DNA from: Polyangiaceae bacterium
GTDB lineage: Bacteria > Myxococcota_A > Polyangia > Polyangiales > Polyangiaceae
Assembly (NCBI GenBank): GCA_050287085.1
Contig: JBNKBE010000005.1
Location: forward strand, 228,740 to 292,739
Length of the DNA stretch: 64,000 nt
Reading direction: 5' to 3'
Numbering within the stretch: position 1 is the stretch's first letter; each line of letters starts with the position of its first letter. The position numbers and the translations under genes are program-made. Positions 1 to 64,000 of the stretch are shown here, piece after piece. A model generated the notes under the pieces. That model was not told where the DNA came from. It saw only the letters and a list, made by a program, of their open reading frames with translations, and did no database searches.

Positions 1-2
1 AG

Positions 3-1061
3 TACCGCACCGCGCTGCCCACCACAGACGACATCACCGCCCCCACAGTGGGCGACGAGGCAGATCCCAACGCCCTCACCCTCGAGGGCGACGCTGAATT
101 GGCAAAGCTTGCCGCCCGCTCCGCGCGCGACATCAATCGACCGGCGCGCCTGCTCGTCGCTACCTTGAAAGTCCTCACCCAGACGCCGCCATCTCACTAC
201 GACGAGGCAGAAGGAACGTTCACCTGGGGGCCGTGGAAGAACGAAGAGGGCTACGGAAGCGTCGTTGCCTTCATCAAGAAGGCGGATCGAGATGCGGACT
301 TCGAGTATGAATACGGTCTGGTTCGCCTAGCGGACGATGAGGGCAGCCGCACTCCGGTAATCTGGGGGGGAGCTACGCCCAGCGCGGACGACGTCGCCCG
401 CGGCACGGGCGTCGCGTTGTGGGACTTCGAAGCCAACTGGAGTTTCGAAAAGACCTACGATCCGGAATTCGACGCGGAGACCCCTCACGACCGCGGACGT
501 TTCGTAACGCTGTTCGGCAGAGGCGAGAACGATGAAGGGCGCTACCGCTTCAACGTGGCTGTCTTCCGGAACTTCACCTCCAAAGACGCAGAGCCCGACG
601 CCGGCCCTGTTGACCTTGAATACTACTACGGGCACTTCCGCTCTGACTCCGGCGACGTGCTCGACTTCGTCGATTGGGATCTGAGCGCAAACCTCTGTGG
701 AAGCACTCCGGAAGCCTGCTTCGAGAACGCCACGGCAAGCGACCTCGAAACGGGCAAAGCAGAAACACTATCCCTCAGCGCAGCGTTCGCCAACCGACGC
801 CAAGGACGCGCAGAAGCCACCATCAGCGGCGGAGATCTGGACGAAGCGGTCGATGCAATCGAATGCTGGAACCGCCTGCTCGGCAGGACCTATCTTTCAT
901 ATGCGGTCGATGGGACTCCGATCGCAGCGCAGGGTGCCTGCGCTGCGCCCTTTGACCTGACGCTTGCCGAGCTGGGCATTCCAACCCTCGACGACATAGA
1001 TCCGGAGATTCTCGCGAAAATGGATTGTGCAGCCACGAACGGCGCGGTCTGCACGGATTGA
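3..1061 (+). CDS. Hypothetical secreted/lipoprotein, 5'-truncated by the window edge
   Basis: Frame is open from base 3 through the listed GTG at 48 to TGA 1061; acidic protein with paired Cys near the C-terminus; no family recognised. Confidence 0.7.
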   Translation, partial: YRTALPTTDDITAPTVGDEADPNALTLEGDAELAKLAARSARDINRPARLLVATLKVLTQTPPSHYDEAEGTFTWGPWKNEEGYGSVVAFIKKADRDADFEYEYGLVRLADDEGSRTPVIWGGATPSADDVARGTGVALWDFEANWSFEKTYDPEFDAETPHDRGRFVTLFGRGENDEGRYRFNVAVFRNFTSKDAEPDAGPVDLEYYYGHFRSDSGDVLDFVDWDLSANLCGSTPEACFENATASDLETGKAETLSLSAAFANRRQGRAEATISGGDLDEAVDAIECWNRLLGRTYLSYAVDGTPIAAQGACAAPFDLTLAELGIPTLDDIDPEILAKMDCAATNGAVCTD

Positions 1062-1085
1062 CGCTCCGACGTCCTGCCAAGATGG

Positions 1086-2609
1086 TTATCCCCGGCGCGG
1101 CAGCCGCACAAGAAAACACGCGCCGGGCTCGCCCGTGGCCTCAAACCTAGCGCTACCGCCATGACCTTCCGCTACCGCCTTGACGATGGCCAGCCCGAGA
1201 CCCGTCCCGTTGTCACCATCGGTAGTAAAGAAGCGTTCAAATAGGCGAGCCCGGTGGGCAAGCGGGACCCCAGGACCGCGATCACGTACGCTCACCTCGA
1301 ACCAAGAGCTGGCCCCGTCGCCCCCCACTGGATCCCACACAATCCGCAGCCCCACCACGACCTCACACCCCACGGGAGAGAAACGCACCGCGTTGTCCAG
1401 CAAGTTGGAAAAGGCCGTTGCCAGCTCCGCCTTTCGTCCGCAATAAGTCGCATCTCCGACCGTTGTGCTGCAAGTGACGCGCACATCGGGGGTTGCCGCC
1501 CGTTCGCATAGGGAGCGCAGCAATTCCGCAAGCTCGATCCACTCTGAAGCTTCGCTCGAGTTCTCCAGTCGACTGAGCTCCAGCAACCGACTCACCAAGT
1601 GGTCAAGTCGTTCCGCATCCTGCTCGATATTGGCCACAAAACGAGCGCGCGCCGCCGGGTCGTCCGCCGCGCCCTGAGTCAGAAGCTCGGCGGCACCGCG
1701 GAGCGACGTGAGCGGGGATTTGAATCCGTGTGCCACATCCGCCGCAAACGTGCGTGTATCGTGCAGGCGCCGTTCTAGCCGTTCCATCATCTTGGAAAAT
1801 GCGTCGCCAAGGGCACGGATCTCAGCCGCGCCAGAAACGTCCACCCGAAGCCCCACCTCACCCCCTGCGATGCGATGCGCGATGTGCGCTAGACGCTGGA
1901 GCGGGCGCGTTATCGTCAGCGCGAAGAACCCCGTGAGCAATGTGGTCAGGGCTAGAGCCACGAGCAAAATGGTCTGCAGCCCGGAGCGAATCCGATACAA
2001 CTCCCCCATAACCGGTCTCGTGGAGCGCGTGACGTACACAACGCCCACAACCTTTCCCGCTCCGGCAAACACGGGTTCCGCGAGAAAAAGCACCACGCTC
2101 GGGGTCTGAGCCCGCACGCGAGTAAACGAGCTGCGTTCCCCTCGAAGCGCCCGCATCACTTCAACGCGCTGCTCGACTGGAGGCCAGCGAGGGCGCTTAC
2201 CCAAACGCAACGACGCGCCCGGCAAATAGCCCGGCGCTTCCGACTCAGGACCCTCCGGCGGTCCCGCGTGATGACTGTCGGCCACAAGCTGCCCTCGAAC
2301 GTCGACAATGCGCACCCGCGTGCGGGTATCGCGCGCCGCACTCTCCAGAGCGCGTTCTACGGCAACGGCACTCTCACGATGGGCAACCGCGCGCTGTCCG
2401 TCGAAAACCGCACCGAGCCGGTTGTCCATTTCGATGAAGCGGCGCACCAGCTGCGCTTGGTGTCGCATGTCCCGCTCCAGCGACGAGAGCAACTCTCGCT
2501 CAAAGGTTCGAGCAAATTCGAGACCAAAAACAGGCACGAGCAACACCAATGCGTTGACCGCCAACAAGCGCACGTGGAGACTGGAGAAGAAGCGCCTCAC
2601 TCCGAACAT
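1086..2609 (-). CDS. Membrane sensor histidine kinase (HAMP-HisKA-HATPase, CreC/ChvG-like)
   Basis: Two TM segments, HAMP, H-box ADVAHGFKSPLTSLRG, N-box NLLDNAVRFS, G boxes DRGPG and GTGLGLAIV. Confidence 0.93.
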   Translation of the reverse strand: MFGVRRFFSSLHVRLLAVNALVLLVPVFGLEFARTFERELLSSLERDMRHQAQLVRRFIEMDNRLGAVFDGQRAVAHRESAVAVERALESAARDTRTRVRIVDVRGQLVADSHHAGPPEGPESEAPGYLPGASLRLGKRPRWPPVEQRVEVMRALRGERSSFTRVRAQTPSVVLFLAEPVFAGAGKVVGVVYVTRSTRPVMGELYRIRSGLQTILLVALALTTLLTGFFALTITRPLQRLAHIAHRIAGGEVGLRVDVSGAAEIRALGDAFSKMMERLERRLHDTRTFAADVAHGFKSPLTSLRGAAELLTQGAADDPAARARFVANIEQDAERLDHLVSRLLELSRLENSSEASEWIELAELLRSLCERAATPDVRVTCSTTVGDATYCGRKAELATAFSNLLDNAVRFSPVGCEVVVGLRIVWDPVGGDGASSWFEVSVRDRGPGVPLAHRARLFERFFTTDGDNGTGLGLAIVKAVAEGHGGSARFEATGEPGACFLVRLPRRG

Positions 2610-3304
2610 GATGCCGCAACCAACTTGTATCCGACGCCGTGCACCGTCGCGATCGGTGAAAGCCCGTGCTCGAGCAGCTTGGCCCGAATGCGCCGAACAT
2701 GAGTGTCAACCGTTCGCTCGGTGACGTAGGAGTCATCGCTGCGTGCAGCCCGCATCAACTGAGGTCTTTCATAGACCATATCAGGTCGCCGCATCAGCGC
2801 CCGGAGTATCAAGAACTCTGTGTGCGTCAGATGAACTACGTCACTACCGACAACCACTTCGTGGCGCCCCGCGTCGAGGCACAGACGACCGATCAGGATC
2901 TGGCCCGTTGCGCTGCCCTCTGTTTTGGCACTCCGAACGGCTCGTCGCAGCACGGCCTTGACCCGTGCGGTCAGCTCGCGCGTACCAAAGGGTTTGCTCA
3001 AGTAGTCGTCAGCCCCAAGCTCCAAGCCTACAACGCGATCGATTTCATCACTACGCGCCGATAGAAAAAGTACCGGCGCCTGCCCCGTACTCGTCAACTC
3101 CCGGCAATACTCAAGGCCGCTCTCGCCTGGCAGCATGATATCCAGGACAACCAAGTCTGCGGGCTCTTGGGCCAAGAGCACACGCGCGTTCGCGACCGAA
3201 GTCGCCGTTCGAACAGTATAGCCCTCGCGCACGAGGGCGTACTCCACCACTTCGCGAATGCGTCGCTCGTCATCGACCACCAGAATGTTGGCGTGGCCGT
3301 TCAT
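2597..3304 (-). CDS. OmpR-family response regulator
   Basis: ILVVDDE, LVVLDIMLPG, GADDYLSKPF, winged-helix RTVDTHVRRIRAKL...TVHGVGYK; overlaps the kinase start; ATG 3304 chosen as start. Confidence 0.95.
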   Translation of the reverse strand: MNGHANILVVDDERRIREVVEYALVREGYTVRTATSVANARVLLAQEPADLVVLDIMLPGESGLEYCRELTSTGQAPVLFLSARSDEIDRVVGLELGADDYLSKPFGTRELTARVKAVLRRAVRSAKTEGSATGQILIGRLCLDAGRHEVVVGSDVVHLTHTEFLILRALMRRPDMVYERPQLMRAARSDDSYVTERTVDTHVRRIRAKLLEHGLSPIATVHGVGYKLVAASCSE

Positions 3305-3398
3305 CGGCCTCCCCACGCTCCATCGGCTTCGTCGATTATTCGGCACGAGCCCTCCTCGTCGCTGACGCGACGGCGCGAAGGCGTCTTGAAGTAGAAAG

Positions 3399-4139
3399 CT
3401 AGCGTGGACATGCCGGAGCCGAGGATAGCAGATGTGAAGACGACTTGTCGTCGTGCTGCACAGGCCGCTCCGCCGCGAGGGGCTCGCGACACGGTAGCGC
3501 TCCTACTTCCAGGCGGAAAAGCTCCTCGAAGGCCTCAACTTGTGCCCCGAGCTCACCCGCTGCTTCGCGAGCTTGCGCCGCCGGTTGACCGCTGTAGCGG
3601 GCCAAAAGGAGCTGGACGTGCAAGGATTCTGCAAGCTGGAGCAGCTCGACTAAGAGCCGTTCGTCCCGAACCAAAACAGTACGCAGTCGCAAGAGGTTGT
3701 GCTCACGCCGTCCGGTCGCATTGGCCTCTTCCCCGGGGGTAGTCCCCGCCGAGGCAGGGCCGAGCCCGGTGAGCAGCCGGCGAAGCTCGGCACAACGACT
3801 CTCCACGGCGCGGGCCGCCGCGGTCACACCTGCCACGAGGGCTGACGGCACCAAGCTGTTGAGCTCGGTACCAGCGACCGCTGCTCGCGCTTCCTCAAGC
3901 ACCTTCTGAATACGCTCGGAGTAGGTCGAAACCGTGCTTGCTGCTCTGCCCTCTTGCCCTTCGGCCCAGGCGACAGGCGCCCACAGCGGCCAAACGGTCA
4001 ACATGAGCAACATTCGACCGAGCCACGCCAGACGCCCCTGTAGCCCACTGTTCCGCTCGGCTCCGGCTCGACGCTGCATAAGCCCGAAAAGCGCCAACCC
4101 GAGCGAGGAATAGGCGCCCATCACCCAGTAGAACGTCAT
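3399..4139 (-). CDS. Hypothetical membrane-anchored helical protein
   Basis: N-terminal hydrophobic segments then helical region; 2 bp from the upstream gene, same strand. Confidence 0.65.
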   Translation of the reverse strand: MTFYWVMGAYSSLGLALFGLMQRRAGAERNSGLQGRLAWLGRMLLMLTVWPLWAPVAWAEGQEGRAASTVSTYSERIQKVLEEARAAVAGTELNSLVPSALVAGVTAAARAVESRCAELRRLLTGLGPASAGTTPGEEANATGRREHNLLRLRTVLVRDERLLVELLQLAESLHVQLLLARYSGQPAAQAREAAGELGAQVEAFEELFRLEVGALPCREPLAAERPVQHDDKSSSHLLSSAPACPR

Positions 4140-4141
4140 GG

Positions 4142-4828
4142 CTATCGCTCCGAATTGTAAATGCCGCGAGCAGAACGCGAAGTATCACTCAATGATCCCA
4201 GAAAGGTGCCTTCGGGACTGCGAAACCAAGGCACCGAGGCCTGAGCGGGTCGCCCAACAAAGGGTCGTAGACTCCAAGCGCTCTGGCCCACAACGAAGAA
4301 GAGCAGCAACCCGTAGGCCAATACGGTGGCGACAGAACGCCCACCATGCCGGAGTCCACGTAGCAATACTCCGAGCGCAAACAAGCCGGATAAGGAGAAC
4401 AGAACGATCGCCGAAAGCATCACTTGATGATAGGCCCGCTCCATACCCACGAGAGACTCCGGAATCAGCCATAACACAGGCGACAGCGCCATCAATACAA
4501 GGGACGCTCGCGCACTCGCAGCAAGTGTCAGAGCAACCAGGTACCGCAAGGTATGGCCGCGACCGAAGAGCGCGCTCAGCATGTACAACGCTGGAACAGA
4601 AATGCACAGAGCCAACACCCAGATCAGGGGCAACTTGACCCCGGCCATCAATGCCTGCGTCAGACCACGCGTGCTGCCCAGCACCAGACCGAAGCTGCCG
4701 GAGCCGACTACGATGCTCGCCAGAGCTGTTGCGGCAAGCGTGGACAGGCCCTGGCTCTGGCTGCAACGTTGAGCCAACCGCTCGGGTTCACCCACAAGCC
4801 ACGCCACGTTGACAAATGGAGCGCTCAC
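4142..4828 (-). CDS. Hypothetical multi-pass membrane protein
   Basis: About 5 TM segments, QSAWSLRPFVG motif; GTG 4828 overlaps the TGA of the upstream gene (GTGA coupling). Confidence 0.7.
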   Translation of the reverse strand: MSAPFVNVAWLVGEPERLAQRCSQSQGLSTLAATALASIVVGSGSFGLVLGSTRGLTQALMAGVKLPLIWVLALCISVPALYMLSALFGRGHTLRYLVALTLAASARASLVLMALSPVLWLIPESLVGMERAYHQVMLSAIVLFSLSGLFALGVLLRGLRHGGRSVATVLAYGLLLFFVVGQSAWSLRPFVGRPAQASVPWFRSPEGTFLGSLSDTSRSARGIYNSER

Positions 4829-5487
4829 AGTAGCACCCCGCGCTGCAGCTTGGTCCAAGCATATCCGCCCATGACCATGAGATAGATGAAATGCACAGCC
4901 ACAGCTAGCCCAGCGCGGGACCATGGCGAGCGAAGGGCACCCCATACGTCGAGACTCAACTGCAAGGCGCCCCCGAGACAGGCAGCTCCGTAGAGCAGAA
5001 CCCCAACCTGGAAGATCCAACAGAAAGCTGCCCCCGTGAACGCATACAGGCCGAGCACCAGGGCGAGGGCAGACAGAACTGCCCCAATCCACGCATAGGA
5101 GCGGCAGATTGCCCCGTGGAGCCGGCGCAGGGTGAGCCCATCCCCGAGAAGTGCCAGAACGAGCCAAAGCGCCGGTGTGGTCAACAACGGCGCCACGACT
5201 GTTGCCACGGGCCATACCAAGACTTCAAGCACAAGCCTGACTACCCCGGGCGCCTCGTGGGTGCGGACGACGGAACCGGTCGTGGCTAGGCCGAACGCCG
5301 TTAGACCCAAAACCCCCAACAAGACGCGCGCCCGATCGTGCTCCGAGGCGTCCTTCGCGAGGCACGCGCCCACCCAACTCTGCGATGGCCAGGCCCCCTC
5401 CTCCGAGGAATCGCTAGGCTCAGGCGATCCTTCTGGAGCGGACGCCGCCGAGACGCCGGGTACCAACGGTTCAAGACATGTCTCCAT
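4825..5487 (-). CDS. Hypothetical multi-pass membrane protein (Yip1-like topology)
   Basis: About 5 hydrophobic segments; start at ATG 5487 is a judgement. Confidence 0.6.
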   Translation of the reverse strand: METCLEPLVPGVSAASAPEGSPEPSDSSEEGAWPSQSWVGACLAKDASEHDRARVLLGVLGLTAFGLATTGSVVRTHEAPGVVRLVLEVLVWPVATVVAPLLTTPALWLVLALLGDGLTLRRLHGAICRSYAWIGAVLSALALVLGLYAFTGAAFCWIFQVGVLLYGAACLGGALQLSLDVWGALRSPWSRAGLAVAVHFIYLMVMGGYAWTKLQRGVLL

Positions 5488-5731
5488 AACTCTCCTCATC
5501 AATGAAAGGCAGCCGCTCAAGCGCACGCGCCCGAAGTTGTCTGCCTGCGATGGGGTGCACACTACGGGACGTCCGTGGCGGTCCAGAGTGCGTGCCAAGG
5601 AGATGTTCCGGAGAAATTGTGGCGAAATTGTGGCGGCCACTACCCAGCCCCAGAACGGCGCCGAGCGGACGAATGCACGCACAAATCAGTAGCGCTTCAA
5701 TCGCCCTTAATCGCGTACTATCAGCCTTGCC

Positions 5732-7075
5732 ATGAGCACGCCGCCAGGTCTTCATCCTTTGGAGCTACTTCAGCTGCGCTCGCTCCGCCACTTGAGCGAT
5801 CGCCTTTCGGGTCTCGTCCGCCAGCGCCTGTGGATGCAGGTACTGCTCGGGATGCTCATCGGCATCGGGGCCGGCGCTCTCCTCGGGCCCACCACCGGCT
5901 GGGTCGAGCCCGGCACCTCGCGGCTGCTGGGCAGTTGGCTCGCACTGCCGGGACAGGTCTTTCTTGGACTAATCCAGATGATCGTGGTCCCGCTGGTATT
6001 CGCCTCCGTCATTCGTGGCCTAGCGGCCACGGAAAACCTCGAACAACTGCGCACCACAGGACTGCGAGCCGTCGGCTTCTTCGTAGGCACGACTACGCTG
6101 TCGATCACGCTCGGGATCGGGCTAGCGCTGTGGCTGGAGCCGGGCACCACACTTGGGGCCGATCTCACCTCGTCGCTCGCGGCTGCAGAGCTGGCTCCGA
6201 CACAGCCCGTTCTCATGAACGAAGTCCACCGTTCACTTCCCGACACCATCGTCGGCGTGCTCCCCACCAACCCCCTCGGGTCTATGGTGAAGCTTGAAAT
6301 GCTGCAGGTCGTACTCTTCGCAGCCATCATGGGCATGGCGCTCGTATCGATGGCGCCGGAGCAGTCGCGTCCCCTCCTGGACCTGCTGGGCTCGCTACAA
6401 GAGGTCAGCATGACGGTCGTCAAGTGGAGTATGCGACTTGCTCCCGTGGCGGTCTTTGGCCTGATGGCGCGGCTATCACTGCAGCTCGGACCAAGAGCTC
6501 TACTGGGGATGAGCGCCTATGTCGGCACGGTGTTGCTCGGGTTGCTTCTGACGATGGGGGGGTATCTAGTCATTCTCCGTCTATTCTCGTCGCTTCGCCC
6601 GCTGACGTTTCTGCGCGGAGTGCGTGAACTGCTCTTGCTCGCCTTCTCCACGTCCAGCTCTGCAGCCGTGATGCCGCTGTCGATTCGCACCGCCGAAGAC
6701 AAGCTCGGCGTGAAGGCCTCCGTTTCGCAGTTCATCATCCCCTTGGGAGCCACGATCAACATGAATGGCACAGCCCTTTATCAAGGCGTGGCCACCGTAT
6801 TCTTGGCGCAGGTCTACCACGTTGAGATGGACACCGCGCGGCTCGCGTTGGTCGTGCTCACCGCGGTGGCGGCTTCCATTGGCTCCCCAGCGACTCCAGG
6901 CGTGGGCATCGTCATCCTCGCCATGGTGTTGCGCTCGGCGGGCGTACCGGCCTCCGGCATTGGTCTTCTCATCGGCGTAGACCGCATTCTCGACATGAGC
7001 CGCACGGCGGTAAACGTCGCCGGAGATCTGGTTGCGGCGGTACTGCTGGGTCGCCCCCGAACGCCGTCGCGCTAG
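5732..7075 (+). CDS. Dicarboxylate/amino acid:cation symporter (DAACS, GltP-like)
   Basis: AFSTSSSAAVMP, PLGATINMNGTALY, GVDRILDMSRTAVNVAGD signature motifs. Confidence 0.95.
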   Translation: MSTPPGLHPLELLQLRSLRHLSDRLSGLVRQRLWMQVLLGMLIGIGAGALLGPTTGWVEPGTSRLLGSWLALPGQVFLGLIQMIVVPLVFASVIRGLAATENLEQLRTTGLRAVGFFVGTTTLSITLGIGLALWLEPGTTLGADLTSSLAAAELAPTQPVLMNEVHRSLPDTIVGVLPTNPLGSMVKLEMLQVVLFAAIMGMALVSMAPEQSRPLLDLLGSLQEVSMTVVKWSMRLAPVAVFGLMARLSLQLGPRALLGMSAYVGTVLLGLLLTMGGYLVILRLFSSLRPLTFLRGVRELLLLAFSTSSSAAVMPLSIRTAEDKLGVKASVSQFIIPLGATINMNGTALYQGVATVFLAQVYHVEMDTARLALVVLTAVAASIGSPATPGVGIVILAMVLRSAGVPASGIGLLIGVDRILDMSRTAVNVAGDLVAAVLLGRPRTPSR

Positions 7076-7304
7076 AACGAGTGCGAGTTCTGGCATCAGC
7101 ATCGGCACAGCGCCCGCCACCTGTTGACTCGTGACCGGCCTTGGGTGGTGGCGCCGCCCACATTCACGATGCGCCAAACGGCGAGGTGAAAACAGGCGCA
7201 ACCGGCCGACGGCCCCGCGTCGGCAAGGCCCTTTACGCCTCGCATGACCCGTGTACTCTGACCCCAGGGAGAACAACGATTCCCATACGGAAGGAAGACT
7301 GTCG

Positions 7305-8396
7305 ATGGCCGAGGAACACGCGAGGGGATGGAGACTAGAAGCGAGGCATGCGGCGCGACTAGGAGGCGTGCTTTCTTGGGTGCTGCTCGGCTGCAGTCAC
7401 AGCCAGCCAGAGGCCGCAGCGCCGGCGGCGACGAGCACTGCCGCGCCGCTGCCCACCGCCAGCGCGGTGCCTTCGCCCGGCGCGGTGCCTTCCGCCAGCG
7501 CCACTTCCTCACTGCCCACCGTCACCACCCGGCCTCCGCCTCCTCCCAAGTGGAAGAACGCGGCTCTGCTGAGCTCCTACCAGAAGTTCTTGGACGCAGC
7601 CGAACGCAGCGCGGACGACCGAGCGCTCGACGCCGGACGCAAACCGGCTGAACTCCTGGCTTTTGCGGGGGTGGAACCTGGAATGCAGGTGGCAGAGCTT
7701 GCCGCTGGCTCCGGCTACACAGCAGAGATCTTAGCCCGCGTGGTCGGGCCATTTGGCAAAGTCTACGGGGAGAATCCGCGATGGGTGCTCGACCGCTTCG
7801 CACAAGCGCCGTGGACAGAGCGCTTGCAGAAAGACGTGATGCGCAATGTGGTGCGCGTCGACGCTGAAATGGACGATCCACTTCCCGGCGTGCCTCAGCT
7901 CGATATCGTATTCCTCATCATGTTCTACCACGACAGTGTGTGGGCTGGGGTTGACCGGCCTAAGATGAACACCAACATCTTCAAAGCCCTCAAACCGGGT
8001 GGCAAGTTCATCGTGGTCGATCATAGCTCGGCGCCCGGCGCCGGAACCAGCGCAGCTCAGTCCCTACACCGCATCGAGGAACCAGTGGTGGTGAGCGAAG
8101 TCCAGGCGGCGGGCTTCCAGCTGACGGACAGCGCAGACTTTCTGCGCAACCCGGACGACGCCCGTGACTGGAACGCGGCGCCGAGCACGGCAGGCGGCCG
8201 ACGTGGAACGAGCGATCGCTTCGTGCTGCGTTTCACGAAACCAGCGACGCCCGTAGCATCCGAAACGCCCCCTTCAGTCGCGCCGCATGCGAGCGCCTTG
8301 CCCGCCGAGCCAGCGCCTGCCCCGAGCTCAGCTGCGCCCCAGGGTGCTATCCACGCCCCAGCGGCCCCTTCGGCTCAGCCCGGCTTGACTCCCTGA
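7305..8396 (+). CDS. Predicted SAM-dependent methyltransferase, lipoprotein with Pro/Ala linkers
   Basis: Lipobox VLLGC; DAGRKPAELLAFAGVEPGMQVAELAAGSGY; LKPGGKFIVVDH; TSDRFVLRFTKP. Confidence 0.85.
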   Translation: MAEEHARGWRLEARHAARLGGVLSWVLLGCSHSQPEAAAPAATSTAAPLPTASAVPSPGAVPSASATSSLPTVTTRPPPPPKWKNAALLSSYQKFLDAAERSADDRALDAGRKPAELLAFAGVEPGMQVAELAAGSGYTAEILARVVGPFGKVYGENPRWVLDRFAQAPWTERLQKDVMRNVVRVDAEMDDPLPGVPQLDIVFLIMFYHDSVWAGVDRPKMNTNIFKALKPGGKFIVVDHSSAPGAGTSAAQSLHRIEEPVVVSEVQAAGFQLTDSADFLRNPDDARDWNAAPSTAGGRRGTSDRFVLRFTKPATPVASETPPSVAPHASALPAEPAPAPSSAAPQGAIHAPAAPSAQPGLTP

Positions 8397-8399
8397 GAC

Positions 8400-9119
8400 A
8401 TGGTGCGACCGGAAGCAGCCCACTCGCCGCCAGCGCTGGAGGTGTGTGATCTAATACTGCTTGCCGGCACGCGCCCTTTGGGCGCGCCTCTCAGCTTTGC
8501 TCTAGCTCCGGGCTCATGGCTCGGTGTGACGGGCCCCTCGGGCGCCGGTAAAAGTACGCTGCTCCGCACAATCGCCAGACTTGTTCCCGCGGGCGGTGGC
8601 CAACTGAGACTGAACGGTCGAAGTGCCAATGCAATTGCCCCCGCCACGTGGCGACGCCAGGTTGCCTACGTGCCGCAGCACCCACCCGCTCTGCCCAGCT
8701 CTGCCGCAGATTTCAGTCGCTCGATAGCGAGTCTCGCGAGCCAGAAGCACGCGCCGCAAGCGCTACTGCGCAGCGCACTTGCGCTGGGTGAGCAATTTCA
8801 CCTCAAATCTGCCGCGTTTGAAATGCCCTTTTCGTCGCTATCGGGAGGCGAGCGGCAGCGGGCATACCTGGCCCTCGTCCTCGCTACCGAGCCTGAGCTA
8901 CTGCTTCTGGATGAGCCCACAAGCGCACTCGACGACCGCACGCGAAGCGCAGTGGAGGAAAGGCTCTTGCCCCGCTGCGGGCTGCTGATAAGCCACGATC
9001 TGCGGCAGCTAGATCGTCTGGCGGAGCATGTGCTTACGCTTTCCTTGCCCCAGAGCAGTCGCCCCACCGCGGCGGCCGCACGCTCCGGTCATGAAGCAGC
9101 GGGCGAGGTCGCCGAGTGA
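8400..9119 (+). CDS. ABC transporter ATP-binding protein (FetA/YbbL-like)
   Basis: Walker A GPSGAGKS, LSGGERQR, LLLLDEPTSALD; coupled to a UPF0014 permease. Confidence 0.9.
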   Translation: MVRPEAAHSPPALEVCDLILLAGTRPLGAPLSFALAPGSWLGVTGPSGAGKSTLLRTIARLVPAGGGQLRLNGRSANAIAPATWRRQVAYVPQHPPALPSSAADFSRSIASLASQKHAPQALLRSALALGEQFHLKSAAFEMPFSSLSGGERQRAYLALVLATEPELLLLDEPTSALDDRTRSAVEERLLPRCGLLISHDLRQLDRLAEHVLTLSLPQSSRPTAAAARSGHEAAGEVAE

Positions 9120-9925
9120 ACACCCCCGGCCCGGCGCCCCTATCTTCATTGCAGCTGGGGATCGCTTCTCTGCTCCTACTGCTCAACGCTGCGCTTTCAG
9201 TTCGCTTTCAGTTGGGGATCGGTAAGCGACTGCTGACTGCGGCCGTGCGTACTGTCGTCCAACTGACGCTGCTCGGCTACATATTGGTTCCGGTCTTCGC
9301 CACTCACAATCTCTGGCTCACCCTAGGACTCGGCCTTCTGATGGTAGCACTGGCGGCTCGCGAAGTGCTGTCGCGAGGAAAACTGAGCTACCGCGGCGCT
9401 CCAATCGACAGCCTGATAGCCCTGTCGTTTGCGGCGGCGGTCTCTCTTTTTGTCGGCACGCAGTGTGTGATCCAGCTCGAACCTTGGTGGCAGCCGCGCT
9501 ACTTCATTCCGCTCTTAGGAATGATTCTGGGCAATACGCTCACCGGTATGACGCTCGGTTTGGGCCGCTGTCTGGCGCAGATGCAAAGCTCTGCGCCCAC
9601 CGTGGAGTCTCTGCTCGCCCTCGGAGCGACGCCTTGGGAGGCGTCGCGAAGCGTGGTTCAAGACGCGCTCCGCACTGGCCTCATCCCCATCATCAACAGC
9701 ATGAGCGTGGTTGGCCTGGTAACAATTCCGGGAATGATGACCGGACAGCTGCTAGGTGGTACGGCGCCGGCGCTGGCCGCGCGCTACCAAATCATGATCA
9801 TGTTCTTGATCGCGGGCTCGACCGCCATCGGCGTCACGGGGGCGGTCCTACTCGCGGCACGGCGCCTATTCGACTCCGAGGCCCGTCTCCGCATTGAGCG
9901 CCTGGCGGAGCGCCAAGAAGCTTAG
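9116..9925 (+). CDS. fetB: FetB/YbbM (UPF0014) ABC permease
   Basis: AVRTVVQLTLLGYIL, PRYFIPLLGMILGN, VGLVTIPGMMTGQLLGG, ARYQIMIMFLI. Confidence 0.88.
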   Translation: MNTPGPAPLSSLQLGIASLLLLLNAALSVRFQLGIGKRLLTAAVRTVVQLTLLGYILVPVFATHNLWLTLGLGLLMVALAAREVLSRGKLSYRGAPIDSLIALSFAAAVSLFVGTQCVIQLEPWWQPRYFIPLLGMILGNTLTGMTLGLGRCLAQMQSSAPTVESLLALGATPWEASRSVVQDALRTGLIPIINSMSVVGLVTIPGMMTGQLLGGTAPALAARYQIMIMFLIAGSTAIGVTGAVLLAARRLFDSEARLRIERLAERQEA

Positions 9926-10236
9926 TGCGCAGTGCCACTGGTAGGAACGCCACTAGGAACGCCACGCTTTCCGAGCGCGGGCGGCGCCCTGGGTGGGCAG
10001 TCTCGACCGATCTGTAAAGTAAGATGAACGCAGGGCGCGCCGCGATCTGACCAATCGAGTTGACAACACCACCATGCCAGGCCGTCAATCCCCGCCGCAG
10101 GTGACGGCACAAGACTTGCTGCTCCCCCATTATCCGCTGACCCCTTGTCAGCGCCGCGGCGGCTCTGCCGACGCCCCTGCGCCCCGAAAGCCCTTGCTTC
10201 GCCGGCGCGTTCACCTCCCCCAAGCCTTGGAGCATC

Positions 10237-11025
10237 ATGACCACGACCTCATCCCCCTCTGTACAAGCGCACCGCATCCCCGGACTCGACGCCCGCCGTC
10301 CGAGCTGGTCGTATCGAAGACTGGGAGCGCTGCTGCTGGCAACCAGTTTTGCAGCTGCCTGCAACGCCGATGGGCTCGACCACGCCGAGATAGAGCAGTG
10401 GGAAACCGAACAGGCGGAGGCGGAAGCAACCGAACGCGCAGAGTTTGGACAGAGTCAGGATGCGCTCTCCTTCATCGGATTTCTCGGTTGTACTTGGGGA
10501 CCTTTTGGCTCACCCCAGGCGTTCACCTTTACCAACAACTTGCAAGGTTGGTACTCGAGTGGCGTTTGGGACGAGGCAACCGGCAGCCAGAATCCCATCT
10601 CTCAATCGCTGGTGGCGTGGAGCGGCCAGGCGGCGCTGCTGCTCGGGGTCAGCGCCAGCAACGCCGCAGCGGGCCTGGAGGAGCCCTATATCGAGCTACG
10701 TGGCCCAACCAAAGGCTACAACTGGAGCAATTGGGAGGGCCTGACGCAGCTCACCTACTCAGCACGCACCAACGTGTCGGGCCTCCGCCTGGTACCCTAC
10801 CTCACCACCAAGACCTGCCTCGGCACCAAGGCGACAGGCCCTATGCAAGGCGTCTGTACGCCTGCCGGCAACAACAACACCATTACGTGCACCCACACGC
10901 TACCGGCCCATGTCCAAGCCGACTCGCTGGTCCGCATCAGCCTCCGCGCCTACTTGCCCGAGTACATGAGTGTGAGTGATGGCTTCCTCTTCATCGACAA
11001 CATCAAGGGCAGCGCCTCGCGCTAG
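10237..11025 (+). CDS. Hypothetical lipoprotein
   Basis: Lipobox SFAAAC, EQ-rich linker ending QSQDAL, beta-rich mature domain. Confidence 0.7.
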   Translation: MTTTSSPSVQAHRIPGLDARRPSWSYRRLGALLLATSFAAACNADGLDHAEIEQWETEQAEAEATERAEFGQSQDALSFIGFLGCTWGPFGSPQAFTFTNNLQGWYSSGVWDEATGSQNPISQSLVAWSGQAALLLGVSASNAAAGLEEPYIELRGPTKGYNWSNWEGLTQLTYSARTNVSGLRLVPYLTTKTCLGTKATGPMQGVCTPAGNNNTITCTHTLPAHVQADSLVRISLRAYLPEYMSVSDGFLFIDNIKGSASR

Positions 11026-11067
11026 ACTCGCGAGTGCCCAACCGGGCCGGCCAACGGCACCCGGCCC

Positions 11068-11103
11068 GCTGCGAGGGGCCCCGCGCAGCGGGCCCCTCGC
11101 AGC
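11068..11103. terminator. GC-rich hairpin between convergent genes (possible terminator)
   Basis: Perfect 14-bp stem GCTGCGAGGGGCCC / GGGCCCCTCGCAGC with 8-nt loop; no U-tract. Confidence 0.4.
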
Positions 11104-11122
11104 CCACCCGCCGGCATGTCCT

Positions 11123-12619
11123 CTAACCCGCTGAAATCTCTGTCCCGGCCCCCGAAAATTCGCCCAATACCACTCTTGCACCGGCCTCCCGAGACGGATA
11201 TACGTCCACCCTCCACGCGCGAGTGGCGGAATTGGCAGACGCACCGGATTTAGGTTCCGGCGTAGAGATACGTGGAGGTTCGAGTCCTCTCTCGCGCACA
11301 ACGCTGATACCAATCAGCTTTTTGGGAACTAGCAGGCCGCGGCCGGTGACCACCCTCACCGGTTCTGGCCCACCCTTTGGCCCACCCCGCACGGCTTGAC
11401 AGAACTCGGGAAGTGCGTGGTGAAGCTCGCGAACTTCACCGAGGTCGAGCTCAGCAAGGGAGCTCGCGTCTTGCCGGTAACGCAAGAGCTCGGTCGAGCG
11501 GTGCCCGGTGCGCTGGCGAACCCAGTCCTCGGTGCGCCCCGATGCCAGCGCGCGCGTCACGAAGCTGCGGCGGAAGCTGTGCGTGCCAAAGGCCCCCCGC
11601 ACCGCGGTGCGCTCGAAGAGCTCGGGGCGGCGCACCCCCGCCTGCTTGAGATGGCGTCGCACCAACTTGGCCAGGTTATCGCGGTCGACGGGCATTCCGG
11701 GTTTTTCCGAGAATACCGCAGCATCGGGCCTGGCGGCGTCGCCGAAGCGCTCCTTCCACGCGCGTAGTGCCTCCGCTACGCCCGGGCTCATCTTCCACCA
11801 CCGAGGCGAATCCGTCTTGTTCTCGTCGAGCCTGAGCGTGCCGTGCTGCAGGTCCACGCAGTCCCAGGTAAGCGACAGCGCCTCCTCGCGCCGCATGCCC
11901 TCGCGATGCAGAAAGCCGTATAGCAGTCGATAGCCGAGCGGGATGGCCTGGCACGCCAGCAGCTTGGCGTCCTCCGCGGGTAAAAGGATCGCGTAGGCCT
12001 TGCGCGAGTTGGGTCGTGGGAGCCAACCACGCGGGATCGGGCTCGCTGCGATGTGCTTCAAAGGATAGACCGCCAGCGCCAGCACGCGGTGGACGAGCTG
12101 GGCGTACTGCCGGCGCGAGGAGGGAGTGAGCTTGGGCGGCAGCGACGCCATCAGCCGCTCCGCGTGCTCGAGAGTGAACTCGCACACCGGGACCTCGCCC
12201 ACAACGGGGTAGACGGACTTCTCGAGCCGCAGCCGATCGTCCTCGGCCGTGCGCTTCTTCCGCACGTGGTCAGGGAAGCGTTGGTGAAGCTGCCCACTGG
12301 TCCAGGCCTCACCGATCTCGCGAAAGGCCACCGCCGACGCTTTCAGGTTTACACTATTCACGCCGCACAGCGTTTCACCAAACCGCACAACGTCTTCGAA
12401 GTCGGAGCGCTTGCTGACGCCCGCAGCTTTTCTCAGCAGGATGGGCGCCTCTTCAAACTTACCCGAGCGCACCAACGCGGCCGCGAGACCCTGCAGGATG
12501 GCGTCGCGGCGTGCCGCTTCCACCTCGTCCGTGACGGCGATGACGAAGCGTTGACGTTGGCCCTTGCCGCAACGCAGGCGCGTGCGAAAGCCGTACGGGG
12601 TGCGTTCTAGCGAACTCAT
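11123..12619 (-). CDS. int: Tyrosine recombinase/integrase; frame reads through attL antisense to tRNA-Leu
   Basis: Catalytic set R (EGMRREEA), K (DENKT), HxxR (HSFRR), H (TGHRS), Y (LLRYR); codons 441-458 are the att core. Confidence 0.95.
   Translation of the reverse strand: MSSLERTPYGFRTRLRCGKGQRQRFVIAVTDEVEAARRDAILQGLAAALVRSGKFEEAPILLRKAAGVSKRSDFEDVVRFGETLCGVNSVNLKASAVAFREIGEAWTSGQLHQRFPDHVRKKRTAEDDRLRLEKSVYPVVGEVPVCEFTLEHAERLMASLPPKLTPSSRRQYAQLVHRVLALAVYPLKHIAASPIPRGWLPRPNSRKAYAILLPAEDAKLLACQAIPLGYRLLYGFLHREGMRREEALSLTWDCVDLQHGTLRLDENKTDSPRWWKMSPGVAEALRAWKERFGDAARPDAAVFSEKPGMPVDRDNLAKLVRRHLKQAGVRRPELFERTAVRGAFGTHSFRRSFVTRALASGRTEDWVRQRTGHRSTELLRYRQDASSLAELDLGEVRELHHALPEFCQAVRGGPKGGPEPVRVVTGRGLLVPKKLIGISVVRERGLEPPRISTPEPKSGASANSATRAWRVDVYPSREAGARVVLGEFSGAGTEISAG
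11176..11204 (+). promoter_or_regulatory. Sigma70-type promoter of tRNA-Leu
   Basis: TTGCAC-N17-TATACG ending 12 bp upstream of the tRNA. Confidence 0.6.
11217..11298 (+). tRNA. tRNA-Leu (anticodon TAG), CCA not encoded
   Basis: Acceptor stem GCGCGAG/CTCGCGC, D arm GGCGGAATTGGCAGACGC, anticodon arm CCGGA-TTTAGGT-TCCGG, long variable arm, T arm GGAGG-TTCGAGT-CCTCT. Confidence 0.97.
11246..11299 (+). repeat. attL core (54 bp, 3' part of tRNA-Leu)
   Basis: GGATTTAGGTTCCGGCGTAGAGATACGTGGAGGTTCGAGTCCTCTCTCGCGCAC, identical to 28754-28807. Confidence 0.95.
11366..11387 (+). promoter_or_regulatory. Putative integrase arm-type sites (tandem TGGCCCACCC)
   Basis: TGGCCCACCC-TT-TGGCCCACCC; the same decamer recurs at 28647-28656 inside the other end. 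Confidence 0.6.
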
Positions 12620-12802
12620 CTGTCCTCTCTCTTCGAGCCATCCGGCGCTGTCCGTTTGACGAGATTGAACGCTGGCTGCGGCAGAAGCCCCTCGCGCCGG
12701 AATACAGCGAAGAAGTCCTGACTCTACATCTCGTGCACTTCGAGGTGCGTCACGCCCGCCCAGCGGAGCATGCCTGTCAGTCGGGCAACGTCTGCGTGAT
12801 TG

Positions 12803-12940
12803 TCAGGCGCGAGCACGACGTGAACCCGGGGCTGCCTTGCGGAACGCTTGTCGAAGCCAGTCCGACATGGATAGGCCATTCGCCTCGGTGACGGCCGTCA
12901 ACATCTCGTACTCCTCCTCGGTCATACGCACGTTGACCAT
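12803..12940 (-). CDS. Small ribbon-helix-helix (CopG/MobC-like) protein, 45 aa, not in the ORF track
   Basis: MVNVRMTEEEYEMLTAVTEANGLSMSDWLRQAFRKAAPGSRRARA: beta strand, then two helices with the GxSxSxWxR turn. Confidence 0.7.
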   Translation of the reverse strand: MVNVRMTEEEYEMLTAVTEANGLSMSDWLRQAFRKAAPGSRRARA

Positions 12941-13513
12941 GCGTGCCCGCTTTTCGGTGCTCCATCATCTCAAGTGGCTTAATGTATAGCCAGCGGCTAT
13001 CGCCTCAGCAAGGGCAACTGTCCGCTTCGGCCTGCCGTTGCGTTTCCTGTGGGGCGCGCTCCACGGCGACTGGAACCCGCGGCTTCCTGCAACGGACTTG
13101 AGACTCTGATCGCGGTGGCCGTTGGCGGCTGCGGCACATCGATTAAGGACCGGGGGTGGGCTCCTCGCTGGGCTAGGCTCGCGTGCTGAACCATGCAGGA
13201 GCGGCCGCGCGGCGGTACACTCTTCGCTGTGAAGACGACCTTTCTTCCGTCGTCTCGTCATCCCTTCCCGCGGGGCGTCTAGTCTCCCGAGGCAAGAAGG
13301 GTCGCAGCACGGCGGACGTCCACGCAAGACAGGCCCTCGGCAATCGCCACCATGACGAGTGCGACGGGGTGGGCTTCGGCACGTCGCTCACGCGCGGCCT
13401 CCACGCAGGTTTTCTTTTTTTGGGCGACAAGCGCCGCCAAAGACACGCCCGATGGGCGCTGTGACTGTCACCCTGTCGCTACCTTGCGTGGCGTGGCGGC
13501 GCAGGCGACAAGG

Positions 13514-14321
13514 TCACGCCGTCCCTGTCCGTGCGGCATCGTTGAGGCGCCGCCCCCACTCCATCGGGTCGTCGCCAGCGCGCGTGCCTCGCTGGACGGG
13601 GGGCGCGGCTTGAGCGGGGTGCTCCCAGTCCTTAGGGCGGAGCCAGTTCCGGAACGCGGCACTCCAGTCCAAGCGCGCCTCCTTCCACTCGTGGTCTCTG
13701 AACCTGGCAAGCTCGAGCTCAAGGTTGCGACCGTAGCGCCTGGCCAGCTCTCGGTGACCGTCGTTCGGCTGCCAGGAATCGGGAACTCGCCTGGACCGTT
13801 TGCCGCACACTTCCTTGCGCGAATTCCAATGGGTTCCTTTATTGGTTACTTCCCTAGGTTCCTTAGGGGACCCCTCCTGCACTAGTGTTGGTACCCCTGG
13901 TGCACTGATGACGACACCCGTGGCGCACTGGTACGGTTCGGGTACCGGTACCCTCCGTGCACTCGTACTGGTGCGCGTCGGGTACTGGTGCAGGTCGGGC
14001 ACTGGTGGCCCCCGCGTCGGGAAGCGTCATCAGCCCCGTAAGGCCGTAGTGATTTGTTGGCTTGGCGCCCCGCACGACAGCGCCCCCCACGGTTGGCCTG
14101 CGGGTGCTCACCGCAATTGCGCCCTGCGCCAAGAGGCCGCGGATGGCGGCAAGCACGGCATGCCGGGACAGACCCGTCTTGCGCTGCAGTTCGCTCAAGG
14201 ACGGCCAGGGTTCGGGGCTCGACGGGCTCCAGTTGTCCAAAAGGGCGAGTGCCAAGAGTTTCTCCAAGGGCTTGAGCTTCGAATTGAAAACGCGCCGCTG
14301 CCCGCCAAGGAGATCCATCAT
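13514..14321 (-). pseudogene. Phage-type replication initiator (N-terminal HTH, C-terminal DnaT-like domain), split by a frameshift
   Basis: 14321-13863 frame: WPSLSELQRKTGLSRHAVLAAIRGL. 14002-13514 frame: PKEPREVTNKG linker and PDSWQP...LARFRDHEW...DWSAAFRNWLR. Confidence 0.75.
13879..14006. repeat. Iteron-like array inside the initiator gene (putative origin)
   Basis: GYACTGGT-like octamers at 13879, 13902, 13925, 13942, 13965, 13982, 13999 (spacings of 17 or 23 bp). Confidence 0.65.
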
Positions 14322-15034
14322 CCCCAGTCCTCGACGATAGTTCCGTCGTGCACGAGCCGGCGATACAGTGCCGCGCCGTAGCGGGCGGCGAATTGCTCGG
14401 GCGTGAGTCCCGTCGTCACGATCATCGGGCGCCGCTGCCGGTAGCGATGATCGATGACCTCCATTAGCGCATCGCTTGAGGGTTCGAATCCGAGCTCGTC
14501 TAGAACGAGCACGGTGGTGGTCTGGGCGTGGACGATGAGCGGGGGCTCGGCGCCGAGAGGGGCGTTGCGACGGGCATACGCGAGCTCGAACCCCGAGACC
14601 CAGGCGAAGCCCCACAGCTCGGCACGCTCGCGCCTGCGGAGCGCGGCCACCGCAGCCTCGTACTGGGCGTGCAGGCGTGCGACAACAGCGGCGGACTTGC
14701 CCACGCCGGTGGGCCCCGAAACGAACAGAGAGCGGTGTCGCGGATGCCACCGGCGAACGCCCTCGACGACCTTGGGCGAGGCGAGGCGGCAGAACTCACC
14801 GTTGCCAAAGCGTGCGTAGCTCCACCTCGGCGTGGCCAGTCGCACGCCCTGGGGGCCGTCGAGGCTCCCTTCGAATTGCTTGGTCGCCGCAGCCACTGCC
14901 CGATCGACCGGGTTCTTGCTCCGACGGTGGAGGCAGTACAGGTGCGCTGGGGCACCCGTGACGTCGCGATATTGCTGGCCCACGACCGGCTGGTCGCAGA
15001 ACGGACAAACGATCGACTGGGCGACGCCCATCAC
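14318..15034 (-). CDS. DnaC/IstB-like AAA+ ATPase (helicase loader)
   Basis: GPTGVGKS, VLVLDELGFE, IDHRYRQRRPMIVTTGL; N-terminal CxxC...HxxC; ATGA-coupled to neighbours. Confidence 0.88.
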   Translation of the reverse strand: MMGVAQSIVCPFCDQPVVGQQYRDVTGAPAHLYCLHRRSKNPVDRAVAAATKQFEGSLDGPQGVRLATPRWSYARFGNGEFCRLASPKVVEGVRRWHPRHRSLFVSGPTGVGKSAAVVARLHAQYEAAVAALRRRERAELWGFAWVSGFELAYARRNAPLGAEPPLIVHAQTTTVLVLDELGFEPSSDALMEVIDHRYRQRRPMIVTTGLTPEQFAARYGAALYRRLVHDGTIVEDWG

Positions 15035-15255
15035 CGCGAACCTCTGTAGAGCTTGACCTGGCGTCGGCTCCCCATCTCGAGGCGGACCCGGTCCACTACG
15101 AGGGCGGCTAGGTGGCTGTCGCCACGTGCCCGAGGCGGGCGCAGGGTTGACGGGACCAGACGCTTAAGGCGGTTGCGCGACTCGTGGGTCATGCAGAGGC
15201 TGGTCGCCTCCGCGAGCGCAACTGTGATGCCACCGTAGCCACGCGCCACAAGCAT
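15031..15255 (-). CDS. Small hypothetical protein
   Basis: Start and stop overlap both neighbours, indicating translational coupling. Confidence 0.55.
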   Translation of the reverse strand: MLVARGYGGITVALAEATSLCMTHESRNRLKRLVPSTLRPPRARGDSHLAALVVDRVRLEMGSRRQVKLYRGSR

Positions 15256-15569
15256 CAGCGCCCCCCCACGAGTCGCAGTTCCGCTCGCAGTTCGTCGACG
15301 GGGCTCGGCTGCGCTTTGGGGCCGGCTGGTGTACGCAGCGCCTGCGCTACGGCCTCGTTCGACAACAGGAAGCGACGTCCGACCTGTGCCGCTCCAGGCT
15401 TTCCTAACCCGATGAGTGTGCGCGCCGTCGCGATGTGACGACGCCGACCCAACGGGCTCGCAGCCTGGTCTAACCAGCCCGAGCCGGTGCCAGTGAGCAG
15501 ACGCGACGCGACGCGGTCGGCAATAGCGTCCGCGAGCACTTCGAACGCCGCGGCGAGTGACTCCTTCAC
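15255..15569 (-). CDS. Putative excisionase/RDF-like DNA-binding protein
   Basis: Basic 104-aa protein with WLDQ...GAAQVGRRFLLSNEAV winged-helix-like pattern, in the early operon. Confidence 0.55.
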   Translation of the reverse strand: MKESLAAAFEVLADAIADRVASRLLTGTGSGWLDQAASPLGRRRHIATARTLIGLGKPGAAQVGRRFLLSNEAVAQALRTPAGPKAQPSPVDELRAELRLVGGR

Positions 15570-15742
15570 GCGCGCGCTCCGATGAGCCCGCGCCGGTAAA
15601 GCGCGGCCCTTACCCGCTCGCCGGCGCGGCCTCGAATGGGGGGCCTTTCCCCGCGCGAGGCGGCGATGGCGTTTCGGACAGTGCGGGGGTCAACAACTGC
15701 TTCAGCAGCGACCAGTAGGATCGTCGTGTCGTCGATACTCAT
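15566..15742 (-). CDS. Small Cro-like HTH protein, 58 aa, not in the ORF track
   Basis: MSIDDTTILLVAAEAVVDPRTVRNAIAASRGERPPIRGRAGERVRAALYRRGLIGARA; stop overlaps the GTG of the next gene. Confidence 0.65.
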   Translation of the reverse strand: MSIDDTTILLVAAEAVVDPRTVRNAIAASRGERPPIRGRAGERVRAALYRRGLIGARA

Positions 15743-15816
15743 GGGGCTACATCATGGGCACCAGGCGCAGCGGAAGTCACCAGCGTAGAGGGATGACGTT
15801 GCGAGTCGTAGCAACC

Positions 15817-16677
15817 TCAAGACGGTAACGATTCCGAACCCAGAAGAAAGCTGTTGGACGCTTCCGACTTCAGGAAGTTATCGGCTTCCGTCTTCGAAAC
15901 TCCAACGCAGCGGATGGTGGCGCGAGCGTACGCTCGGAAGTCGGTCGCCTTCTTCCCCTTCGAGATCCGGACCCATGAAGCGAGCAGTCCCGTCCACTCT
16001 GCTCTAAAGTACCGCTCCCACTCGAGCCAGTCGGGCCCCTGGCGCAACTCCCACAGCCGAAGCCACATGGGGTGGTCTGGGACCTCCGGGTCGTCGCGGT
16101 CACGCAGCTCTGAGACCGCCGGGTCGGCGGGGTCAAGCAGCTCTGGGCTGTTCGCGAACTGCAGCACGAAGCGAGTGAAGCGGAGGTCCGCGCACTCATT
16201 CTTCTCGTAGACGTGTTGACTCAGGCCAGAGGCAGCTCGGAGCACGCCCATGACCGACCGCAGGAAATCTTCTGACGGTACGTCCGGCGACTCGCGCATC
16301 GCATTGAGACCTCTCCGCACCGCCCCCCTCAACATCGCAAGGTCGGAGCTGCGGTAGAACGACTGGGGATAGCCAAGCAGTCGACGTGCTACTGTCGCCA
16401 GCTCGAGCCGCCCGCCCTCGATCTTCTCTCGGACTGGAGGCCAACGCGGATCGGGCACTACCTCCTTATAGTAATCAAGGTTCTGCACCTGGTAGGACGC
16501 AAACCGAAGGGCTCTGACCACCGTTGCCTCATCAGGCCGCCCAGACTCCTTGAATCCCTCTTCTAGGGCCAGTAGGGCCGCGATCATTTGCTGACTGCCG
16601 CGAGGAACCCCGTTCCTTTCTGGTACTAGCTTACGCGGGCGCTTCTTCCCTGTTATCTTCTTCTCTGTCACTTGCAC
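15817..16677 (-). CDS. Hypothetical protein
   Basis: 286-aa ORF with ordinary globular composition; no family recognised; start uncertain. Confidence 0.6.
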   Translation of the reverse strand: MQVTEKKITGKKRPRKLVPERNGVPRGSQQMIAALLALEEGFKESGRPDEATVVRALRFASYQVQNLDYYKEVVPDPRWPPVREKIEGGRLELATVARRLLGYPQSFYRSSDLAMLRGAVRRGLNAMRESPDVPSEDFLRSVMGVLRAASGLSQHVYEKNECADLRFTRFVLQFANSPELLDPADPAVSELRDRDDPEVPDHPMWLRLWELRQGPDWLEWERYFRAEWTGLLASWVRISKGKKATDFRAYARATIRCVGVSKTEADNFLKSEASNSFLLGSESLPS

Positions 16678-17170
16678 TGACCCGGTTCCCCCCGAGGGGT
16701 TGGCGCGCCGCCGGGGGGGTCTTTCTGTTTTGGGAGTCTACTCGATTTCGCCAGCGCGCAGGCGCAAGCAACGCGGGCCGCCAACAGCATTCGGTTGAGC
16801 TGAAGAAGGTTCTCGCTCGGCGTGCTGTCTCGTCTTGGAACGCGAGCGCGTGTCCGACGAGCTAGCTACGAGGGGAGCACGACGCAAGGCTGCTGCCGGA
16901 GCGGACCACATTGTACCAGCTCGCCAATGCCATCACCGGTGCCGCCCACGCAGCGGAGCTGGCACGGCGGCTCGAGATCCAGATACGCGCCCGGGGGCTG
17001 CGACAGCGGGAGCTCAGAGCCGAGTAAGACACCCTCCCACCCGGCGGATGCTCACCGTGCACCGGCTCGCCGTCGGCTCCTCCGGACTTGGGGCAACGGC
17101 AGCCGGCCCAGGCTCCGCACATTCAATAGCCACAGTTTTCCCAGCTTGCCGGTCGTGATTTTCGAAGGGT

Positions 17171-17220
17171 AGTCTTCCCCAACCTTGCCGATCTCTTCCC
17201 AAGTTTGCCCAACTGCTCCC
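17171..17220 (+). promoter_or_regulatory. Five phased 10-bp repeats abutting the ATG of the HTH regulator
   Basis: AGTCTTCCCC AACCTTGCCG ATCTCTTCCC AAGTTTGCCC AACTGCTCCC, then ATG. Confidence 0.55.
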
Positions 17221-17573
17221 ATGCCTGAAGAGTTCCTGACGCTGCCCCAAGTGGCCGAACTGCTACAGGTCGCCACGAAGACGCCATGATGGCGACGGGC
17301 GAGCTTTCGGGCTTCAAGGTGGGAGGCCAGTGGCGCTTCAAGCGCGCCGACCTGGACCAGTGTGTCGAGGAGCAGAAGCAGGGCGCTTCAGCAAGACTGG
17401 GCGCTACGGCCCACAAGCAGAGCGCTCCGGCCAAGCACAGCACCCAGTCCAAGAAGACGCGCCCCAAGGCGCTGACGAAAAAAAGCGACCCGCAGAAGAA
17501 GGATGCCAAGAAGGCGACCGCGGGAGCCAAGAAGTCCAGCACCGAGTCGGCGGCTAGCAAGACCCGCCGCTAG
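17221..17573 (+). pseudogene. Excisionase-family (HTH_17, MAD1/BldC-like) regulator with Lys-rich tail, frameshifted near 17283
   Basis: MPEEFLTLPQVAELLQVATKT, frame change, then MMATGELSGFKVGGQWRFKRADLDQ. Confidence 0.75.
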
Positions 17574-17603
17574 TAGCTTTGCCACAACTTTTCTCTGCAC
17601 CAC

Positions 17604-19920
<2,317 letters not shown>

Positions 19921-19924
<4 letters not shown>

Positions 19925-21276
19925 CGGGGGCCTACCAGCGGCGCGACTCGCTCCGCGAATCGGGGGCACAGTGGCTCGGCGCGGTCCCGGACTTCTGGCC
20001 CGTTGTACGGCTAAAGACTCGGTTTGAGATCCGCAAAGACATCGCCGGAACACTGGGATTCGATGTGCTCTCGGTGACCCAGCGAGGGCTCAAGAAGAAG
20101 GACCTGACCTCGGGCGAAGGGCAACTCTCAATGGACTACTCCAAGTACCAGCTAGTTCGTCCCGACGACTTCGTGATGAACCACATGGACTTGTTGACCG
20201 GCTACATCGATGTTGCCGCTCAGAGGGGAGTCACTAGTCCAGACTATCGGGTCTTCGTCCCCCGACACGGAATCGAACTCGCTAGGCGCCACTACCTGTA
20301 CATCTTCCAGATGTGCTACACGTATCGAGTCTTCTATCCTTTGGGGCAGGGAAGCGCGCAGTTGGGTCGCTGGCGTCTGCCTCGAAAGGCTTTCGAGGAG
20401 TTCCTCCTCCCTGTTCCGCCCCTCGACGAACAAACCCAGATCGCCAAGTTTCTCGACTACGAGACGGCGAAGATATCCCAGCTCATCGACAGGCAGCAGC
20501 AGCTCATCGCGTTGCTCAAGGAGAAGCGCCAGGCCGTCATCAGCCACGCGGTCACCAAGGGCCTCAACCCCAACGCCCCCATGAAAGACTCCGGCGTCGA
20601 ATGGCTCGGCGAAGTGCCGGCGCATTGGGAGGTGTGTCGGGTCAAGCAGGTGACCGGCTTCATCACCTCAGGCCCGCGAGGCTGGTCCGACCTCATCACC
20701 GACGACGGGACAGACGTCTTCCTCCAGAGTGGCGATCTCAACGACAAGCTTGGCCTCGAGCTCGATTCAGCCAAGCGAATTCGCCCCCCTCAAAACGCGG
20801 AGGGGGTGCGCACCCGGATGCAGGAAGGCGACGTGGTCGTCTGCATCACTGGCGCCAACACGGGCCGCGCAGCGGTAGCCAATGACCTTCGTTGCACAGT
20901 CTTCGTGAACCAGCACCTCAGCCTCGTCAGGCCGCTGAAGAACAGGGTGCACCCAACCTATCTGGCAACACTTCTAGCCTCGTCCGCCGTCAAGGCGTAC
21001 TTCGCAGTCAAGCAGTACGGCCTGAAGGAGGGGCTGAGCCTTACTAACGTGGCCGAATCGCCCTCGTGCGTCCCACCAATCGAAGAACAACTGGCAATCA
21101 TCCAACATGTTCGTCGTCTTGAGGTGCAGTTGGACCGGCTCGAGGATGCCGCATCCTCGCAGGTCTCCCTCCTCCAAGAACGCCGCACCGCCCTCATCTC
21201 CGCCGCCGTCACCGGTAAGATCGACGTCCGCAACTGGCGCCCCCCTGAACACGAAGCCACCCAGGAGCTCGCATGA
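19921..21276 (+). CDS. hsdS: Type I R-M specificity subunit HsdS (system 1)
   Basis: Two TRDs flanked by [14 protein letters not shown] / [20 protein letters not shown] / [20 protein letters not shown]. Confidence 0.95.
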
Positions 21277-21956
21277 GCCGGGACGCAGACGCTGAGTATG
21301 TCCGGGATACGCTCGGCGACCTGTATGGTGTGACGCTGAGACGAATTCCGGAGTCCAAAAAGGAAGAGGGGAAGTCTGCTGACCTGGAGCTCCTGGTCAG
21401 CGACCAGCGCACTGCTGTATTGGATGTATTGGAGGTGAAGACCATCGAAGAGACGCCCCGCACTGAGGAGAACGGTTTCCGCAAGGATGGCATCTGGACA
21501 GTGCGTACCGACAACTCCCCCAAACGCGTAGGAACGCTGATTCACAAGGCGTGGAAGCAGCTATCCACCTACCCCGAAGAGCTGCCCAGAGTGCTGGTGC
21601 TCGTAAACGATGAGGGTGGCGCTGACGTTCAGGACTTGGAGGAGGCGTTCCAAGGCTTTCTCGACTACGGCGGCGACGAGGGGGCAACCATGCGCAACGT
21701 GGCGTCACGGAAGATCGCCGCCGGGCGCATCCGCGATGAGAAGTGGCGCATCGACCTCTACATCTGGATAGACCGCCACTACGGCACTGGAACCACCGTG
21801 CAGGTCTTCCCCACGGGCGGCACCCCAAAGCTTGAGCGGCGCACGTTGGGCCCCTACTTTCGCTGCACTAGCGAACGAGGCAACGAACTCATGCGCGCTC
21901 ACTTTCACGCGGAAGGGGCGACGACACCAACCGAGGTCCGAGGAGTGGGGCTGTGA
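21273..21956 (+). CDS. Hypothetical protein with PD-(D/E)XK-like motif
   Basis: RIPES...KSADLEL...VLEVKT; ATGA-coupled to hsdS. Confidence 0.65.
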   Translation: MSRDADAEYVRDTLGDLYGVTLRRIPESKKEEGKSADLELLVSDQRTAVLDVLEVKTIEETPRTEENGFRKDGIWTVRTDNSPKRVGTLIHKAWKQLSTYPEELPRVLVLVNDEGGADVQDLEEAFQGFLDYGGDEGATMRNVASRKIAAGRIRDEKWRIDLYIWIDRHYGTGTTVQVFPTGGTPKLERRTLGPYFRCTSERGNELMRAHFHAEGATTPTEVRGVGL

Positions 21957-21980
21957 CCTTGCAGTTAGGGGGAGCGGGCC

Positions 21981-23390
21981 ATGGCCACTAGCGTTGATGA
22001 CATCAACCGCTGGCTTGCTGCTCCGTCGGAACACGAGCGACTCGAGTTCAAAGAAGCCAAGCAGCAGTACAACAACGAGAAGTTGTTCAAGTACTGCGTC
22101 GCCCTCGCGAACGAAGGCGGCGGGCTTTTCGTGCTGGGCGTCAGCGACGCTAAGCCCCGCAAGGTGGTCGGGACGAACGCGTTCAACAACCCGGTGGAGA
22201 TGGCGGCAAAGGTCTACCGAACACTGAAGTTCCGGGTGGAGATGGAAGAAGTGGAGCATCCGGACGGGCGGGTCCTGATCTTTCATGTGCCATCCAGACC
22301 GCGGGGCGTCGCTCGCGAATATCAGGGGGCCTACTGGATGCGGATTGGGGAAGAGCTCACTCCGATGAGTCCTGAGCAGCTCCGCGGCATCTTCACCGAG
22401 GATGAAGAGCCTTGGTTGGACACCGCTGCGGTTGAGGGGGCAAGCGCACAAGATGTTGTTCAGTTGCTGGACACACAGACCTTCTTCGATCTGCTGGGGC
22501 TTCCCTATCCCACCGAGCGGAGCGGAGTTCTGGCGAAACTCAAGGCAGAACGGTTGATCGACGAGCAATCCGGCGGGTTCGTCATCAGCAAGTTGGCGGC
22601 CGTGCTACTTGCGAAGAATCTCCGCAACTTTGACCGGGTGTACCGCAAGGCGCCTCGGGTGGTGGTCTACAACGGGAACAACAAGTTGGAGACCACGTCG
22701 GATACAACCGGCGGCAAGGGCTACGCCGTCGGCTTTCAGGGATTGGTGGAGCACGTGATGGGGCACCTGCCGCAAAACGAAGTGATCTCGGACGCGCTTC
22801 GCCGGGAGACCAAGCTGCTGCCCGATGTGGTCATCCGTGAGCTCCTAGCCAACGCGCTCATTCACCAGGACTTCACCATCTCTGGCGCCTCGCCCATGGT
22901 GGAGATCTACGCGGACAGGGTCGAGATCTCCAACCCGGGTGAACCCATCGTACCGCTGGAGCGTCTGATCGATGCGTATCGGTCGCGCAACGAGCGACTC
23001 GCCGACTTGATGCGTCGGTTTGGCATCTGTGAAGAGAAAGGCAGCGGCATCGACAGGACTGTCAAAGCGGCGGAAGTTCATCAGCTCCCACCCCCCGACT
23101 TCCAGTTGGGAGTCAAGCGTACCCATGTTGTCGTCTTCGGCCCCAAGCCGTTCAAGCGGATGGAGAGAGGTGAACGTATCCGCGCCTGCTACCAGCACTG
23201 TGCACTGCAGTACGTGCTCAAAGGGCAGATGACCAATCAGACGTTGCGGGAGCGGTTCAAGTTGTCTGACGGCAGCGCGGCCACGGTTTCCCAGATCATC
23301 ACGGCTACCATCGACGCTGGTCTCATCAAGCCCGACCCGGACGCTCCACCCGGGCGGAGGTTCTCCCGATACTTGCCCGCTTGGGCGTGA
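21981..23390 (+). CDS. Schlafen/AlbA_2 + HATPase_c_4 + winged-helix protein
   Basis: EHERLEFKEA, VALANEGGGLFVLGVSD, IRELLANALIHQDF, VEISNPG, SRNERLADLM, EEKGSGI. Confidence 0.88.
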   Translation: MATSVDDINRWLAAPSEHERLEFKEAKQQYNNEKLFKYCVALANEGGGLFVLGVSDAKPRKVVGTNAFNNPVEMAAKVYRTLKFRVEMEEVEHPDGRVLIFHVPSRPRGVAREYQGAYWMRIGEELTPMSPEQLRGIFTEDEEPWLDTAAVEGASAQDVVQLLDTQTFFDLLGLPYPTERSGVLAKLKAERLIDEQSGGFVISKLAAVLLAKNLRNFDRVYRKAPRVVVYNGNNKLETTSDTTGGKGYAVGFQGLVEHVMGHLPQNEVISDALRRETKLLPDVVIRELLANALIHQDFTISGASPMVEIYADRVEISNPGEPIVPLERLIDAYRSRNERLADLMRRFGICEEKGSGIDRTVKAAEVHQLPPPDFQLGVKRTHVVVFGPKPFKRMERGERIRACYQHCALQYVLKGQMTNQTLRERFKLSDGSAATVSQIITATIDAGLIKPDPDAPPGRRFSRYLPAWA

Positions 23391-23654
23391 CTTGCTTTTT
23401 CATACTGGCGCCCGTGAACACCGAAGGAACGCACAACCGTTTGAAATAAAAGAAGATTCTCTTTTTATCGCAAACCGCACTTTGGTGCCCCCCAGGGGCC
23501 CCGCGCCGGCCGAGCCACCTCTCGACCACACCCCCAGCCTTTTTCACCCACTCCTCTCCAGGTCGCCGTAGGCGACACAAATGACCAAAAAGACAGAGCT
23601 TTTTCTTATTTCCGCAAACCGCAGTTACTGAAGTCCACCGCCGAGAGATCACCC

Positions 23655-26600
23655 ATGACCGCTGACGCCAAGGAACGCGCCTTTCAGGACGACATCATCC
23701 GCGAGATGGTCGAGCGCGGCTGGGTGCTCGGCGAGACCGCCAAGTACGACCGGGAGCGGGCGCTCTACACGGAGGACTGCCTGGCCTTCGTCAAGAACAC
23801 GCAGCCCAAGACCTGGGAGAAGTACCAGAAGCTCAACCCGAATGAGCCCGAGAAGGCGTTCATCGCGCGCGTCGCTACCCAGCTGGGCAAGGTAGATCCG
23901 AACGCCACGAGCAAAGAGCTCCGCAAGTACGGCACGCTCGGTGTACTTCGCCATGAGGTGCGCGATAAGTCCGCGTCCTTCAAGCTCTGCCAATTCAAAC
24001 CCGAGCACGGTCTCAACCCGGAAACCCAGGCCATGTACCAGGGCAACATCCTGCGCGTGGTGCCGGAGCTGGTCTACAGCCCGTACGCCAACGACGCGCA
24101 TCTCGCGGAAACGGGCGCCAAAGCAAAAGCTTGGCGCATCGACCTGGTGCTCTTCCTGAACGGCCTTCCCATCGCCACCTTGGAGCTCAAGAGCGAGTTC
24201 AAGCAGGCGGTTCATAGTGCTATTCACCAGTACAAGAAGACGCGCCTGCCGAAAGACATAGGCACGAACAAGCCCGAGCCGCTGCTTTCTTTCAAGCGCG
24301 GCGCCCTCGTACACTTCGCCGTGAGCCAATACGAGGCGTACATGACCACGCGGCTTGCCGGCGATGAGACGCGGTTCCTGCCGTTCAACCGCGGGACGAA
24401 GGACGGCGCCGCCGGGAACGACCAGCCGGGTAACATCCACCGCTACGCCACGGACTACCTGTGGCGCGACGTGCTCGCCCCCGCAAACATCCTCGACATC
24501 ATCGGGCGCTTCATCCACCTGGAGATCAAGGAGAAGGAAGACTGGGACGGTCGCAAGTACAAGACCGAGGCGCTCATCTTCCCTCGCTACCACCAGTGGG
24601 ACCTGGTCAAGCAGCTCATCGACACCACGCGCGCCGAAGGCCCTGGCCACAAGTACCTGGCCCAGCACAGCGCCGGCTCCGGCAAGTCGAACTCCATCGC
24701 CTGGACGGCGCACCAACTCGCCTCGCTCTACGGCAACGCGGGGAGCAAGGTCTTCGACTCCGTCATCGTGGTGACGGACCGCAACGTGCTCGACTCCCAG
24801 CTCCAAGACACCATCTACCAGTTCGAGCACGCTGACGGCGTGGTGGGCCGCATCAACAAGGATGAAGGCCAGGGCAGCAAGAGCGAGAAGCTGGCCAAGG
24901 CGCTGGAGGACAGCACGCCCATTGTCATCGTGACCATCCAGACCTTCCCGCACGTGCTCTCCGCCATCGAGAGCAGCATGACCTTGAAAGAGCGCTGCTA
25001 CGCCATCATCGCGGATGAAGCGCACTCCTCCCAGTCGGGCTCCACCGCCCGCAAGCTGAAGGAAGTGCTGACCACGGAAGCTAGCGAAGAAGAAGACCTC
25101 GCCATCAGCACGGAGGACATGCTCGCCGCCGCGGTGGACTCCCGGCGCGCCTCGAACAACCTGAGCTACTACGCCTTCACCGCGACCCCGAAGTCGAAGA
25201 CGCTCGAGCTGTTCGGGCGCCCGCCGAATCCGGACGAGCCTGTGTCAGCAACGAATAAGCCCCGGCCCTTCCACATCTACAGCATGCGCCAGGCCATCGA
25301 GGAGAAGTACATCCTCGACGTGCTCAAGAACTACACGAGCTATAAGGTGGCGTACCAGCTCGCCCAAAAGGCCGCAGCGGCCGATGAAGAAGTGGACGCC
25401 AAGCGCGCCAAGGTGAAGCTGGGCCAGTGGGTGCGCCTGCACGAGTACAACATCGCGCAGAAGGTGCAGGTCATCGTCGAGCACTTCCGCGACAATGTCG
25501 CCGGGCTGCTCGGCGGGCACGCCAAGGCGATGATCGTCACCGGCTCCCGCAAAGAGGCGGTGCGCTACAAGCTCGGCTTCGACAAGTATGTTGCCAAGAA
25601 GGCGTACACCGGGCTCAACGCCATGGTGGCCTTTTCCGGTGAGGTCGAGTTCACGGAGAAGGACCCTCAGTCGGAGGGACTCTTGGGGGAGAAGTTCACC
25701 GAAACCAGCATGAACCCGGACCTCAAGGGGCGGGACATGCGCAAGGCGTTCGACACCGAGGACTACACGGTCATGATTGTGGCCCAGAAGTTCCAGACCG
25801 GTTTTGACCAGCCCAAGCTCTGCGCGATGTACGTGGACAAGAAGCTCGGGGGCATCGAGTGCGTGCAAACGCTGTCCCGCCTGAACCGCGTCTACCCCGG
25901 CAAGCTGGAGACGGGCACCTTCGTGCTCGACTTCGTCAACGACCCCGAGGAGATCCTGACGGCTTTCCAGGACTACTTCCAAACGGCGGAGCTGACCAAC
26001 GTTTCCGACCCCAACCTGCTCTGGGAGCGGTACGACAAGCTGCGGGACTCCGGCATCTTCCTGTGGTCGGAAGTGACGCTGTTCTCCGACGTCTTCTTCA
26101 CCAAGAGCAAGAGCCAGGCCGCCATCAGCAACGTCTGCAAGCCCGCTGTGGACCGCTGGCAGTGCCGCTACGAGCAGGCCCACAAAGACCACGTCAAAGC
26201 CAAGGACCTGTTTACGCGAGCCATGAAGTCCGGGGACGCGGTGCTCTTCGCCAACGCCGAGGGCGAGATGAAGGAGGCCAAGACCGAGCTCGACGCCCTG
26301 GGCACGCTCAAGGGCGACTTGGTGACCTTCACCCGCCAGTACGAGTTCCTGTCTCAGATCGTCGACTACGACAGTCCGGATCTCGAGAAGCTAAGCCTCT
26401 TCGCCCGCCACCTGGCGCCCCTGCTACGCGAGAAGACGCCCGAGCAGGACCCCATCGACCTCAGCTCCGTGGAGCTCAGCCACTACCGCTTGGCAAAGCT
26501 TCGCCAGCAAGACCTGCTGCTCGTGCAGGACACCACCAGCGGCTTGGACCCGGCGTCCGCCTACGGCACCCGCAAAGCGAGGGACAAGAGGGAAGAGTGG

Positions 26601-26948
26601 CTCTCCCAGATCATCTCCCGGCTAAACGAGCTGTTCGTCACCGACGGGCTCAGTGAAAAAGACCTGGTCAACTACGCCTACCCCCTGCGCGACAAGATCA
26701 GCGAAAACGACGCCGTGATGAAGCAGATTGAGAACAACTCCCCCGCGCAAGCTTTGCTCGGGGACTTCGCCTCCGCCCTGGACGACGCGGTGCTCGAAAG
26801 CAGCGAAGCCCACCAGAACCTGATGAACCAGGTGCTGACGAACAAGGAGACCGCCGCGGGGCTCAGCCGCGTCGTGTTCGACATGCTACTCGCGATGAAG
26901 AAGGGGCTCGGGACGGAGCGGCACTCGTCGGTTCCGCCGTCGAGGTGA
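23655..26948 (+). CDS. hsdR: Type I R-M restriction subunit HsdR (system 1)
   Basis: IDLVLFLNGLPIATLELKS nuclease motif, QHSAGSGKS, DEAH, FTATPK, FQTGFDQP, QTLSRLNR. Confidence 0.96.
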   Translation: MTADAKERAFQDDIIREMVERGWVLGETAKYDRERALYTEDCLAFVKNTQPKTWEKYQKLNPNEPEKAFIARVATQLGKVDPNATSKELRKYGTLGVLRHEVRDKSASFKLCQFKPEHGLNPETQAMYQGNILRVVPELVYSPYANDAHLAETGAKAKAWRIDLVLFLNGLPIATLELKSEFKQAVHSAIHQYKKTRLPKDIGTNKPEPLLSFKRGALVHFAVSQYEAYMTTRLAGDETRFLPFNRGTKDGAAGNDQPGNIHRYATDYLWRDVLAPANILDIIGRFIHLEIKEKEDWDGRKYKTEALIFPRYHQWDLVKQLIDTTRAEGPGHKYLAQHSAGSGKSNSIAWTAHQLASLYGNAGSKVFDSVIVVTDRNVLDSQLQDTIYQFEHADGVVGRINKDEGQGSKSEKLAKALEDSTPIVIVTIQTFPHVLSAIESSMTLKERCYAIIADEAHSSQSGSTARKLKEVLTTEASEEEDLAISTEDMLAAAVDSRRASNNLSYYAFTATPKSKTLELFGRPPNPDEPVSATNKPRPFHIYSMRQAIEEKYILDVLKNYTSYKVAYQLAQKAAAADEEVDAKRAKVKLGQWVRLHEYNIAQKVQVIVEHFRDNVAGLLGGHAKAMIVTGSRKEAVRYKLGFDKYVAKKAYTGLNAMVAFSGEVEFTEKDPQSEGLLGEKFTETSMNPDLKGRDMRKAFDTEDYTVMIVAQKFQTGFDQPKLCAMYVDKKLGGIECVQTLSRLNRVYPGKLETGTFVLDFVNDPEEILTAFQDYFQTAELTNVSDPNLLWERYDKLRDSGIFLWSEVTLFSDVFFTKSKSQAAISNVCKPAVDRWQCRYEQAHKDHVKAKDLFTRAMKSGDAVLFANAEGEMKEAKTELDALGTLKGDLVTFTRQYEFLSQIVDYDSPDLEKLSLFARHLAPLLREKTPEQDPIDLSSVELSHYRLAKLRQQDLLLVQDTTSGLDPASAYGTRKARDKREEWLSQIISRLNELFVTDGLSEKDLVNYAYPLRDKISENDAVMKQIENNSPAQALLGDFASALDDAVLESSEAHQNLMNQVLTNKETAAGLSRVVFDMLLAMKKGLGTERHSSVPPSR

Positions 26949-26951
26949 ACT

Positions 26952-28316
26952 ATGTACTCTAATGTTCTCTCGGACCTCGACGAGCTTGTCCTCCGGTGTC
27001 GGGACGGCAAGGCCCGATCCTACTTGACGGAAGCTGTCACATGCCTAAAGGCCGGTGCCTGCCGAGCCGCTATCGTCGTGACCTGGGTGGCGGTGGTCCA
27101 TGACTTGCTCTCGAAGCTCGAAGAGCTCGCGCTCGGAGGCGACAACAATGCACAACAGAAGGTCGAAGCGTTTCACCGCATCGTTGAGCAGAACGACTTG
27201 CCAGCAAGCCTCGAATTCGAGCGGAATATCCTTGAGGTGGCGCGCGACGAGTTCGAGCTGTTCAGTTCCCTGACTTATGTGGACCTGGCGCGCTTGCGAG
27301 ACGACCGAAACCGATGCGCGCATCCATCAATGCTCAACCCTGACACGGACTACAGGCCCGCGCCGGAACTCGCGCGGACTCATGTCGTGAATGCAGTCAC
27401 GCACCTGCTTGAGCACGGTCCCGCGCAAGGAAAGGCTGCGCTGGAGCGGCTGCTGTCAGAGCTGGATAGAACCCTGTTCCCTGAAACCGTAGAGCAGATG
27501 GCGGCTCACCTTCAACATGGGCCGCTTGGAAGGCCGCGAAAAAGCCTCGTGAGGAACTACACGGTTGTTCTCCTCAAGCGCTACTTCGCAAAGCCACCCG
27601 AGGAACCGGACGATCCGATGGGGAAGCTCCGAGCGCAGAATGAGCGACGGACTGCTGAAATCCGAATACTGCGTGCGCTGCAGGGGGTTCTTATGGTTCA
27701 GCGCGAGCTAACGCTCGCTGCCCTGGGCGAGAAGTTGTCGGAGCTGGTCACCGCTGCTCCAGAGGCGCGACTGAGCTCCGTTGTCGGCTTCTTCGCTTCA
27801 ATTCCAGAGAGTTGGTCGTTGCTTCCGCAGCCACAGGTAGACAGGCTCAACGCCTACGTGCGGTCGATGCCTCCGTCGGTGCTCGACCCAACGCTCCGCT
27901 CCGCCTGGCTGCTGCCAGGGCTCACCAAGAGCGCTTCGCAGCGCCTGAATAGGCTAGACTCCAAGGAGTGGCGCATCGTTGCTGGAACGCCAGGAGCGCC
28001 AGCCGAATGGTTCGATGTGGCGTGGCAGACGTTGCTGTCGGCCACCTCTTGGTCCGAGGCAAACCGCACAAAGGCGTTTGTCGTTCGGCACGCCAACAGG
28101 ATTACTGAGGCGCATGTTACGGCGCTCATCAGCGCCGCCCAAACCAACGAGGAGCTGCAAACCAGCTACGGCGCCAAGGATACGTTTGGCGCAGTGGCCC
28201 AGCCTGGGAACCTGGGGTTCCCACGGCTGCGGGAGTTGCTCAGCACTGCTGGCATCGAGAGTGCCTATTCGGACCAGCACTGGTGGGTAACGAGTGACAA
28301 CGCGGGGCCCTCGTGA
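26952..28316 (+). CDS. Hypothetical protein with N-terminal HEPN-like domain
   Basis: EAVTCLKAGACRAAIVVTW helix and RNRCAH (RxxxxH); starts 3 bp after hsdR with a GAGGTG Shine-Dalgarno. Confidence 0.75.
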   Translation: MYSNVLSDLDELVLRCRDGKARSYLTEAVTCLKAGACRAAIVVTWVAVVHDLLSKLEELALGGDNNAQQKVEAFHRIVEQNDLPASLEFERNILEVARDEFELFSSLTYVDLARLRDDRNRCAHPSMLNPDTDYRPAPELARTHVVNAVTHLLEHGPAQGKAALERLLSELDRTLFPETVEQMAAHLQHGPLGRPRKSLVRNYTVVLLKRYFAKPPEEPDDPMGKLRAQNERRTAEIRILRALQGVLMVQRELTLAALGEKLSELVTAAPEARLSSVVGFFASIPESWSLLPQPQVDRLNAYVRSMPPSVLDPTLRSAWLLPGLTKSASQRLNRLDSKEWRIVAGTPGAPAEWFDVAWQTLLSATSWSEANRTKAFVVRHANRITEAHVTALISAAQTNEELQTSYGAKDTFGAVAQPGNLGFPRLRELLSTAGIESAYSDQHWWVTSDNAGPS

Positions 28317-28405
28317 GCAACGTCGCGGAGCCTCCCCCCACCGCGACGGCTCCTCGTACAACTCCGTGCGGCCGGAGTTTGCCTCCTGCCCCACAGCTCC
28401 AGTGC

Positions 28406-28753
28406 TCAACTACCGCCGACGAGGAAGCGGGCGACTTCAAGCCGGGTCTGCGGTCCCTCTTCGTCCCGGCTGGAGCAGCGCACCAACGCATTCAAGGCAG
28501 TCACGGCGACGTGCGCACCGTCAAGATCACCCGCAGCCACACACCGCACGACCGTCTCCGCCAACGCCCTCACGGCTTCCACCCGTGGCGGCGCGTCCCC
28601 GGCGAACAACATCACCGGCTCGACGCCGTCGCTCAACACAGATTCCTGGCCCACCCCCGCCCTTTCGGATGGGCCTTCCTGCATCTCGGTGCTCGTTCCC
28701 GCACCTTCGTGCACGTGATTCCCGCTACTTGCGCCTTCCTGCACGTTCGTTTG
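28406..28753 (-). other. Detached 3' end of the integrase gene (115 codons, in frame with the att core)
   Basis: ORF 28807-28406 begins with the 18 core codons VRERGLEPPRISTPEPKS found in int and stays open for 115 more codons. Confidence 0.8.
28671..28750. repeat. Eight phased degenerate 10-bp repeats next to attR (putative RDF/Xis sites)
   Basis: GGGCCTTCCT GCATCTCGGT GCTCGTTCCC GCACCTTCGT GCACGTGATT CCCGCTACTT GCGCCTTCCT GCACGTTCGT. Confidence 0.55.
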
Positions 28754-28807
28754 GGATTTAGGTTCCGGCGTAGAGATACGTGGAGGTTCGAGTCCTCTCT
28801 CGCGCAC
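28754..28807 (+). repeat. attR core (54 bp)
   Basis: Identical to 11246-11299; lacks the tRNA 5' acceptor strand and D arm. Confidence 0.95.
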
Positions 28808-28836
28808 GAAAAGCCTGGCCCCGGCCAGGCTTTCTT
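28808..28836 (+). terminator. Intrinsic terminator after the displaced tRNA 3' end
   Basis: AAAGCCTGGC-CCCG-GCCAGGCTTT followed by CTT. Confidence 0.65.
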
Positions 28837-28890
28837 GCGTGAGAGCGTCTCAGGGGAACCGCGCGCCGCTTCGCGCCTTGCTTGTTCGCA

Positions 28891-28909
28891 CGAGTCCTCT
28901 CTCGCGCAC
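28891..28909 (+). repeat. Third, 19-bp copy of the tRNA-Leu 3' end (older att site)
   Basis: CGAGTCCTCTCTCGCGCAC, identical to 11281-11299 and 28789-28807. Confidence 0.85.
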
Positions 28910-29176
28910 CCCTCGGGAATGACTGAGGAAACGGAAACGTCCCCTGCCGAAGGGGACGTTGGTGATTTGGGTGGGGACGATTGCCGGGGCGTTTTGCGCG
29001 CGAGGACGGCGCGGGAGCGGTTGGTCGTGAGGCTTTGTCAGAGCCTGGCGGAGTTGATCAACGCGGGGGACGTGGAGGGAGTCACCGCGGTGCTGTCACT
29101 GCTAAGCTCTCTGCCAGACGCCACCGGTTTGTGGGCGGTTGAGCCACCCGGGTTCGTTGGACGAAAGCATGATTAA
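28910..29176 (+). other. Second orphan integrase-tail-like coding segment
   Basis: RERLVVRLCQSLAELINAGDVEGVTAVLSLLSSL aligns without gaps to RVEAVRALAETVVRCVAAGDLDGAHVAVTALNAL of the first tail. Confidence 0.55.
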
Positions 29177-29786
29177 ACTAGAGTGTTGGGGAAGGACAGA
29201 CGCCGGCGAGTTTACGGCACGCCTACGGCTCGAAAACGGTCGCGCGGCGTGGTCTACCCACGAAGCGAAACTGCTGGAATGTGACACCGACACGTACTTC
29301 GCACTTTCTTCGAAGCTAATCGGACGCAGCCCGAGGGAGTGGTCAACAACCGCACAAGACTTTGGGTTGCCGCTTGCCGTCGAAGCGGTGATTGCCTTGA
29401 CAGGTCGGGAGCAGAACCTGCTACGGGCCTCATTCCTCATCGCGTTGTGGCTCGAACCTTTGCTGCGTCGGAGTCAGGTTGAACTCGCTTCGGAACAGCT
29501 TCATGACCAACTCATCATCGACAATACGGGGCGTCCTGGGATTCAACCATACTTGTATTTCCCTGGTGCGCTCCCTGAGGAGGTCGCTCGCGCGCTCTAC
29601 GATTCGGCGCTATTGGCCAAGCTCTGCCTAACCAGTCTGGAGCAAGCAGTGACGGAGTACTTCAAGCCGCTAGTGACCCCAATCATTCGGACGGACTCAC
29701 TCCCGAGGCCAGCTCGCGAACATTGGGATTTCCTCAAGAACAAGATGCGCGAACGCTCACGCCAGCTTGTAGGAGCTCCCCGATGA
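29169..29786 (+). CDS. Hypothetical protein
   Basis: 205 aa from ATG 29169; stop overlaps the next ATG. Confidence 0.6.
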   Translation: MIKLECWGRTDAGEFTARLRLENGRAAWSTHEAKLLECDTDTYFALSSKLIGRSPREWSTTAQDFGLPLAVEAVIALTGREQNLLRASFLIALWLEPLLRRSQVELASEQLHDQLIIDNTGRPGIQPYLYFPGALPEEVARALYDSALLAKLCLTSLEQAVTEYFKPLVTPIIRTDSLPRPAREHWDFLKNKMRERSRQLVGAPR

Positions 29787-30298
29787 GCGATTGGCTGGTG
29801 AGTACCATCGTGAGCATGGTCGGGGCCGGAGCGGGTTGGGTGGCAACAGCCGTGTTTACTTGGGTGCCGCAGCAGCGAGACTTTGAGCTGGCACTGCGCC
29901 CCCACCTGCAAGGGAACCCGGCGCAACGCGACCGCGCGGCAGCGGTTGCAAAGGTCGAAGCCCAAGGGCACTACGAGCCCAACTTCTGGTGGGCACTGTG
30001 GCAGTCGTCCATGGTACCGCTAGTCGTCTACGCGATAGTCATGCTGGCAGGCACAGGGTTATCGACCGACTCGACACCCGTTGTCATTGCCCTGTTCGTC
30101 GCGTTTGCCGTCCTGCTCTTCGCCGTAGTGCACGAGTTCGTTTTTCGGGAGCGCGGTCCGAACTGGTGGAGATGGTCCGCTGTGATCGCCGCTTGGTTGT
30201 GCGCGGCCGGATTGACAGGCTGGATTCAGTACGAAAGCAACGGTGCGGCGGCCTCGAACGCCTCAATCAGCAACGCCGACGCTGAAGTCGCCAGGTAG
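29783..30298 (+). CDS. Hypothetical membrane protein (about 4 TM)
   Basis: AGGAG Shine-Dalgarno at 29771, ATGA coupling, four hydrophobic segments. Confidence 0.7.
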   Translation: MSDWLVSTIVSMVGAGAGWVATAVFTWVPQQRDFELALRPHLQGNPAQRDRAAAVAKVEAQGHYEPNFWWALWQSSMVPLVVYAIVMLAGTGLSTDSTPVVIALFVAFAVLLFAVVHEFVFRERGPNWWRWSAVIAAWLCAAGLTGWIQYESNGAAASNASISNADAEVAR

Positions 30299-30371
30299 CT
30301 CACAGCTATGGGGATGCCTGGTCTCGACAAGCGTTGAACAAGACCGACCGTAGCAGTGCGGCCTCGACTCC

Positions 30372-31691
30372 TCAGGTGTTCGGCTGCCGGGGGTGCAATC
30401 GCGTAAGCTCATCGAACACGCCCTTCGCATCACTGACACTATCGGTAGGGGGCCCGTTCTCTACGTCAAACCATTCGAGTTGGTAGTCGTTGTACGCGAC
30501 CGGCTCGGCTTCGGGGTTAGTGACTTGCGCAGCAAACACGAAGCCCGACACGAACCGTCCACGGCGTTCGAATGAGAAATACGAGAGCGGCGGGTGCTCA
30601 CCGACGCTGATGTCCACGTCGTACTTCGTCTTGTATTCGTCAGTCAATGTCTCGGGGGCACGGCGTTGCCCCGTCAACACGGCGCAACCGAAATCCCAGA
30701 GGCCGGGTTTCTCCACGTCTTTCCCAGAGCGTCGCCGTCGCATTAACACTCGTCGCTTCAAAGGGTCGAAGCACGCCGCGGCGATGTGGACTTCGCTTTC
30801 GGTCGTTGAAGCGCGTGCCACAGGTGAAGGTCGCGTGGCTTCCTCAAAATACTCAAGCAGCTGACTCGTGTTTTGCAGGTTACCGGTCTGCGCCAGGACC
30901 GTTTCAAGATTTGCCGCATCCAGTTCACTCAGCTGCTTGCCCATAAGTTCGTCGTAGTCGAACTCATCGGCAACATCTTGCCAGTCGCTGCGGTACAGGA
31001 GGCAGGGGTACGGCCTCCCGTCCCAAACCCCTTTGAGCTGGTCGTAGCCAGCTAACCGCATTCGCCGGCTCTGGCTCTTGTTCGCGGTAACTATCACGTG
31101 TGCCAGTAGCGCCGTCAGCGTGACTGCCCCTCGCATGGCCCGCTTTCCGATGCGAAACCCAGCGTCGATATCCGGCCCCAGGAAGTCTGGCAAAGGAATC
31201 GCCCTGGTCTGCAGCTGAATGTTGCGAGTTTCTTCAGTTGCTCGGTCACCAACCAGCGCGACCCAGCAACAAGCCTTTACCCCCAGGCGCGCCGAGCGCC
31301 GAACGCCATCATCTCGCGTGGAAAACTGCCCCTGGAGCGCCAGACAAACGGTCGCCGTGACCGCCACAACCGCCTCGACTTCTGCCGCGCTGTACACCCG
31401 GGTGAACATGACAACTTCGTCGCCAATGTACTTCCAAACCTCTGGCCTCAGGTTGTCATCGTCCTTGGTGGCGCCTTCAACGGCTCGCTCTACGCTGTAA
31501 TAGAAGCCCTGGGTGACGTTTGGCCATTCTTCGGATGCCCGCGTTTTGTAGGAAGTCGAGTTGACCAGGTCGAACGACGAGAAAACGTACGCGGCTCGAC
31601 GCGGCGACGCCTCCCCACCGCGCCCCGCTGTCGCGTTTAGGTCTTGGTACGCTGTCCGGAGCCGCTCGTCTCGACTGGACTCGTCGCTCAC
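30372..31691 (-). CDS. Class III nucleotidyl-cyclase-like domain fused to a degenerate NUDIX domain
   Basis: FSSFDLVNSTSYK, WKYIGDEV, DFLGPDIDAGFRI, QLKGV; C-terminal VHIAAACFD...VLMRRR...PGLWDFGC; GTG 31691 lies 4 bp after the upstream stop. Confidence 0.75.
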   Translation of the reverse strand: MSDESSRDERLRTAYQDLNATAGRGGEASPRRAAYVFSSFDLVNSTSYKTRASEEWPNVTQGFYYSVERAVEGATKDDDNLRPEVWKYIGDEVVMFTRVYSAAEVEAVVAVTATVCLALQGQFSTRDDGVRRSARLGVKACCWVALVGDRATEETRNIQLQTRAIPLPDFLGPDIDAGFRIGKRAMRGAVTLTALLAHVIVTANKSQSRRMRLAGYDQLKGVWDGRPYPCLLYRSDWQDVADEFDYDELMGKQLSELDAANLETVLAQTGNLQNTSQLLEYFEEATRPSPVARASTTESEVHIAAACFDPLKRRVLMRRRRSGKDVEKPGLWDFGCAVLTGQRRAPETLTDEYKTKYDVDISVGEHPPLSYFSFERRGRFVSGFVFAAQVTNPEAEPVAYNDYQLEWFDVENGPPTDSVSDAKGVFDELTRLHPRQPNT

Positions 31692-31695
31692 CGCG

Positions 31696-32226
31696 CTAGC
31701 TCCAGGAGAACAACCCCAACCACCGGCCCCGCGTCGTTGCCGCATGCACGGAGACCCCGAAGTGCGCCGCAATCGCCTCGGTGTCGAAGTCTCCACCGCT
31801 CTGGTTCTGCTTGGCCACCTCACGGAACTCGCGCTCTGGCATCAGAAAGGCACCAGCAAACTCGTGAGCTTCGTACTCTTCCTCACTAGTCCCATAGCGA
31901 TTCATGACGTCGTACTCTGAACTCGCGGCCCACTTCTGGGGGTCAACTTTGAAACCCATGTGCAGAAACAGGTGCCCGAGCTCGTGCGCAATGCTGAATC
32001 GCTTTCGGGTATCCGGCGCTGGTGCAACGCGGACCTCGAAACTGTCCCCCGCCCGGCGAACGCTGGCCTCCTCCTCGAAGAGCGCGTCAAAGGCAGTCAC
32101 GCTTTCAAGCGTGCCCCCAAGCGCGGACACTGCGGCCTCCATGTCGAAGGGCGGGCCTGGAAGGCCAATCGCAACGCGCACCGCGTCCGCGAACCGGTTG
32201 ATTTCACTGCGCCTTTGTTGGTCCAT
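31696..32226 (-). CDS. ImmA/IrrE-family Zn metallopeptidase (no N-terminal XRE HTH)
   Basis: RKRFSIAHELGHLFLH, EEYEAHEFAGAFLMP, IAAHFGVS. Confidence 0.92.
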   Translation of the reverse strand: MDQQRRSEINRFADAVRVAIGLPGPPFDMEAAVSALGGTLESVTAFDALFEEEASVRRAGDSFEVRVAPAPDTRKRFSIAHELGHLFLHMGFKVDPQKWAASSEYDVMNRYGTSEEEYEAHEFAGAFLMPEREFREVAKQNQSGGDFDTEAIAAHFGVSVHAATTRGRWLGLFSWS

Positions 32227-32463
32227 ACTACAAACCCCGGGCCTGAGTATACGACTACTGCTCAGATGTACAACCTGTCTTGTGAGCCAGGCCAGGTATT
32301 GGCGACAATCGCCAGTTCGCCGGCGCCGCAATGGACCAAATCTTTGCGCATGCGCCGGGTCGCGGACTTGAGGCCATCGCGATGAAACCTTTGTTGAAAC
32401 GTCGCGCCCGGCTTGGTGTTACCTTTCTCCGTCGGGAGCGTTAGGCAGCGAAGCAGATTGACC

Positions 32464-35400
32464 ATGGGGACGACGGATACGAGAAGCGCTGGAAGATCTC
32501 CCACCTTCACCCCGTCCCCCAATTTCGACTACCTCGGCCACCACGACCTGCGCCTGGTTCAGGCTGCAACGATGGCCGAGCGCGTACTCGGCATCGACCC
32601 GGTGGGCTCGCTGCGCCACCTGCGGCTGTTCGCGGAGCTCATGGTGCAGAACATCGCCGCGCGGTGGGGCGTGTATGGCGAGGGGTATACGACCGCGGAG
32701 TTGACGCGGGAGGTTTCGCGCAAGGGGTTGCCGGTTGACGTCAATCGGATGTTTCGCACGCTGAGGGACGCCGGCAATCGCGCGTCGCACGACTGGTTTG
32801 GTGACCAGCAGGTTGCGTTTCAGCACATCAAGATTGCGTTCCAGCTGGCGATTTGGTTCCAGCGCAACTTCGGGAACAACCGCAAGTTCAACCCTGGGCC
32901 GTACTCGCCGCAGGAGTCGGAGGGCGATGTCTCCAAGCTGAAGGGCGAGCTCGATACGCTCAAGAAGCTAGCCGACGAGCGCCAGGTCGAAACCGAGGCC
33001 GCGCGTGCCGAGCTCAAGGCCGCGGTCGAGGCAGAAGCGGCGCGAGCTCTCGGCGCTGAGGAAGCCGCCAAGAAGGCGCGGGAAGAGGCTGCGCTCTGGG
33101 AGACCTACGCCGCTGAAGCGGAAGCCAAGGCGAACGACGACCAGCAAGCGCTGCAGACGGTGATGGCCGAGCTTGAGGCGCTCAAGCGAAAGCATGAAGA
33201 CGCCTTGCTCGAACTGCAACTCGTCGCGGAGCAAGCCACCGCCGAACAAGAGCAAGCACGGCGTGACGATGCTGCGGCTACCGCAGCCGCCATCGACCTG
33301 GACGAGGCCGCTACTCGCATCCTCGTCGACCAGCAACTGCGCGACGCCGGTTGGACCGTCGACTCCGAGGAGCTCCGCTACGCCAAGGGAGTTCGCCCCC
33401 AGAAGAACAAGTTCATGGCCATCGCGGAGTGGCCCACCAAGAGCGGCCCCGCCGACTACGTGCTCTTCATCGGATTGCAAGCAGTCGGTGTGGTCGAGGC
33501 CAAGAAGAAGAGCAAGGACGTCTCCGCTGCGCTGGAGCAGGCGAAGCGCTACAGCCGCGACTTCGAGACCGCTGACGGCGTCGAACTGTGTGGTGGCCCA
33601 TGGGGCAAGTACCGCGTCCCGTTCTTGTTCTCCACCAACGGGCGGCCCTATCTCAAGCAGTTGGAGACGAAGAGCGGCATCTGGCACGTCGACGTGCGTC
33701 GCCCGCAGAACCTGGCTCGTGCGCTGGGGGGTTGGCACAGTCCCGAGGGGCTCAAAGAGACACTCAAGCAGGACATCGACGCCGCGAACGAGAAGTTGCA
33801 AGCCGAGCCCATCGATGCGCTGGGCCTCCGCGAGTACCAAGAGACCGCCATCAAAGCCGTGGAAGCCGCCGTCGCCGAAGGCAAACAGACCTGTCTGCTC
33901 GCGATGGCAACCGGCACGGGCAAGACACGCACCGCCATCGGCCTCATCTACCGCCTCATCAAGAGCGGGCGCTTCCGTCGCGTGCTGTTCTTGGTCGACC
34001 GCAGTGCACTGGGCAAACAGACCGGCGACGCGCTGGAAGAAATTCAGCTGGAGAACCTCCAGACCTTCCCGGAAATCTACGACCTCAAGCTGCTGGAAAA
34101 CATCAAGGTCGACACGGACACCAGGCTGCACATCGCCACCGTGCAAGGCATGGTGCGCCGCTTACTGGACCCGAGCGACTTCAGTGAAGCCCCCACCGTC
34201 GACACCTACGATTGCATCGTCGTGGACGAGTGCCATCGCGGCTACGGTCTCGACCAGGAGCTAACGGACGCCGAGTTCAAGCTTGCCGAATACGGCATCC
34301 GCACTCAGGCGGACTACATCAGTCGTTACCGCCGGGTTCTCGAGCACTTCGACGCGGTCAAGATTGGCCTCACCGCCACCCCTGCCGCGCACACCACGGA
34401 AATCTTCGGCAAGCCAACATACCAGTACGGTTACCGAGAAGCGGTCATCGACGGCTTCCTCATCGACCACGAGCCGCCCGTGAGCCTCGTCACCAAGCTG
34501 GCAGAAGAGGGGATCCGCTTCGAGAAGGGCACGCAGGTGCGGATGTTCGACCCGGTGCTTTCGCAGGACAAGCTTGCGGAGCTGGAGGACGAGGTCAGTC
34601 TCGAGATCGACAGCTTCAACAAGCGCGTCGTCACCGAAAACTTCAACCGCGTGGTGTGCGCGGAGCTCGCCAAACACATCGACCCCAGCAGCGACGAAAA
34701 GACGCTCATCTTCGCCGCTACGGACAACCACGCCGATCTCGTGGTCACCCTGCTCAAGCGCGCTTTCGAACAGCAGTACGGCGAGGTGGACGACGACGCG
34801 GTCCAGAAGATCACCGGCGCTGCCGATAAGCCGCTTTCGCGCATCCGGCACTTCAAGAACGAGCGCTATCCAAGCGTGGTGGTCACCGTCGACCTGCTCA
34901 CCACGGGCATCGACGTGCCCAAGATTTGCAACGTCGTCTTCCTGCGCCGCGTACGCAGCCGCGTGCTGTACGAACAGATGCTGGGCCGCGCCACGCGGCT
35001 GTGCCCGGAGATCGGCAAAGAGACCTTCATCATCTTCGACGCCGTCGCCTTGTACGAAGCGCTTCAGCCCATCACCAACATGAAGCCCGTCGTGGCCAAG
35101 CCGCAGATCGGCTTTCGGGAGCTGGTGCGAGAGCTGCAGGAGGTCGAAGACGCAGAGGCGCGCCAAGCCGCACTCGACCAGCTCATCGCCAAGCTGCAAC
35201 GCAAAAAGCAACGCCTCACTGGCGAAGCGCTGGAGCGCTTCCAAGCGGCTGCAGAGATGGGCCCCGCTGAGCTCGCCAAGCACCTCAAACACGCCAGCCC
35301 CACCGAGGCCGCCGACTGGTTCCACAAGCACGAGTTCGTACTCAGCACCCTGGAACTCGCCACGGAACCCCAGGTGCTACTCGTTTCCGACCACCACGAC

Positions 35401-35946
35401 GAACTACGCCGCGTCGAGCGAGGTTACGGCAAGGGCAAGAAGCCCGAAGACTACCTCGACGCGTTCAAGCGCTTCGTGCAAGAGAACCTGAACCAGCTGC
35501 CCGCGCTGATCGTCGTCGCCCAGCGCCCCAAAGAGCTCACGCGCGCGCAGCTCAAAGAGGTGGCGTTGCTGCTCGACTCCAAGGGCTTCTCCGAGCGGGG
35601 ACTACAAACCGCGTGGCGAGAGAAGACCAACCAAGACATCGCCGCCACCATCCTGGGCTTCATTCGCCAGGCCGCACTCGGCGATGCGCTCATCCCCTAC
35701 GAAGAACGGGTGGATGCCGCGCTCAAGAAGCTGCTCGCAAGCCAAAGCTGGACCAAGCCCCAGCGCGACTGGCTGGAGCGCATCGCCAAGCAGCTCAAAA
35801 AAGAGAAGGTCGTCGACAAGGCCGCGCTCGACGAAGGGCAGTTCGCCGCCAAAGGCGGCTTTCAACGCTTGAACAAGGTCTTCGACGGCAAGCTGGAAGA
35901 CATCTTGCTGCAGCTTGGTGAAAGCATCTGGAGCAGCGCGGGCTAG
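32464..35946 (+). CDS. hsdR: Type I R-M restriction subunit HsdR (system 2, EcoKI/EcoAI-like)
   Basis: N-terminal NFDYL and coiled coil, ADYVLF...VVEAKK, MATGTGKT, DECHRGY, LTATP, LTTGIDVP, QMLGRATR. Confidence 0.96.
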   Translation: MGTTDTRSAGRSPTFTPSPNFDYLGHHDLRLVQAATMAERVLGIDPVGSLRHLRLFAELMVQNIAARWGVYGEGYTTAELTREVSRKGLPVDVNRMFRTLRDAGNRASHDWFGDQQVAFQHIKIAFQLAIWFQRNFGNNRKFNPGPYSPQESEGDVSKLKGELDTLKKLADERQVETEAARAELKAAVEAEAARALGAEEAAKKAREEAALWETYAAEAEAKANDDQQALQTVMAELEALKRKHEDALLELQLVAEQATAEQEQARRDDAAATAAAIDLDEAATRILVDQQLRDAGWTVDSEELRYAKGVRPQKNKFMAIAEWPTKSGPADYVLFIGLQAVGVVEAKKKSKDVSAALEQAKRYSRDFETADGVELCGGPWGKYRVPFLFSTNGRPYLKQLETKSGIWHVDVRRPQNLARALGGWHSPEGLKETLKQDIDAANEKLQAEPIDALGLREYQETAIKAVEAAVAEGKQTCLLAMATGTGKTRTAIGLIYRLIKSGRFRRVLFLVDRSALGKQTGDALEEIQLENLQTFPEIYDLKLLENIKVDTDTRLHIATVQGMVRRLLDPSDFSEAPTVDTYDCIVVDECHRGYGLDQELTDAEFKLAEYGIRTQADYISRYRRVLEHFDAVKIGLTATPAAHTTEIFGKPTYQYGYREAVIDGFLIDHEPPVSLVTKLAEEGIRFEKGTQVRMFDPVLSQDKLAELEDEVSLEIDSFNKRVVTENFNRVVCAELAKHIDPSSDEKTLIFAATDNHADLVVTLLKRAFEQQYGEVDDDAVQKITGAADKPLSRIRHFKNERYPSVVVTVDLLTTGIDVPKICNVVFLRRVRSRVLYEQMLGRATRLCPEIGKETFIIFDAVALYEALQPITNMKPVVAKPQIGFRELVRELQEVEDAEARQAALDQLIAKLQRKKQRLTGEALERFQAAAEMGPAELAKHLKHASPTEAADWFHKHEFVLSTLELATEPQVLLVSDHHDELRRVERGYGKGKKPEDYLDAFKRFVQENLNQLPALIVVAQRPKELTRAQLKEVALLLDSKGFSERGLQTAWREKTNQDIAATILGFIRQAALGDALIPYEERVDAALKKLLASQSWTKPQRDWLERIAKQLKKEKVVDKAALDEGQFAAKGGFQRLNKVFDGKLEDILLQLGESIWSSAG

Positions 35947-36056
35947 TACCCCCGGCGCCAAGCTCTCGACTTGAAGGCCGCCTAAACCCTAGGTGCCAGC
36001 GGCCGTTCGCTAACACCCACCACGCTGCAGCCCATCAAGCGCGTGCGGCGGCTTTC

Positions 36057-36815
36057 CTAGGCCGCATGCGCGGGCGTTGCTGCCGCTGGCAGCGGCTGGT
36101 ACTCGTCGCCCGCAAAAAGGCGATGCTCAGAGTCACCCGTCCAGACGTATTTGCAGAGCAGCCGATGATGCACGGGGGCCGGAGCAGGATTCACTTTGAC
36201 GACAGTCACCTGGAGCAGCTCGGGAGAGCCCCCAACGCGCGCCAGCTCGTTCGCCAGGTAGTCCGGCACGTAGCCTAGCGTTCGCCCTCGGGCGTCTTGT
36301 AAGAGCAACGCCGCCGGGTTTACGTCGTTATTGGGCTCGGCCAGCACGCCCAGCGTCGCGCCCGGCACCAGGTCCTGGAGCGCCTCTTCACTGCCGGCGA
36401 CGTGCCGCACTCCGCGCGCCAGGAACAGGCCTTCGGCGCCAGTCGCCAGCGGCGCAGGCGGCGCAAAAACCTCGAGCTTGTCCGTGGTGCGCCGCCCCCC
36501 GGAGCGAGCGAGCACGGTGAAGGGCTCACCGTCCTCCGAAGACAGCGCAAACTCAGCCAGATGCCTGCGGAAGTCCGGGCGAGACGGACTCATCACGCGA
36601 TTGCTGAACAGCGGCGGCAACTCCGCGCAGCGGTAAACCTCACCTAGCTCCGGGAACGTGACGAGCGGGAGAAAACCGAGCTTCCGAGCCTCGTTCACCG
36701 CGCCGATGTAGGTGAACTCATAACCGTCGCCGGTCCGCAGCAAGCGCGCCACGGGGAGGATGCGACGCGACTCGCTCGCTTGCCAAGCGACGTAGAGGAG
36801 GTTCGGAGGGGTCAT
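36057..36815 (-). CDS. HipS-like + HIRAN domain protein
   Basis: LYVAWQ...PVARL...YEFTY, LPPLFSNRVMSPSRPD, FLARGVRH, EPNNDVNPAAL, LGYVPDYLA. Confidence 0.85.
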   Translation of the reverse strand: MTPPNLLYVAWQASESRRILPVARLLRTGDGYEFTYIGAVNEARKLGFLPLVTFPELGEVYRCAELPPLFSNRVMSPSRPDFRRHLAEFALSSEDGEPFTVLARSGGRRTTDKLEVFAPPAPLATGAEGLFLARGVRHVAGSEEALQDLVPGATLGVLAEPNNDVNPAALLLQDARGRTLGYVPDYLANELARVGGSPELLQVTVVKVNPAPAPVHHRLLCKYVWTGDSEHRLFAGDEYQPLPAAATPAHAA

Positions 36816-36827
36816 CGGGGTTGGCCG

Positions 36828-37772
36828 TTACAGTTGTGCGTGGACGATACGATCGTAGTTGTAGCGCAAAAGTTCCCGGGTGAAGCGCTTGCCCACGGCG
36901 CTCAAGCGGGAGGCGGGCACGGCTTCCAGCTCGGCGCTGAGTAAATCAAACGTGGCGCGCGCAAACAATGTTTGCCACCCGGCAAATGCGCCGGGCCGTA
37001 GCCGCCCCGCCTCCAGCAGCGCGTCAAACGGCGTCAGTTTGGCCCCGTCTTGACCGTAAAGCGCGGAGTGTCCGCGCTTTACGTACTCCGGGAGCGTTCC
37101 GCGGCCGCTGGAATCCAGCCGGCCCTGCCGCTTGACGTCGTCGAGCTCTCGGCCGAGCGAGGACGCGTGGTCGTAGCTGGGCGCGAGCGCGAGCCTGTGC
37201 CCATTCGGGCCACGCGTGCTGACCACGGCCCAGTTTTCATGGTGTCGGTCGGTGTTACCGATGAGCGCGTCCAACATGAGATAGCCCACGAAACTGTCGA
37301 AGGCGTCCTTGCCAAACGCAAATCCGCGGCGGGCGCGCGCTGGCCCGCAGCCCTCGAGTACCTCCATGATTGCCGGCAACGTGTGCTTGAGTACGCGGTA
37401 GCGTTGCTCAGCAGGGTAGTCGGCATCGCGTCTGAGCAACAGCTCATTGCCATGGATCAGGCTCGGGTCCGCGCCTTGCAACCTGCGGCGCCGCGGCAGA
37501 AAATCCCAACACAGCACGGCAGGCCGCCCCGCTACGCGGGCCAGATCTATGCGCGCACAGGAGACGCTGCAGCGCTTGCCGATCTCGAAGGCAAGCTTCT
37601 CACTCCAGTCCTCCCCAGTGCCTTCCCGGGCCAGCTTGACCATCACGCGCTGGCCCGATTGCGGGTTCTCGAGCCAGAACTTCTCCTTGGTGCCCATGGT
37701 CTCGGCAGACCGCGTGCGGCGCGGCTCCGAGACCGCCTCGAGCTCGAAGATGGGGTAAGGCCGAGTGACCAT
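36828..37772 (-). CDS. HipA-like Ser/Thr kinase
   Basis: MGTKEKFW, GEDWSEKLA, LDALIGNTDRHHENW, LAPSYDHASSLG; ATG 37772 chosen as start. Confidence 0.9.
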   Translation of the reverse strand: MVTRPYPIFELEAVSEPRRTRSAETMGTKEKFWLENPQSGQRVMVKLAREGTGEDWSEKLAFEIGKRCSVSCARIDLARVAGRPAVLCWDFLPRRRRLQGADPSLIHGNELLLRRDADYPAEQRYRVLKHTLPAIMEVLEGCGPARARRGFAFGKDAFDSFVGYLMLDALIGNTDRHHENWAVVSTRGPNGHRLALAPSYDHASSLGRELDDVKRQGRLDSSGRGTLPEYVKRGHSALYGQDGAKLTPFDALLEAGRLRPGAFAGWQTLFARATFDLLSAELEAVPASRLSAVGKRFTRELLRYNYDRIVHAQL

Positions 37773-37908
37773 CTCTGCGCCAGTCTCCTCCGGCTGATCT
37801 GCGCTGGCAAGGGACTTGGGCTGGCCGTGCGGCTTGCGACCATAGGCCCCGCTTCGTGCCCAGCCAGCTGCTAAGAAAGCCCTCCGGTACTCTACGTCCG
37901 CTCCCGCC

Positions 37909-39372
37909 ATGAACACCCAAGAAATCGTCCAACGCCTTTGGAACCTCTGCCACGTCCTGCGGGATGACGGCATCACCTATCACCAGTACGTGACGGAGCT
38001 CACTTACCTGCTCTTCTTGAAGATGGCGGAGGAGCAGGGCGGCAAAGTGGAAGCGCAAATTCCCAAGGGCCAGCGCTGGCAGGACCTGAACGCCCTCGAC
38101 GGCGCGGAGCAGCTCACCTTCTACCGCGCGCAGCTGCTGCACCTCGGAACCAAAGCGCCCAGCAAACGTGTGAAGGCCATCTTTGCGGATGCGCAAACGA
38201 GCATTCGCCACCCCAGGAACCTCAAGAAGCTGGTCGAGGACATCGACAAGCTGGATTGGTTCAGCGCCAAAGAAGAGGGCCTGGGTGATTTGTACGAGGG
38301 CTTGCTGGAGCGCAACGCCGGCGAGAAGAAGTCCGGCGCGGGCCAGTACTTCACGCCGCGGCCGCTCATCAACACCATCGTGCGTTTGGTGCAGCCGGCC
38401 CCCGGTGAAGTCGTGCAAGATCCCGCGGCGGGCACGGGCGGCTTTTTGATTGCGGCGGACGCCTACGTCAAAACGCAGACGGATGATCTGTTCGACTTGG
38501 GGGAGCAGCAGCAGGTTTTCCAGCGAGAGAAAGCCTTCGTCGGCATGGAGCTGGTGCACGACACCGCGCGCTTGGGTCTGATGAATCTGCTGCTGCACGA
38601 TATTCAGGGCGACCTCGAAATCGCGGACACGCTAAGCAGTAACGGCCAGCGCTTGCCGCAGGCGGATGTGGTGCTCACCAACCCGCCCTTTGGCACCAAG
38701 AAGGGCGGCGGCGGTCCCACGCGGGACGACTTCACCTATCCCACCAGCAACAAGCAGCTGGCCTTCTTGCAGCACTGCTACCGCACGCTGAAGGCGCCCC
38801 AAGGGAACAAACAGGGCGACAGCAAGCCCGGTGGGCGCGCCGCGGTGGTGCTGCCCGATAACGTGCTGTTCGAGGAGAACACCGGGACGCTCATCCGCAA
38901 AGACTTGATGGACAAGTGTGACCTGCACACCATCCTGCGCTTGCCGACGGGCATCTTCTACGCCGGCGGCGTGAAGACCAACGTGCTCTTTTTCACGAGG
39001 GGCAAGACGGACAAGGGCAACACCAAAGCCGTATGGATCTACGACATGCGGACCAACCACGAGTCCATCGGCAAGCGCACGCCGCTGACGGAGGCTCACT
39101 TTGCTGACTTCGAGAAGGCATTTGGCAAAGACCCACATGGCAAAGCCAAGCGCAAAGACCAGGGCGAGGAAGGCCGCTTCCGCAAGTTCACGCGGGAGGA
39201 GATTGCCAAGCGCGGCGACAACCTGGACATCAGCTGGCTCAACGACGACAGCAACGGCGGCAATGATGAGCTGCCCGATCCGGACGAGATTGCCGCCGAG
39301 ATTGTCGAGAAGCTGAAGCTCGCGATGGGTGAGATGGAGGAGCTGCAGGCGCTGTTGGAGGGCGACGCGTGA
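37909..39372 (+). CDS. hsdM: Type I R-M methyltransferase HsdM (system 2)
   Basis: LWNLCHVLRDDGITY, GAGQYFTPR, DPAAGTGGFL, NPPFG, LRLPTGIFYA. Confidence 0.97.
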   Translation: MNTQEIVQRLWNLCHVLRDDGITYHQYVTELTYLLFLKMAEEQGGKVEAQIPKGQRWQDLNALDGAEQLTFYRAQLLHLGTKAPSKRVKAIFADAQTSIRHPRNLKKLVEDIDKLDWFSAKEEGLGDLYEGLLERNAGEKKSGAGQYFTPRPLINTIVRLVQPAPGEVVQDPAAGTGGFLIAADAYVKTQTDDLFDLGEQQQVFQREKAFVGMELVHDTARLGLMNLLLHDIQGDLEIADTLSSNGQRLPQADVVLTNPPFGTKKGGGGPTRDDFTYPTSNKQLAFLQHCYRTLKAPQGNKQGDSKPGGRAAVVLPDNVLFEENTGTLIRKDLMDKCDLHTILRLPTGIFYAGGVKTNVLFFTRGKTDKGNTKAVWIYDMRTNHESIGKRTPLTEAHFADFEKAFGKDPHGKAKRKDQGEEGRFRKFTREEIAKRGDNLDISWLNDDSNGGNDELPDPDEIAAEIVEKLKLAMGEMEELQALLEGDA

Positions 39373-40925
39373 GCGAGTTGCCGGAAGGCTGGGCACGAGC
39401 AACCATCGGAGAGATGGCGGAGCGCGTTGAGTATGGCTCGTCCGCCAAGGCAACAGAGGACGACGCGGGCGTACCCGTTCTCCGAATGGGTAACCTGACC
39501 ACTAGTGGCGACATACTAGCGGACAACCTCAAGTACCTGCCTTCGTCGCACGATGAGTTCCCGCGTTTGCTCTTGACCAGGGGCGAACTGCTCTTCAACA
39601 GAACGAACAGCGCTGAACTCGTTGGAAAGACTGCTGTCTACCAGGGTCAGCCGTCACCTTGCTCCTTCGCCTCGTATCTGATTAGGGTGGTGATGCAACC
39701 CAGCGTCCTGCCGAAGCTTGTTGCCGCATATATCAACGGCCCGCCTGGGCGCGATTGGGTGCGCACAATGATTAGCCAGCAGGTAGGACAGGCGAACGTC
39801 AATGGGACCAAGCTCAAGGCTCTGAGCCTGCCCATTCCACCGCTCAACGAACAACGCCGCATCGTCGACAAGATTGAAGCGCTGACGGCGCGGAGTCGGC
39901 GGGCGAAGGAGGCGTTGGATGCGGTGCCGGCGTTGTTGGATAAGCTGCGGCAGTCCATCCTGGCCGCCGCTTTCCGCGGCGACCTCACACGCGACTGGCG
40001 CGCCGCTCACCCCGACGTGGAGCCCGCCTCAGCCCTCCTAGAGCGCATCCGCCAGGAACGCCGCCAGCGCTGGGAAGCCACCGAACTCGCCAAACTAACC
40101 GCCAAAGGCAAGCCCCCCAAGAACGACAACTGGAAAGCCAAGTACCAAGAGCCCGAGCCGGTGGACACGGAGGGCTTGCCCGAGTTGCCGGAGGGGTGGG
40201 CTTGGGCGCAACTCGAAGACCTTTGCGATGTCGTAAGGGGGATACCCTACGGAATCGTTCTTACTGGAGAAGACACGCCCGGTGGGGTTCCAACAGTCCG
40301 GTGTGGGGATATTAAGGAATTCAACATAGAGGTGGAGCGCCTGAAACGAGTCATGCCTGAGATTGCCGAGCAATTCGAAAGGACGTCTTTGGTAGGTGGT
40401 GAAGTCCTAATCGCAATTCGTGGAACCGTCGGCGCGACAGCGGTCGTGAGCGAGGCAATGGCTGGCATGAACATCAGTCGCGAGGTCGCGATGATACCCG
40501 TGCTTTCGGGTATGAGTTCGCGCTTCCTGATGTATCAGTTGGCAGGCCCTGCGATGCAACTCTTGGTCAGGAAGCACGTGAAAGGAGTCGCGCAAGCTGG
40601 CATCAACTTGGCCGACCTGCGAACCCTTCCTGTTCCGGTACCTTGCGCACAGGAGCAGCAGCGCATCGTTGCGGCGATTGAGCAGTCAATGTCCAAGCTC
40701 CAAACCACACGAGAGGTCCGCATTGCACTAGAGAATCACCTGGGTGTTTTGGACTCCTCGGTCTTGGCCAAAGCCTTCCGTGGTGAACTCGTCCCCCAAG
40801 ACCCGAACGACGAACCCGCGTCAGCATTGCTCGAACGCATCCGGGCCGAGCGCGGAGCAGAGGGGTCAGCCAAGAAGGCGAAGAAAAAGCGCAGCACTAA
40901 GAAGAAGGCCCGCAAGACCGCCTAG
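39369..40925 (+). CDS. hsdS: Type I R-M specificity subunit HsdS (system 2)
   Basis: ELPEGW twice, PPLNEQRRIV, SILAAAFRGDLT, LAKAFRGELVPQDPNDEPASALLERI. Confidence 0.95.
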   Translation: MSELPEGWARATIGEMAERVEYGSSAKATEDDAGVPVLRMGNLTTSGDILADNLKYLPSSHDEFPRLLLTRGELLFNRTNSAELVGKTAVYQGQPSPCSFASYLIRVVMQPSVLPKLVAAYINGPPGRDWVRTMISQQVGQANVNGTKLKALSLPIPPLNEQRRIVDKIEALTARSRRAKEALDAVPALLDKLRQSILAAAFRGDLTRDWRAAHPDVEPASALLERIRQERRQRWEATELAKLTAKGKPPKNDNWKAKYQEPEPVDTEGLPELPEGWAWAQLEDLCDVVRGIPYGIVLTGEDTPGGVPTVRCGDIKEFNIEVERLKRVMPEIAEQFERTSLVGGEVLIAIRGTVGATAVVSEAMAGMNISREVAMIPVLSGMSSRFLMYQLAGPAMQLLVRKHVKGVAQAGINLADLRTLPVPVPCAQEQQRIVAAIEQSMSKLQTTREVRIALENHLGVLDSSVLAKAFRGELVPQDPNDEPASALLERIRAERGAEGSAKKAKKKRSTKKKARKTA

Positions 40926-41413
40926 TCATCATCGTCGTCGAGCCACTCGTCATCATCCAGCGCGTCTATCAGCTCGGCCAGTTGCTCTTCGAGCTCCTCG
41001 TGCTCGGCTCTTGCCTGCTCAACTTCCTCACGGCGTCGCTGTTCGTCGCTGGCGCGAAGGAGCTCCATGCGCTGTCGTTCCCGCGTCGCCATCTCGGCGT
41101 CGTGCCGCATCTGAGCCGCCAATTCGCGCATCTCATCGAGCGCGCTCTGCTCGCCGGAGTCGTCGCTGAACGGGCTCGTGTCGTCGTCGCGGTCGCCTTC
41201 CTCGACGGAACGCCGGTACTCGTCCAGTCCCGCAATCCGGTGCGGACGCGCGCCGCCCCATCGTTGCGTTTGCGCCACCTGCTCGACCTCGGCGGGGTCG
41301 AACGGATTGACGCCGCGCTCATCGCGTGTCGGGTGGAGCTCAATGCCCTCCATCCGTCGCACCGTGGCGATGCTCTTGCCCAGTCGTTTCGCCACTGCGG
41401 ACCGCGTCAACAT
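40922..41413 (-). CDS. MerR/excisionase-like HTH protein with acidic coiled-coil tail
   Basis: MLTRSAVAKRLGKSIATVRRMEG...FDPAEVE; GGAG upstream of ATG 41413. Confidence 0.7.
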   Translation of the reverse strand: MLTRSAVAKRLGKSIATVRRMEGIELHPTRDERGVNPFDPAEVEQVAQTQRWGGARPHRIAGLDEYRRSVEEGDRDDDTSPFSDDSGEQSALDEMRELAAQMRHDAEMATRERQRMELLRASDEQRRREEVEQARAEHEELEEQLAELIDALDDDEWLDDDDD

Positions 41414-41526
41414 CTCCACACCGTACGCTAGTCCGCACGGGCATGCCCGTTGAGGTGTGCAGGCAGGCTCTGACATGCTGCAAGACAGGGTGACTGTTGG
41501 TGAACGGTGGTGCACTCTATGGCCAA

Positions 41527-42290
41527 ATGGCTACACCGCCAAAGCCGCTCGCGCTTTCGGAAGTCCTCGACGTGCACAACGCGCTCATCACCGCTGCGAA
41601 AAAGCATGGTGTGAGGTTTCATGAGGTGGGTGAGCTCGAAAAGGACGGCGAATGCTTCCCTGATGTTCCGGTGGGTCCGTGCCAACGGACCTACAGCGCG
41701 CATTCGTCGAGGCTTGGGAGCTCGTCCGCCCTGCTCGGGCGCGTGTGCTCCGCGCCTGGATGTTGTCGCCGGACCACCCGAACTACGAACGCATCAACGC
41801 GGTGCGCGCCGTGTACGACGACACTCTTCGCGACAAGGCCGCTCAAGAGCTCACGAAGGCTCGCGCTGCGACGCTACGGGCGGTCAAAGCCCTGCTTGAG
41901 CATGCTGAGGCCGTGGATGAGCTGTTCAAGGCGGTCCCAACCAAGCCTCCCGCAGAAATGATCTCCGCCCTCGAATGCATCGGAATCGCTGGCGAGCTCG
42001 ACCTCGCTCTCGATGGAGTACGACGCTTCCATGGGGCACCGGAACCGGCAACGAGCGCGGAATGGCAAGCTGTTCTGACCGATGCTGCGCGGCTGCTGAG
42101 CGCGGCCAAGCTTCCCGAAGAGGAGCTCGCGCAGCTCATCTACGGCGATACCAACCCCGAGACGCTTCGCGCGCTCAAGGAACGTTGCTGTCGCTCGCGG
42201 CGGAGGGTCTACACGAGCGCACGCGCTAAGCCACGACTACCGGGGCCATCGCTTCTGAACCGAACGTCGATTCAGCGTACTTTACACTGA
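41527..42290 (+). CDS. Hypothetical protein, possibly frameshifted near 41675 (or starting at GTG 41679)
   Basis: Protein-like sequence in one frame from ATG 41527 and in another frame from 41679 to 42290. Confidence 0.45.
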
Positions 42291-42555
42291 TGTAGGCATG
42301 CCGTACCCAAACTGCTACAAGGCGTCGAAGGGCAGTGATGGGAGTGCCAAAGGTTCCGTACTTAGAAACCCGTGTTGTGGCGGTGGCTCAGTCGGAACTG
42401 AAGTTGTAGCGTTGTTGTGAGTGGCTCCCCAACAGCCGTGTGCACTGACCCGCCTCCCAAACAACTCTGGGCCCGCACGAGCAGCTGCTTGGAACACCGT
42501 TAAGAAGAGACCGACAGCGTCGGTACAAATGATGCCGCAGGATGGCAGAAGCACC

Positions 42556-43041
42556 ATGAGCGATCCAGAATCACATCCAGAAGAAACTCCCGGAACCAAG
42601 AAGCCCTTTCCGATCAAGATCGTAGCCGGAGCCATTGCACTGGCATTCGTCGTGATTCAGTTCATCCCAGTGGAAACGGTTGGGGATGAAGGGGCAAAGC
42701 CCGGCAAGTGGCCAGAGCCCAAAGAGATTGACGCCATTCTCCGACGAGCGTGCTACGACTGCCACTCCAACGAGATACGTTATCCTTGGTACAGCAAGAT
42801 TGCACCAATGAGCTGGGGTGTGCTCAAACACATGCGCGAGGGCCGCAGGGCATACAATCTCTCCGAATGGCCCGAGGATCCCGACGACCAGCAGTTCGAA
42901 CGGGAAGCCGTCTGGGAAATCATCGAAGAGGGGGAGATGCCACCGTGGTACTACGTGTACCCAGCTCACCCGGAAGCCAAGCTCAGTGAGACGGAACTCC
43001 AGAAGCTGAAAGCCTGGGCCACGGAGAAAGCCGACGACTAG
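42556..43041 (+). CDS. Haem-binding domain (Haem_bd-type) cytochrome c
   Basis: TM anchor, ACYDCHSN (CxxCH), YPWYSKIAP, GEMPP...HPEAKLS. Confidence 0.88.
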   Translation: MSDPESHPEETPGTKKPFPIKIVAGAIALAFVVIQFIPVETVGDEGAKPGKWPEPKEIDAILRRACYDCHSNEIRYPWYSKIAPMSWGVLKHMREGRRAYNLSEWPEDPDDQQFEREAVWEIIEEGEMPPWYYVYPAHPEAKLSETELQKLKAWATEKADD

Positions 43042-43070
43042 ACGAACGGATCGGGTGATCTCCAGCCCGT

Positions 43071-43352
43071 GAGCTGCTCGTGCTGCTCGATACCAAGGGC
43101 TTCTCCGAACGCGCGCGGCAAACCGCTTGGCGCGAAAAGACCAAGCGGGACATCGCGACCACCATCATCGGCTTCGTACGCCAAGCCGCGCTCGGCGACG
43201 CACTGTTACCCTATGAAGAGCGCGTCGACGCCGCCGTGGCCTAGCTACTCGCGAAGCGGAGCTGGCCCAAGCCACAGCGGGACTGACTGGAGCGCATCGC
43301 GAAGCAGCTGAAGTTGGAAAAGGTGGTCGATCGGGCCGCCCTCGACCAAGGC
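43071..43352 (+). pseudogene. hsdR: hsdR 3' fragment paralogous to system 2
   Basis: LLDTKGFSER...QAALGDALLPYEERVDAA matches 35557-35840; in-frame stops at 43242 and 43284. Confidence 0.9.
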
Positions 43353-43424
43353 CGCCTAAACCCTAGGTGCCGGCGGCCGTTCGGTTGCACCCACCTCCCT
43401 GCAGCCCTGGAGGCCAGGCATCGC

Positions 43425-44057
43425 CTACGCGGCATGCGCGGGCGTCGCCGCGGCTGGCAACGGCTGATACGCCTCACCGGTGAACAGCGCTTGTTCGGCG
43501 TCCCCCGTCCAGACGTACTTGCAGAGCAGCCGATGGTGCACGGGCGCCGGCTCAGGGTTCACTTTGACGACGGTGACCTGCAACTGAGTGGGAGAGCCCG
43601 CCGTGCGCGCCAGTTCGTTGGCTAGGTAGTCCGGCACGTAGCCCAGCGTTCGCCCCTTGACGTCTTGGATGAGCAGAGCCGCCGGATTGACGGCGTTGGT
43701 CGGCTCTGGCAGCACGCAAAGCAGCGCCCCCGGAGCAAGCTCCTCCAGCGCCGCTTCGCTCCCGGCGATGTGCCGCACGCCGCGCGCCAGAAAGAGACCT
43801 TCTGCCCCGCTTTCAGTACGCTGCGGTGGAGCGAATACCTCGAGCTTGTCCGTGGTCCTCCGCCCCCCGGAGCGCGCCAGCACAGTGAAGGGCTCACCCT
43901 CTTCCGAGGAGAGCGCAAACTCCGCCAGATGCGCGCGGAAGTCCGGACGAGAAGGACTCATGACGCGATTGCTGAACAGCGGTGGCAGCTCCGGGCAGCG
44001 GTAAAGCTCATCCAACTCCGGAAAGGTCACCAGCGGCAAGAATCCGAGGTCCTGAGC
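43425..44057 (-). pseudogene. 5'-truncated paralog of the HIRAN gene
   Basis: Collinear and highly similar to 36057-36690; lacks roughly the first 40 codons. Confidence 0.88.
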
Positions 44058-44060
44058 GGC

Positions 44061-44326
44061 AGCCGACGAAGCTGTCGAAGGCGTCAGCGCTCGTCGCGGG
44101 CCCTCCTCGGACGAGCGCGGGTCCGCAATCTTGCAGGGCCTCCATGATCGCGGGCAACGTGTGTTTGGGTACGCGGTAGCGCCGTTCAGCGGGATAGTCG
44201 GGATCGCGCTCTAGCAAAAGCTCATTGCCGTGGATCAGACTCGCGTCGATAGCATGCGGTCGGCGGCGGTGTGTAAGGAAGTCCCAGCACAGCACGGCGG
44301 ACCGCCCCGCGAGCTTGGCCAGATGT
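44061..44326 (-). pseudogene. Internal fragment of a HipA-like kinase paralog
   Basis: AVLCWDFL...SLIHGNELL...DAFDSFVG matches 37283-37548. Confidence 0.88.
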
Positions 44327-44608
44327 CTCCCCTGGCAAGGCACTTGGGCTGGCCGTAGACGTTGCTCGGAGGTGCGGGGAGCGAGCTTTGCTCGCCCGCC
44401 GCGCTTTGGGGTTCGGCCGGTGGCAGGGGGTTCGAACGGGAGCCAACGCCGAGGACTTTCTCCCAACTCGCTCGCGATATTATGAGACAAGGACAGCGGC
44501 CCAGCGTTGAACGACGCTACGTCGCTGTCCCTTTGGGCCACGGTTCTTGACGCGCGGCCTCATCCTGCTCGGCGTTCTCGGGCAGCAAGGAGGCCACAAC
44601 AGTCGCGT

Positions 44609-45373
44609 TCACTCTACCTTGGTGAAGACCTCTCCGCCGTGACAACCCGCGCAATCGAACGTGCCTTGCTCATGCAGAGGCGCACTCGCCTCAAAGGTCT
44701 CGTCGGTCACGCATCGATCCTTGGGGCCGTAGCAGTGGTAAAGCCAGCCCAGCTGGGTGTTCTCTTCCGTCTTGTAGGCAGCCGCTTTGCCGATGAGCAT
44801 ATCGGTCTCGTCATACATCTCCTTCACCGCCATACTGCCGATCGTATGCGGCGTAAGGGCCAGGATCCCCCCATTGCCTGCCTTCTGCGACTCGATCAAG
44901 ACGTCATTGAGATACACCCGCGCCCGTCCATGCTGGGAGCCGATCCCAGGTTCACGGGGAGTCTCCGTTTCAACGGTCCACCCCTCGGTCTTGTATTGCT
45001 CGTCGGCCAAGAAGGCCGTCATCGCCTCAACCGAGAGATCGGCGGGTAATGCCGCACCGGTGGTAGCCCCGCCCCCGGCGCCGGCCATGTCACCGCCTGC
45101 GCCGGCCGCGCCTGCAACGGGTGCTCCACCGCCGCCAACGTCGGTCCCGCCCATGCCACCAAGGTCGCCTCCGCCGCTTCCTGCACTGCCGCCGCTTCCT
45201 GCGCTGCCGCCGCTTCCTGCCGAAGCACCCGCGCCTCCACTCGCTTGCGGCCCTTCATTGGTGTCATCGCTGCAGGCCGATATCGCGGCCGCCGAAGCGA
45301 CCACGAATCCCAAGCAGGCCGCACTCCGCCCGGCGCGAGCGACCCAATCAGAAAGAGTGATGTGAGTTTGCAT
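44609..45373 (-). CDS. Lipoprotein with Gly-rich linker and C-terminal CxxCH (cytochrome P460-like)
   Basis: Lipobox ISAC, GSGGSA repeats (18-bp unit, 45171-45220), GSMAVKEMYD, CAGCH at the C-terminus. Confidence 0.7.
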   Translation of the reverse strand: MQTHITLSDWVARAGRSAACLGFVVASAAAISACSDDTNEGPQASGGAGASAGSGGSAGSGGSAGSGGGDLGGMGGTDVGGGGAPVAGAAGAGGDMAGAGGGATTGAALPADLSVEAMTAFLADEQYKTEGWTVETETPREPGIGSQHGRARVYLNDVLIESQKAGNGGILALTPHTIGSMAVKEMYDETDMLIGKAAAYKTEENTQLGWLYHCYGPKDRCVTDETFEASAPLHEQGTFDCAGCHGGEVFTKVE

Positions 45374-45706
45374 CTCCCCAGTATCGCCCATTGCGCTTCG
45401 GGCGGACCAGGTTTTTTCAGTGCGCGGAAACGCTGGCGTTCTGAGGGCCCGAGGTGAAGGCGGACGCACCAGGTCTCGGGGCGCTATTGGCCTTGCTAAA
45501 AGAGGCCCCAGTGCGACGCGAGGTTATAGTTTCACCCCCGGCGTACGACTTCCGAAGAGAGTGCGGCCACTCCATGCACCCCACATCCGTCTCGCACGCG
45601 GAAATGAGAGCTGCCAAAGCGCAGGCGAACGTGGGGCCAAAGCGCGGACCGTGCGTTCAGTGACGCCCCAGCGCCAGCGCGCCCGCCCGCTTCCCGGCGC
45701 GGGATT

Positions 45707-45785
45707 GACGAGACTGCGAGCGCGCCGGCAAAAAGGCTGGGTGAGGCGACGAGACTGCGAGCGCGCCGGCAAAGGCTGGGTGAGG
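45707..45785. repeat. Intergenic tandem duplication of about 40 bp
   Basis: GACGAGACTGCGAGCGCGCCGGC-A(5 or 3)-GGCTGGGTGAGG twice. Confidence 0.85.
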
Positions 45786-45919
45786 AACAGGGTCAGCGCC
45801 GCCGCTCGCGTCCCCCAGGGGCACGGTGTCGATGCCAGCGTGTGCGGTGACGCGCCCGTGCGTCCAGGCCTCGACGCAAAGTCGCCCACCCGGGTGCTTG
45901 TGCGTTACCCTGATCCATC

Positions 45920-47725
45920 ATGAGTATGCGATGGTTTGATACACGCGCTGAAACGCGCCTGGTGGAGGTCCGCTTTGCCCCGCGTCCGCGGCTCGGCGCC
46001 CGCCATGTACTGCTGCTAGCCCTTGGCGCTCTGCCGTGGGTGAACGCCTGCGGCGGGTCCCCAGCCAGCGGCAATGCGGCCATACCGTCCTCAGATGGTC
46101 CAGTCTCTTCGTCCTCAAAGAGCGACAGCCAGCGAGACGCCCGCATCGCCGCGCTACGCGATGAACGCACCCGCGCGGAAACGCTACGCGACTTGATCGC
46201 CGAGTTCGACGACCGCGCCAAGAACGGCACCCGCAGTGCGGAAGCAATCGCGTTCATCGAACAATACGCAGGACCCGTCACGAACACGTACGTCGAATTC
46301 CGCAGTTCGCTGCCGCCCCAATTGCGGGAAAAAGTCATCAATCTCCTGGTGTCTTTTGATGTTCCGGTCACGATTCCTGCCCACGTTTCCGCGATCGCTG
46401 CCTACGCGCGGGGGGAAGGCACGGCCGACGAGGCCATGTGGGCCTGCCAGATCGCCGCAAGAAACAGGACACCGGAGCTCGCAGAGGCATTGCTGCTAGG
46501 CTACCAGCGCATCGACATGAGCGACGACGCGGGGCGGCGCTACAGTCGCCATCTGACGCGAGCTATGCATTTCAACGCGCAGACGCCCTTTGCGCAGAAG
46601 CACTGGCCAGAGGTGTTGCTCCAGAAGCTCCAGGAGCCACTCGTCCGTCCCGAACGTTTTGACGACAAGGTCGCTACCCGGGCATTCAACAACGGTCTGT
46701 TCTGGAAGGGCACCGCGCTCGAATTGCTCGCCGAGCTCCAAGTAGCTCCCGCGGCCCGAACCATCCTGCGCGTCTTGATGGACAACGATCAGAGCGAACT
46801 GCATCCGGAAGCGGAATGGGCATGGCTGCGTCTAGGCGCCGCTGGTCGCAAGGCAGCCGAGGCGCTCTTGCTCGGCTCGGACAGTGAACTCGTCGCAGCT
46901 GCCCAAGGCGCCGGACAGCCCTTCAGTGAGCCTCACGTCTACTACGGTGCGGCAGCGCTGGGCAATCTCGGGTTGCCGAGCAGTATGCCGGCCCTGGTGA
47001 CCGCGAGCAAGCGCACCCGCGACCCAGTCAGTCGCGTGTTCATCGCCCTGGCGGCAACCCGTGTCTCCGGGGAGGACGACGCCAAGAACCTGTTCGAAGA
47101 GGTGTACAAGAACACGCCACCGCAGCTCTCATTGCCCGGTCGCGGCGGGGCGCTCGAATCACTTGCCGTGGCCGCACCGAGACTTTTTGACCCAGCACTC
47201 GCGGGCTTTCTGCTGCCGCGCGTGGAACTCGTGCACGGGACATGGGCGCGCAAGGGAGACACTCAACGCACGCTGGTCCAATCCGCTGCGGCCCTCGCGC
47301 AGGCAGAACACCTCGCCTCCGGTCGTAAGATCGCGCAGCGCTATGGTGGCCGCGTGGGCACGCCCGCGTTCGAGGTTGCCGAGGCATTGGTGAAAGGCTG
47401 CGATACCAAGGCGCCCTGCTACCTCGCCGCGCTGCTGGATCCCACCAAACACGCCGGTGAGCCCAAGGCCGTCTCCCTGGTCGCGGCCACCCACGTCGGG
47501 ATCTATGGCGGAAGCTCCGAGCGGGATCAACTGCTCGCTCATCTGACTGCCTTTCACGACCCGGAAGTGCAAGAACGCGTTGCCGACGTGATCGAACACC
47601 TGAGCCCCAAGCCCTCCGCTGATCTACTGCAGACGCTGCGAGCAAGAATGGAAGAAGAGCGCGCGGATCCTCGCTCTCAAAATGTCGCTTTCTCTCGGCT
47701 CTACTTCCGCCTCAGGGCGCGCTAG
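45920..47725 (+). CDS. Hypothetical helical-repeat (HEAT-like) lipoprotein
   Basis: Lipobox VNAC; Ala/Leu-rich helical repeats. Confidence 0.75.
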   Translation: MSMRWFDTRAETRLVEVRFAPRPRLGARHVLLLALGALPWVNACGGSPASGNAAIPSSDGPVSSSSKSDSQRDARIAALRDERTRAETLRDLIAEFDDRAKNGTRSAEAIAFIEQYAGPVTNTYVEFRSSLPPQLREKVINLLVSFDVPVTIPAHVSAIAAYARGEGTADEAMWACQIAARNRTPELAEALLLGYQRIDMSDDAGRRYSRHLTRAMHFNAQTPFAQKHWPEVLLQKLQEPLVRPERFDDKVATRAFNNGLFWKGTALELLAELQVAPAARTILRVLMDNDQSELHPEAEWAWLRLGAAGRKAAEALLLGSDSELVAAAQGAGQPFSEPHVYYGAAALGNLGLPSSMPALVTASKRTRDPVSRVFIALAATRVSGEDDAKNLFEEVYKNTPPQLSLPGRGGALESLAVAAPRLFDPALAGFLLPRVELVHGTWARKGDTQRTLVQSAAALAQAEHLASGRKIAQRYGGRVGTPAFEVAEALVKGCDTKAPCYLAALLDPTKHAGEPKAVSLVAATHVGIYGGSSERDQLLAHLTAFHDPEVQERVADVIEHLSPKPSADLLQTLRARMEEERADPRSQNVAFSRLYFRLRAR

Positions 47726-47892
47726 CCGAAGGCGTTAACGCCGTTAACTAGCACGCCTCGGGGGCTCTGCCGCACTCAGAGCCCCCGACTGAACGTGGTG
47801 AGCCGAGGTCGGGCCAACAACGCGGCTCCAGTTCGCGCGGCACAAAGCGCTCCTGGGGCATTGCCCCAACCGCAGCCGCGACGCGCGATGCC

Positions 47893-50800
47893 CTAGAGTC
47901 CGATCTGGTTGCCGCGCTCCAGCAGACACAAGGCGCTGCAACCATCACCCGATATCGTATTGCCGTCGTCACACGTCTCGCCCGTTTCGACCTTGGCATT
48001 GCCACATACCGTGTCGGGAGAAGCCACTCGGATGCTGGCGCTTGCGCTGGATCCGTCGAGGGCGCAGAACACCACGACACTGCCGGCGCCAGTGCCTAGG
48101 AAGCTACCGCCGCCTTGGTCGCGGACCACTCCTTTTTGAGTACTCAAGAGGGAGAACGTGCAACTCTTGGTCACGTCTTCCTTCACGTTGCCCGCGCCGA
48201 CGCCGAGCACACGAGTTTGAACCGACTGATCCGGCCGCAGCAGGATTTCATTGGGCTCAAAGCGCAACTCCGTCCAGCGGGTGCCCACGTAGTTGCCATT
48301 GGCAGTGACGCCGCCAAAGCTTGCCACGATGGTCGCCTCGCCAAAGTCCCCAAACACTACGTTGCCAGCGTCGACTTTCGCGATCTGGGGCTTGACGACG
48401 TAGTCCGCGTAGGGAGTGACGGTATATTGAAGACCATCAGGATAGTAGATGACGACGCTCAACGGAACAGCGCCCCCTTGAGGAACCATCACTGGATCAG
48501 GCGTGATGCCAAGCTCCGCGCCATTCCTGGGCCGTACGTCCAGATTGGTGTTGCCCTTCAGGCCCTCGTAGGTGGCGGTTACCTCGCTCGTGCCGACGTC
48601 AATTCCGATGTAGCGGCCGGGGCGAACGGCAGCCACGCTAGTGCCGGTATGAGTCCACGTCACACCGGTTGTGGGAGTTGTTATGGTGTCGTCGCTCCAA
48701 TAGGCAGTAACCGTCAGAATCGTCTGCTCACCAGGGCGCAATACAGCATTGCTGTCCTTGGCCAGACCGACGGCGACTTTCTGCACCGTCTTGGCGGGCA
48801 CTACCGTCAGGATCGCAGCATCGCTCGTTTGTCCCTGAGCCGTTGCGCTCACGGCCACGCTACCGGCGGCCATTCCCGTAAACACACCGGGGCTGACGAC
48901 GGAGACGAAGCCATCGTTGCCCGCAACCGTCCACGTCGCGTTGGGGGCGCTTTGGCTCGTTCCATCGGACATCGTTACCTGGGCGGAGAACGTCGCGCTC
49001 TCGCCAACCTTGATCTGCGCCGAGGTCGGAGACACCACGATACCTGTTGGGATCGGCGTGACAACTAGAGCGGCCGAAGCGCTCACGTTCCCCGCTGTGG
49101 CGATCACTTTGGTAGCCCCGTGCCCGCTTCCAACATACTTGCCGCCCCCTTGATGGGAAGCGATCTTTGGATCATCCGACGACCAAGTGACCGCCCCTGA
49201 CGTCTTGCCGTTGCTGAGTGTCACCAGCGCGCTAAATCCAACGCTACCCTGATACGCCACGCTCGCTTCAGCAGGGGTTATCTTGATGCTCACCGGCACC
49301 GGAGTGACGACGCGGAGAGCCACGCTCTGAGTCGGAAGGCCTGCAATCGCGGCCTGAATAGTGACGGGACCAGCAGCCTTGCCTGTCACCGTGCCATCGC
49401 TGACGCTTGCAACAGTCGCGCTAGACGAGGTCCAGGTGATCCCACTCGTGAGTTCCACCTCCACGTCGCTATTGGAATAGAGCCCATAGGCCCGGATCTT
49501 GAGTGCGTCTCCAACGAAGAGCGAGTCCGCCGGGGCGGCGATACGGAAGCTCTCGAGCACGGCGCTGCCCACGGCCACCTTGACCTCGCCGCTCACGCCC
49601 TGAAACTGTGCGCGAATGGTGGCGCTACCAACAGAGCCACCATAGACGCGGCCCAGGGCATCAACACTTGCGATCTCCGGCGCCAGCGAAGTCCACGACG
49701 TCGGACTCACCACCGTGGTGGTGTCGTCCGAATAGCGCGCGCGCGCTACCAACTGCGCTAAACGCCCGGCGGGAATGGGCCCCGGGAGCGGATCGATTCC
49801 GAGAGATGTCACGACCGCGCTGCTCACACTGATCCCGAGGGTGGCCGTGGCTCCACCAAACTTGGCCTGAACTGTACCCGAATCGATCACGGCCAAACCC
49901 TTGACCTGCCCCTTGGCGTTGACGCTCAAGGCGTCCGGACTCAAGCTCACCCAGTCGACGGTATCGCTGGCTGGTGTCTCCTCACGCCCGTCTGTGTACA
50001 GAGCCGTAACGGAGAGCTGCGCAGTCAGCCCCAAGGGCAACGCGTTGCTCGGCCCGTTGATAACGATCGAGTCAACCACCGCGGCCGTTACGTTCACCAG
50101 GGCTTTGCCTTGGAGCGCTCCCACCGCGGCGCTCACGTCCGCTTGCCCCACGGAAACACCACGCACCACGCCGGTCGCGTCCACCGAGGCGCTGCCCCCA
50201 GTGGCGCTCCAGGTAGCTTTTACCGGTGCGGAGCTCCCATCCGTGAAGTCACCCCAGGCTTCCAGCTTTGCCTCGCGCCCCACCGCCACGGTAACCGAAG
50301 CGGGTCTGATACTGACGCCCGTTAGCTCTACCTTGCGGATGCTAACGTCTACGACGCCAGCGAACTCCCCGACTTGAGCTCGCACCGTGGTCGTCCCTTC
50401 ACCCACAGCCCTGATGTCGCCGCCGGTGACCACCGCGATCTTGCTGTCCTGAGTTGTCCAGATCGCGTCTGTCGCCTCGAGCCGACGCCCGTCCGACAAC
50501 ACTTGGAAAGCTGTCACACGCTGGCTTAGACCCACCGGTAGCGCCACACTTGCGGGTTCAACCACCACTTGGGTGGGCACCGCATCGGTGACCTTGAGGG
50601 CAATAGTCGTAGCAAGACCCTTGAACTGCGCCTCAATCTGAGCCTCCCCGGGCTTGAGCCCGCCCACCAGGCCCTCAGCCGAAACCGTCGCGGTGTCGCC
50701 CGTCAGCGTCTTCCAGCTGGCGCCCGATACCGCCGTGGTACGACCGTCCGAATACGTGGCATCCAGTCCAAGCTGGAGCTTCCCCCCTGCGGGTAGGGAG

Positions 50801-53800
50801 TCGGAGTTGCTCGTGATGACGATCGACTGCAAGACGGCGTCAGTCACCGTAATGAGTGACTGAGCGCTCTTGCTGCCCACCTGTGCAGTCACGGCCGCTC
50901 CCCCTGCTACGCGACTCTTGGCGAGACCCGTCGAGTCTACGCTGACCACTTCCTGGGCGTTGCTCGACCAGACGATGCCGCTATTGACCGGACGCCGAGT
51001 GCTATCGGTGTAGGTCGCGAAGACCTGCAGCTGGATGGCGTATCCGGCCGGCATCGAATACTCGGGCGGCTCCACCGTGATGAAGTCGATGACCGCCGCC
51101 CCGACCGTGACGCTCGCGCTCGCCTCCTTGCCTCCGTAGCCAGCCGTGAGCTGTGTGGTCCCCGCGCTCTTGCCGGTCACCACGCCTCCAGCCGAAACGG
51201 TCGCGACCGCGGTGCTCGCGCTGCGCCAGCTCACCCCCGAGTTCACAGAGAGGGTCTGCCCGTCGGAGTAGGTGGCTTGGACCTCGAGCGCGGCGGTAGT
51301 CCCCGCAGGCAAGGTGATTTCAGCTGGCAAGATGGCCAGATCGGTAAGCACCGCATCTTGAACCACCAGCTCCAGTTCAGCGGAGGCGGTTTGGAACTGA
51401 CCGCGAATGATGACCCTGCCCGGTGCCTTGCCCGTCACGACACCCGCAGCATCCACCGTCGCCACTTTGGTGTTTGCGGACGCATAAGAAGCCTTGACGT
51501 CTTCGCTTCGACCGTCCGTGTAGTGTGCCTTCGCGCTCAGCGTTACGCTGAGCCCAGCCGGCAAGTCCGAGCGCGGCGCCGACAGGGTCAGGCTGTCAAG
51601 CAGGGCGTCGCTGACCACGACGGCCACCGAGGCGGTCAACTCACCTTTCGTAGCGCGAACGGTGGTCTTCCCCGCGGCCTTGCCGGCGATGACGCCAGCC
51701 TTCACAGTGGCCACCGTCGTGTTATCACTGGTCCAACCGATCCCCTCGACTGGTCGCTGCACGCCATCGGAGTACTTGCCCTCGACCGATACGGTGCGCG
51801 TCAGCCCGGCGGGCGTCGTCACCGACTCATCAGACATGACCAGACCAATCAGCTCCGCGGCGGTGACCGTCACCACTGCCTGGGTACTCTTGCCCTCGAA
51901 GGCAGCGCTCACTCTTGCCTCGCCGGGCCCCACGCCTTGGACTAAGCCAGCCGCCACCTTGGCTGCGGCTGGCTTGTCGCTGCTCCACGCAGCCGACGCG
52001 ACTGGTACTGCGCGGGTAACGCCATCAGAATAGTTGGCACTCAACGCCAACTGATACTGATTGCCAGCTGCCAGGGATAACGTTTCCGGCGAGAGCGTCA
52101 ACGACTCCACCACTGGATTACCTGCCTCGACCACCGTGGAAGCCTCGAAGCCGTCGAATTGCACGACAACCGTGGCTTTCCCCACAGCTCTCGCCCGCAC
52201 CGCACCTTTCGAAACCGTAACCGCATCCCCCACAGCAACCGTCCAGATCGCGTCTGCTGTTACTTCGCGCTTGGTGCCATCGGTGTAGGTCGCACTCGCG
52301 ATCAAGTATTCCGTGCGGCCCAAAGGAATGGGCGCGTCGAGGGCGGATACCGTCACCTCCGTCACCACCTCATTGCTCACCGTCACGACGCCCTCGCTCT
52401 GCAACCCCGCAAATGAGGCTCGAACCGGCGCCTCTCCAACCGTGATCCCCGACACGACGCCGGAAGATGAGACCGAGGCGACAGCCGGCGCAAGAGTCGT
52501 CCACTCAGCCACATCGGTGACGTCCGCCGTAGAGCCGTCACTGTAGGTCGCCTCCGCCCGAAGCATAACGTCGAGCCCAAGCGGAATCGACGCCGCTTCC
52601 GGCGTAACAACCAGACTTGTTGCGACTGCGTTAGTAACCGTCACTGCGCCTTCGGCCTCCAACGCGTCGACGACCGCGCGCACGGCTCCTGAGCCCACCG
52701 CTTCGGCCCGAACGACCCCACCGGAAACCGACACGACCTCTTGGTCTAAGCTCAGCCACGCCACACCGTCGGTGAGCACCCGGGTGGCCCCATCAGAATA
52801 GGTGCCCAACACTTCGAATTGTCCGACCTCGCCAACCGGCAATTCGATGGCATCGGGACGGAGCGCCAGCTCCGTCAATACGGCGTCTGTGACTTCGACC
52901 GCGGCCACCGCCTCTTCGCCGGCAAAGGCTGCACGGATCTGGGCACTCCCCGGTGCCACAGCAAGCACCACGCCGTCGCTCCCTACTTGAGCCACTTGCG
53001 GCGCAGAACTCGTCCACACTACTTCGGCGCTCATGTCCAACGTCGCGCCGTCGCTGTAGGTAACGTATGCGATCAGAGGCTGCTCAGCTCCGGCCGGCAG
53101 TGTCGCCCCCTCTGGCTCGACGACCAAGGACGTAACCGTCGCCTCGCTAACATCAACTTGCGCAAACCCGACCACGCCGTCAAATGCAGCAGAGATCTCG
53201 GCCTGCCCCACGCTTACGCCCGTTACCCGCCCGAGAGCACCCACGGACGCGATTTCCACGGCGTTGCTCGCCCACGAAGCCCGCGTCGTAATCTCCTGCG
53301 ATGAGCCGTCAGCAAATACGCCCGTAGCAACCAGCTGACGCACCACCCCGCTGGGAAGGCTGACCTCGCCGGGGGTTATCCGAATGGAAATGAGCGGGGC
53401 ATCGACAATCGTCAGAGCTTCTGAAGCTTCGAGCGCCCCCAGCCGCGCTGCGATACTCGTGTTGCCGGGGGCGATGCCACGCATCCAACCGGAGTCATCT
53501 ACGCTGGCGACTTCCACGTCCGCGCTCCGCCACGACACGTCGAGCGTTACGTCAGCAGACGATCCGTCGGAGTAGCTCGCCGTGGCCGTGGCTCGCCGTT
53601 CCAGGCCAGCGGCCAGCGTTTGCGAGCCAATGTCGACACGCAGGCGCGTCGGCACCGCATCGGTTACCACGACCCGGACTGTCTTCTTCATTCCGCCAAA
53701 AGAGACCGCAATGTCCGCGGCGCCAGCTGCCAGCGCCGACAGGCGGCCGCCGGCCGCGACGGCCGCGACAGATGGATCGGAGGACTCCCACGTCGCGACC

Positions 53801-55788
53801 CCCGACACCACGACCGTAGCGCCGTCGGAATAGGAGGCCTGAGCCACCAGTTGTTGAGAGCCACCAGCCGCCATCGAGACCGACGGCGGCGATACATCTA
53901 ACGACGAGAGCGTAGCATTGGTGACCGTGAAAGCCGCCGAAGCGCTCTGACCACCAAACGCGGCCGACACCTCAGTCCCTCCGGTCTTCAACCCCACAAG
54001 GCTGCCTGGCGCGCTGACCGCGGCGACTGCCACGTCATCCACCGACCACAGCGCCCGTGCCGTAACGTCGCGCTCGGTGCCATCGCTGTAGCTTGCAGAA
54101 GCGCGAAGCGAAACCGGCACCCCGACCGGCGCGGTCACGGCTTCCGGACTTAGCCAGAAAGCCAAGAGCGCGGCATCGCTAACGACCACAGCCGCCTCGG
54201 CCATGCCATCTTCCCCATAGCGCGCGACAACCGATGCCCGTCCCGGGGCATTTCCGGTGACCAGGCCATTGTCCTCCACCAGCAAGATCTCAGGATCGCT
54301 CGACGACCAAACCACGGCCGCGGTGACATCCTCGGCAGCTCCGTCGCGAAACGTCCCAATCGCGCGCAGTTGAACCGTGTATCCGGCGGGGATCTCAGCC
54401 TCTTCAGGCTCCAAGCGCAGCGCGACGAGATCGTTGCGAATCGTTACGTTGATCTCGGGGTCCGACGTGGCAGGCGAACCATCCCCTACCGTGACCTCGA
54501 TCGTGACCACCTGATCGCCAAAGCGGGCGGTAATCGTGACGGTGCCATCTGCCACTGCTGTGAGCACGCCGCCACCGTCCACTGTCGCCACGCTCGGATC
54601 GCTGCTTTCCCACTCGATGTCATCGGCGTCGACCCCGTCGATCACGAGCTGCAGACGGTCCCCCTGGCTCACCTCGGTTTCTCCGCCCGCAAACTGAATC
54701 TCGGGCTGCTCCCCGGGTCCACCCGCTTCCGCCACCTGAGCATCCTGGACGCGAGCCCTGGCGTCCAGCCCCCCATCCGTGTAGCCGCCGTCGACAGTCG
54801 ATAGCGGAGCCTCTGGCGCAATGCGCACCGAGATACGCGTCCAAGGGCCGCAGACGGGGTGAACGCTGCGTTTAGCGTCGCAGCGGGTGGACACCGACAC
54901 CCCGCTTGCATCTCCGGAACGCAGCCGCTCGCACACGGCCGGTGGCAGCGCAACGCTCGCTAGCGCCCCAGCGTCCATGGCTTCCGGCCCCCAGCCGCTC
55001 TGCGGATCGTAGTCGAGCGGTACTAGGCAACGCTCTTCATCGCAATGACCGGTCCCCTCTTCGGGCGCTAGCTCCACGGCTACGTTCAATGAATCGGCCG
55101 TAACCCCATCAACGGCGATGTGGCAGTTCCGGTCGGGCGCAGCCGCTGAGGCCCCCTCGAAACATGCGGCCAAGTCAAAACACTCCGCACCTGCCCCCGC
55201 GTCGGCCGCGGCGCGGAGAGCCGCATAGGTCTCGTCCGTGAACGGCTTCAACGTTTCGACACTCACGTATGCGTTCTCACAACTGCCCGCGCGACATACC
55301 TGTTCCTGACCTCGCTGCTCTGGGCATAGGCTTTCCACCTGACCCTTTCGCACCCGCACCTGATCCAAGCACAACCATTGAATCGGCAGCTCGAGAAGCG
55401 GAGAACCCGTCTCTGGAAACGTCGTGACAGCCTTCGCAAAGCCACGCGCCTCGCCGTCCCGCAGAGCGACAACCGTTACCACCACCTCCGCTCCCACGGC
55501 CTCGCCACTCAGGATTTCAGCCACGAACGGCAGCCCCTGTTTTCCTTCCGGGAGTAGCTCCATCGTCTTGGAGAATCGCGACTCCCCTGCCACGGTCGCG
55601 TCAATCTGCAACGAATCGATGTCCTGCGGTATGCTCAGATCAGTCTGAACCGCTAGGTAGAGAGCCCCGGCGCGCTCAGGAGTGCCGGTGTTGGTGCACG
55701 CAACGCCCCACAATACGAGTACGACCCATCGCAGCGCTCCCAGCAAGTGGCGAACGTGCTGTCGCGCCACGCAGAACTTTGGTTCCAT
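47893..55788 (-). CDS. Giant surface lipoprotein with about 26 Ig-like (Big_2) repeats and a C-terminal myxobacterial Cys-rich repeat
   Basis: Lipobox GVAC; repeating A.YSDG...W.S....VA.V...G unit of about 86 aa; [27 protein letters not shown]. Confidence 0.93.
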   Translation of the reverse strand: [2631 protein letters not shown]

Positions 55789-56126
55789 GGCCTATTCGCA
55801 TACTGGGCGATGGCGACACGACGCAAGCCCCGCGTGCGGGCCCCCCCCTCAGTCGCAGCCAGATCACGGGCCCACTGTACGAGTGCACACCCATTGAGGA
55901 AGTTCAAACCCCAGGTGCGTCGTCGTCAGCAAGCTCAGAACTCCGCCAGGTCGTGAACTGTACTCAAACGGAGCAGCATCACCCACCTGACTCACACCGG
56001 TCGCCCTCAATCACTCCGCGTCCTTCCCCACCGAGCCGGCGCCAAGCGCCCGCTCAGCAAGGAGATCGGCCGGCGTAACAGGCCCTCCCAGGCGCGGGCC
56101 CTAGGTCCCGGCGCCCCCGCAATCTC

Positions 56127-56900
56127 TCAGCGCGTCGAGAAGCTCAGTGGGTACACGGCGGCCAACATCCCATCCCCCGGAGCGGGAAAGCGGATCTGGC
56201 TGAACTGGTCCAAGACACATTGCGTGAAGCTGCAATCGGGAAAGGTGTTCTCGGATAGACTCGCATAGCCAACGCGCCCGTCAGCAGTGATCGCAAACCC
56301 GATTTTCATGCGCCCCGCGAGCTCCGGATTGCGCGCCAATCCCTGCTGATAGCAAGGAATGAAGCGGTCGTGACTACTCTCGATCGTCGAACGAATCGCC
56401 CCGCGGCTCAGTCCTGCACGTGTGTCCGACGCGAACTGGCCGTCTTCGCTCAAGAGCGGCGGTGCTGGGTCGAGACACGAATTGGGGTCATCAGCATGTG
56501 GCTCATCGGTAGCGACCTCAAGCGCGAGTTCAGGAGCGGTGGCAGAGTCGTGCGACTCCTGAACGCGAACCTCGATGGGTCGCAGCTGCTTAGCCGTCTC
56601 CGTCCTCCGAATCGAAGAAGCAGGGGAACATGCCACGGCGGCCCCAAACAAGCAGAGCCCAGCAACGGCGGTTGCGTTCACCCTCAGAAAGGCACCGCAA
56701 CCGACATTCGCTCTTCCCAAAACACCCGAGCGCCCGTCTGTCCAGGGAGCACCTGTCCGGGGAGCACCTGTCCGGGGAGCACCTGTCCGGGGAGCACCTG
56801 TCCGGGGAGCACCTGTCCGGGGAGCAGTCGCGGACTCGACTGACAACCCGCCGAGACCGCGGGTCGCTACGCTGATGCGAACGGTATTACGTGCCCTCAT
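56127..56900 (-). CDS. AgmX/PglI C-terminal (TonB-C-like) domain protein
   Basis: CYQQGLARNPELAGRMKIGFAITADGRV, CVLDQFSQIRFPAP, VYPLSF; start uncertain. Confidence 0.8.
   Translation of the reverse strand: MRARNTVRISVATRGLGGLSVESATAPRTGAPRTGAPRTGAPRTGAPRTGAPWTDGRSGVLGRANVGCGAFLRVNATAVAGLCLFGAAVACSPASSIRRTETAKQLRPIEVRVQESHDSATAPELALEVATDEPHADDPNSCLDPAPPLLSEDGQFASDTRAGLSRGAIRSTIESSHDRFIPCYQQGLARNPELAGRMKIGFAITADGRVGYASLSENTFPDCSFTQCVLDQFSQIRFPAPGDGMLAAVYPLSFSTR
56738..56826. repeat. 15-bp tandem repeat (VNTR)
   Basis: CCTGTCCGGGGAGCA x5 perfect (56752-56826) plus one variant copy; encodes APRTG repeats on the minus strand. Confidence 0.95.
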
Positions 56901-57942
56901 TCGATTCTTCACTCTAGCAGCGTATTGAGAGCTAGCAGGCACGAGCAGCCCGGAAAAGTAATGTGAGACGCCTCATAGTCTTTTCCGAAACGGTATACCT
57001 CGCTGACTCTTCCAGTTGATACGTTTCGACCATCGGCTATCGTGAGACGGTGTGGGCCTGGGTGATGCACTATGTACACCCGCGCCCACCTATCGCACCA
57101 AGCAGCACCTCAGACGCTCCATCGAGGCTGGCTGTGATGACCCGCTCAGCTCTTCCTCCACCCTCCGCACTCCACCGCGCGCCGCCAAGGAAAACAGCCG
57201 CTTTCAGAGCACAACTGTCTGGTCCGCCAGCGAAGCAGCCAAATGACGGGGACGGGCGCGCAGACATCGAAGTGCGTGCGTAGAGGCGAATGTGGCAGTT
57301 TGCATCCCCCTCGCCACATACGAAGCCATCTAGGACGCCTGGTCGGAATATCATATTCGCCCTCAACACGAGCCCCGCCTTCTCGCAAAGAAGGTACCAG
57401 TGTCGTTCCGATTCACCGTCGCCATCACGTTGCTCGCCCTCGGGCTCCTACGCGTATTCTACATCGGAGCTATCCCTCATGTAGACGCCGAGAGGTTTGC
57501 GTTCGCAATAGATGCCGATCCGGGAGCCTCGCGCTGACTTCTTCACGGCTGGGCCGGTCTCCTACGCGCCCCACCCTTTGCGATCTGGTGCTACCTAGCC
57601 ATCGAATAAGGGATCGGGGGGCCGCCATCGCGCTCCTCTTGAGCGGAGTCACCGTTGTTGCGCTCTTCGTCGGCGACGCTACTACCAGCGCGTGGCGTTG
57701 GGTACGGCGGGTTGGTTCGGCTGCGGGTTGCTCTGCTTCGTACTCTACGCCCGACATCGCCAGCTGCACTCACCCGAAGAGCGGTTCGCCCGAAACGCGT
57801 TGGAACGAGAACGCGCGCTGATGGCAACGCCCGCTTGAGTGAAAGAGTCCACACATCCCAAGGCGACGCGCCCTAGACACGACGCGCCCCGAGTTCTTTC
57901 GGGGATAGGCTTCCCGCGCCGGAGAGAGTAGAAGCAGGCATC

Positions 57943-59061
57943 ATGTCGGAACACGATGTTGGACGGTCACCGGCTAGCCGCTACTGGTTGACAGCATTGC
58001 GCGGCGCAGCGGTGGTGGCACTCTTTGCGAGCGCCGCGCTCTTCGCTCACTACCTCGCGCCCGCGGAGAGTGGGTATTGCTCCGCCCGCTCAGGGTGCGA
58101 GGCAGTGCGTCAAAGCACTCTCGGCGCCTGGGGCAACACGTACTTCAACATGCCGGTACTGGGGCTGCTCGCTTACCTGAGCATCTTGGGACTCAGTCTT
58201 ATCCCCGACCGGCGAGATATCCTCATCATCGCAGCGGCGCTGGGCGGCTTCTGCGGCGTCGCACTGGTGCTCGTTCAGACGCTCCTCGTGGGCACGCTCT
58301 GCTGGCTCTGCGCCATCGTCGATGCTGCCGCCATCGGTGTGGCCTACGCAGCGCTCTCCTTGCGCCACGCCGGTCCTCAAGCCTCGGTACTGCGCGCTCG
58401 GACCTGGGCGTGCTTGAGCGCCATCGCGGTCGCCGCCCCGCTGCTTTGGCCCGCGGTGAAGAGCCAGGCGGAAGCGCCTCGAGCCATCACGGCCTTGTAC
58501 CAGCCTGGCGTGCTCAATGTGGTGGAGTTCGCCGACTTTCAGTGCCCTCACTGCAGGAGTCTTCACCCTCTGCTGACGCAACAACTCGATCAAACCTCCA
58601 ACGTCAAACTGCGTCGGGTCATCGTCCCCCTGCCCAATCACGAATTGGCAGAGGGAGCCGCGCGAGCCTTCCTTTGCGCTGAGCTTGCCGGCCAGGGCGA
58701 AGGCATGGCCCGCCTGCTGTTCGAAAAGCCGCTGGTGTTTCGCGTCTGGCATGAGCACGCAAAGGCCCTCGGACTCGAGCCCGCACAGTTCGAGAAATGC
58801 CTCGCCGCACGCGCGACGACGCAGCAGCTTTCGGACAACATCGACCTCTTCAATGCCGCTCGCCTGAGCGGACTGCCCACAACCTTCGTCGGACACCTCA
58901 AGTTCGTGGGGACGCCAAACGAAGAGCAGCTGTCAAAGGCATTCGTCAAAGCGCGGACCGGCGTCCCATGGTCGCTCCCTGGCTGGGCCTTCGCTAGCAT
59001 CTCGCTCGGCGCCCTGCTCGCCTGCATCTGGTGGGACAGGAGAACCCTAACGCGGAACTAG
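57943..59061 (+). CDS. VKOR-DsbA fusion (disulfide formation)
   Basis: VKOR loop Cys pair YCSARSGCEAVRQS and CWLC; thioredoxin EFADFQCPHC and GLPT cis-Pro loop. Confidence 0.9.
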   Translation: MSEHDVGRSPASRYWLTALRGAAVVALFASAALFAHYLAPAESGYCSARSGCEAVRQSTLGAWGNTYFNMPVLGLLAYLSILGLSLIPDRRDILIIAAALGGFCGVALVLVQTLLVGTLCWLCAIVDAAAIGVAYAALSLRHAGPQASVLRARTWACLSAIAVAAPLLWPAVKSQAEAPRAITALYQPGVLNVVEFADFQCPHCRSLHPLLTQQLDQTSNVKLRRVIVPLPNHELAEGAARAFLCAELAGQGEGMARLLFEKPLVFRVWHEHAKALGLEPAQFEKCLAARATTQQLSDNIDLFNAARLSGLPTTFVGHLKFVGTPNEEQLSKAFVKARTGVPWSLPGWAFASISLGALLACIWWDRRTLTRN

Positions 59062-59095
59062 CGGCGACCGGATCGCAGACTGCCCCCGGGTCCCC

Positions 59096-61363
59096 CTATC
59101 CGAGACGTCCTTGTCGCACCGCCTGCACCACCGTCCAGGTAGCAATGTTGGCGATTTCTGTCTCCGAAGCCCCCACCGGGATTACGTTGACCGGGCCACC
59201 CAACCCAACCACCAGTGGGCCTAGAGCTTCCGCATCGCTGAGCTTGACGAGCAGCTTGTAGGCGATATTTCCCGACGTCAGATCGGGGAATATGAGAACA
59301 TTGGCTCTTCCCGAAAGTGAAGAGAACGGGAAATCCTGGCTCGCTTTATTCGGGTCCAGCGCGGTGTCCGCCTGCATCTCGCCATCGATCTGCAACTCGG
59401 GCCAGCGCTTCTTCACAATAGCCATCGCCTCGCGAACAATGGCTACTTTGGGGTCCTGATAGTGCTCACCAAAGTCCGAGTACGACAACATGGCCACCCG
59501 CGGCGTCTCACCAAAGATTTCCGCCACGCGAGCGGTATTGAGTGCGATCTCCGCCAACTGCTCCGCCGTCGGATCAACGTTGACCGTGCAGTCGCCCATG
59601 AACAGGCGTCGATCTTTGAACAGCATTGCATATACGCCAGAGACAATATTGCGGGACTCACGCGTCCCCAAGACGCGCAAGCTCGGGCGAATAGTGTCCG
59701 CGTAGGGCCGGTTTACGCCCCCCACCATGCCATCGGCGAGACCCTGCCTAACCAGCATCGCACCATAGTGAGTTCGCTCGCGCAGCTTCGAGCGCGCCGC
59801 CGACAGCGTGATGCCTTTGCGCGCACGCAGCTGCCAGAACGCCTGGGCGAGTTCCTCCGAATTGTCGGCGTGACTGGGATCGATGATCTCCATTGCACTG
59901 AGGTTGATCCGGCTTCGGCTGGCCTCGGCCTCTACCGCCTCGCGGTCGCCGAGCAGAACGGGAGTACAGATCCCCTCGTCAACCAACAACTGAGCAGCCC
60001 GCAACACACCGGGATGTCCGCCGTCCGACAACACGATGCGCGCTCGCCGTACGGTGCGGCGCGCCACTTGAATGAGGGGCTGCATCAGGCCGCGAGCTCG
60101 CTCCACCGTTTGATGCAACTTCTCACGGTACTGAACGAGGTCTTCTATGGGCGAGCGCGCCATGCCGCTTTCCGCCGCAGCCTGAGCCACTGCGGGAGCT
60201 ACGTGCGTCAGCACGCGTGGGTCGAATGGCTTTGGAATGATGTATTCTGGACCGTACGCTAGGCGTCGCAGGTCGTAGGCGCTGAGGACCTTGTCGGGCA
60301 CGTCTTCGCGGGCAAGGGCCGCCAGCGCCCGGGTGGCCGCTAGCAGCATCTCGCGCGATATCTGTCGGGCACGCGCGTCCAAGGCCCCCCGAAAGATGAA
60401 GGGAAAGCCCAGTACATTGTTCACCTGATTCGGATAGTCAGAACGTCCCGTGGCGATGATAGCGTCCGAGCGAGCGGCACGCGCCTCTTCGTAGCTAATC
60501 TCGGGGGTGGGGTTGGCCATCGCGAATATCAGTGGCCGTGCGGCCATACCTGCGACCATCTCCCCGGTCACGGTGTTACCCACGCTCAGGCCGATGAATG
60601 CGTCGGCATCGAGCAGTGCCTCCTTCATGGACGCAATACCGCGACGAGTTGCAAATGCCTGCTTGCTCGGGGGAAGGCTCGCGCGCTCGACCGTGATCGC
60701 CCCTTTGGAATCAAACATTACGATGTTCTCGCGCGTAACCCCTAAGGCCACGTAGAGCTCAGCGCAGGAGATCGCCGCCGCGCCCGCCCCCGCGATCACC
60801 ATGCGCAGCTCAGATAGCTTCCGCTGAGTGATGTCGGTCGCGTTCAACAACGCCGCTGCCGATATCACCGCCGTGCCATGTTGGTCGTCGTGAAAGACCG
60901 GAATATCGAGCTCTTCTTTCAATCGCCGCTCGACCTCGAAGCACTCTGGAGCCTTGATATCTTCCAAATTGATGCCCCCGAAGGTGGGGGCAATAGCCTT
61001 CACGGCGGCCACAATTTCGTCGACGGTGCTCGCGTTGAGCTCGATGTCGAACACGTCGATATCTGCAAACTTCTTGAACAGATTCGCCTTGCCCTCCATG
61101 ACCGGCTTGCCCGCTTGAGGCCCTATGTCCCCAAGCCCAAGCACGGCGGTGCCGTTTGTCACCACCGCCACGAGATTGCCCTTCGCCGTGTACTTGAATA
61201 CGTCGTCAGGACAGTCCGCGATCGCTAGACACGCTTCCGCAACCCCCGGTGAATACGCTAAAGCCAGATCGCGCTGGGTCGCGAGCGGCTTCGTCGGAAT
61301 GACTTCGATTTTTCCGGCTCGTCCTTGGGTGTGGTAGGCAAGGGCACGACTCTTCAGCTCCAT
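59096..61363 (-). CDS. maeB: NADP-dependent malic enzyme with PTA domain
   Basis: [58 protein letters not shown]. Confidence 0.97.
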
Positions 61364-61725
61364 GGCGCGACGCTAGTTCACTGACTGCTCCGCCACAATC
61401 CAGAGGTGGTGTTGGGTCCGGAATTGTCTGCCAGTGTATCCGGCCGGGCAACAACATCGCCCGCTGACTGATCCCAGCCGTTCAGGACGTCTCTCTATGA
61501 GCGCGCCGAACGCTGTCCGGCCCCCCGCTGTTCTGCTCCCATCAAAACATCTCGGCCCTTGCCGGCACGATTGGCATGGCCGCGCTCAGGGATCGCCATA
61601 CGCGCCGTTCTTGAGACACGGACGGGCCTGCCCAACGCCGGCCTTGACGAAGTGCTCTAAGGGCCATCTCGGCGATGCCCTCGCGCCAGTCGGTGTGAAC
61701 GGTAGCCAGCAATAGGCATTCAAGA

Positions 61726-63231
61726 ATGAACTTTTTGGCTCGCACGCGTTGCCTCACCTGGCTCGGAGTCGGACTAGCTTTGGCTGGCTGTGAGTGGGAC
61801 CTAGCCCCCCCCACAATCTCGGACAGCTGGTTCAAGCCGCTGGATGCAGGACTCGACGGGCTGCTCACCCAATACGGGATCGATCCCTCCGACTTGAATG
61901 ATGGCGGTCTTCCTCCGCCATCGCTCCTGCCAGCGGTGAGCCCCAACGTCCCGGTCGGTATTCGTGTGCATGGCGCAGTCCAAAAGGGACCGTTCACGGC
62001 AGGATCGTCGATCACCGTGTCGCTGCTCGATGTCGATCTAGCTCCCACGGGTCAGGCATTCAGGACGCAGACAGTGAACGATCGCGGAGAGTTCACGCTC
62101 GATATCGCTGCCGACGGGCCCCTCTCGCTTCAATGCCGGGGCTACTACTACAACGAGGTGTCGGGTCGCCTCACCGACAGCGAGCTCACTCTGCGTGCCA
62201 TCTTCATCCCTACTATCGCGGGCCGCCAGCAGGCAAACGTGAACACCATCACCCATCTGACCAGCGAGCGCATCAAGACGCTGATCGAAGTGGGAACCCC
62301 CTGGCTCGAAGCCGTTGAGCAAGCGGAAGCGAACCTCATGCGCGAACTCGCCATAACATCGCCGGAGTACCAGCCACGAGAAACCAGCTCCAACATGAAC
62401 ATGACGACCGGAGAGAGTCAGGACAACGCCTACCTGCTTGGCGTAAGCTCCGTCATGCTGCAGCTGGTATTGGACCGCGGCCGCGGTCCCGATGCGGCGC
62501 TGCAGGAAGTCCTCGACACGTACGCCCTCGACCTTGCCGACGGCTCGCTCGCACCAGAGCACCAAGTGGCGGTTCGCGACGCCCTGAGAAAGCTTGAGGT
62601 GGACCGCGTTCAGCTGAACTTGGGCCTCTACCTCGGTGACCGCAGTACGAATGAGGATCTACCCAACATGCACCAGGTCTTGGACCAGGATGGCGACGGA
62701 ATTGCCAATATCCACGACCTATGCCCCAAGGACCCCGTAAGCGATGAACGAGACAGCGACGGCGACGGCCACGGTGATGCGTGTGATGAATGTCCCCTAA
62801 CTGCCTGCCCTTTCAGCTGTCTACCAGCGAGCGCCGAGGCGCGGCGACCCGATGACCTCTGTTTTCGCCCGGGCACTGCTGGAGCGCCGTGTTGGCAAGA
62901 CGCGTCGGAAGCCTGCTCAGCGGGCCTCGCCTGCGTCCACCCCGCCGCAGACCGTCCAGAGCCCAGCCCTTGTGCTCCATTTGACAACTGCTGCCTTCCC
63001 GCGGGTGCGATCGACCAACCTTGCTCCAGCGCGGACACTTGCAACACCGGTTTGACGTGTGGCCCATCGCAACGTTGCGAACATCTAGGGTACGGGCAAT
63101 GCTGCATGCCTGCCGGCGGTGAAGGCCAGGCATGCGACTACAATGCTCCTTACCCATGCGACGGATCGTTACAATGCGGCCCAGCAGCAACCTGCGCAGC
63201 CGCCGGACTTCTGGAGTGCTGTCACCCGTAG
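61726..63231 (+). CDS. Hypothetical lipoprotein with thrombospondin type-3-like Ca-binding repeats and Cys-rich tail
   Basis: Lipobox [42 protein letters not shown]. Confidence 0.8.
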
Positions 63232-63249
63232 ACCGAGCGACTACGCTCC

Positions 63250-64000
63250 CTAGGCTAGAATGCCCGGAAGCGCTGCGGTGGCAAGCCCACCGTCTGAGCC
63301 CAGCTGAGTCTGCTCTGAGCCCATGATCTGTACAGCCGTTAGCAAAGCTCGGCTCAGATTCTCGTCTTGGAAATTGTGGTGGCTATTGCCAGTCAAGCGC
63401 CCCCCCGCCTTGCCCGCCATCACGACCGGCCATTCGCGCCGGTCGTGAACCTTGCCCCACGCCGTGTCGGAGGTGATGTAGACCAGGGACGCATCGAGCA
63501 GGTTGCCCGCGCCATGACTCGTGTTCTTCAACATGCCCAAGAACTCATTCAGGCAGCGCATCGTATACTGCACGCCCACGTCCACCCGCATTTGATCCGA
63601 CGACGTTCCCGGGTCGTTGTGACAGATCGTGTCGTGGAAGTCGTCGTTCATATTCGTCTCGGTGAGATGACGGTAATAAACGTGAGCGGCCGGCAGCGAA
63701 AACATATAGGTCACGACGCGAGTTCGCTCGCAAGCCAGCGCCAGCGTGGTCAGCTCCGACATCGCCGTGTTCACTTCTGGCGGCGCCTCGCTCCCCCTAT
63801 CTTGCCCCACCGACGGGGTCTGCGGGACCACGCAGGACTCTGACATGCCTTCGCCCGGCATGGCGTCGAGTCGCAGCTCGATAGAGCGGATGGACTCCAG
63901 GTGTGCCTCGACGCGCGCCCGGTCGCTGGCACCGAGCCGCTGCTGCAAACGCGCTCCGTCCGCCAACATCGAGTCCAAGACGCTCTTGCGCACAGTCTTC
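63250..64000 (-). CDS. DUF1552-type protein, 5' part outside the window
   Basis: SVLD...LGASDRARVEAHLESIRSIE, ALACERTRVVT, LLDASLVY, WPVVMAGKAGG. Confidence 0.85.
   Translation of the reverse strand, partial: KTVRKSVLDSMLADGARLQQRLGASDRARVEAHLESIRSIELRLDAMPGEGMSESCVVPQTPSVGQDRGSEAPPEVNTAMSELTTLALACERTRVVTYMFSLPAAHVYYRHLTETNMNDDFHDTICHNDPGTSSDQMRVDVGVQYTMRCLNEFLGMLKNTSHGAGNLLDASLVYITSDTAWGKVHDRREWPVVMAGKAGGRLTGNSHHNFQDENLSRALLTAVQIMGSEQTQLGSDGGLATAALPGILA

Follow-up and report, generated by a model that had tools for sequence, protein, structure and literature searches.

An integrase gene divided by its own attachment site, with a conserved tail parked at the far end of a tRNA-Leu island in a Polyangiaceae bacterium

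Introduction

If the gene for an integrase runs across the site at which its own element recombines, then integration and excision will each give the enzyme a different C-terminus, and it can be asked whether the exchange acts as a switch. This question is raised by a 17.5 kb island (11300-28807) in a 64,000-nt stretch of DNA, here called the window, from Polyangiaceae bacterium GCA_050287085.1 (contig JBNKBE010000005.1, 228,740-292,739).

In the myxophages Mx8 and Mx9 attP also lies within int, and in Mx8, which has a tRNA-Asp target, there is a 112-for-13 residue swap. The passages of one account used here place the Mx8 attP within the 3' part of int, describe integration as giving a new 3' end without inactivating the enzyme, and cite Mx9 integration as a similar principle (PMC6070905); the Mx8 precedent is also present by title, as Tojo and Komano 2003, in the reference list of PMC11610982. 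An earlier note on the window likened its integrase to these phages and to the archaeal virus SSV1, and proposed a recombination-controlled change of integrase activity or directionality.

The target site and limits of the island

The island lies behind an intact tRNA-Leu(TAG) gene, identified by ARAGORN, and no other Leu(TAG) is found among the tRNAs listed for contigs C1-C83 of the genome scan. The features that define the target and the two parts of the integrase are:

11217..11299, + strand: intact tRNA-Leu(TAG), the target gene
11246..11299, + strand: tRNA-side copy of the att core, 54 bp, from the anticodon stem-loop to the tRNA 3' end
28754..28807, + strand: far copy of the att core, a displaced tRNA 3' fragment
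11303..11326, + strand: terminator-like hairpin and T run for the tRNA, within integrase linker codons of the opposite strand (consensus match only; shuffles average 1.7)
11123..12619, - strand: tyrosine integrase, integrated form, 498 aa
28406..28753, - strand: detached integrase tail, 115 codons, with a low-complexity linker and a two-helix hairpin (about 28466-28588)

The two cores form an exact 54-bp repeat (100% identical), and because this repeat starts at the anticodon stem-loop the crossover would fall near int codons 456-458. The intact tRNA and a co-oriented displaced end fragment thus enclose an integrase gene within the 2-200 kb range of tRNA-targeted genomic islands. The island is absent from a genome of the same genus (G177), where the intact tRNA is directly followed by sequence that matches window 28754-29079 at 86% identity over 327 bp; the flank upstream of the tRNA does not align in this comparison, and a further contig, X2, resembles G177 and may not be independent of it.

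The integrase gene and its two forms

Membership of the tyrosine recombinases is indicated by Pfam PF00589 (64.8 bits, against a cut-off of 27.1), by phrog_1, by alignment and by the predicted structure of a relative in which integrase and tail are fused, the fold of which matches XerA, Tn1549 Int and lambda Int; a PDB sequence search gave no match. The protein consists of an N-terminal domain, core-binding and catalytic domains that extend to about residue 410, a variable linker, the att core at residues 441-458 and 40 host-derived residues. Six residues (R243, K268, H347, R350, H373 and Y381), to which we assign the catalytic roles usual in tyrosine recombinases, do not vary among the 21 integrases aligned (21 of 21); all of them precede residue 441.

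The layout described in the earlier note is borne out by these data. The integrase frame (12619-11123, - strand) has no stop before the core and reads antisense through the 54-bp tRNA part to end at 498 aa, the catalytic residues (positions 243-381) are all N-terminal of the junction, and the far core is continued in the same frame by 115 open codons, so that joining the ends at the core gives a single open frame of 573 aa. The att core therefore lies in the 3' coding part of int, past the catalytic residues, and is followed by 40 residues in the integrated form and by 115 in the core-joined form. The note had also placed the end of int antisense to the tRNA and its promoter; the tRNA part of this claim stands, and a sigma-70 scan of 11000-13200 found no promoter to sustain the rest.

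An open frame beside the far core could be a product of chance in GC-rich DNA. A stop-free frame of 345 nt occurred in 3.2% of 20,000 shuffles and in 20% of 5,000 random stretches of the window, so the open 115-codon frame is weak evidence when taken alone, and conservation in related elements becomes decisive.

Conservation of the tail in related elements

A tail profile of three rows found tails in 40 of 200 other genomes (E<=0.01), many of them in frame behind tRNA-derived peptides; these matches include chance ones, and five loci were excluded by eye. Of 14 pairings of a tail with an integrase from its own contig, 8 rejoined in frame, 3 were out of frame and 3 shared no core. Since pairing from the tail is biased, the test was repeated starting from the integrase. 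A second att copy of 18 bp or more was present in the fetched DNA for 18 of the 33 integrase matches examined, and nine of the other 15 had less than 12 kb of upstream sequence. Three of the 18 were dropped: two ORFs stop before the core, and the third has as its second copy a duplicated integrase at a distance of 68 kb (71 codons open, without the motif).

Each of the 15 far ends kept has 70-123 open codons in frame with the integrase, a length reached by 5 of 30 other frames and by 1 of 15 host-side read-throughs; no p-value is attached to 15 of 15 because the kin are not independent. Twelve of these frames finish in a motif of the VVxL..R type, and 14 contain the helix pair (by eye). The elements span 7.5-19 kb and use Leu, Pro, Phe, Gln, Arg, Ala, Lys and Ser tRNAs, with one target unassigned. 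The check that the earlier note had called for, namely whether the segment beside the far att site stays open and in frame in related islands, was thus run and came out in favour of its proposal.

Viral records point in the same direction. In IMG/VR, 7 of 11 full-length viral integrases continue for 92-161 residues, three stop early and one is cut by the contig end; of the seven, four have tail scores of 18-57 bits and three read on through half-tRNA peptides. One viral record (G340, locus L158) is 15,001 bp long, has direct terminal repeats and is rated 100% complete, and it contains a single open frame that passes from the integrase through half a tRNA-Leu into a tail (56.5 bits) without a stop. 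The joined integrase gene therefore occurs naturally in relatives.

How well the window tail itself fits this family depends on the profile used. A profile of 14 tails collected from the integrase side, mostly of subtype B, gives it 6.2 bits and third place among 966 window frames, a score short of significance. Once the profile is extended to all 38 tails from outside the window, the score rises to 34.4 bits, and the best unrelated frame reaches 5.2; most of the rows added came from a profile seeded on the window tail, and several of them are validated independently, since they rejoin in frame in the genomes they come from. The frequency of open stretches in this DNA and the weak independent score are what a chance origin has in its favour; the conservation of frame, length and hairpin, the 38-tail score and the natural joined gene already contradict it for the integrase family, and we regard it as extremely improbable here.

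The window tail is predicted to fold into helices at residues 12-30 and 33-52 (mean pLDDT 80), and in the model of the fused relative the tail follows a low-confidence linker. The window copy is without a clear terminal VVDL..R motif. Tail families are absent from Pfam, NCBIfam and PHROGs, although 6 of 40 tails match LTM (PF25393) weakly (best E 0.00075); a Foldseek search with the tail returned helical hairpins at E>0.4 only, and a tail search of annotated phages gave chance matches only. The predicted complex of two tail copies scored 0.16, a value that speaks neither for nor against self-association of the tail. The idea that the tail is a duplicate of the N-terminal helices was rejected (hhalign probability 0.3%).

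The integrase family and its distribution

Integrase matches are present in 159 of 201 genomes of the family (158 of the 200 others; E<=0.001, weak ones included), many at 40-50% identity, so that what has been treated in Mx8 as an exception is here the common design of a large clade. The two named full-length matches are Polyangiaceae, and in other families of the phylum the integrase was found in 0 of 139 genomes at the strict cut-off of E<=1e-60; as far as these searches indicate, close homologues are seen in one family only, which the two named matches identify as Polyangiaceae. At most of the loci examined the frame continues into a tRNA, in antisense or sense orientation. In some members (L002, L006, L027, G028, G056 and Virus Rctr16k) the protein ends with the catalytic domain or shortly beyond it, ahead of any att site, and the tail is therefore an add-on that is not universally required. 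Literature searches found no description of this integrase clade or its tail; split integrases are unmentioned in the passages considered from a bioRxiv paper on myxophages (10.64898/2026.09.14.751636) and of PMC13626063, the supplements of which could bear on novelty.

A tree of 33 proteins, with labels set by eye and 14 of 30 inner branches unresolved, shows tail subtype, tRNA target and reading direction scattered among the integrases. The window integrase, which has a subtype A tail, belongs to a clade (100/98) whose other members comprise three with B tails, one with an A tail and one that stops early, and two sister integrases (L137 and L143, from G116 and G051; 100/100) read through the 3' half of the same tRNA-Leu(TAG) in opposite directions, which implies a switch of att orientation. 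Together with a similar shuffling model published for archaeal suicidal integrases, in the portion of that work considered here (PMC8371274), this pattern would be expected if the tail were a genuine domain but the layout served modularity, with an exchangeable core-plus-tail cassette changing the tRNA target and orientation and loss of the tail changing little. A tail without effect would not stay open and conserved at 15 of 15 far ends, and the branches left unresolved limit what the scatter can say. As a replacement for a switch such modularity appears improbable; it is compatible with one and may operate in addition.

Two further loci differ from the common arrangement. At L082 (2064-7951; G176:C81) integrase and tail are joined directly, without a tRNA-derived core between them, and a tRNA-Leu lies 5 kb away, with a second tail, in a short frame, behind it. 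Beside the far att site of L112 (about 13300-13700; G014:C20) there are tandem units of about 180 bp, each with an 18-bp tRNA-Arg end fragment, an arrangement reminiscent of the E. coli tyrT repeats.

Gene content and state of this copy

Between the integrase gene and the detached tail the island contains:

12803..12940, - strand: small repressor-like gene, probably ribbon-helix-helix, upstream of int (phrog_876, E 1e-4; one relative)
13514..14381, - strand: replication initiator split over two overlapping frames (14381-13863 and 14002-13514), apparently by a frameshift
14318..15034, - strand: DnaC-like helicase loader
15255..15569, - strand: 104-aa gene common to related elements, candidate excisionase
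15817..16677, - strand: 286-aa protein, no family match
17286..17573, + strand: small DNA-binding protein of the HTH_17 type, ahead of the restriction-modification (RM) operon
17604..21276, + strand: type I RM genes hsdM (frameshifted near 19620, its end in 19649-19924) and hsdS
21273..23390, + strand: 227-aa protein without an assigned family, and an AlbA_2/HATPase_c_4 protein
23655..26948, + strand: type I RM gene hsdR, intact
26952..28316, + strand: protein with a PD-T7-3-like N-terminal part (PADLOC E 1.5e-23, residues 9-174)

The two pieces of the replication initiator match the N- and C-terminal parts, respectively, of replication-initiator PHROGs. The candidate excisionase has no match to any family in Pfam, NCBIfam or PHROGs, and tblastn matches to it are found in 6 of 29 fetched regions (42-58% identity). 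No capsid, tail or terminase genes were detected among the island proteins scanned, so the element resembles PICI-like satellites in combining an integrase, a regulator and a replication module without virion genes of its own; no packaging or helper-interference genes were detected on the island, where several ORFs are without a family. The earlier note had called the element non-phage, and the gene content of this copy agrees; the description may not carry over to its kin, as several related elements (by eye) and viral records suggest small phages or satellites.

The frameshifts in rep and hsdM, the latter probably real as the source-run contig is without an indel at hsdM, hint at decay. It is therefore possible, if doubtful, that the design of the family is real and that this copy no longer excises and never makes the 573-aa form. 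The divergent end of its tail and the decayed older element that adjoins it agree with such a fate, as does the lack of excess depth in the probable source run (island 13.6, flanks 14.3 and 14.6), a measure taken on contigs that cannot display attP or attB junctions because the 54-bp core is one collapsed unitig. The identical cores, the intact int and the tail that is still open and in frame argue against such decay.

Comparison with known systems

The comparison with Mx8 drawn in the earlier note proved apt. The Mx8 integrase (IntP in the phage, IntX/IntR in the prophage) is likewise a tyrosine integrase with attP inside the 3' part of int that gains a new C-terminus on integration, and its sequence continues into a tRNA-antisense-like peptide and then about 110 residues, as in the window. 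Kinship is another matter: Mx8 Int shares 27.7% identity with the window integrase over 191 aa, sits on a long outgroup branch and is not among the best 20 of 114 phage matches, and its tail scores 1.7 bits against the hairpin profile, which is no match, so close homology that includes the tail was not found. Unlike Mx8, the window clade uses many tRNAs on both strands and some non-tRNA sites, and the island is without virion genes. The Mx8 design is thus found in an unrelated-looking integrase family with a different tail.

The comparison with SSV1 fails. The archaeal suicidal integrases (SSV1, pTN3, pT26-2) also have att inside int, tRNA targets and a proposed shuffling of halves, but in them integration assigns the catalytic domain to Int(C) and leaves two inactive pieces, according to the sections of PMC8371274 drawn on, whereas in the window every catalytic residue precedes the core and the catalytic domain stays with the gene start. 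Islander-class tRNA islands and PICI-like satellites share the tRNA with its displaced 3' fragment, the integrase, replication genes, defence cargo and a size like 17.5 kb, but differ from an island in which int crosses att and no packaging gene was found; the part of the Islander account used here already allows integrases that cross attP (PMC4383910). The closest annotated phage integrase among the matches listed, that of Virus Rctr16k (KX853514; 46.5% identity), differs in ending at the catalytic domain, about 500 bp before a tRNA-like fragment, with no tail.

A proposed tail-swap mechanism

A split layout, a conserved tail and, in relatives, a naturally joined gene are observed, and it is probable that they belong to one mechanism in which a satellite-like element carries attP in the linker of its integrase. 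In this proposal attP would lie in the variable linker that separates the catalytic domain from a conserved hairpin of helices at the C-terminus, a position that tolerates any tRNA, strand or frame. Crossover at the anticodon loop would restore the tRNA, leave the catalytically complete part of the protein beside it with a random host-derived end, and park the hairpin at the far end of the island, from which excision would rejoin it to the integrase. The tailed form made from the circle may be the efficient integrating enzyme, and the tail-less form may be weaker or biased toward excision with the candidate excisionase, stabilizing the integrated state as in Mx8; more speculatively, the hairpin could be a protein-contact module that aids synapsis. 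That the tail swap switches integrase activity or direction, as the earlier note suggested, is an interpretation made plausible by analogy with Mx8.

A broader version is offered tentatively, as one that may well not hold: a detachable hairpin could be the directionality switch of the whole clade, and core-plus-tail cassettes, made exchangeable by an att site in a sequence-free linker, could pass between elements and reshuffle target tRNA, orientation and switch, with orphan tails as a reservoir. The scatter of tail subtype, target and orientation on the tree suggests that such cassettes are exchanged.

Because the tail is a definable domain that can be deleted or swapped, how att-splitting controls direction becomes directly testable. 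A class of small hypothetical ORFs found next to tRNA fragments would also be accounted for by the model, and hosts that at present depend on Mx8 integration could draw on the many integrase/tRNA pairs of the clade.

An orphan tail and the region behind the island

A second tail of the same family, which the earlier note did not record, is found just outside the island together with a third copy of the tRNA end:

28891..29176, + strand: 19-bp tRNA-end copy (28891-28909), then an in-frame orphan tail, tRNA-sense

This orphan tail derives from an older element. No second integrase to go with it was found in genome G000 with the window integrase as query (E<=0.01).

Persistence of orphan tails in G000 and G177 is one reason to ask if, while the element is integrated, a parked tail might be translated alone and serve as a small regulator or directionality factor. 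The ESM Atlas neighbours of the tail are hypothetical proteins of 98-116 aa, mostly from Myxococcota (scores 0.81-0.83, a lead only), and one of the L082 tails has its own short frame that starts at Met. Yet no conserved start codon precedes the hairpin (by eye), and the frames are open back to the att core, as expected if tails are made as fusions to the integrase; independent translation is accordingly judged very unlikely, and the tail-swap mechanism is preferred.

Within 28808-29176 a hairpin comes first, then an imperfect copy of the tRNA 3' end in inverted orientation, the 19-bp direct copy and the orphan tail, and this block is also found behind the intact tRNA in G177. A near-identical tail of the orphan type belongs to a complete element in G072:C13. 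In the window, 29139-44400 is a second, older defence region in which no integrase was detected. Its genes include an IrrE-like peptidase and a second type I RM system, within which lies a PDC-M03 (HipA-like) gene pair; at about 43077-44400 this pair and the end of hsdR recur as a decayed duplicate. Further along, 47893-55788 encodes a 2631-aa protein with many repeats that are Ig-like by eye.
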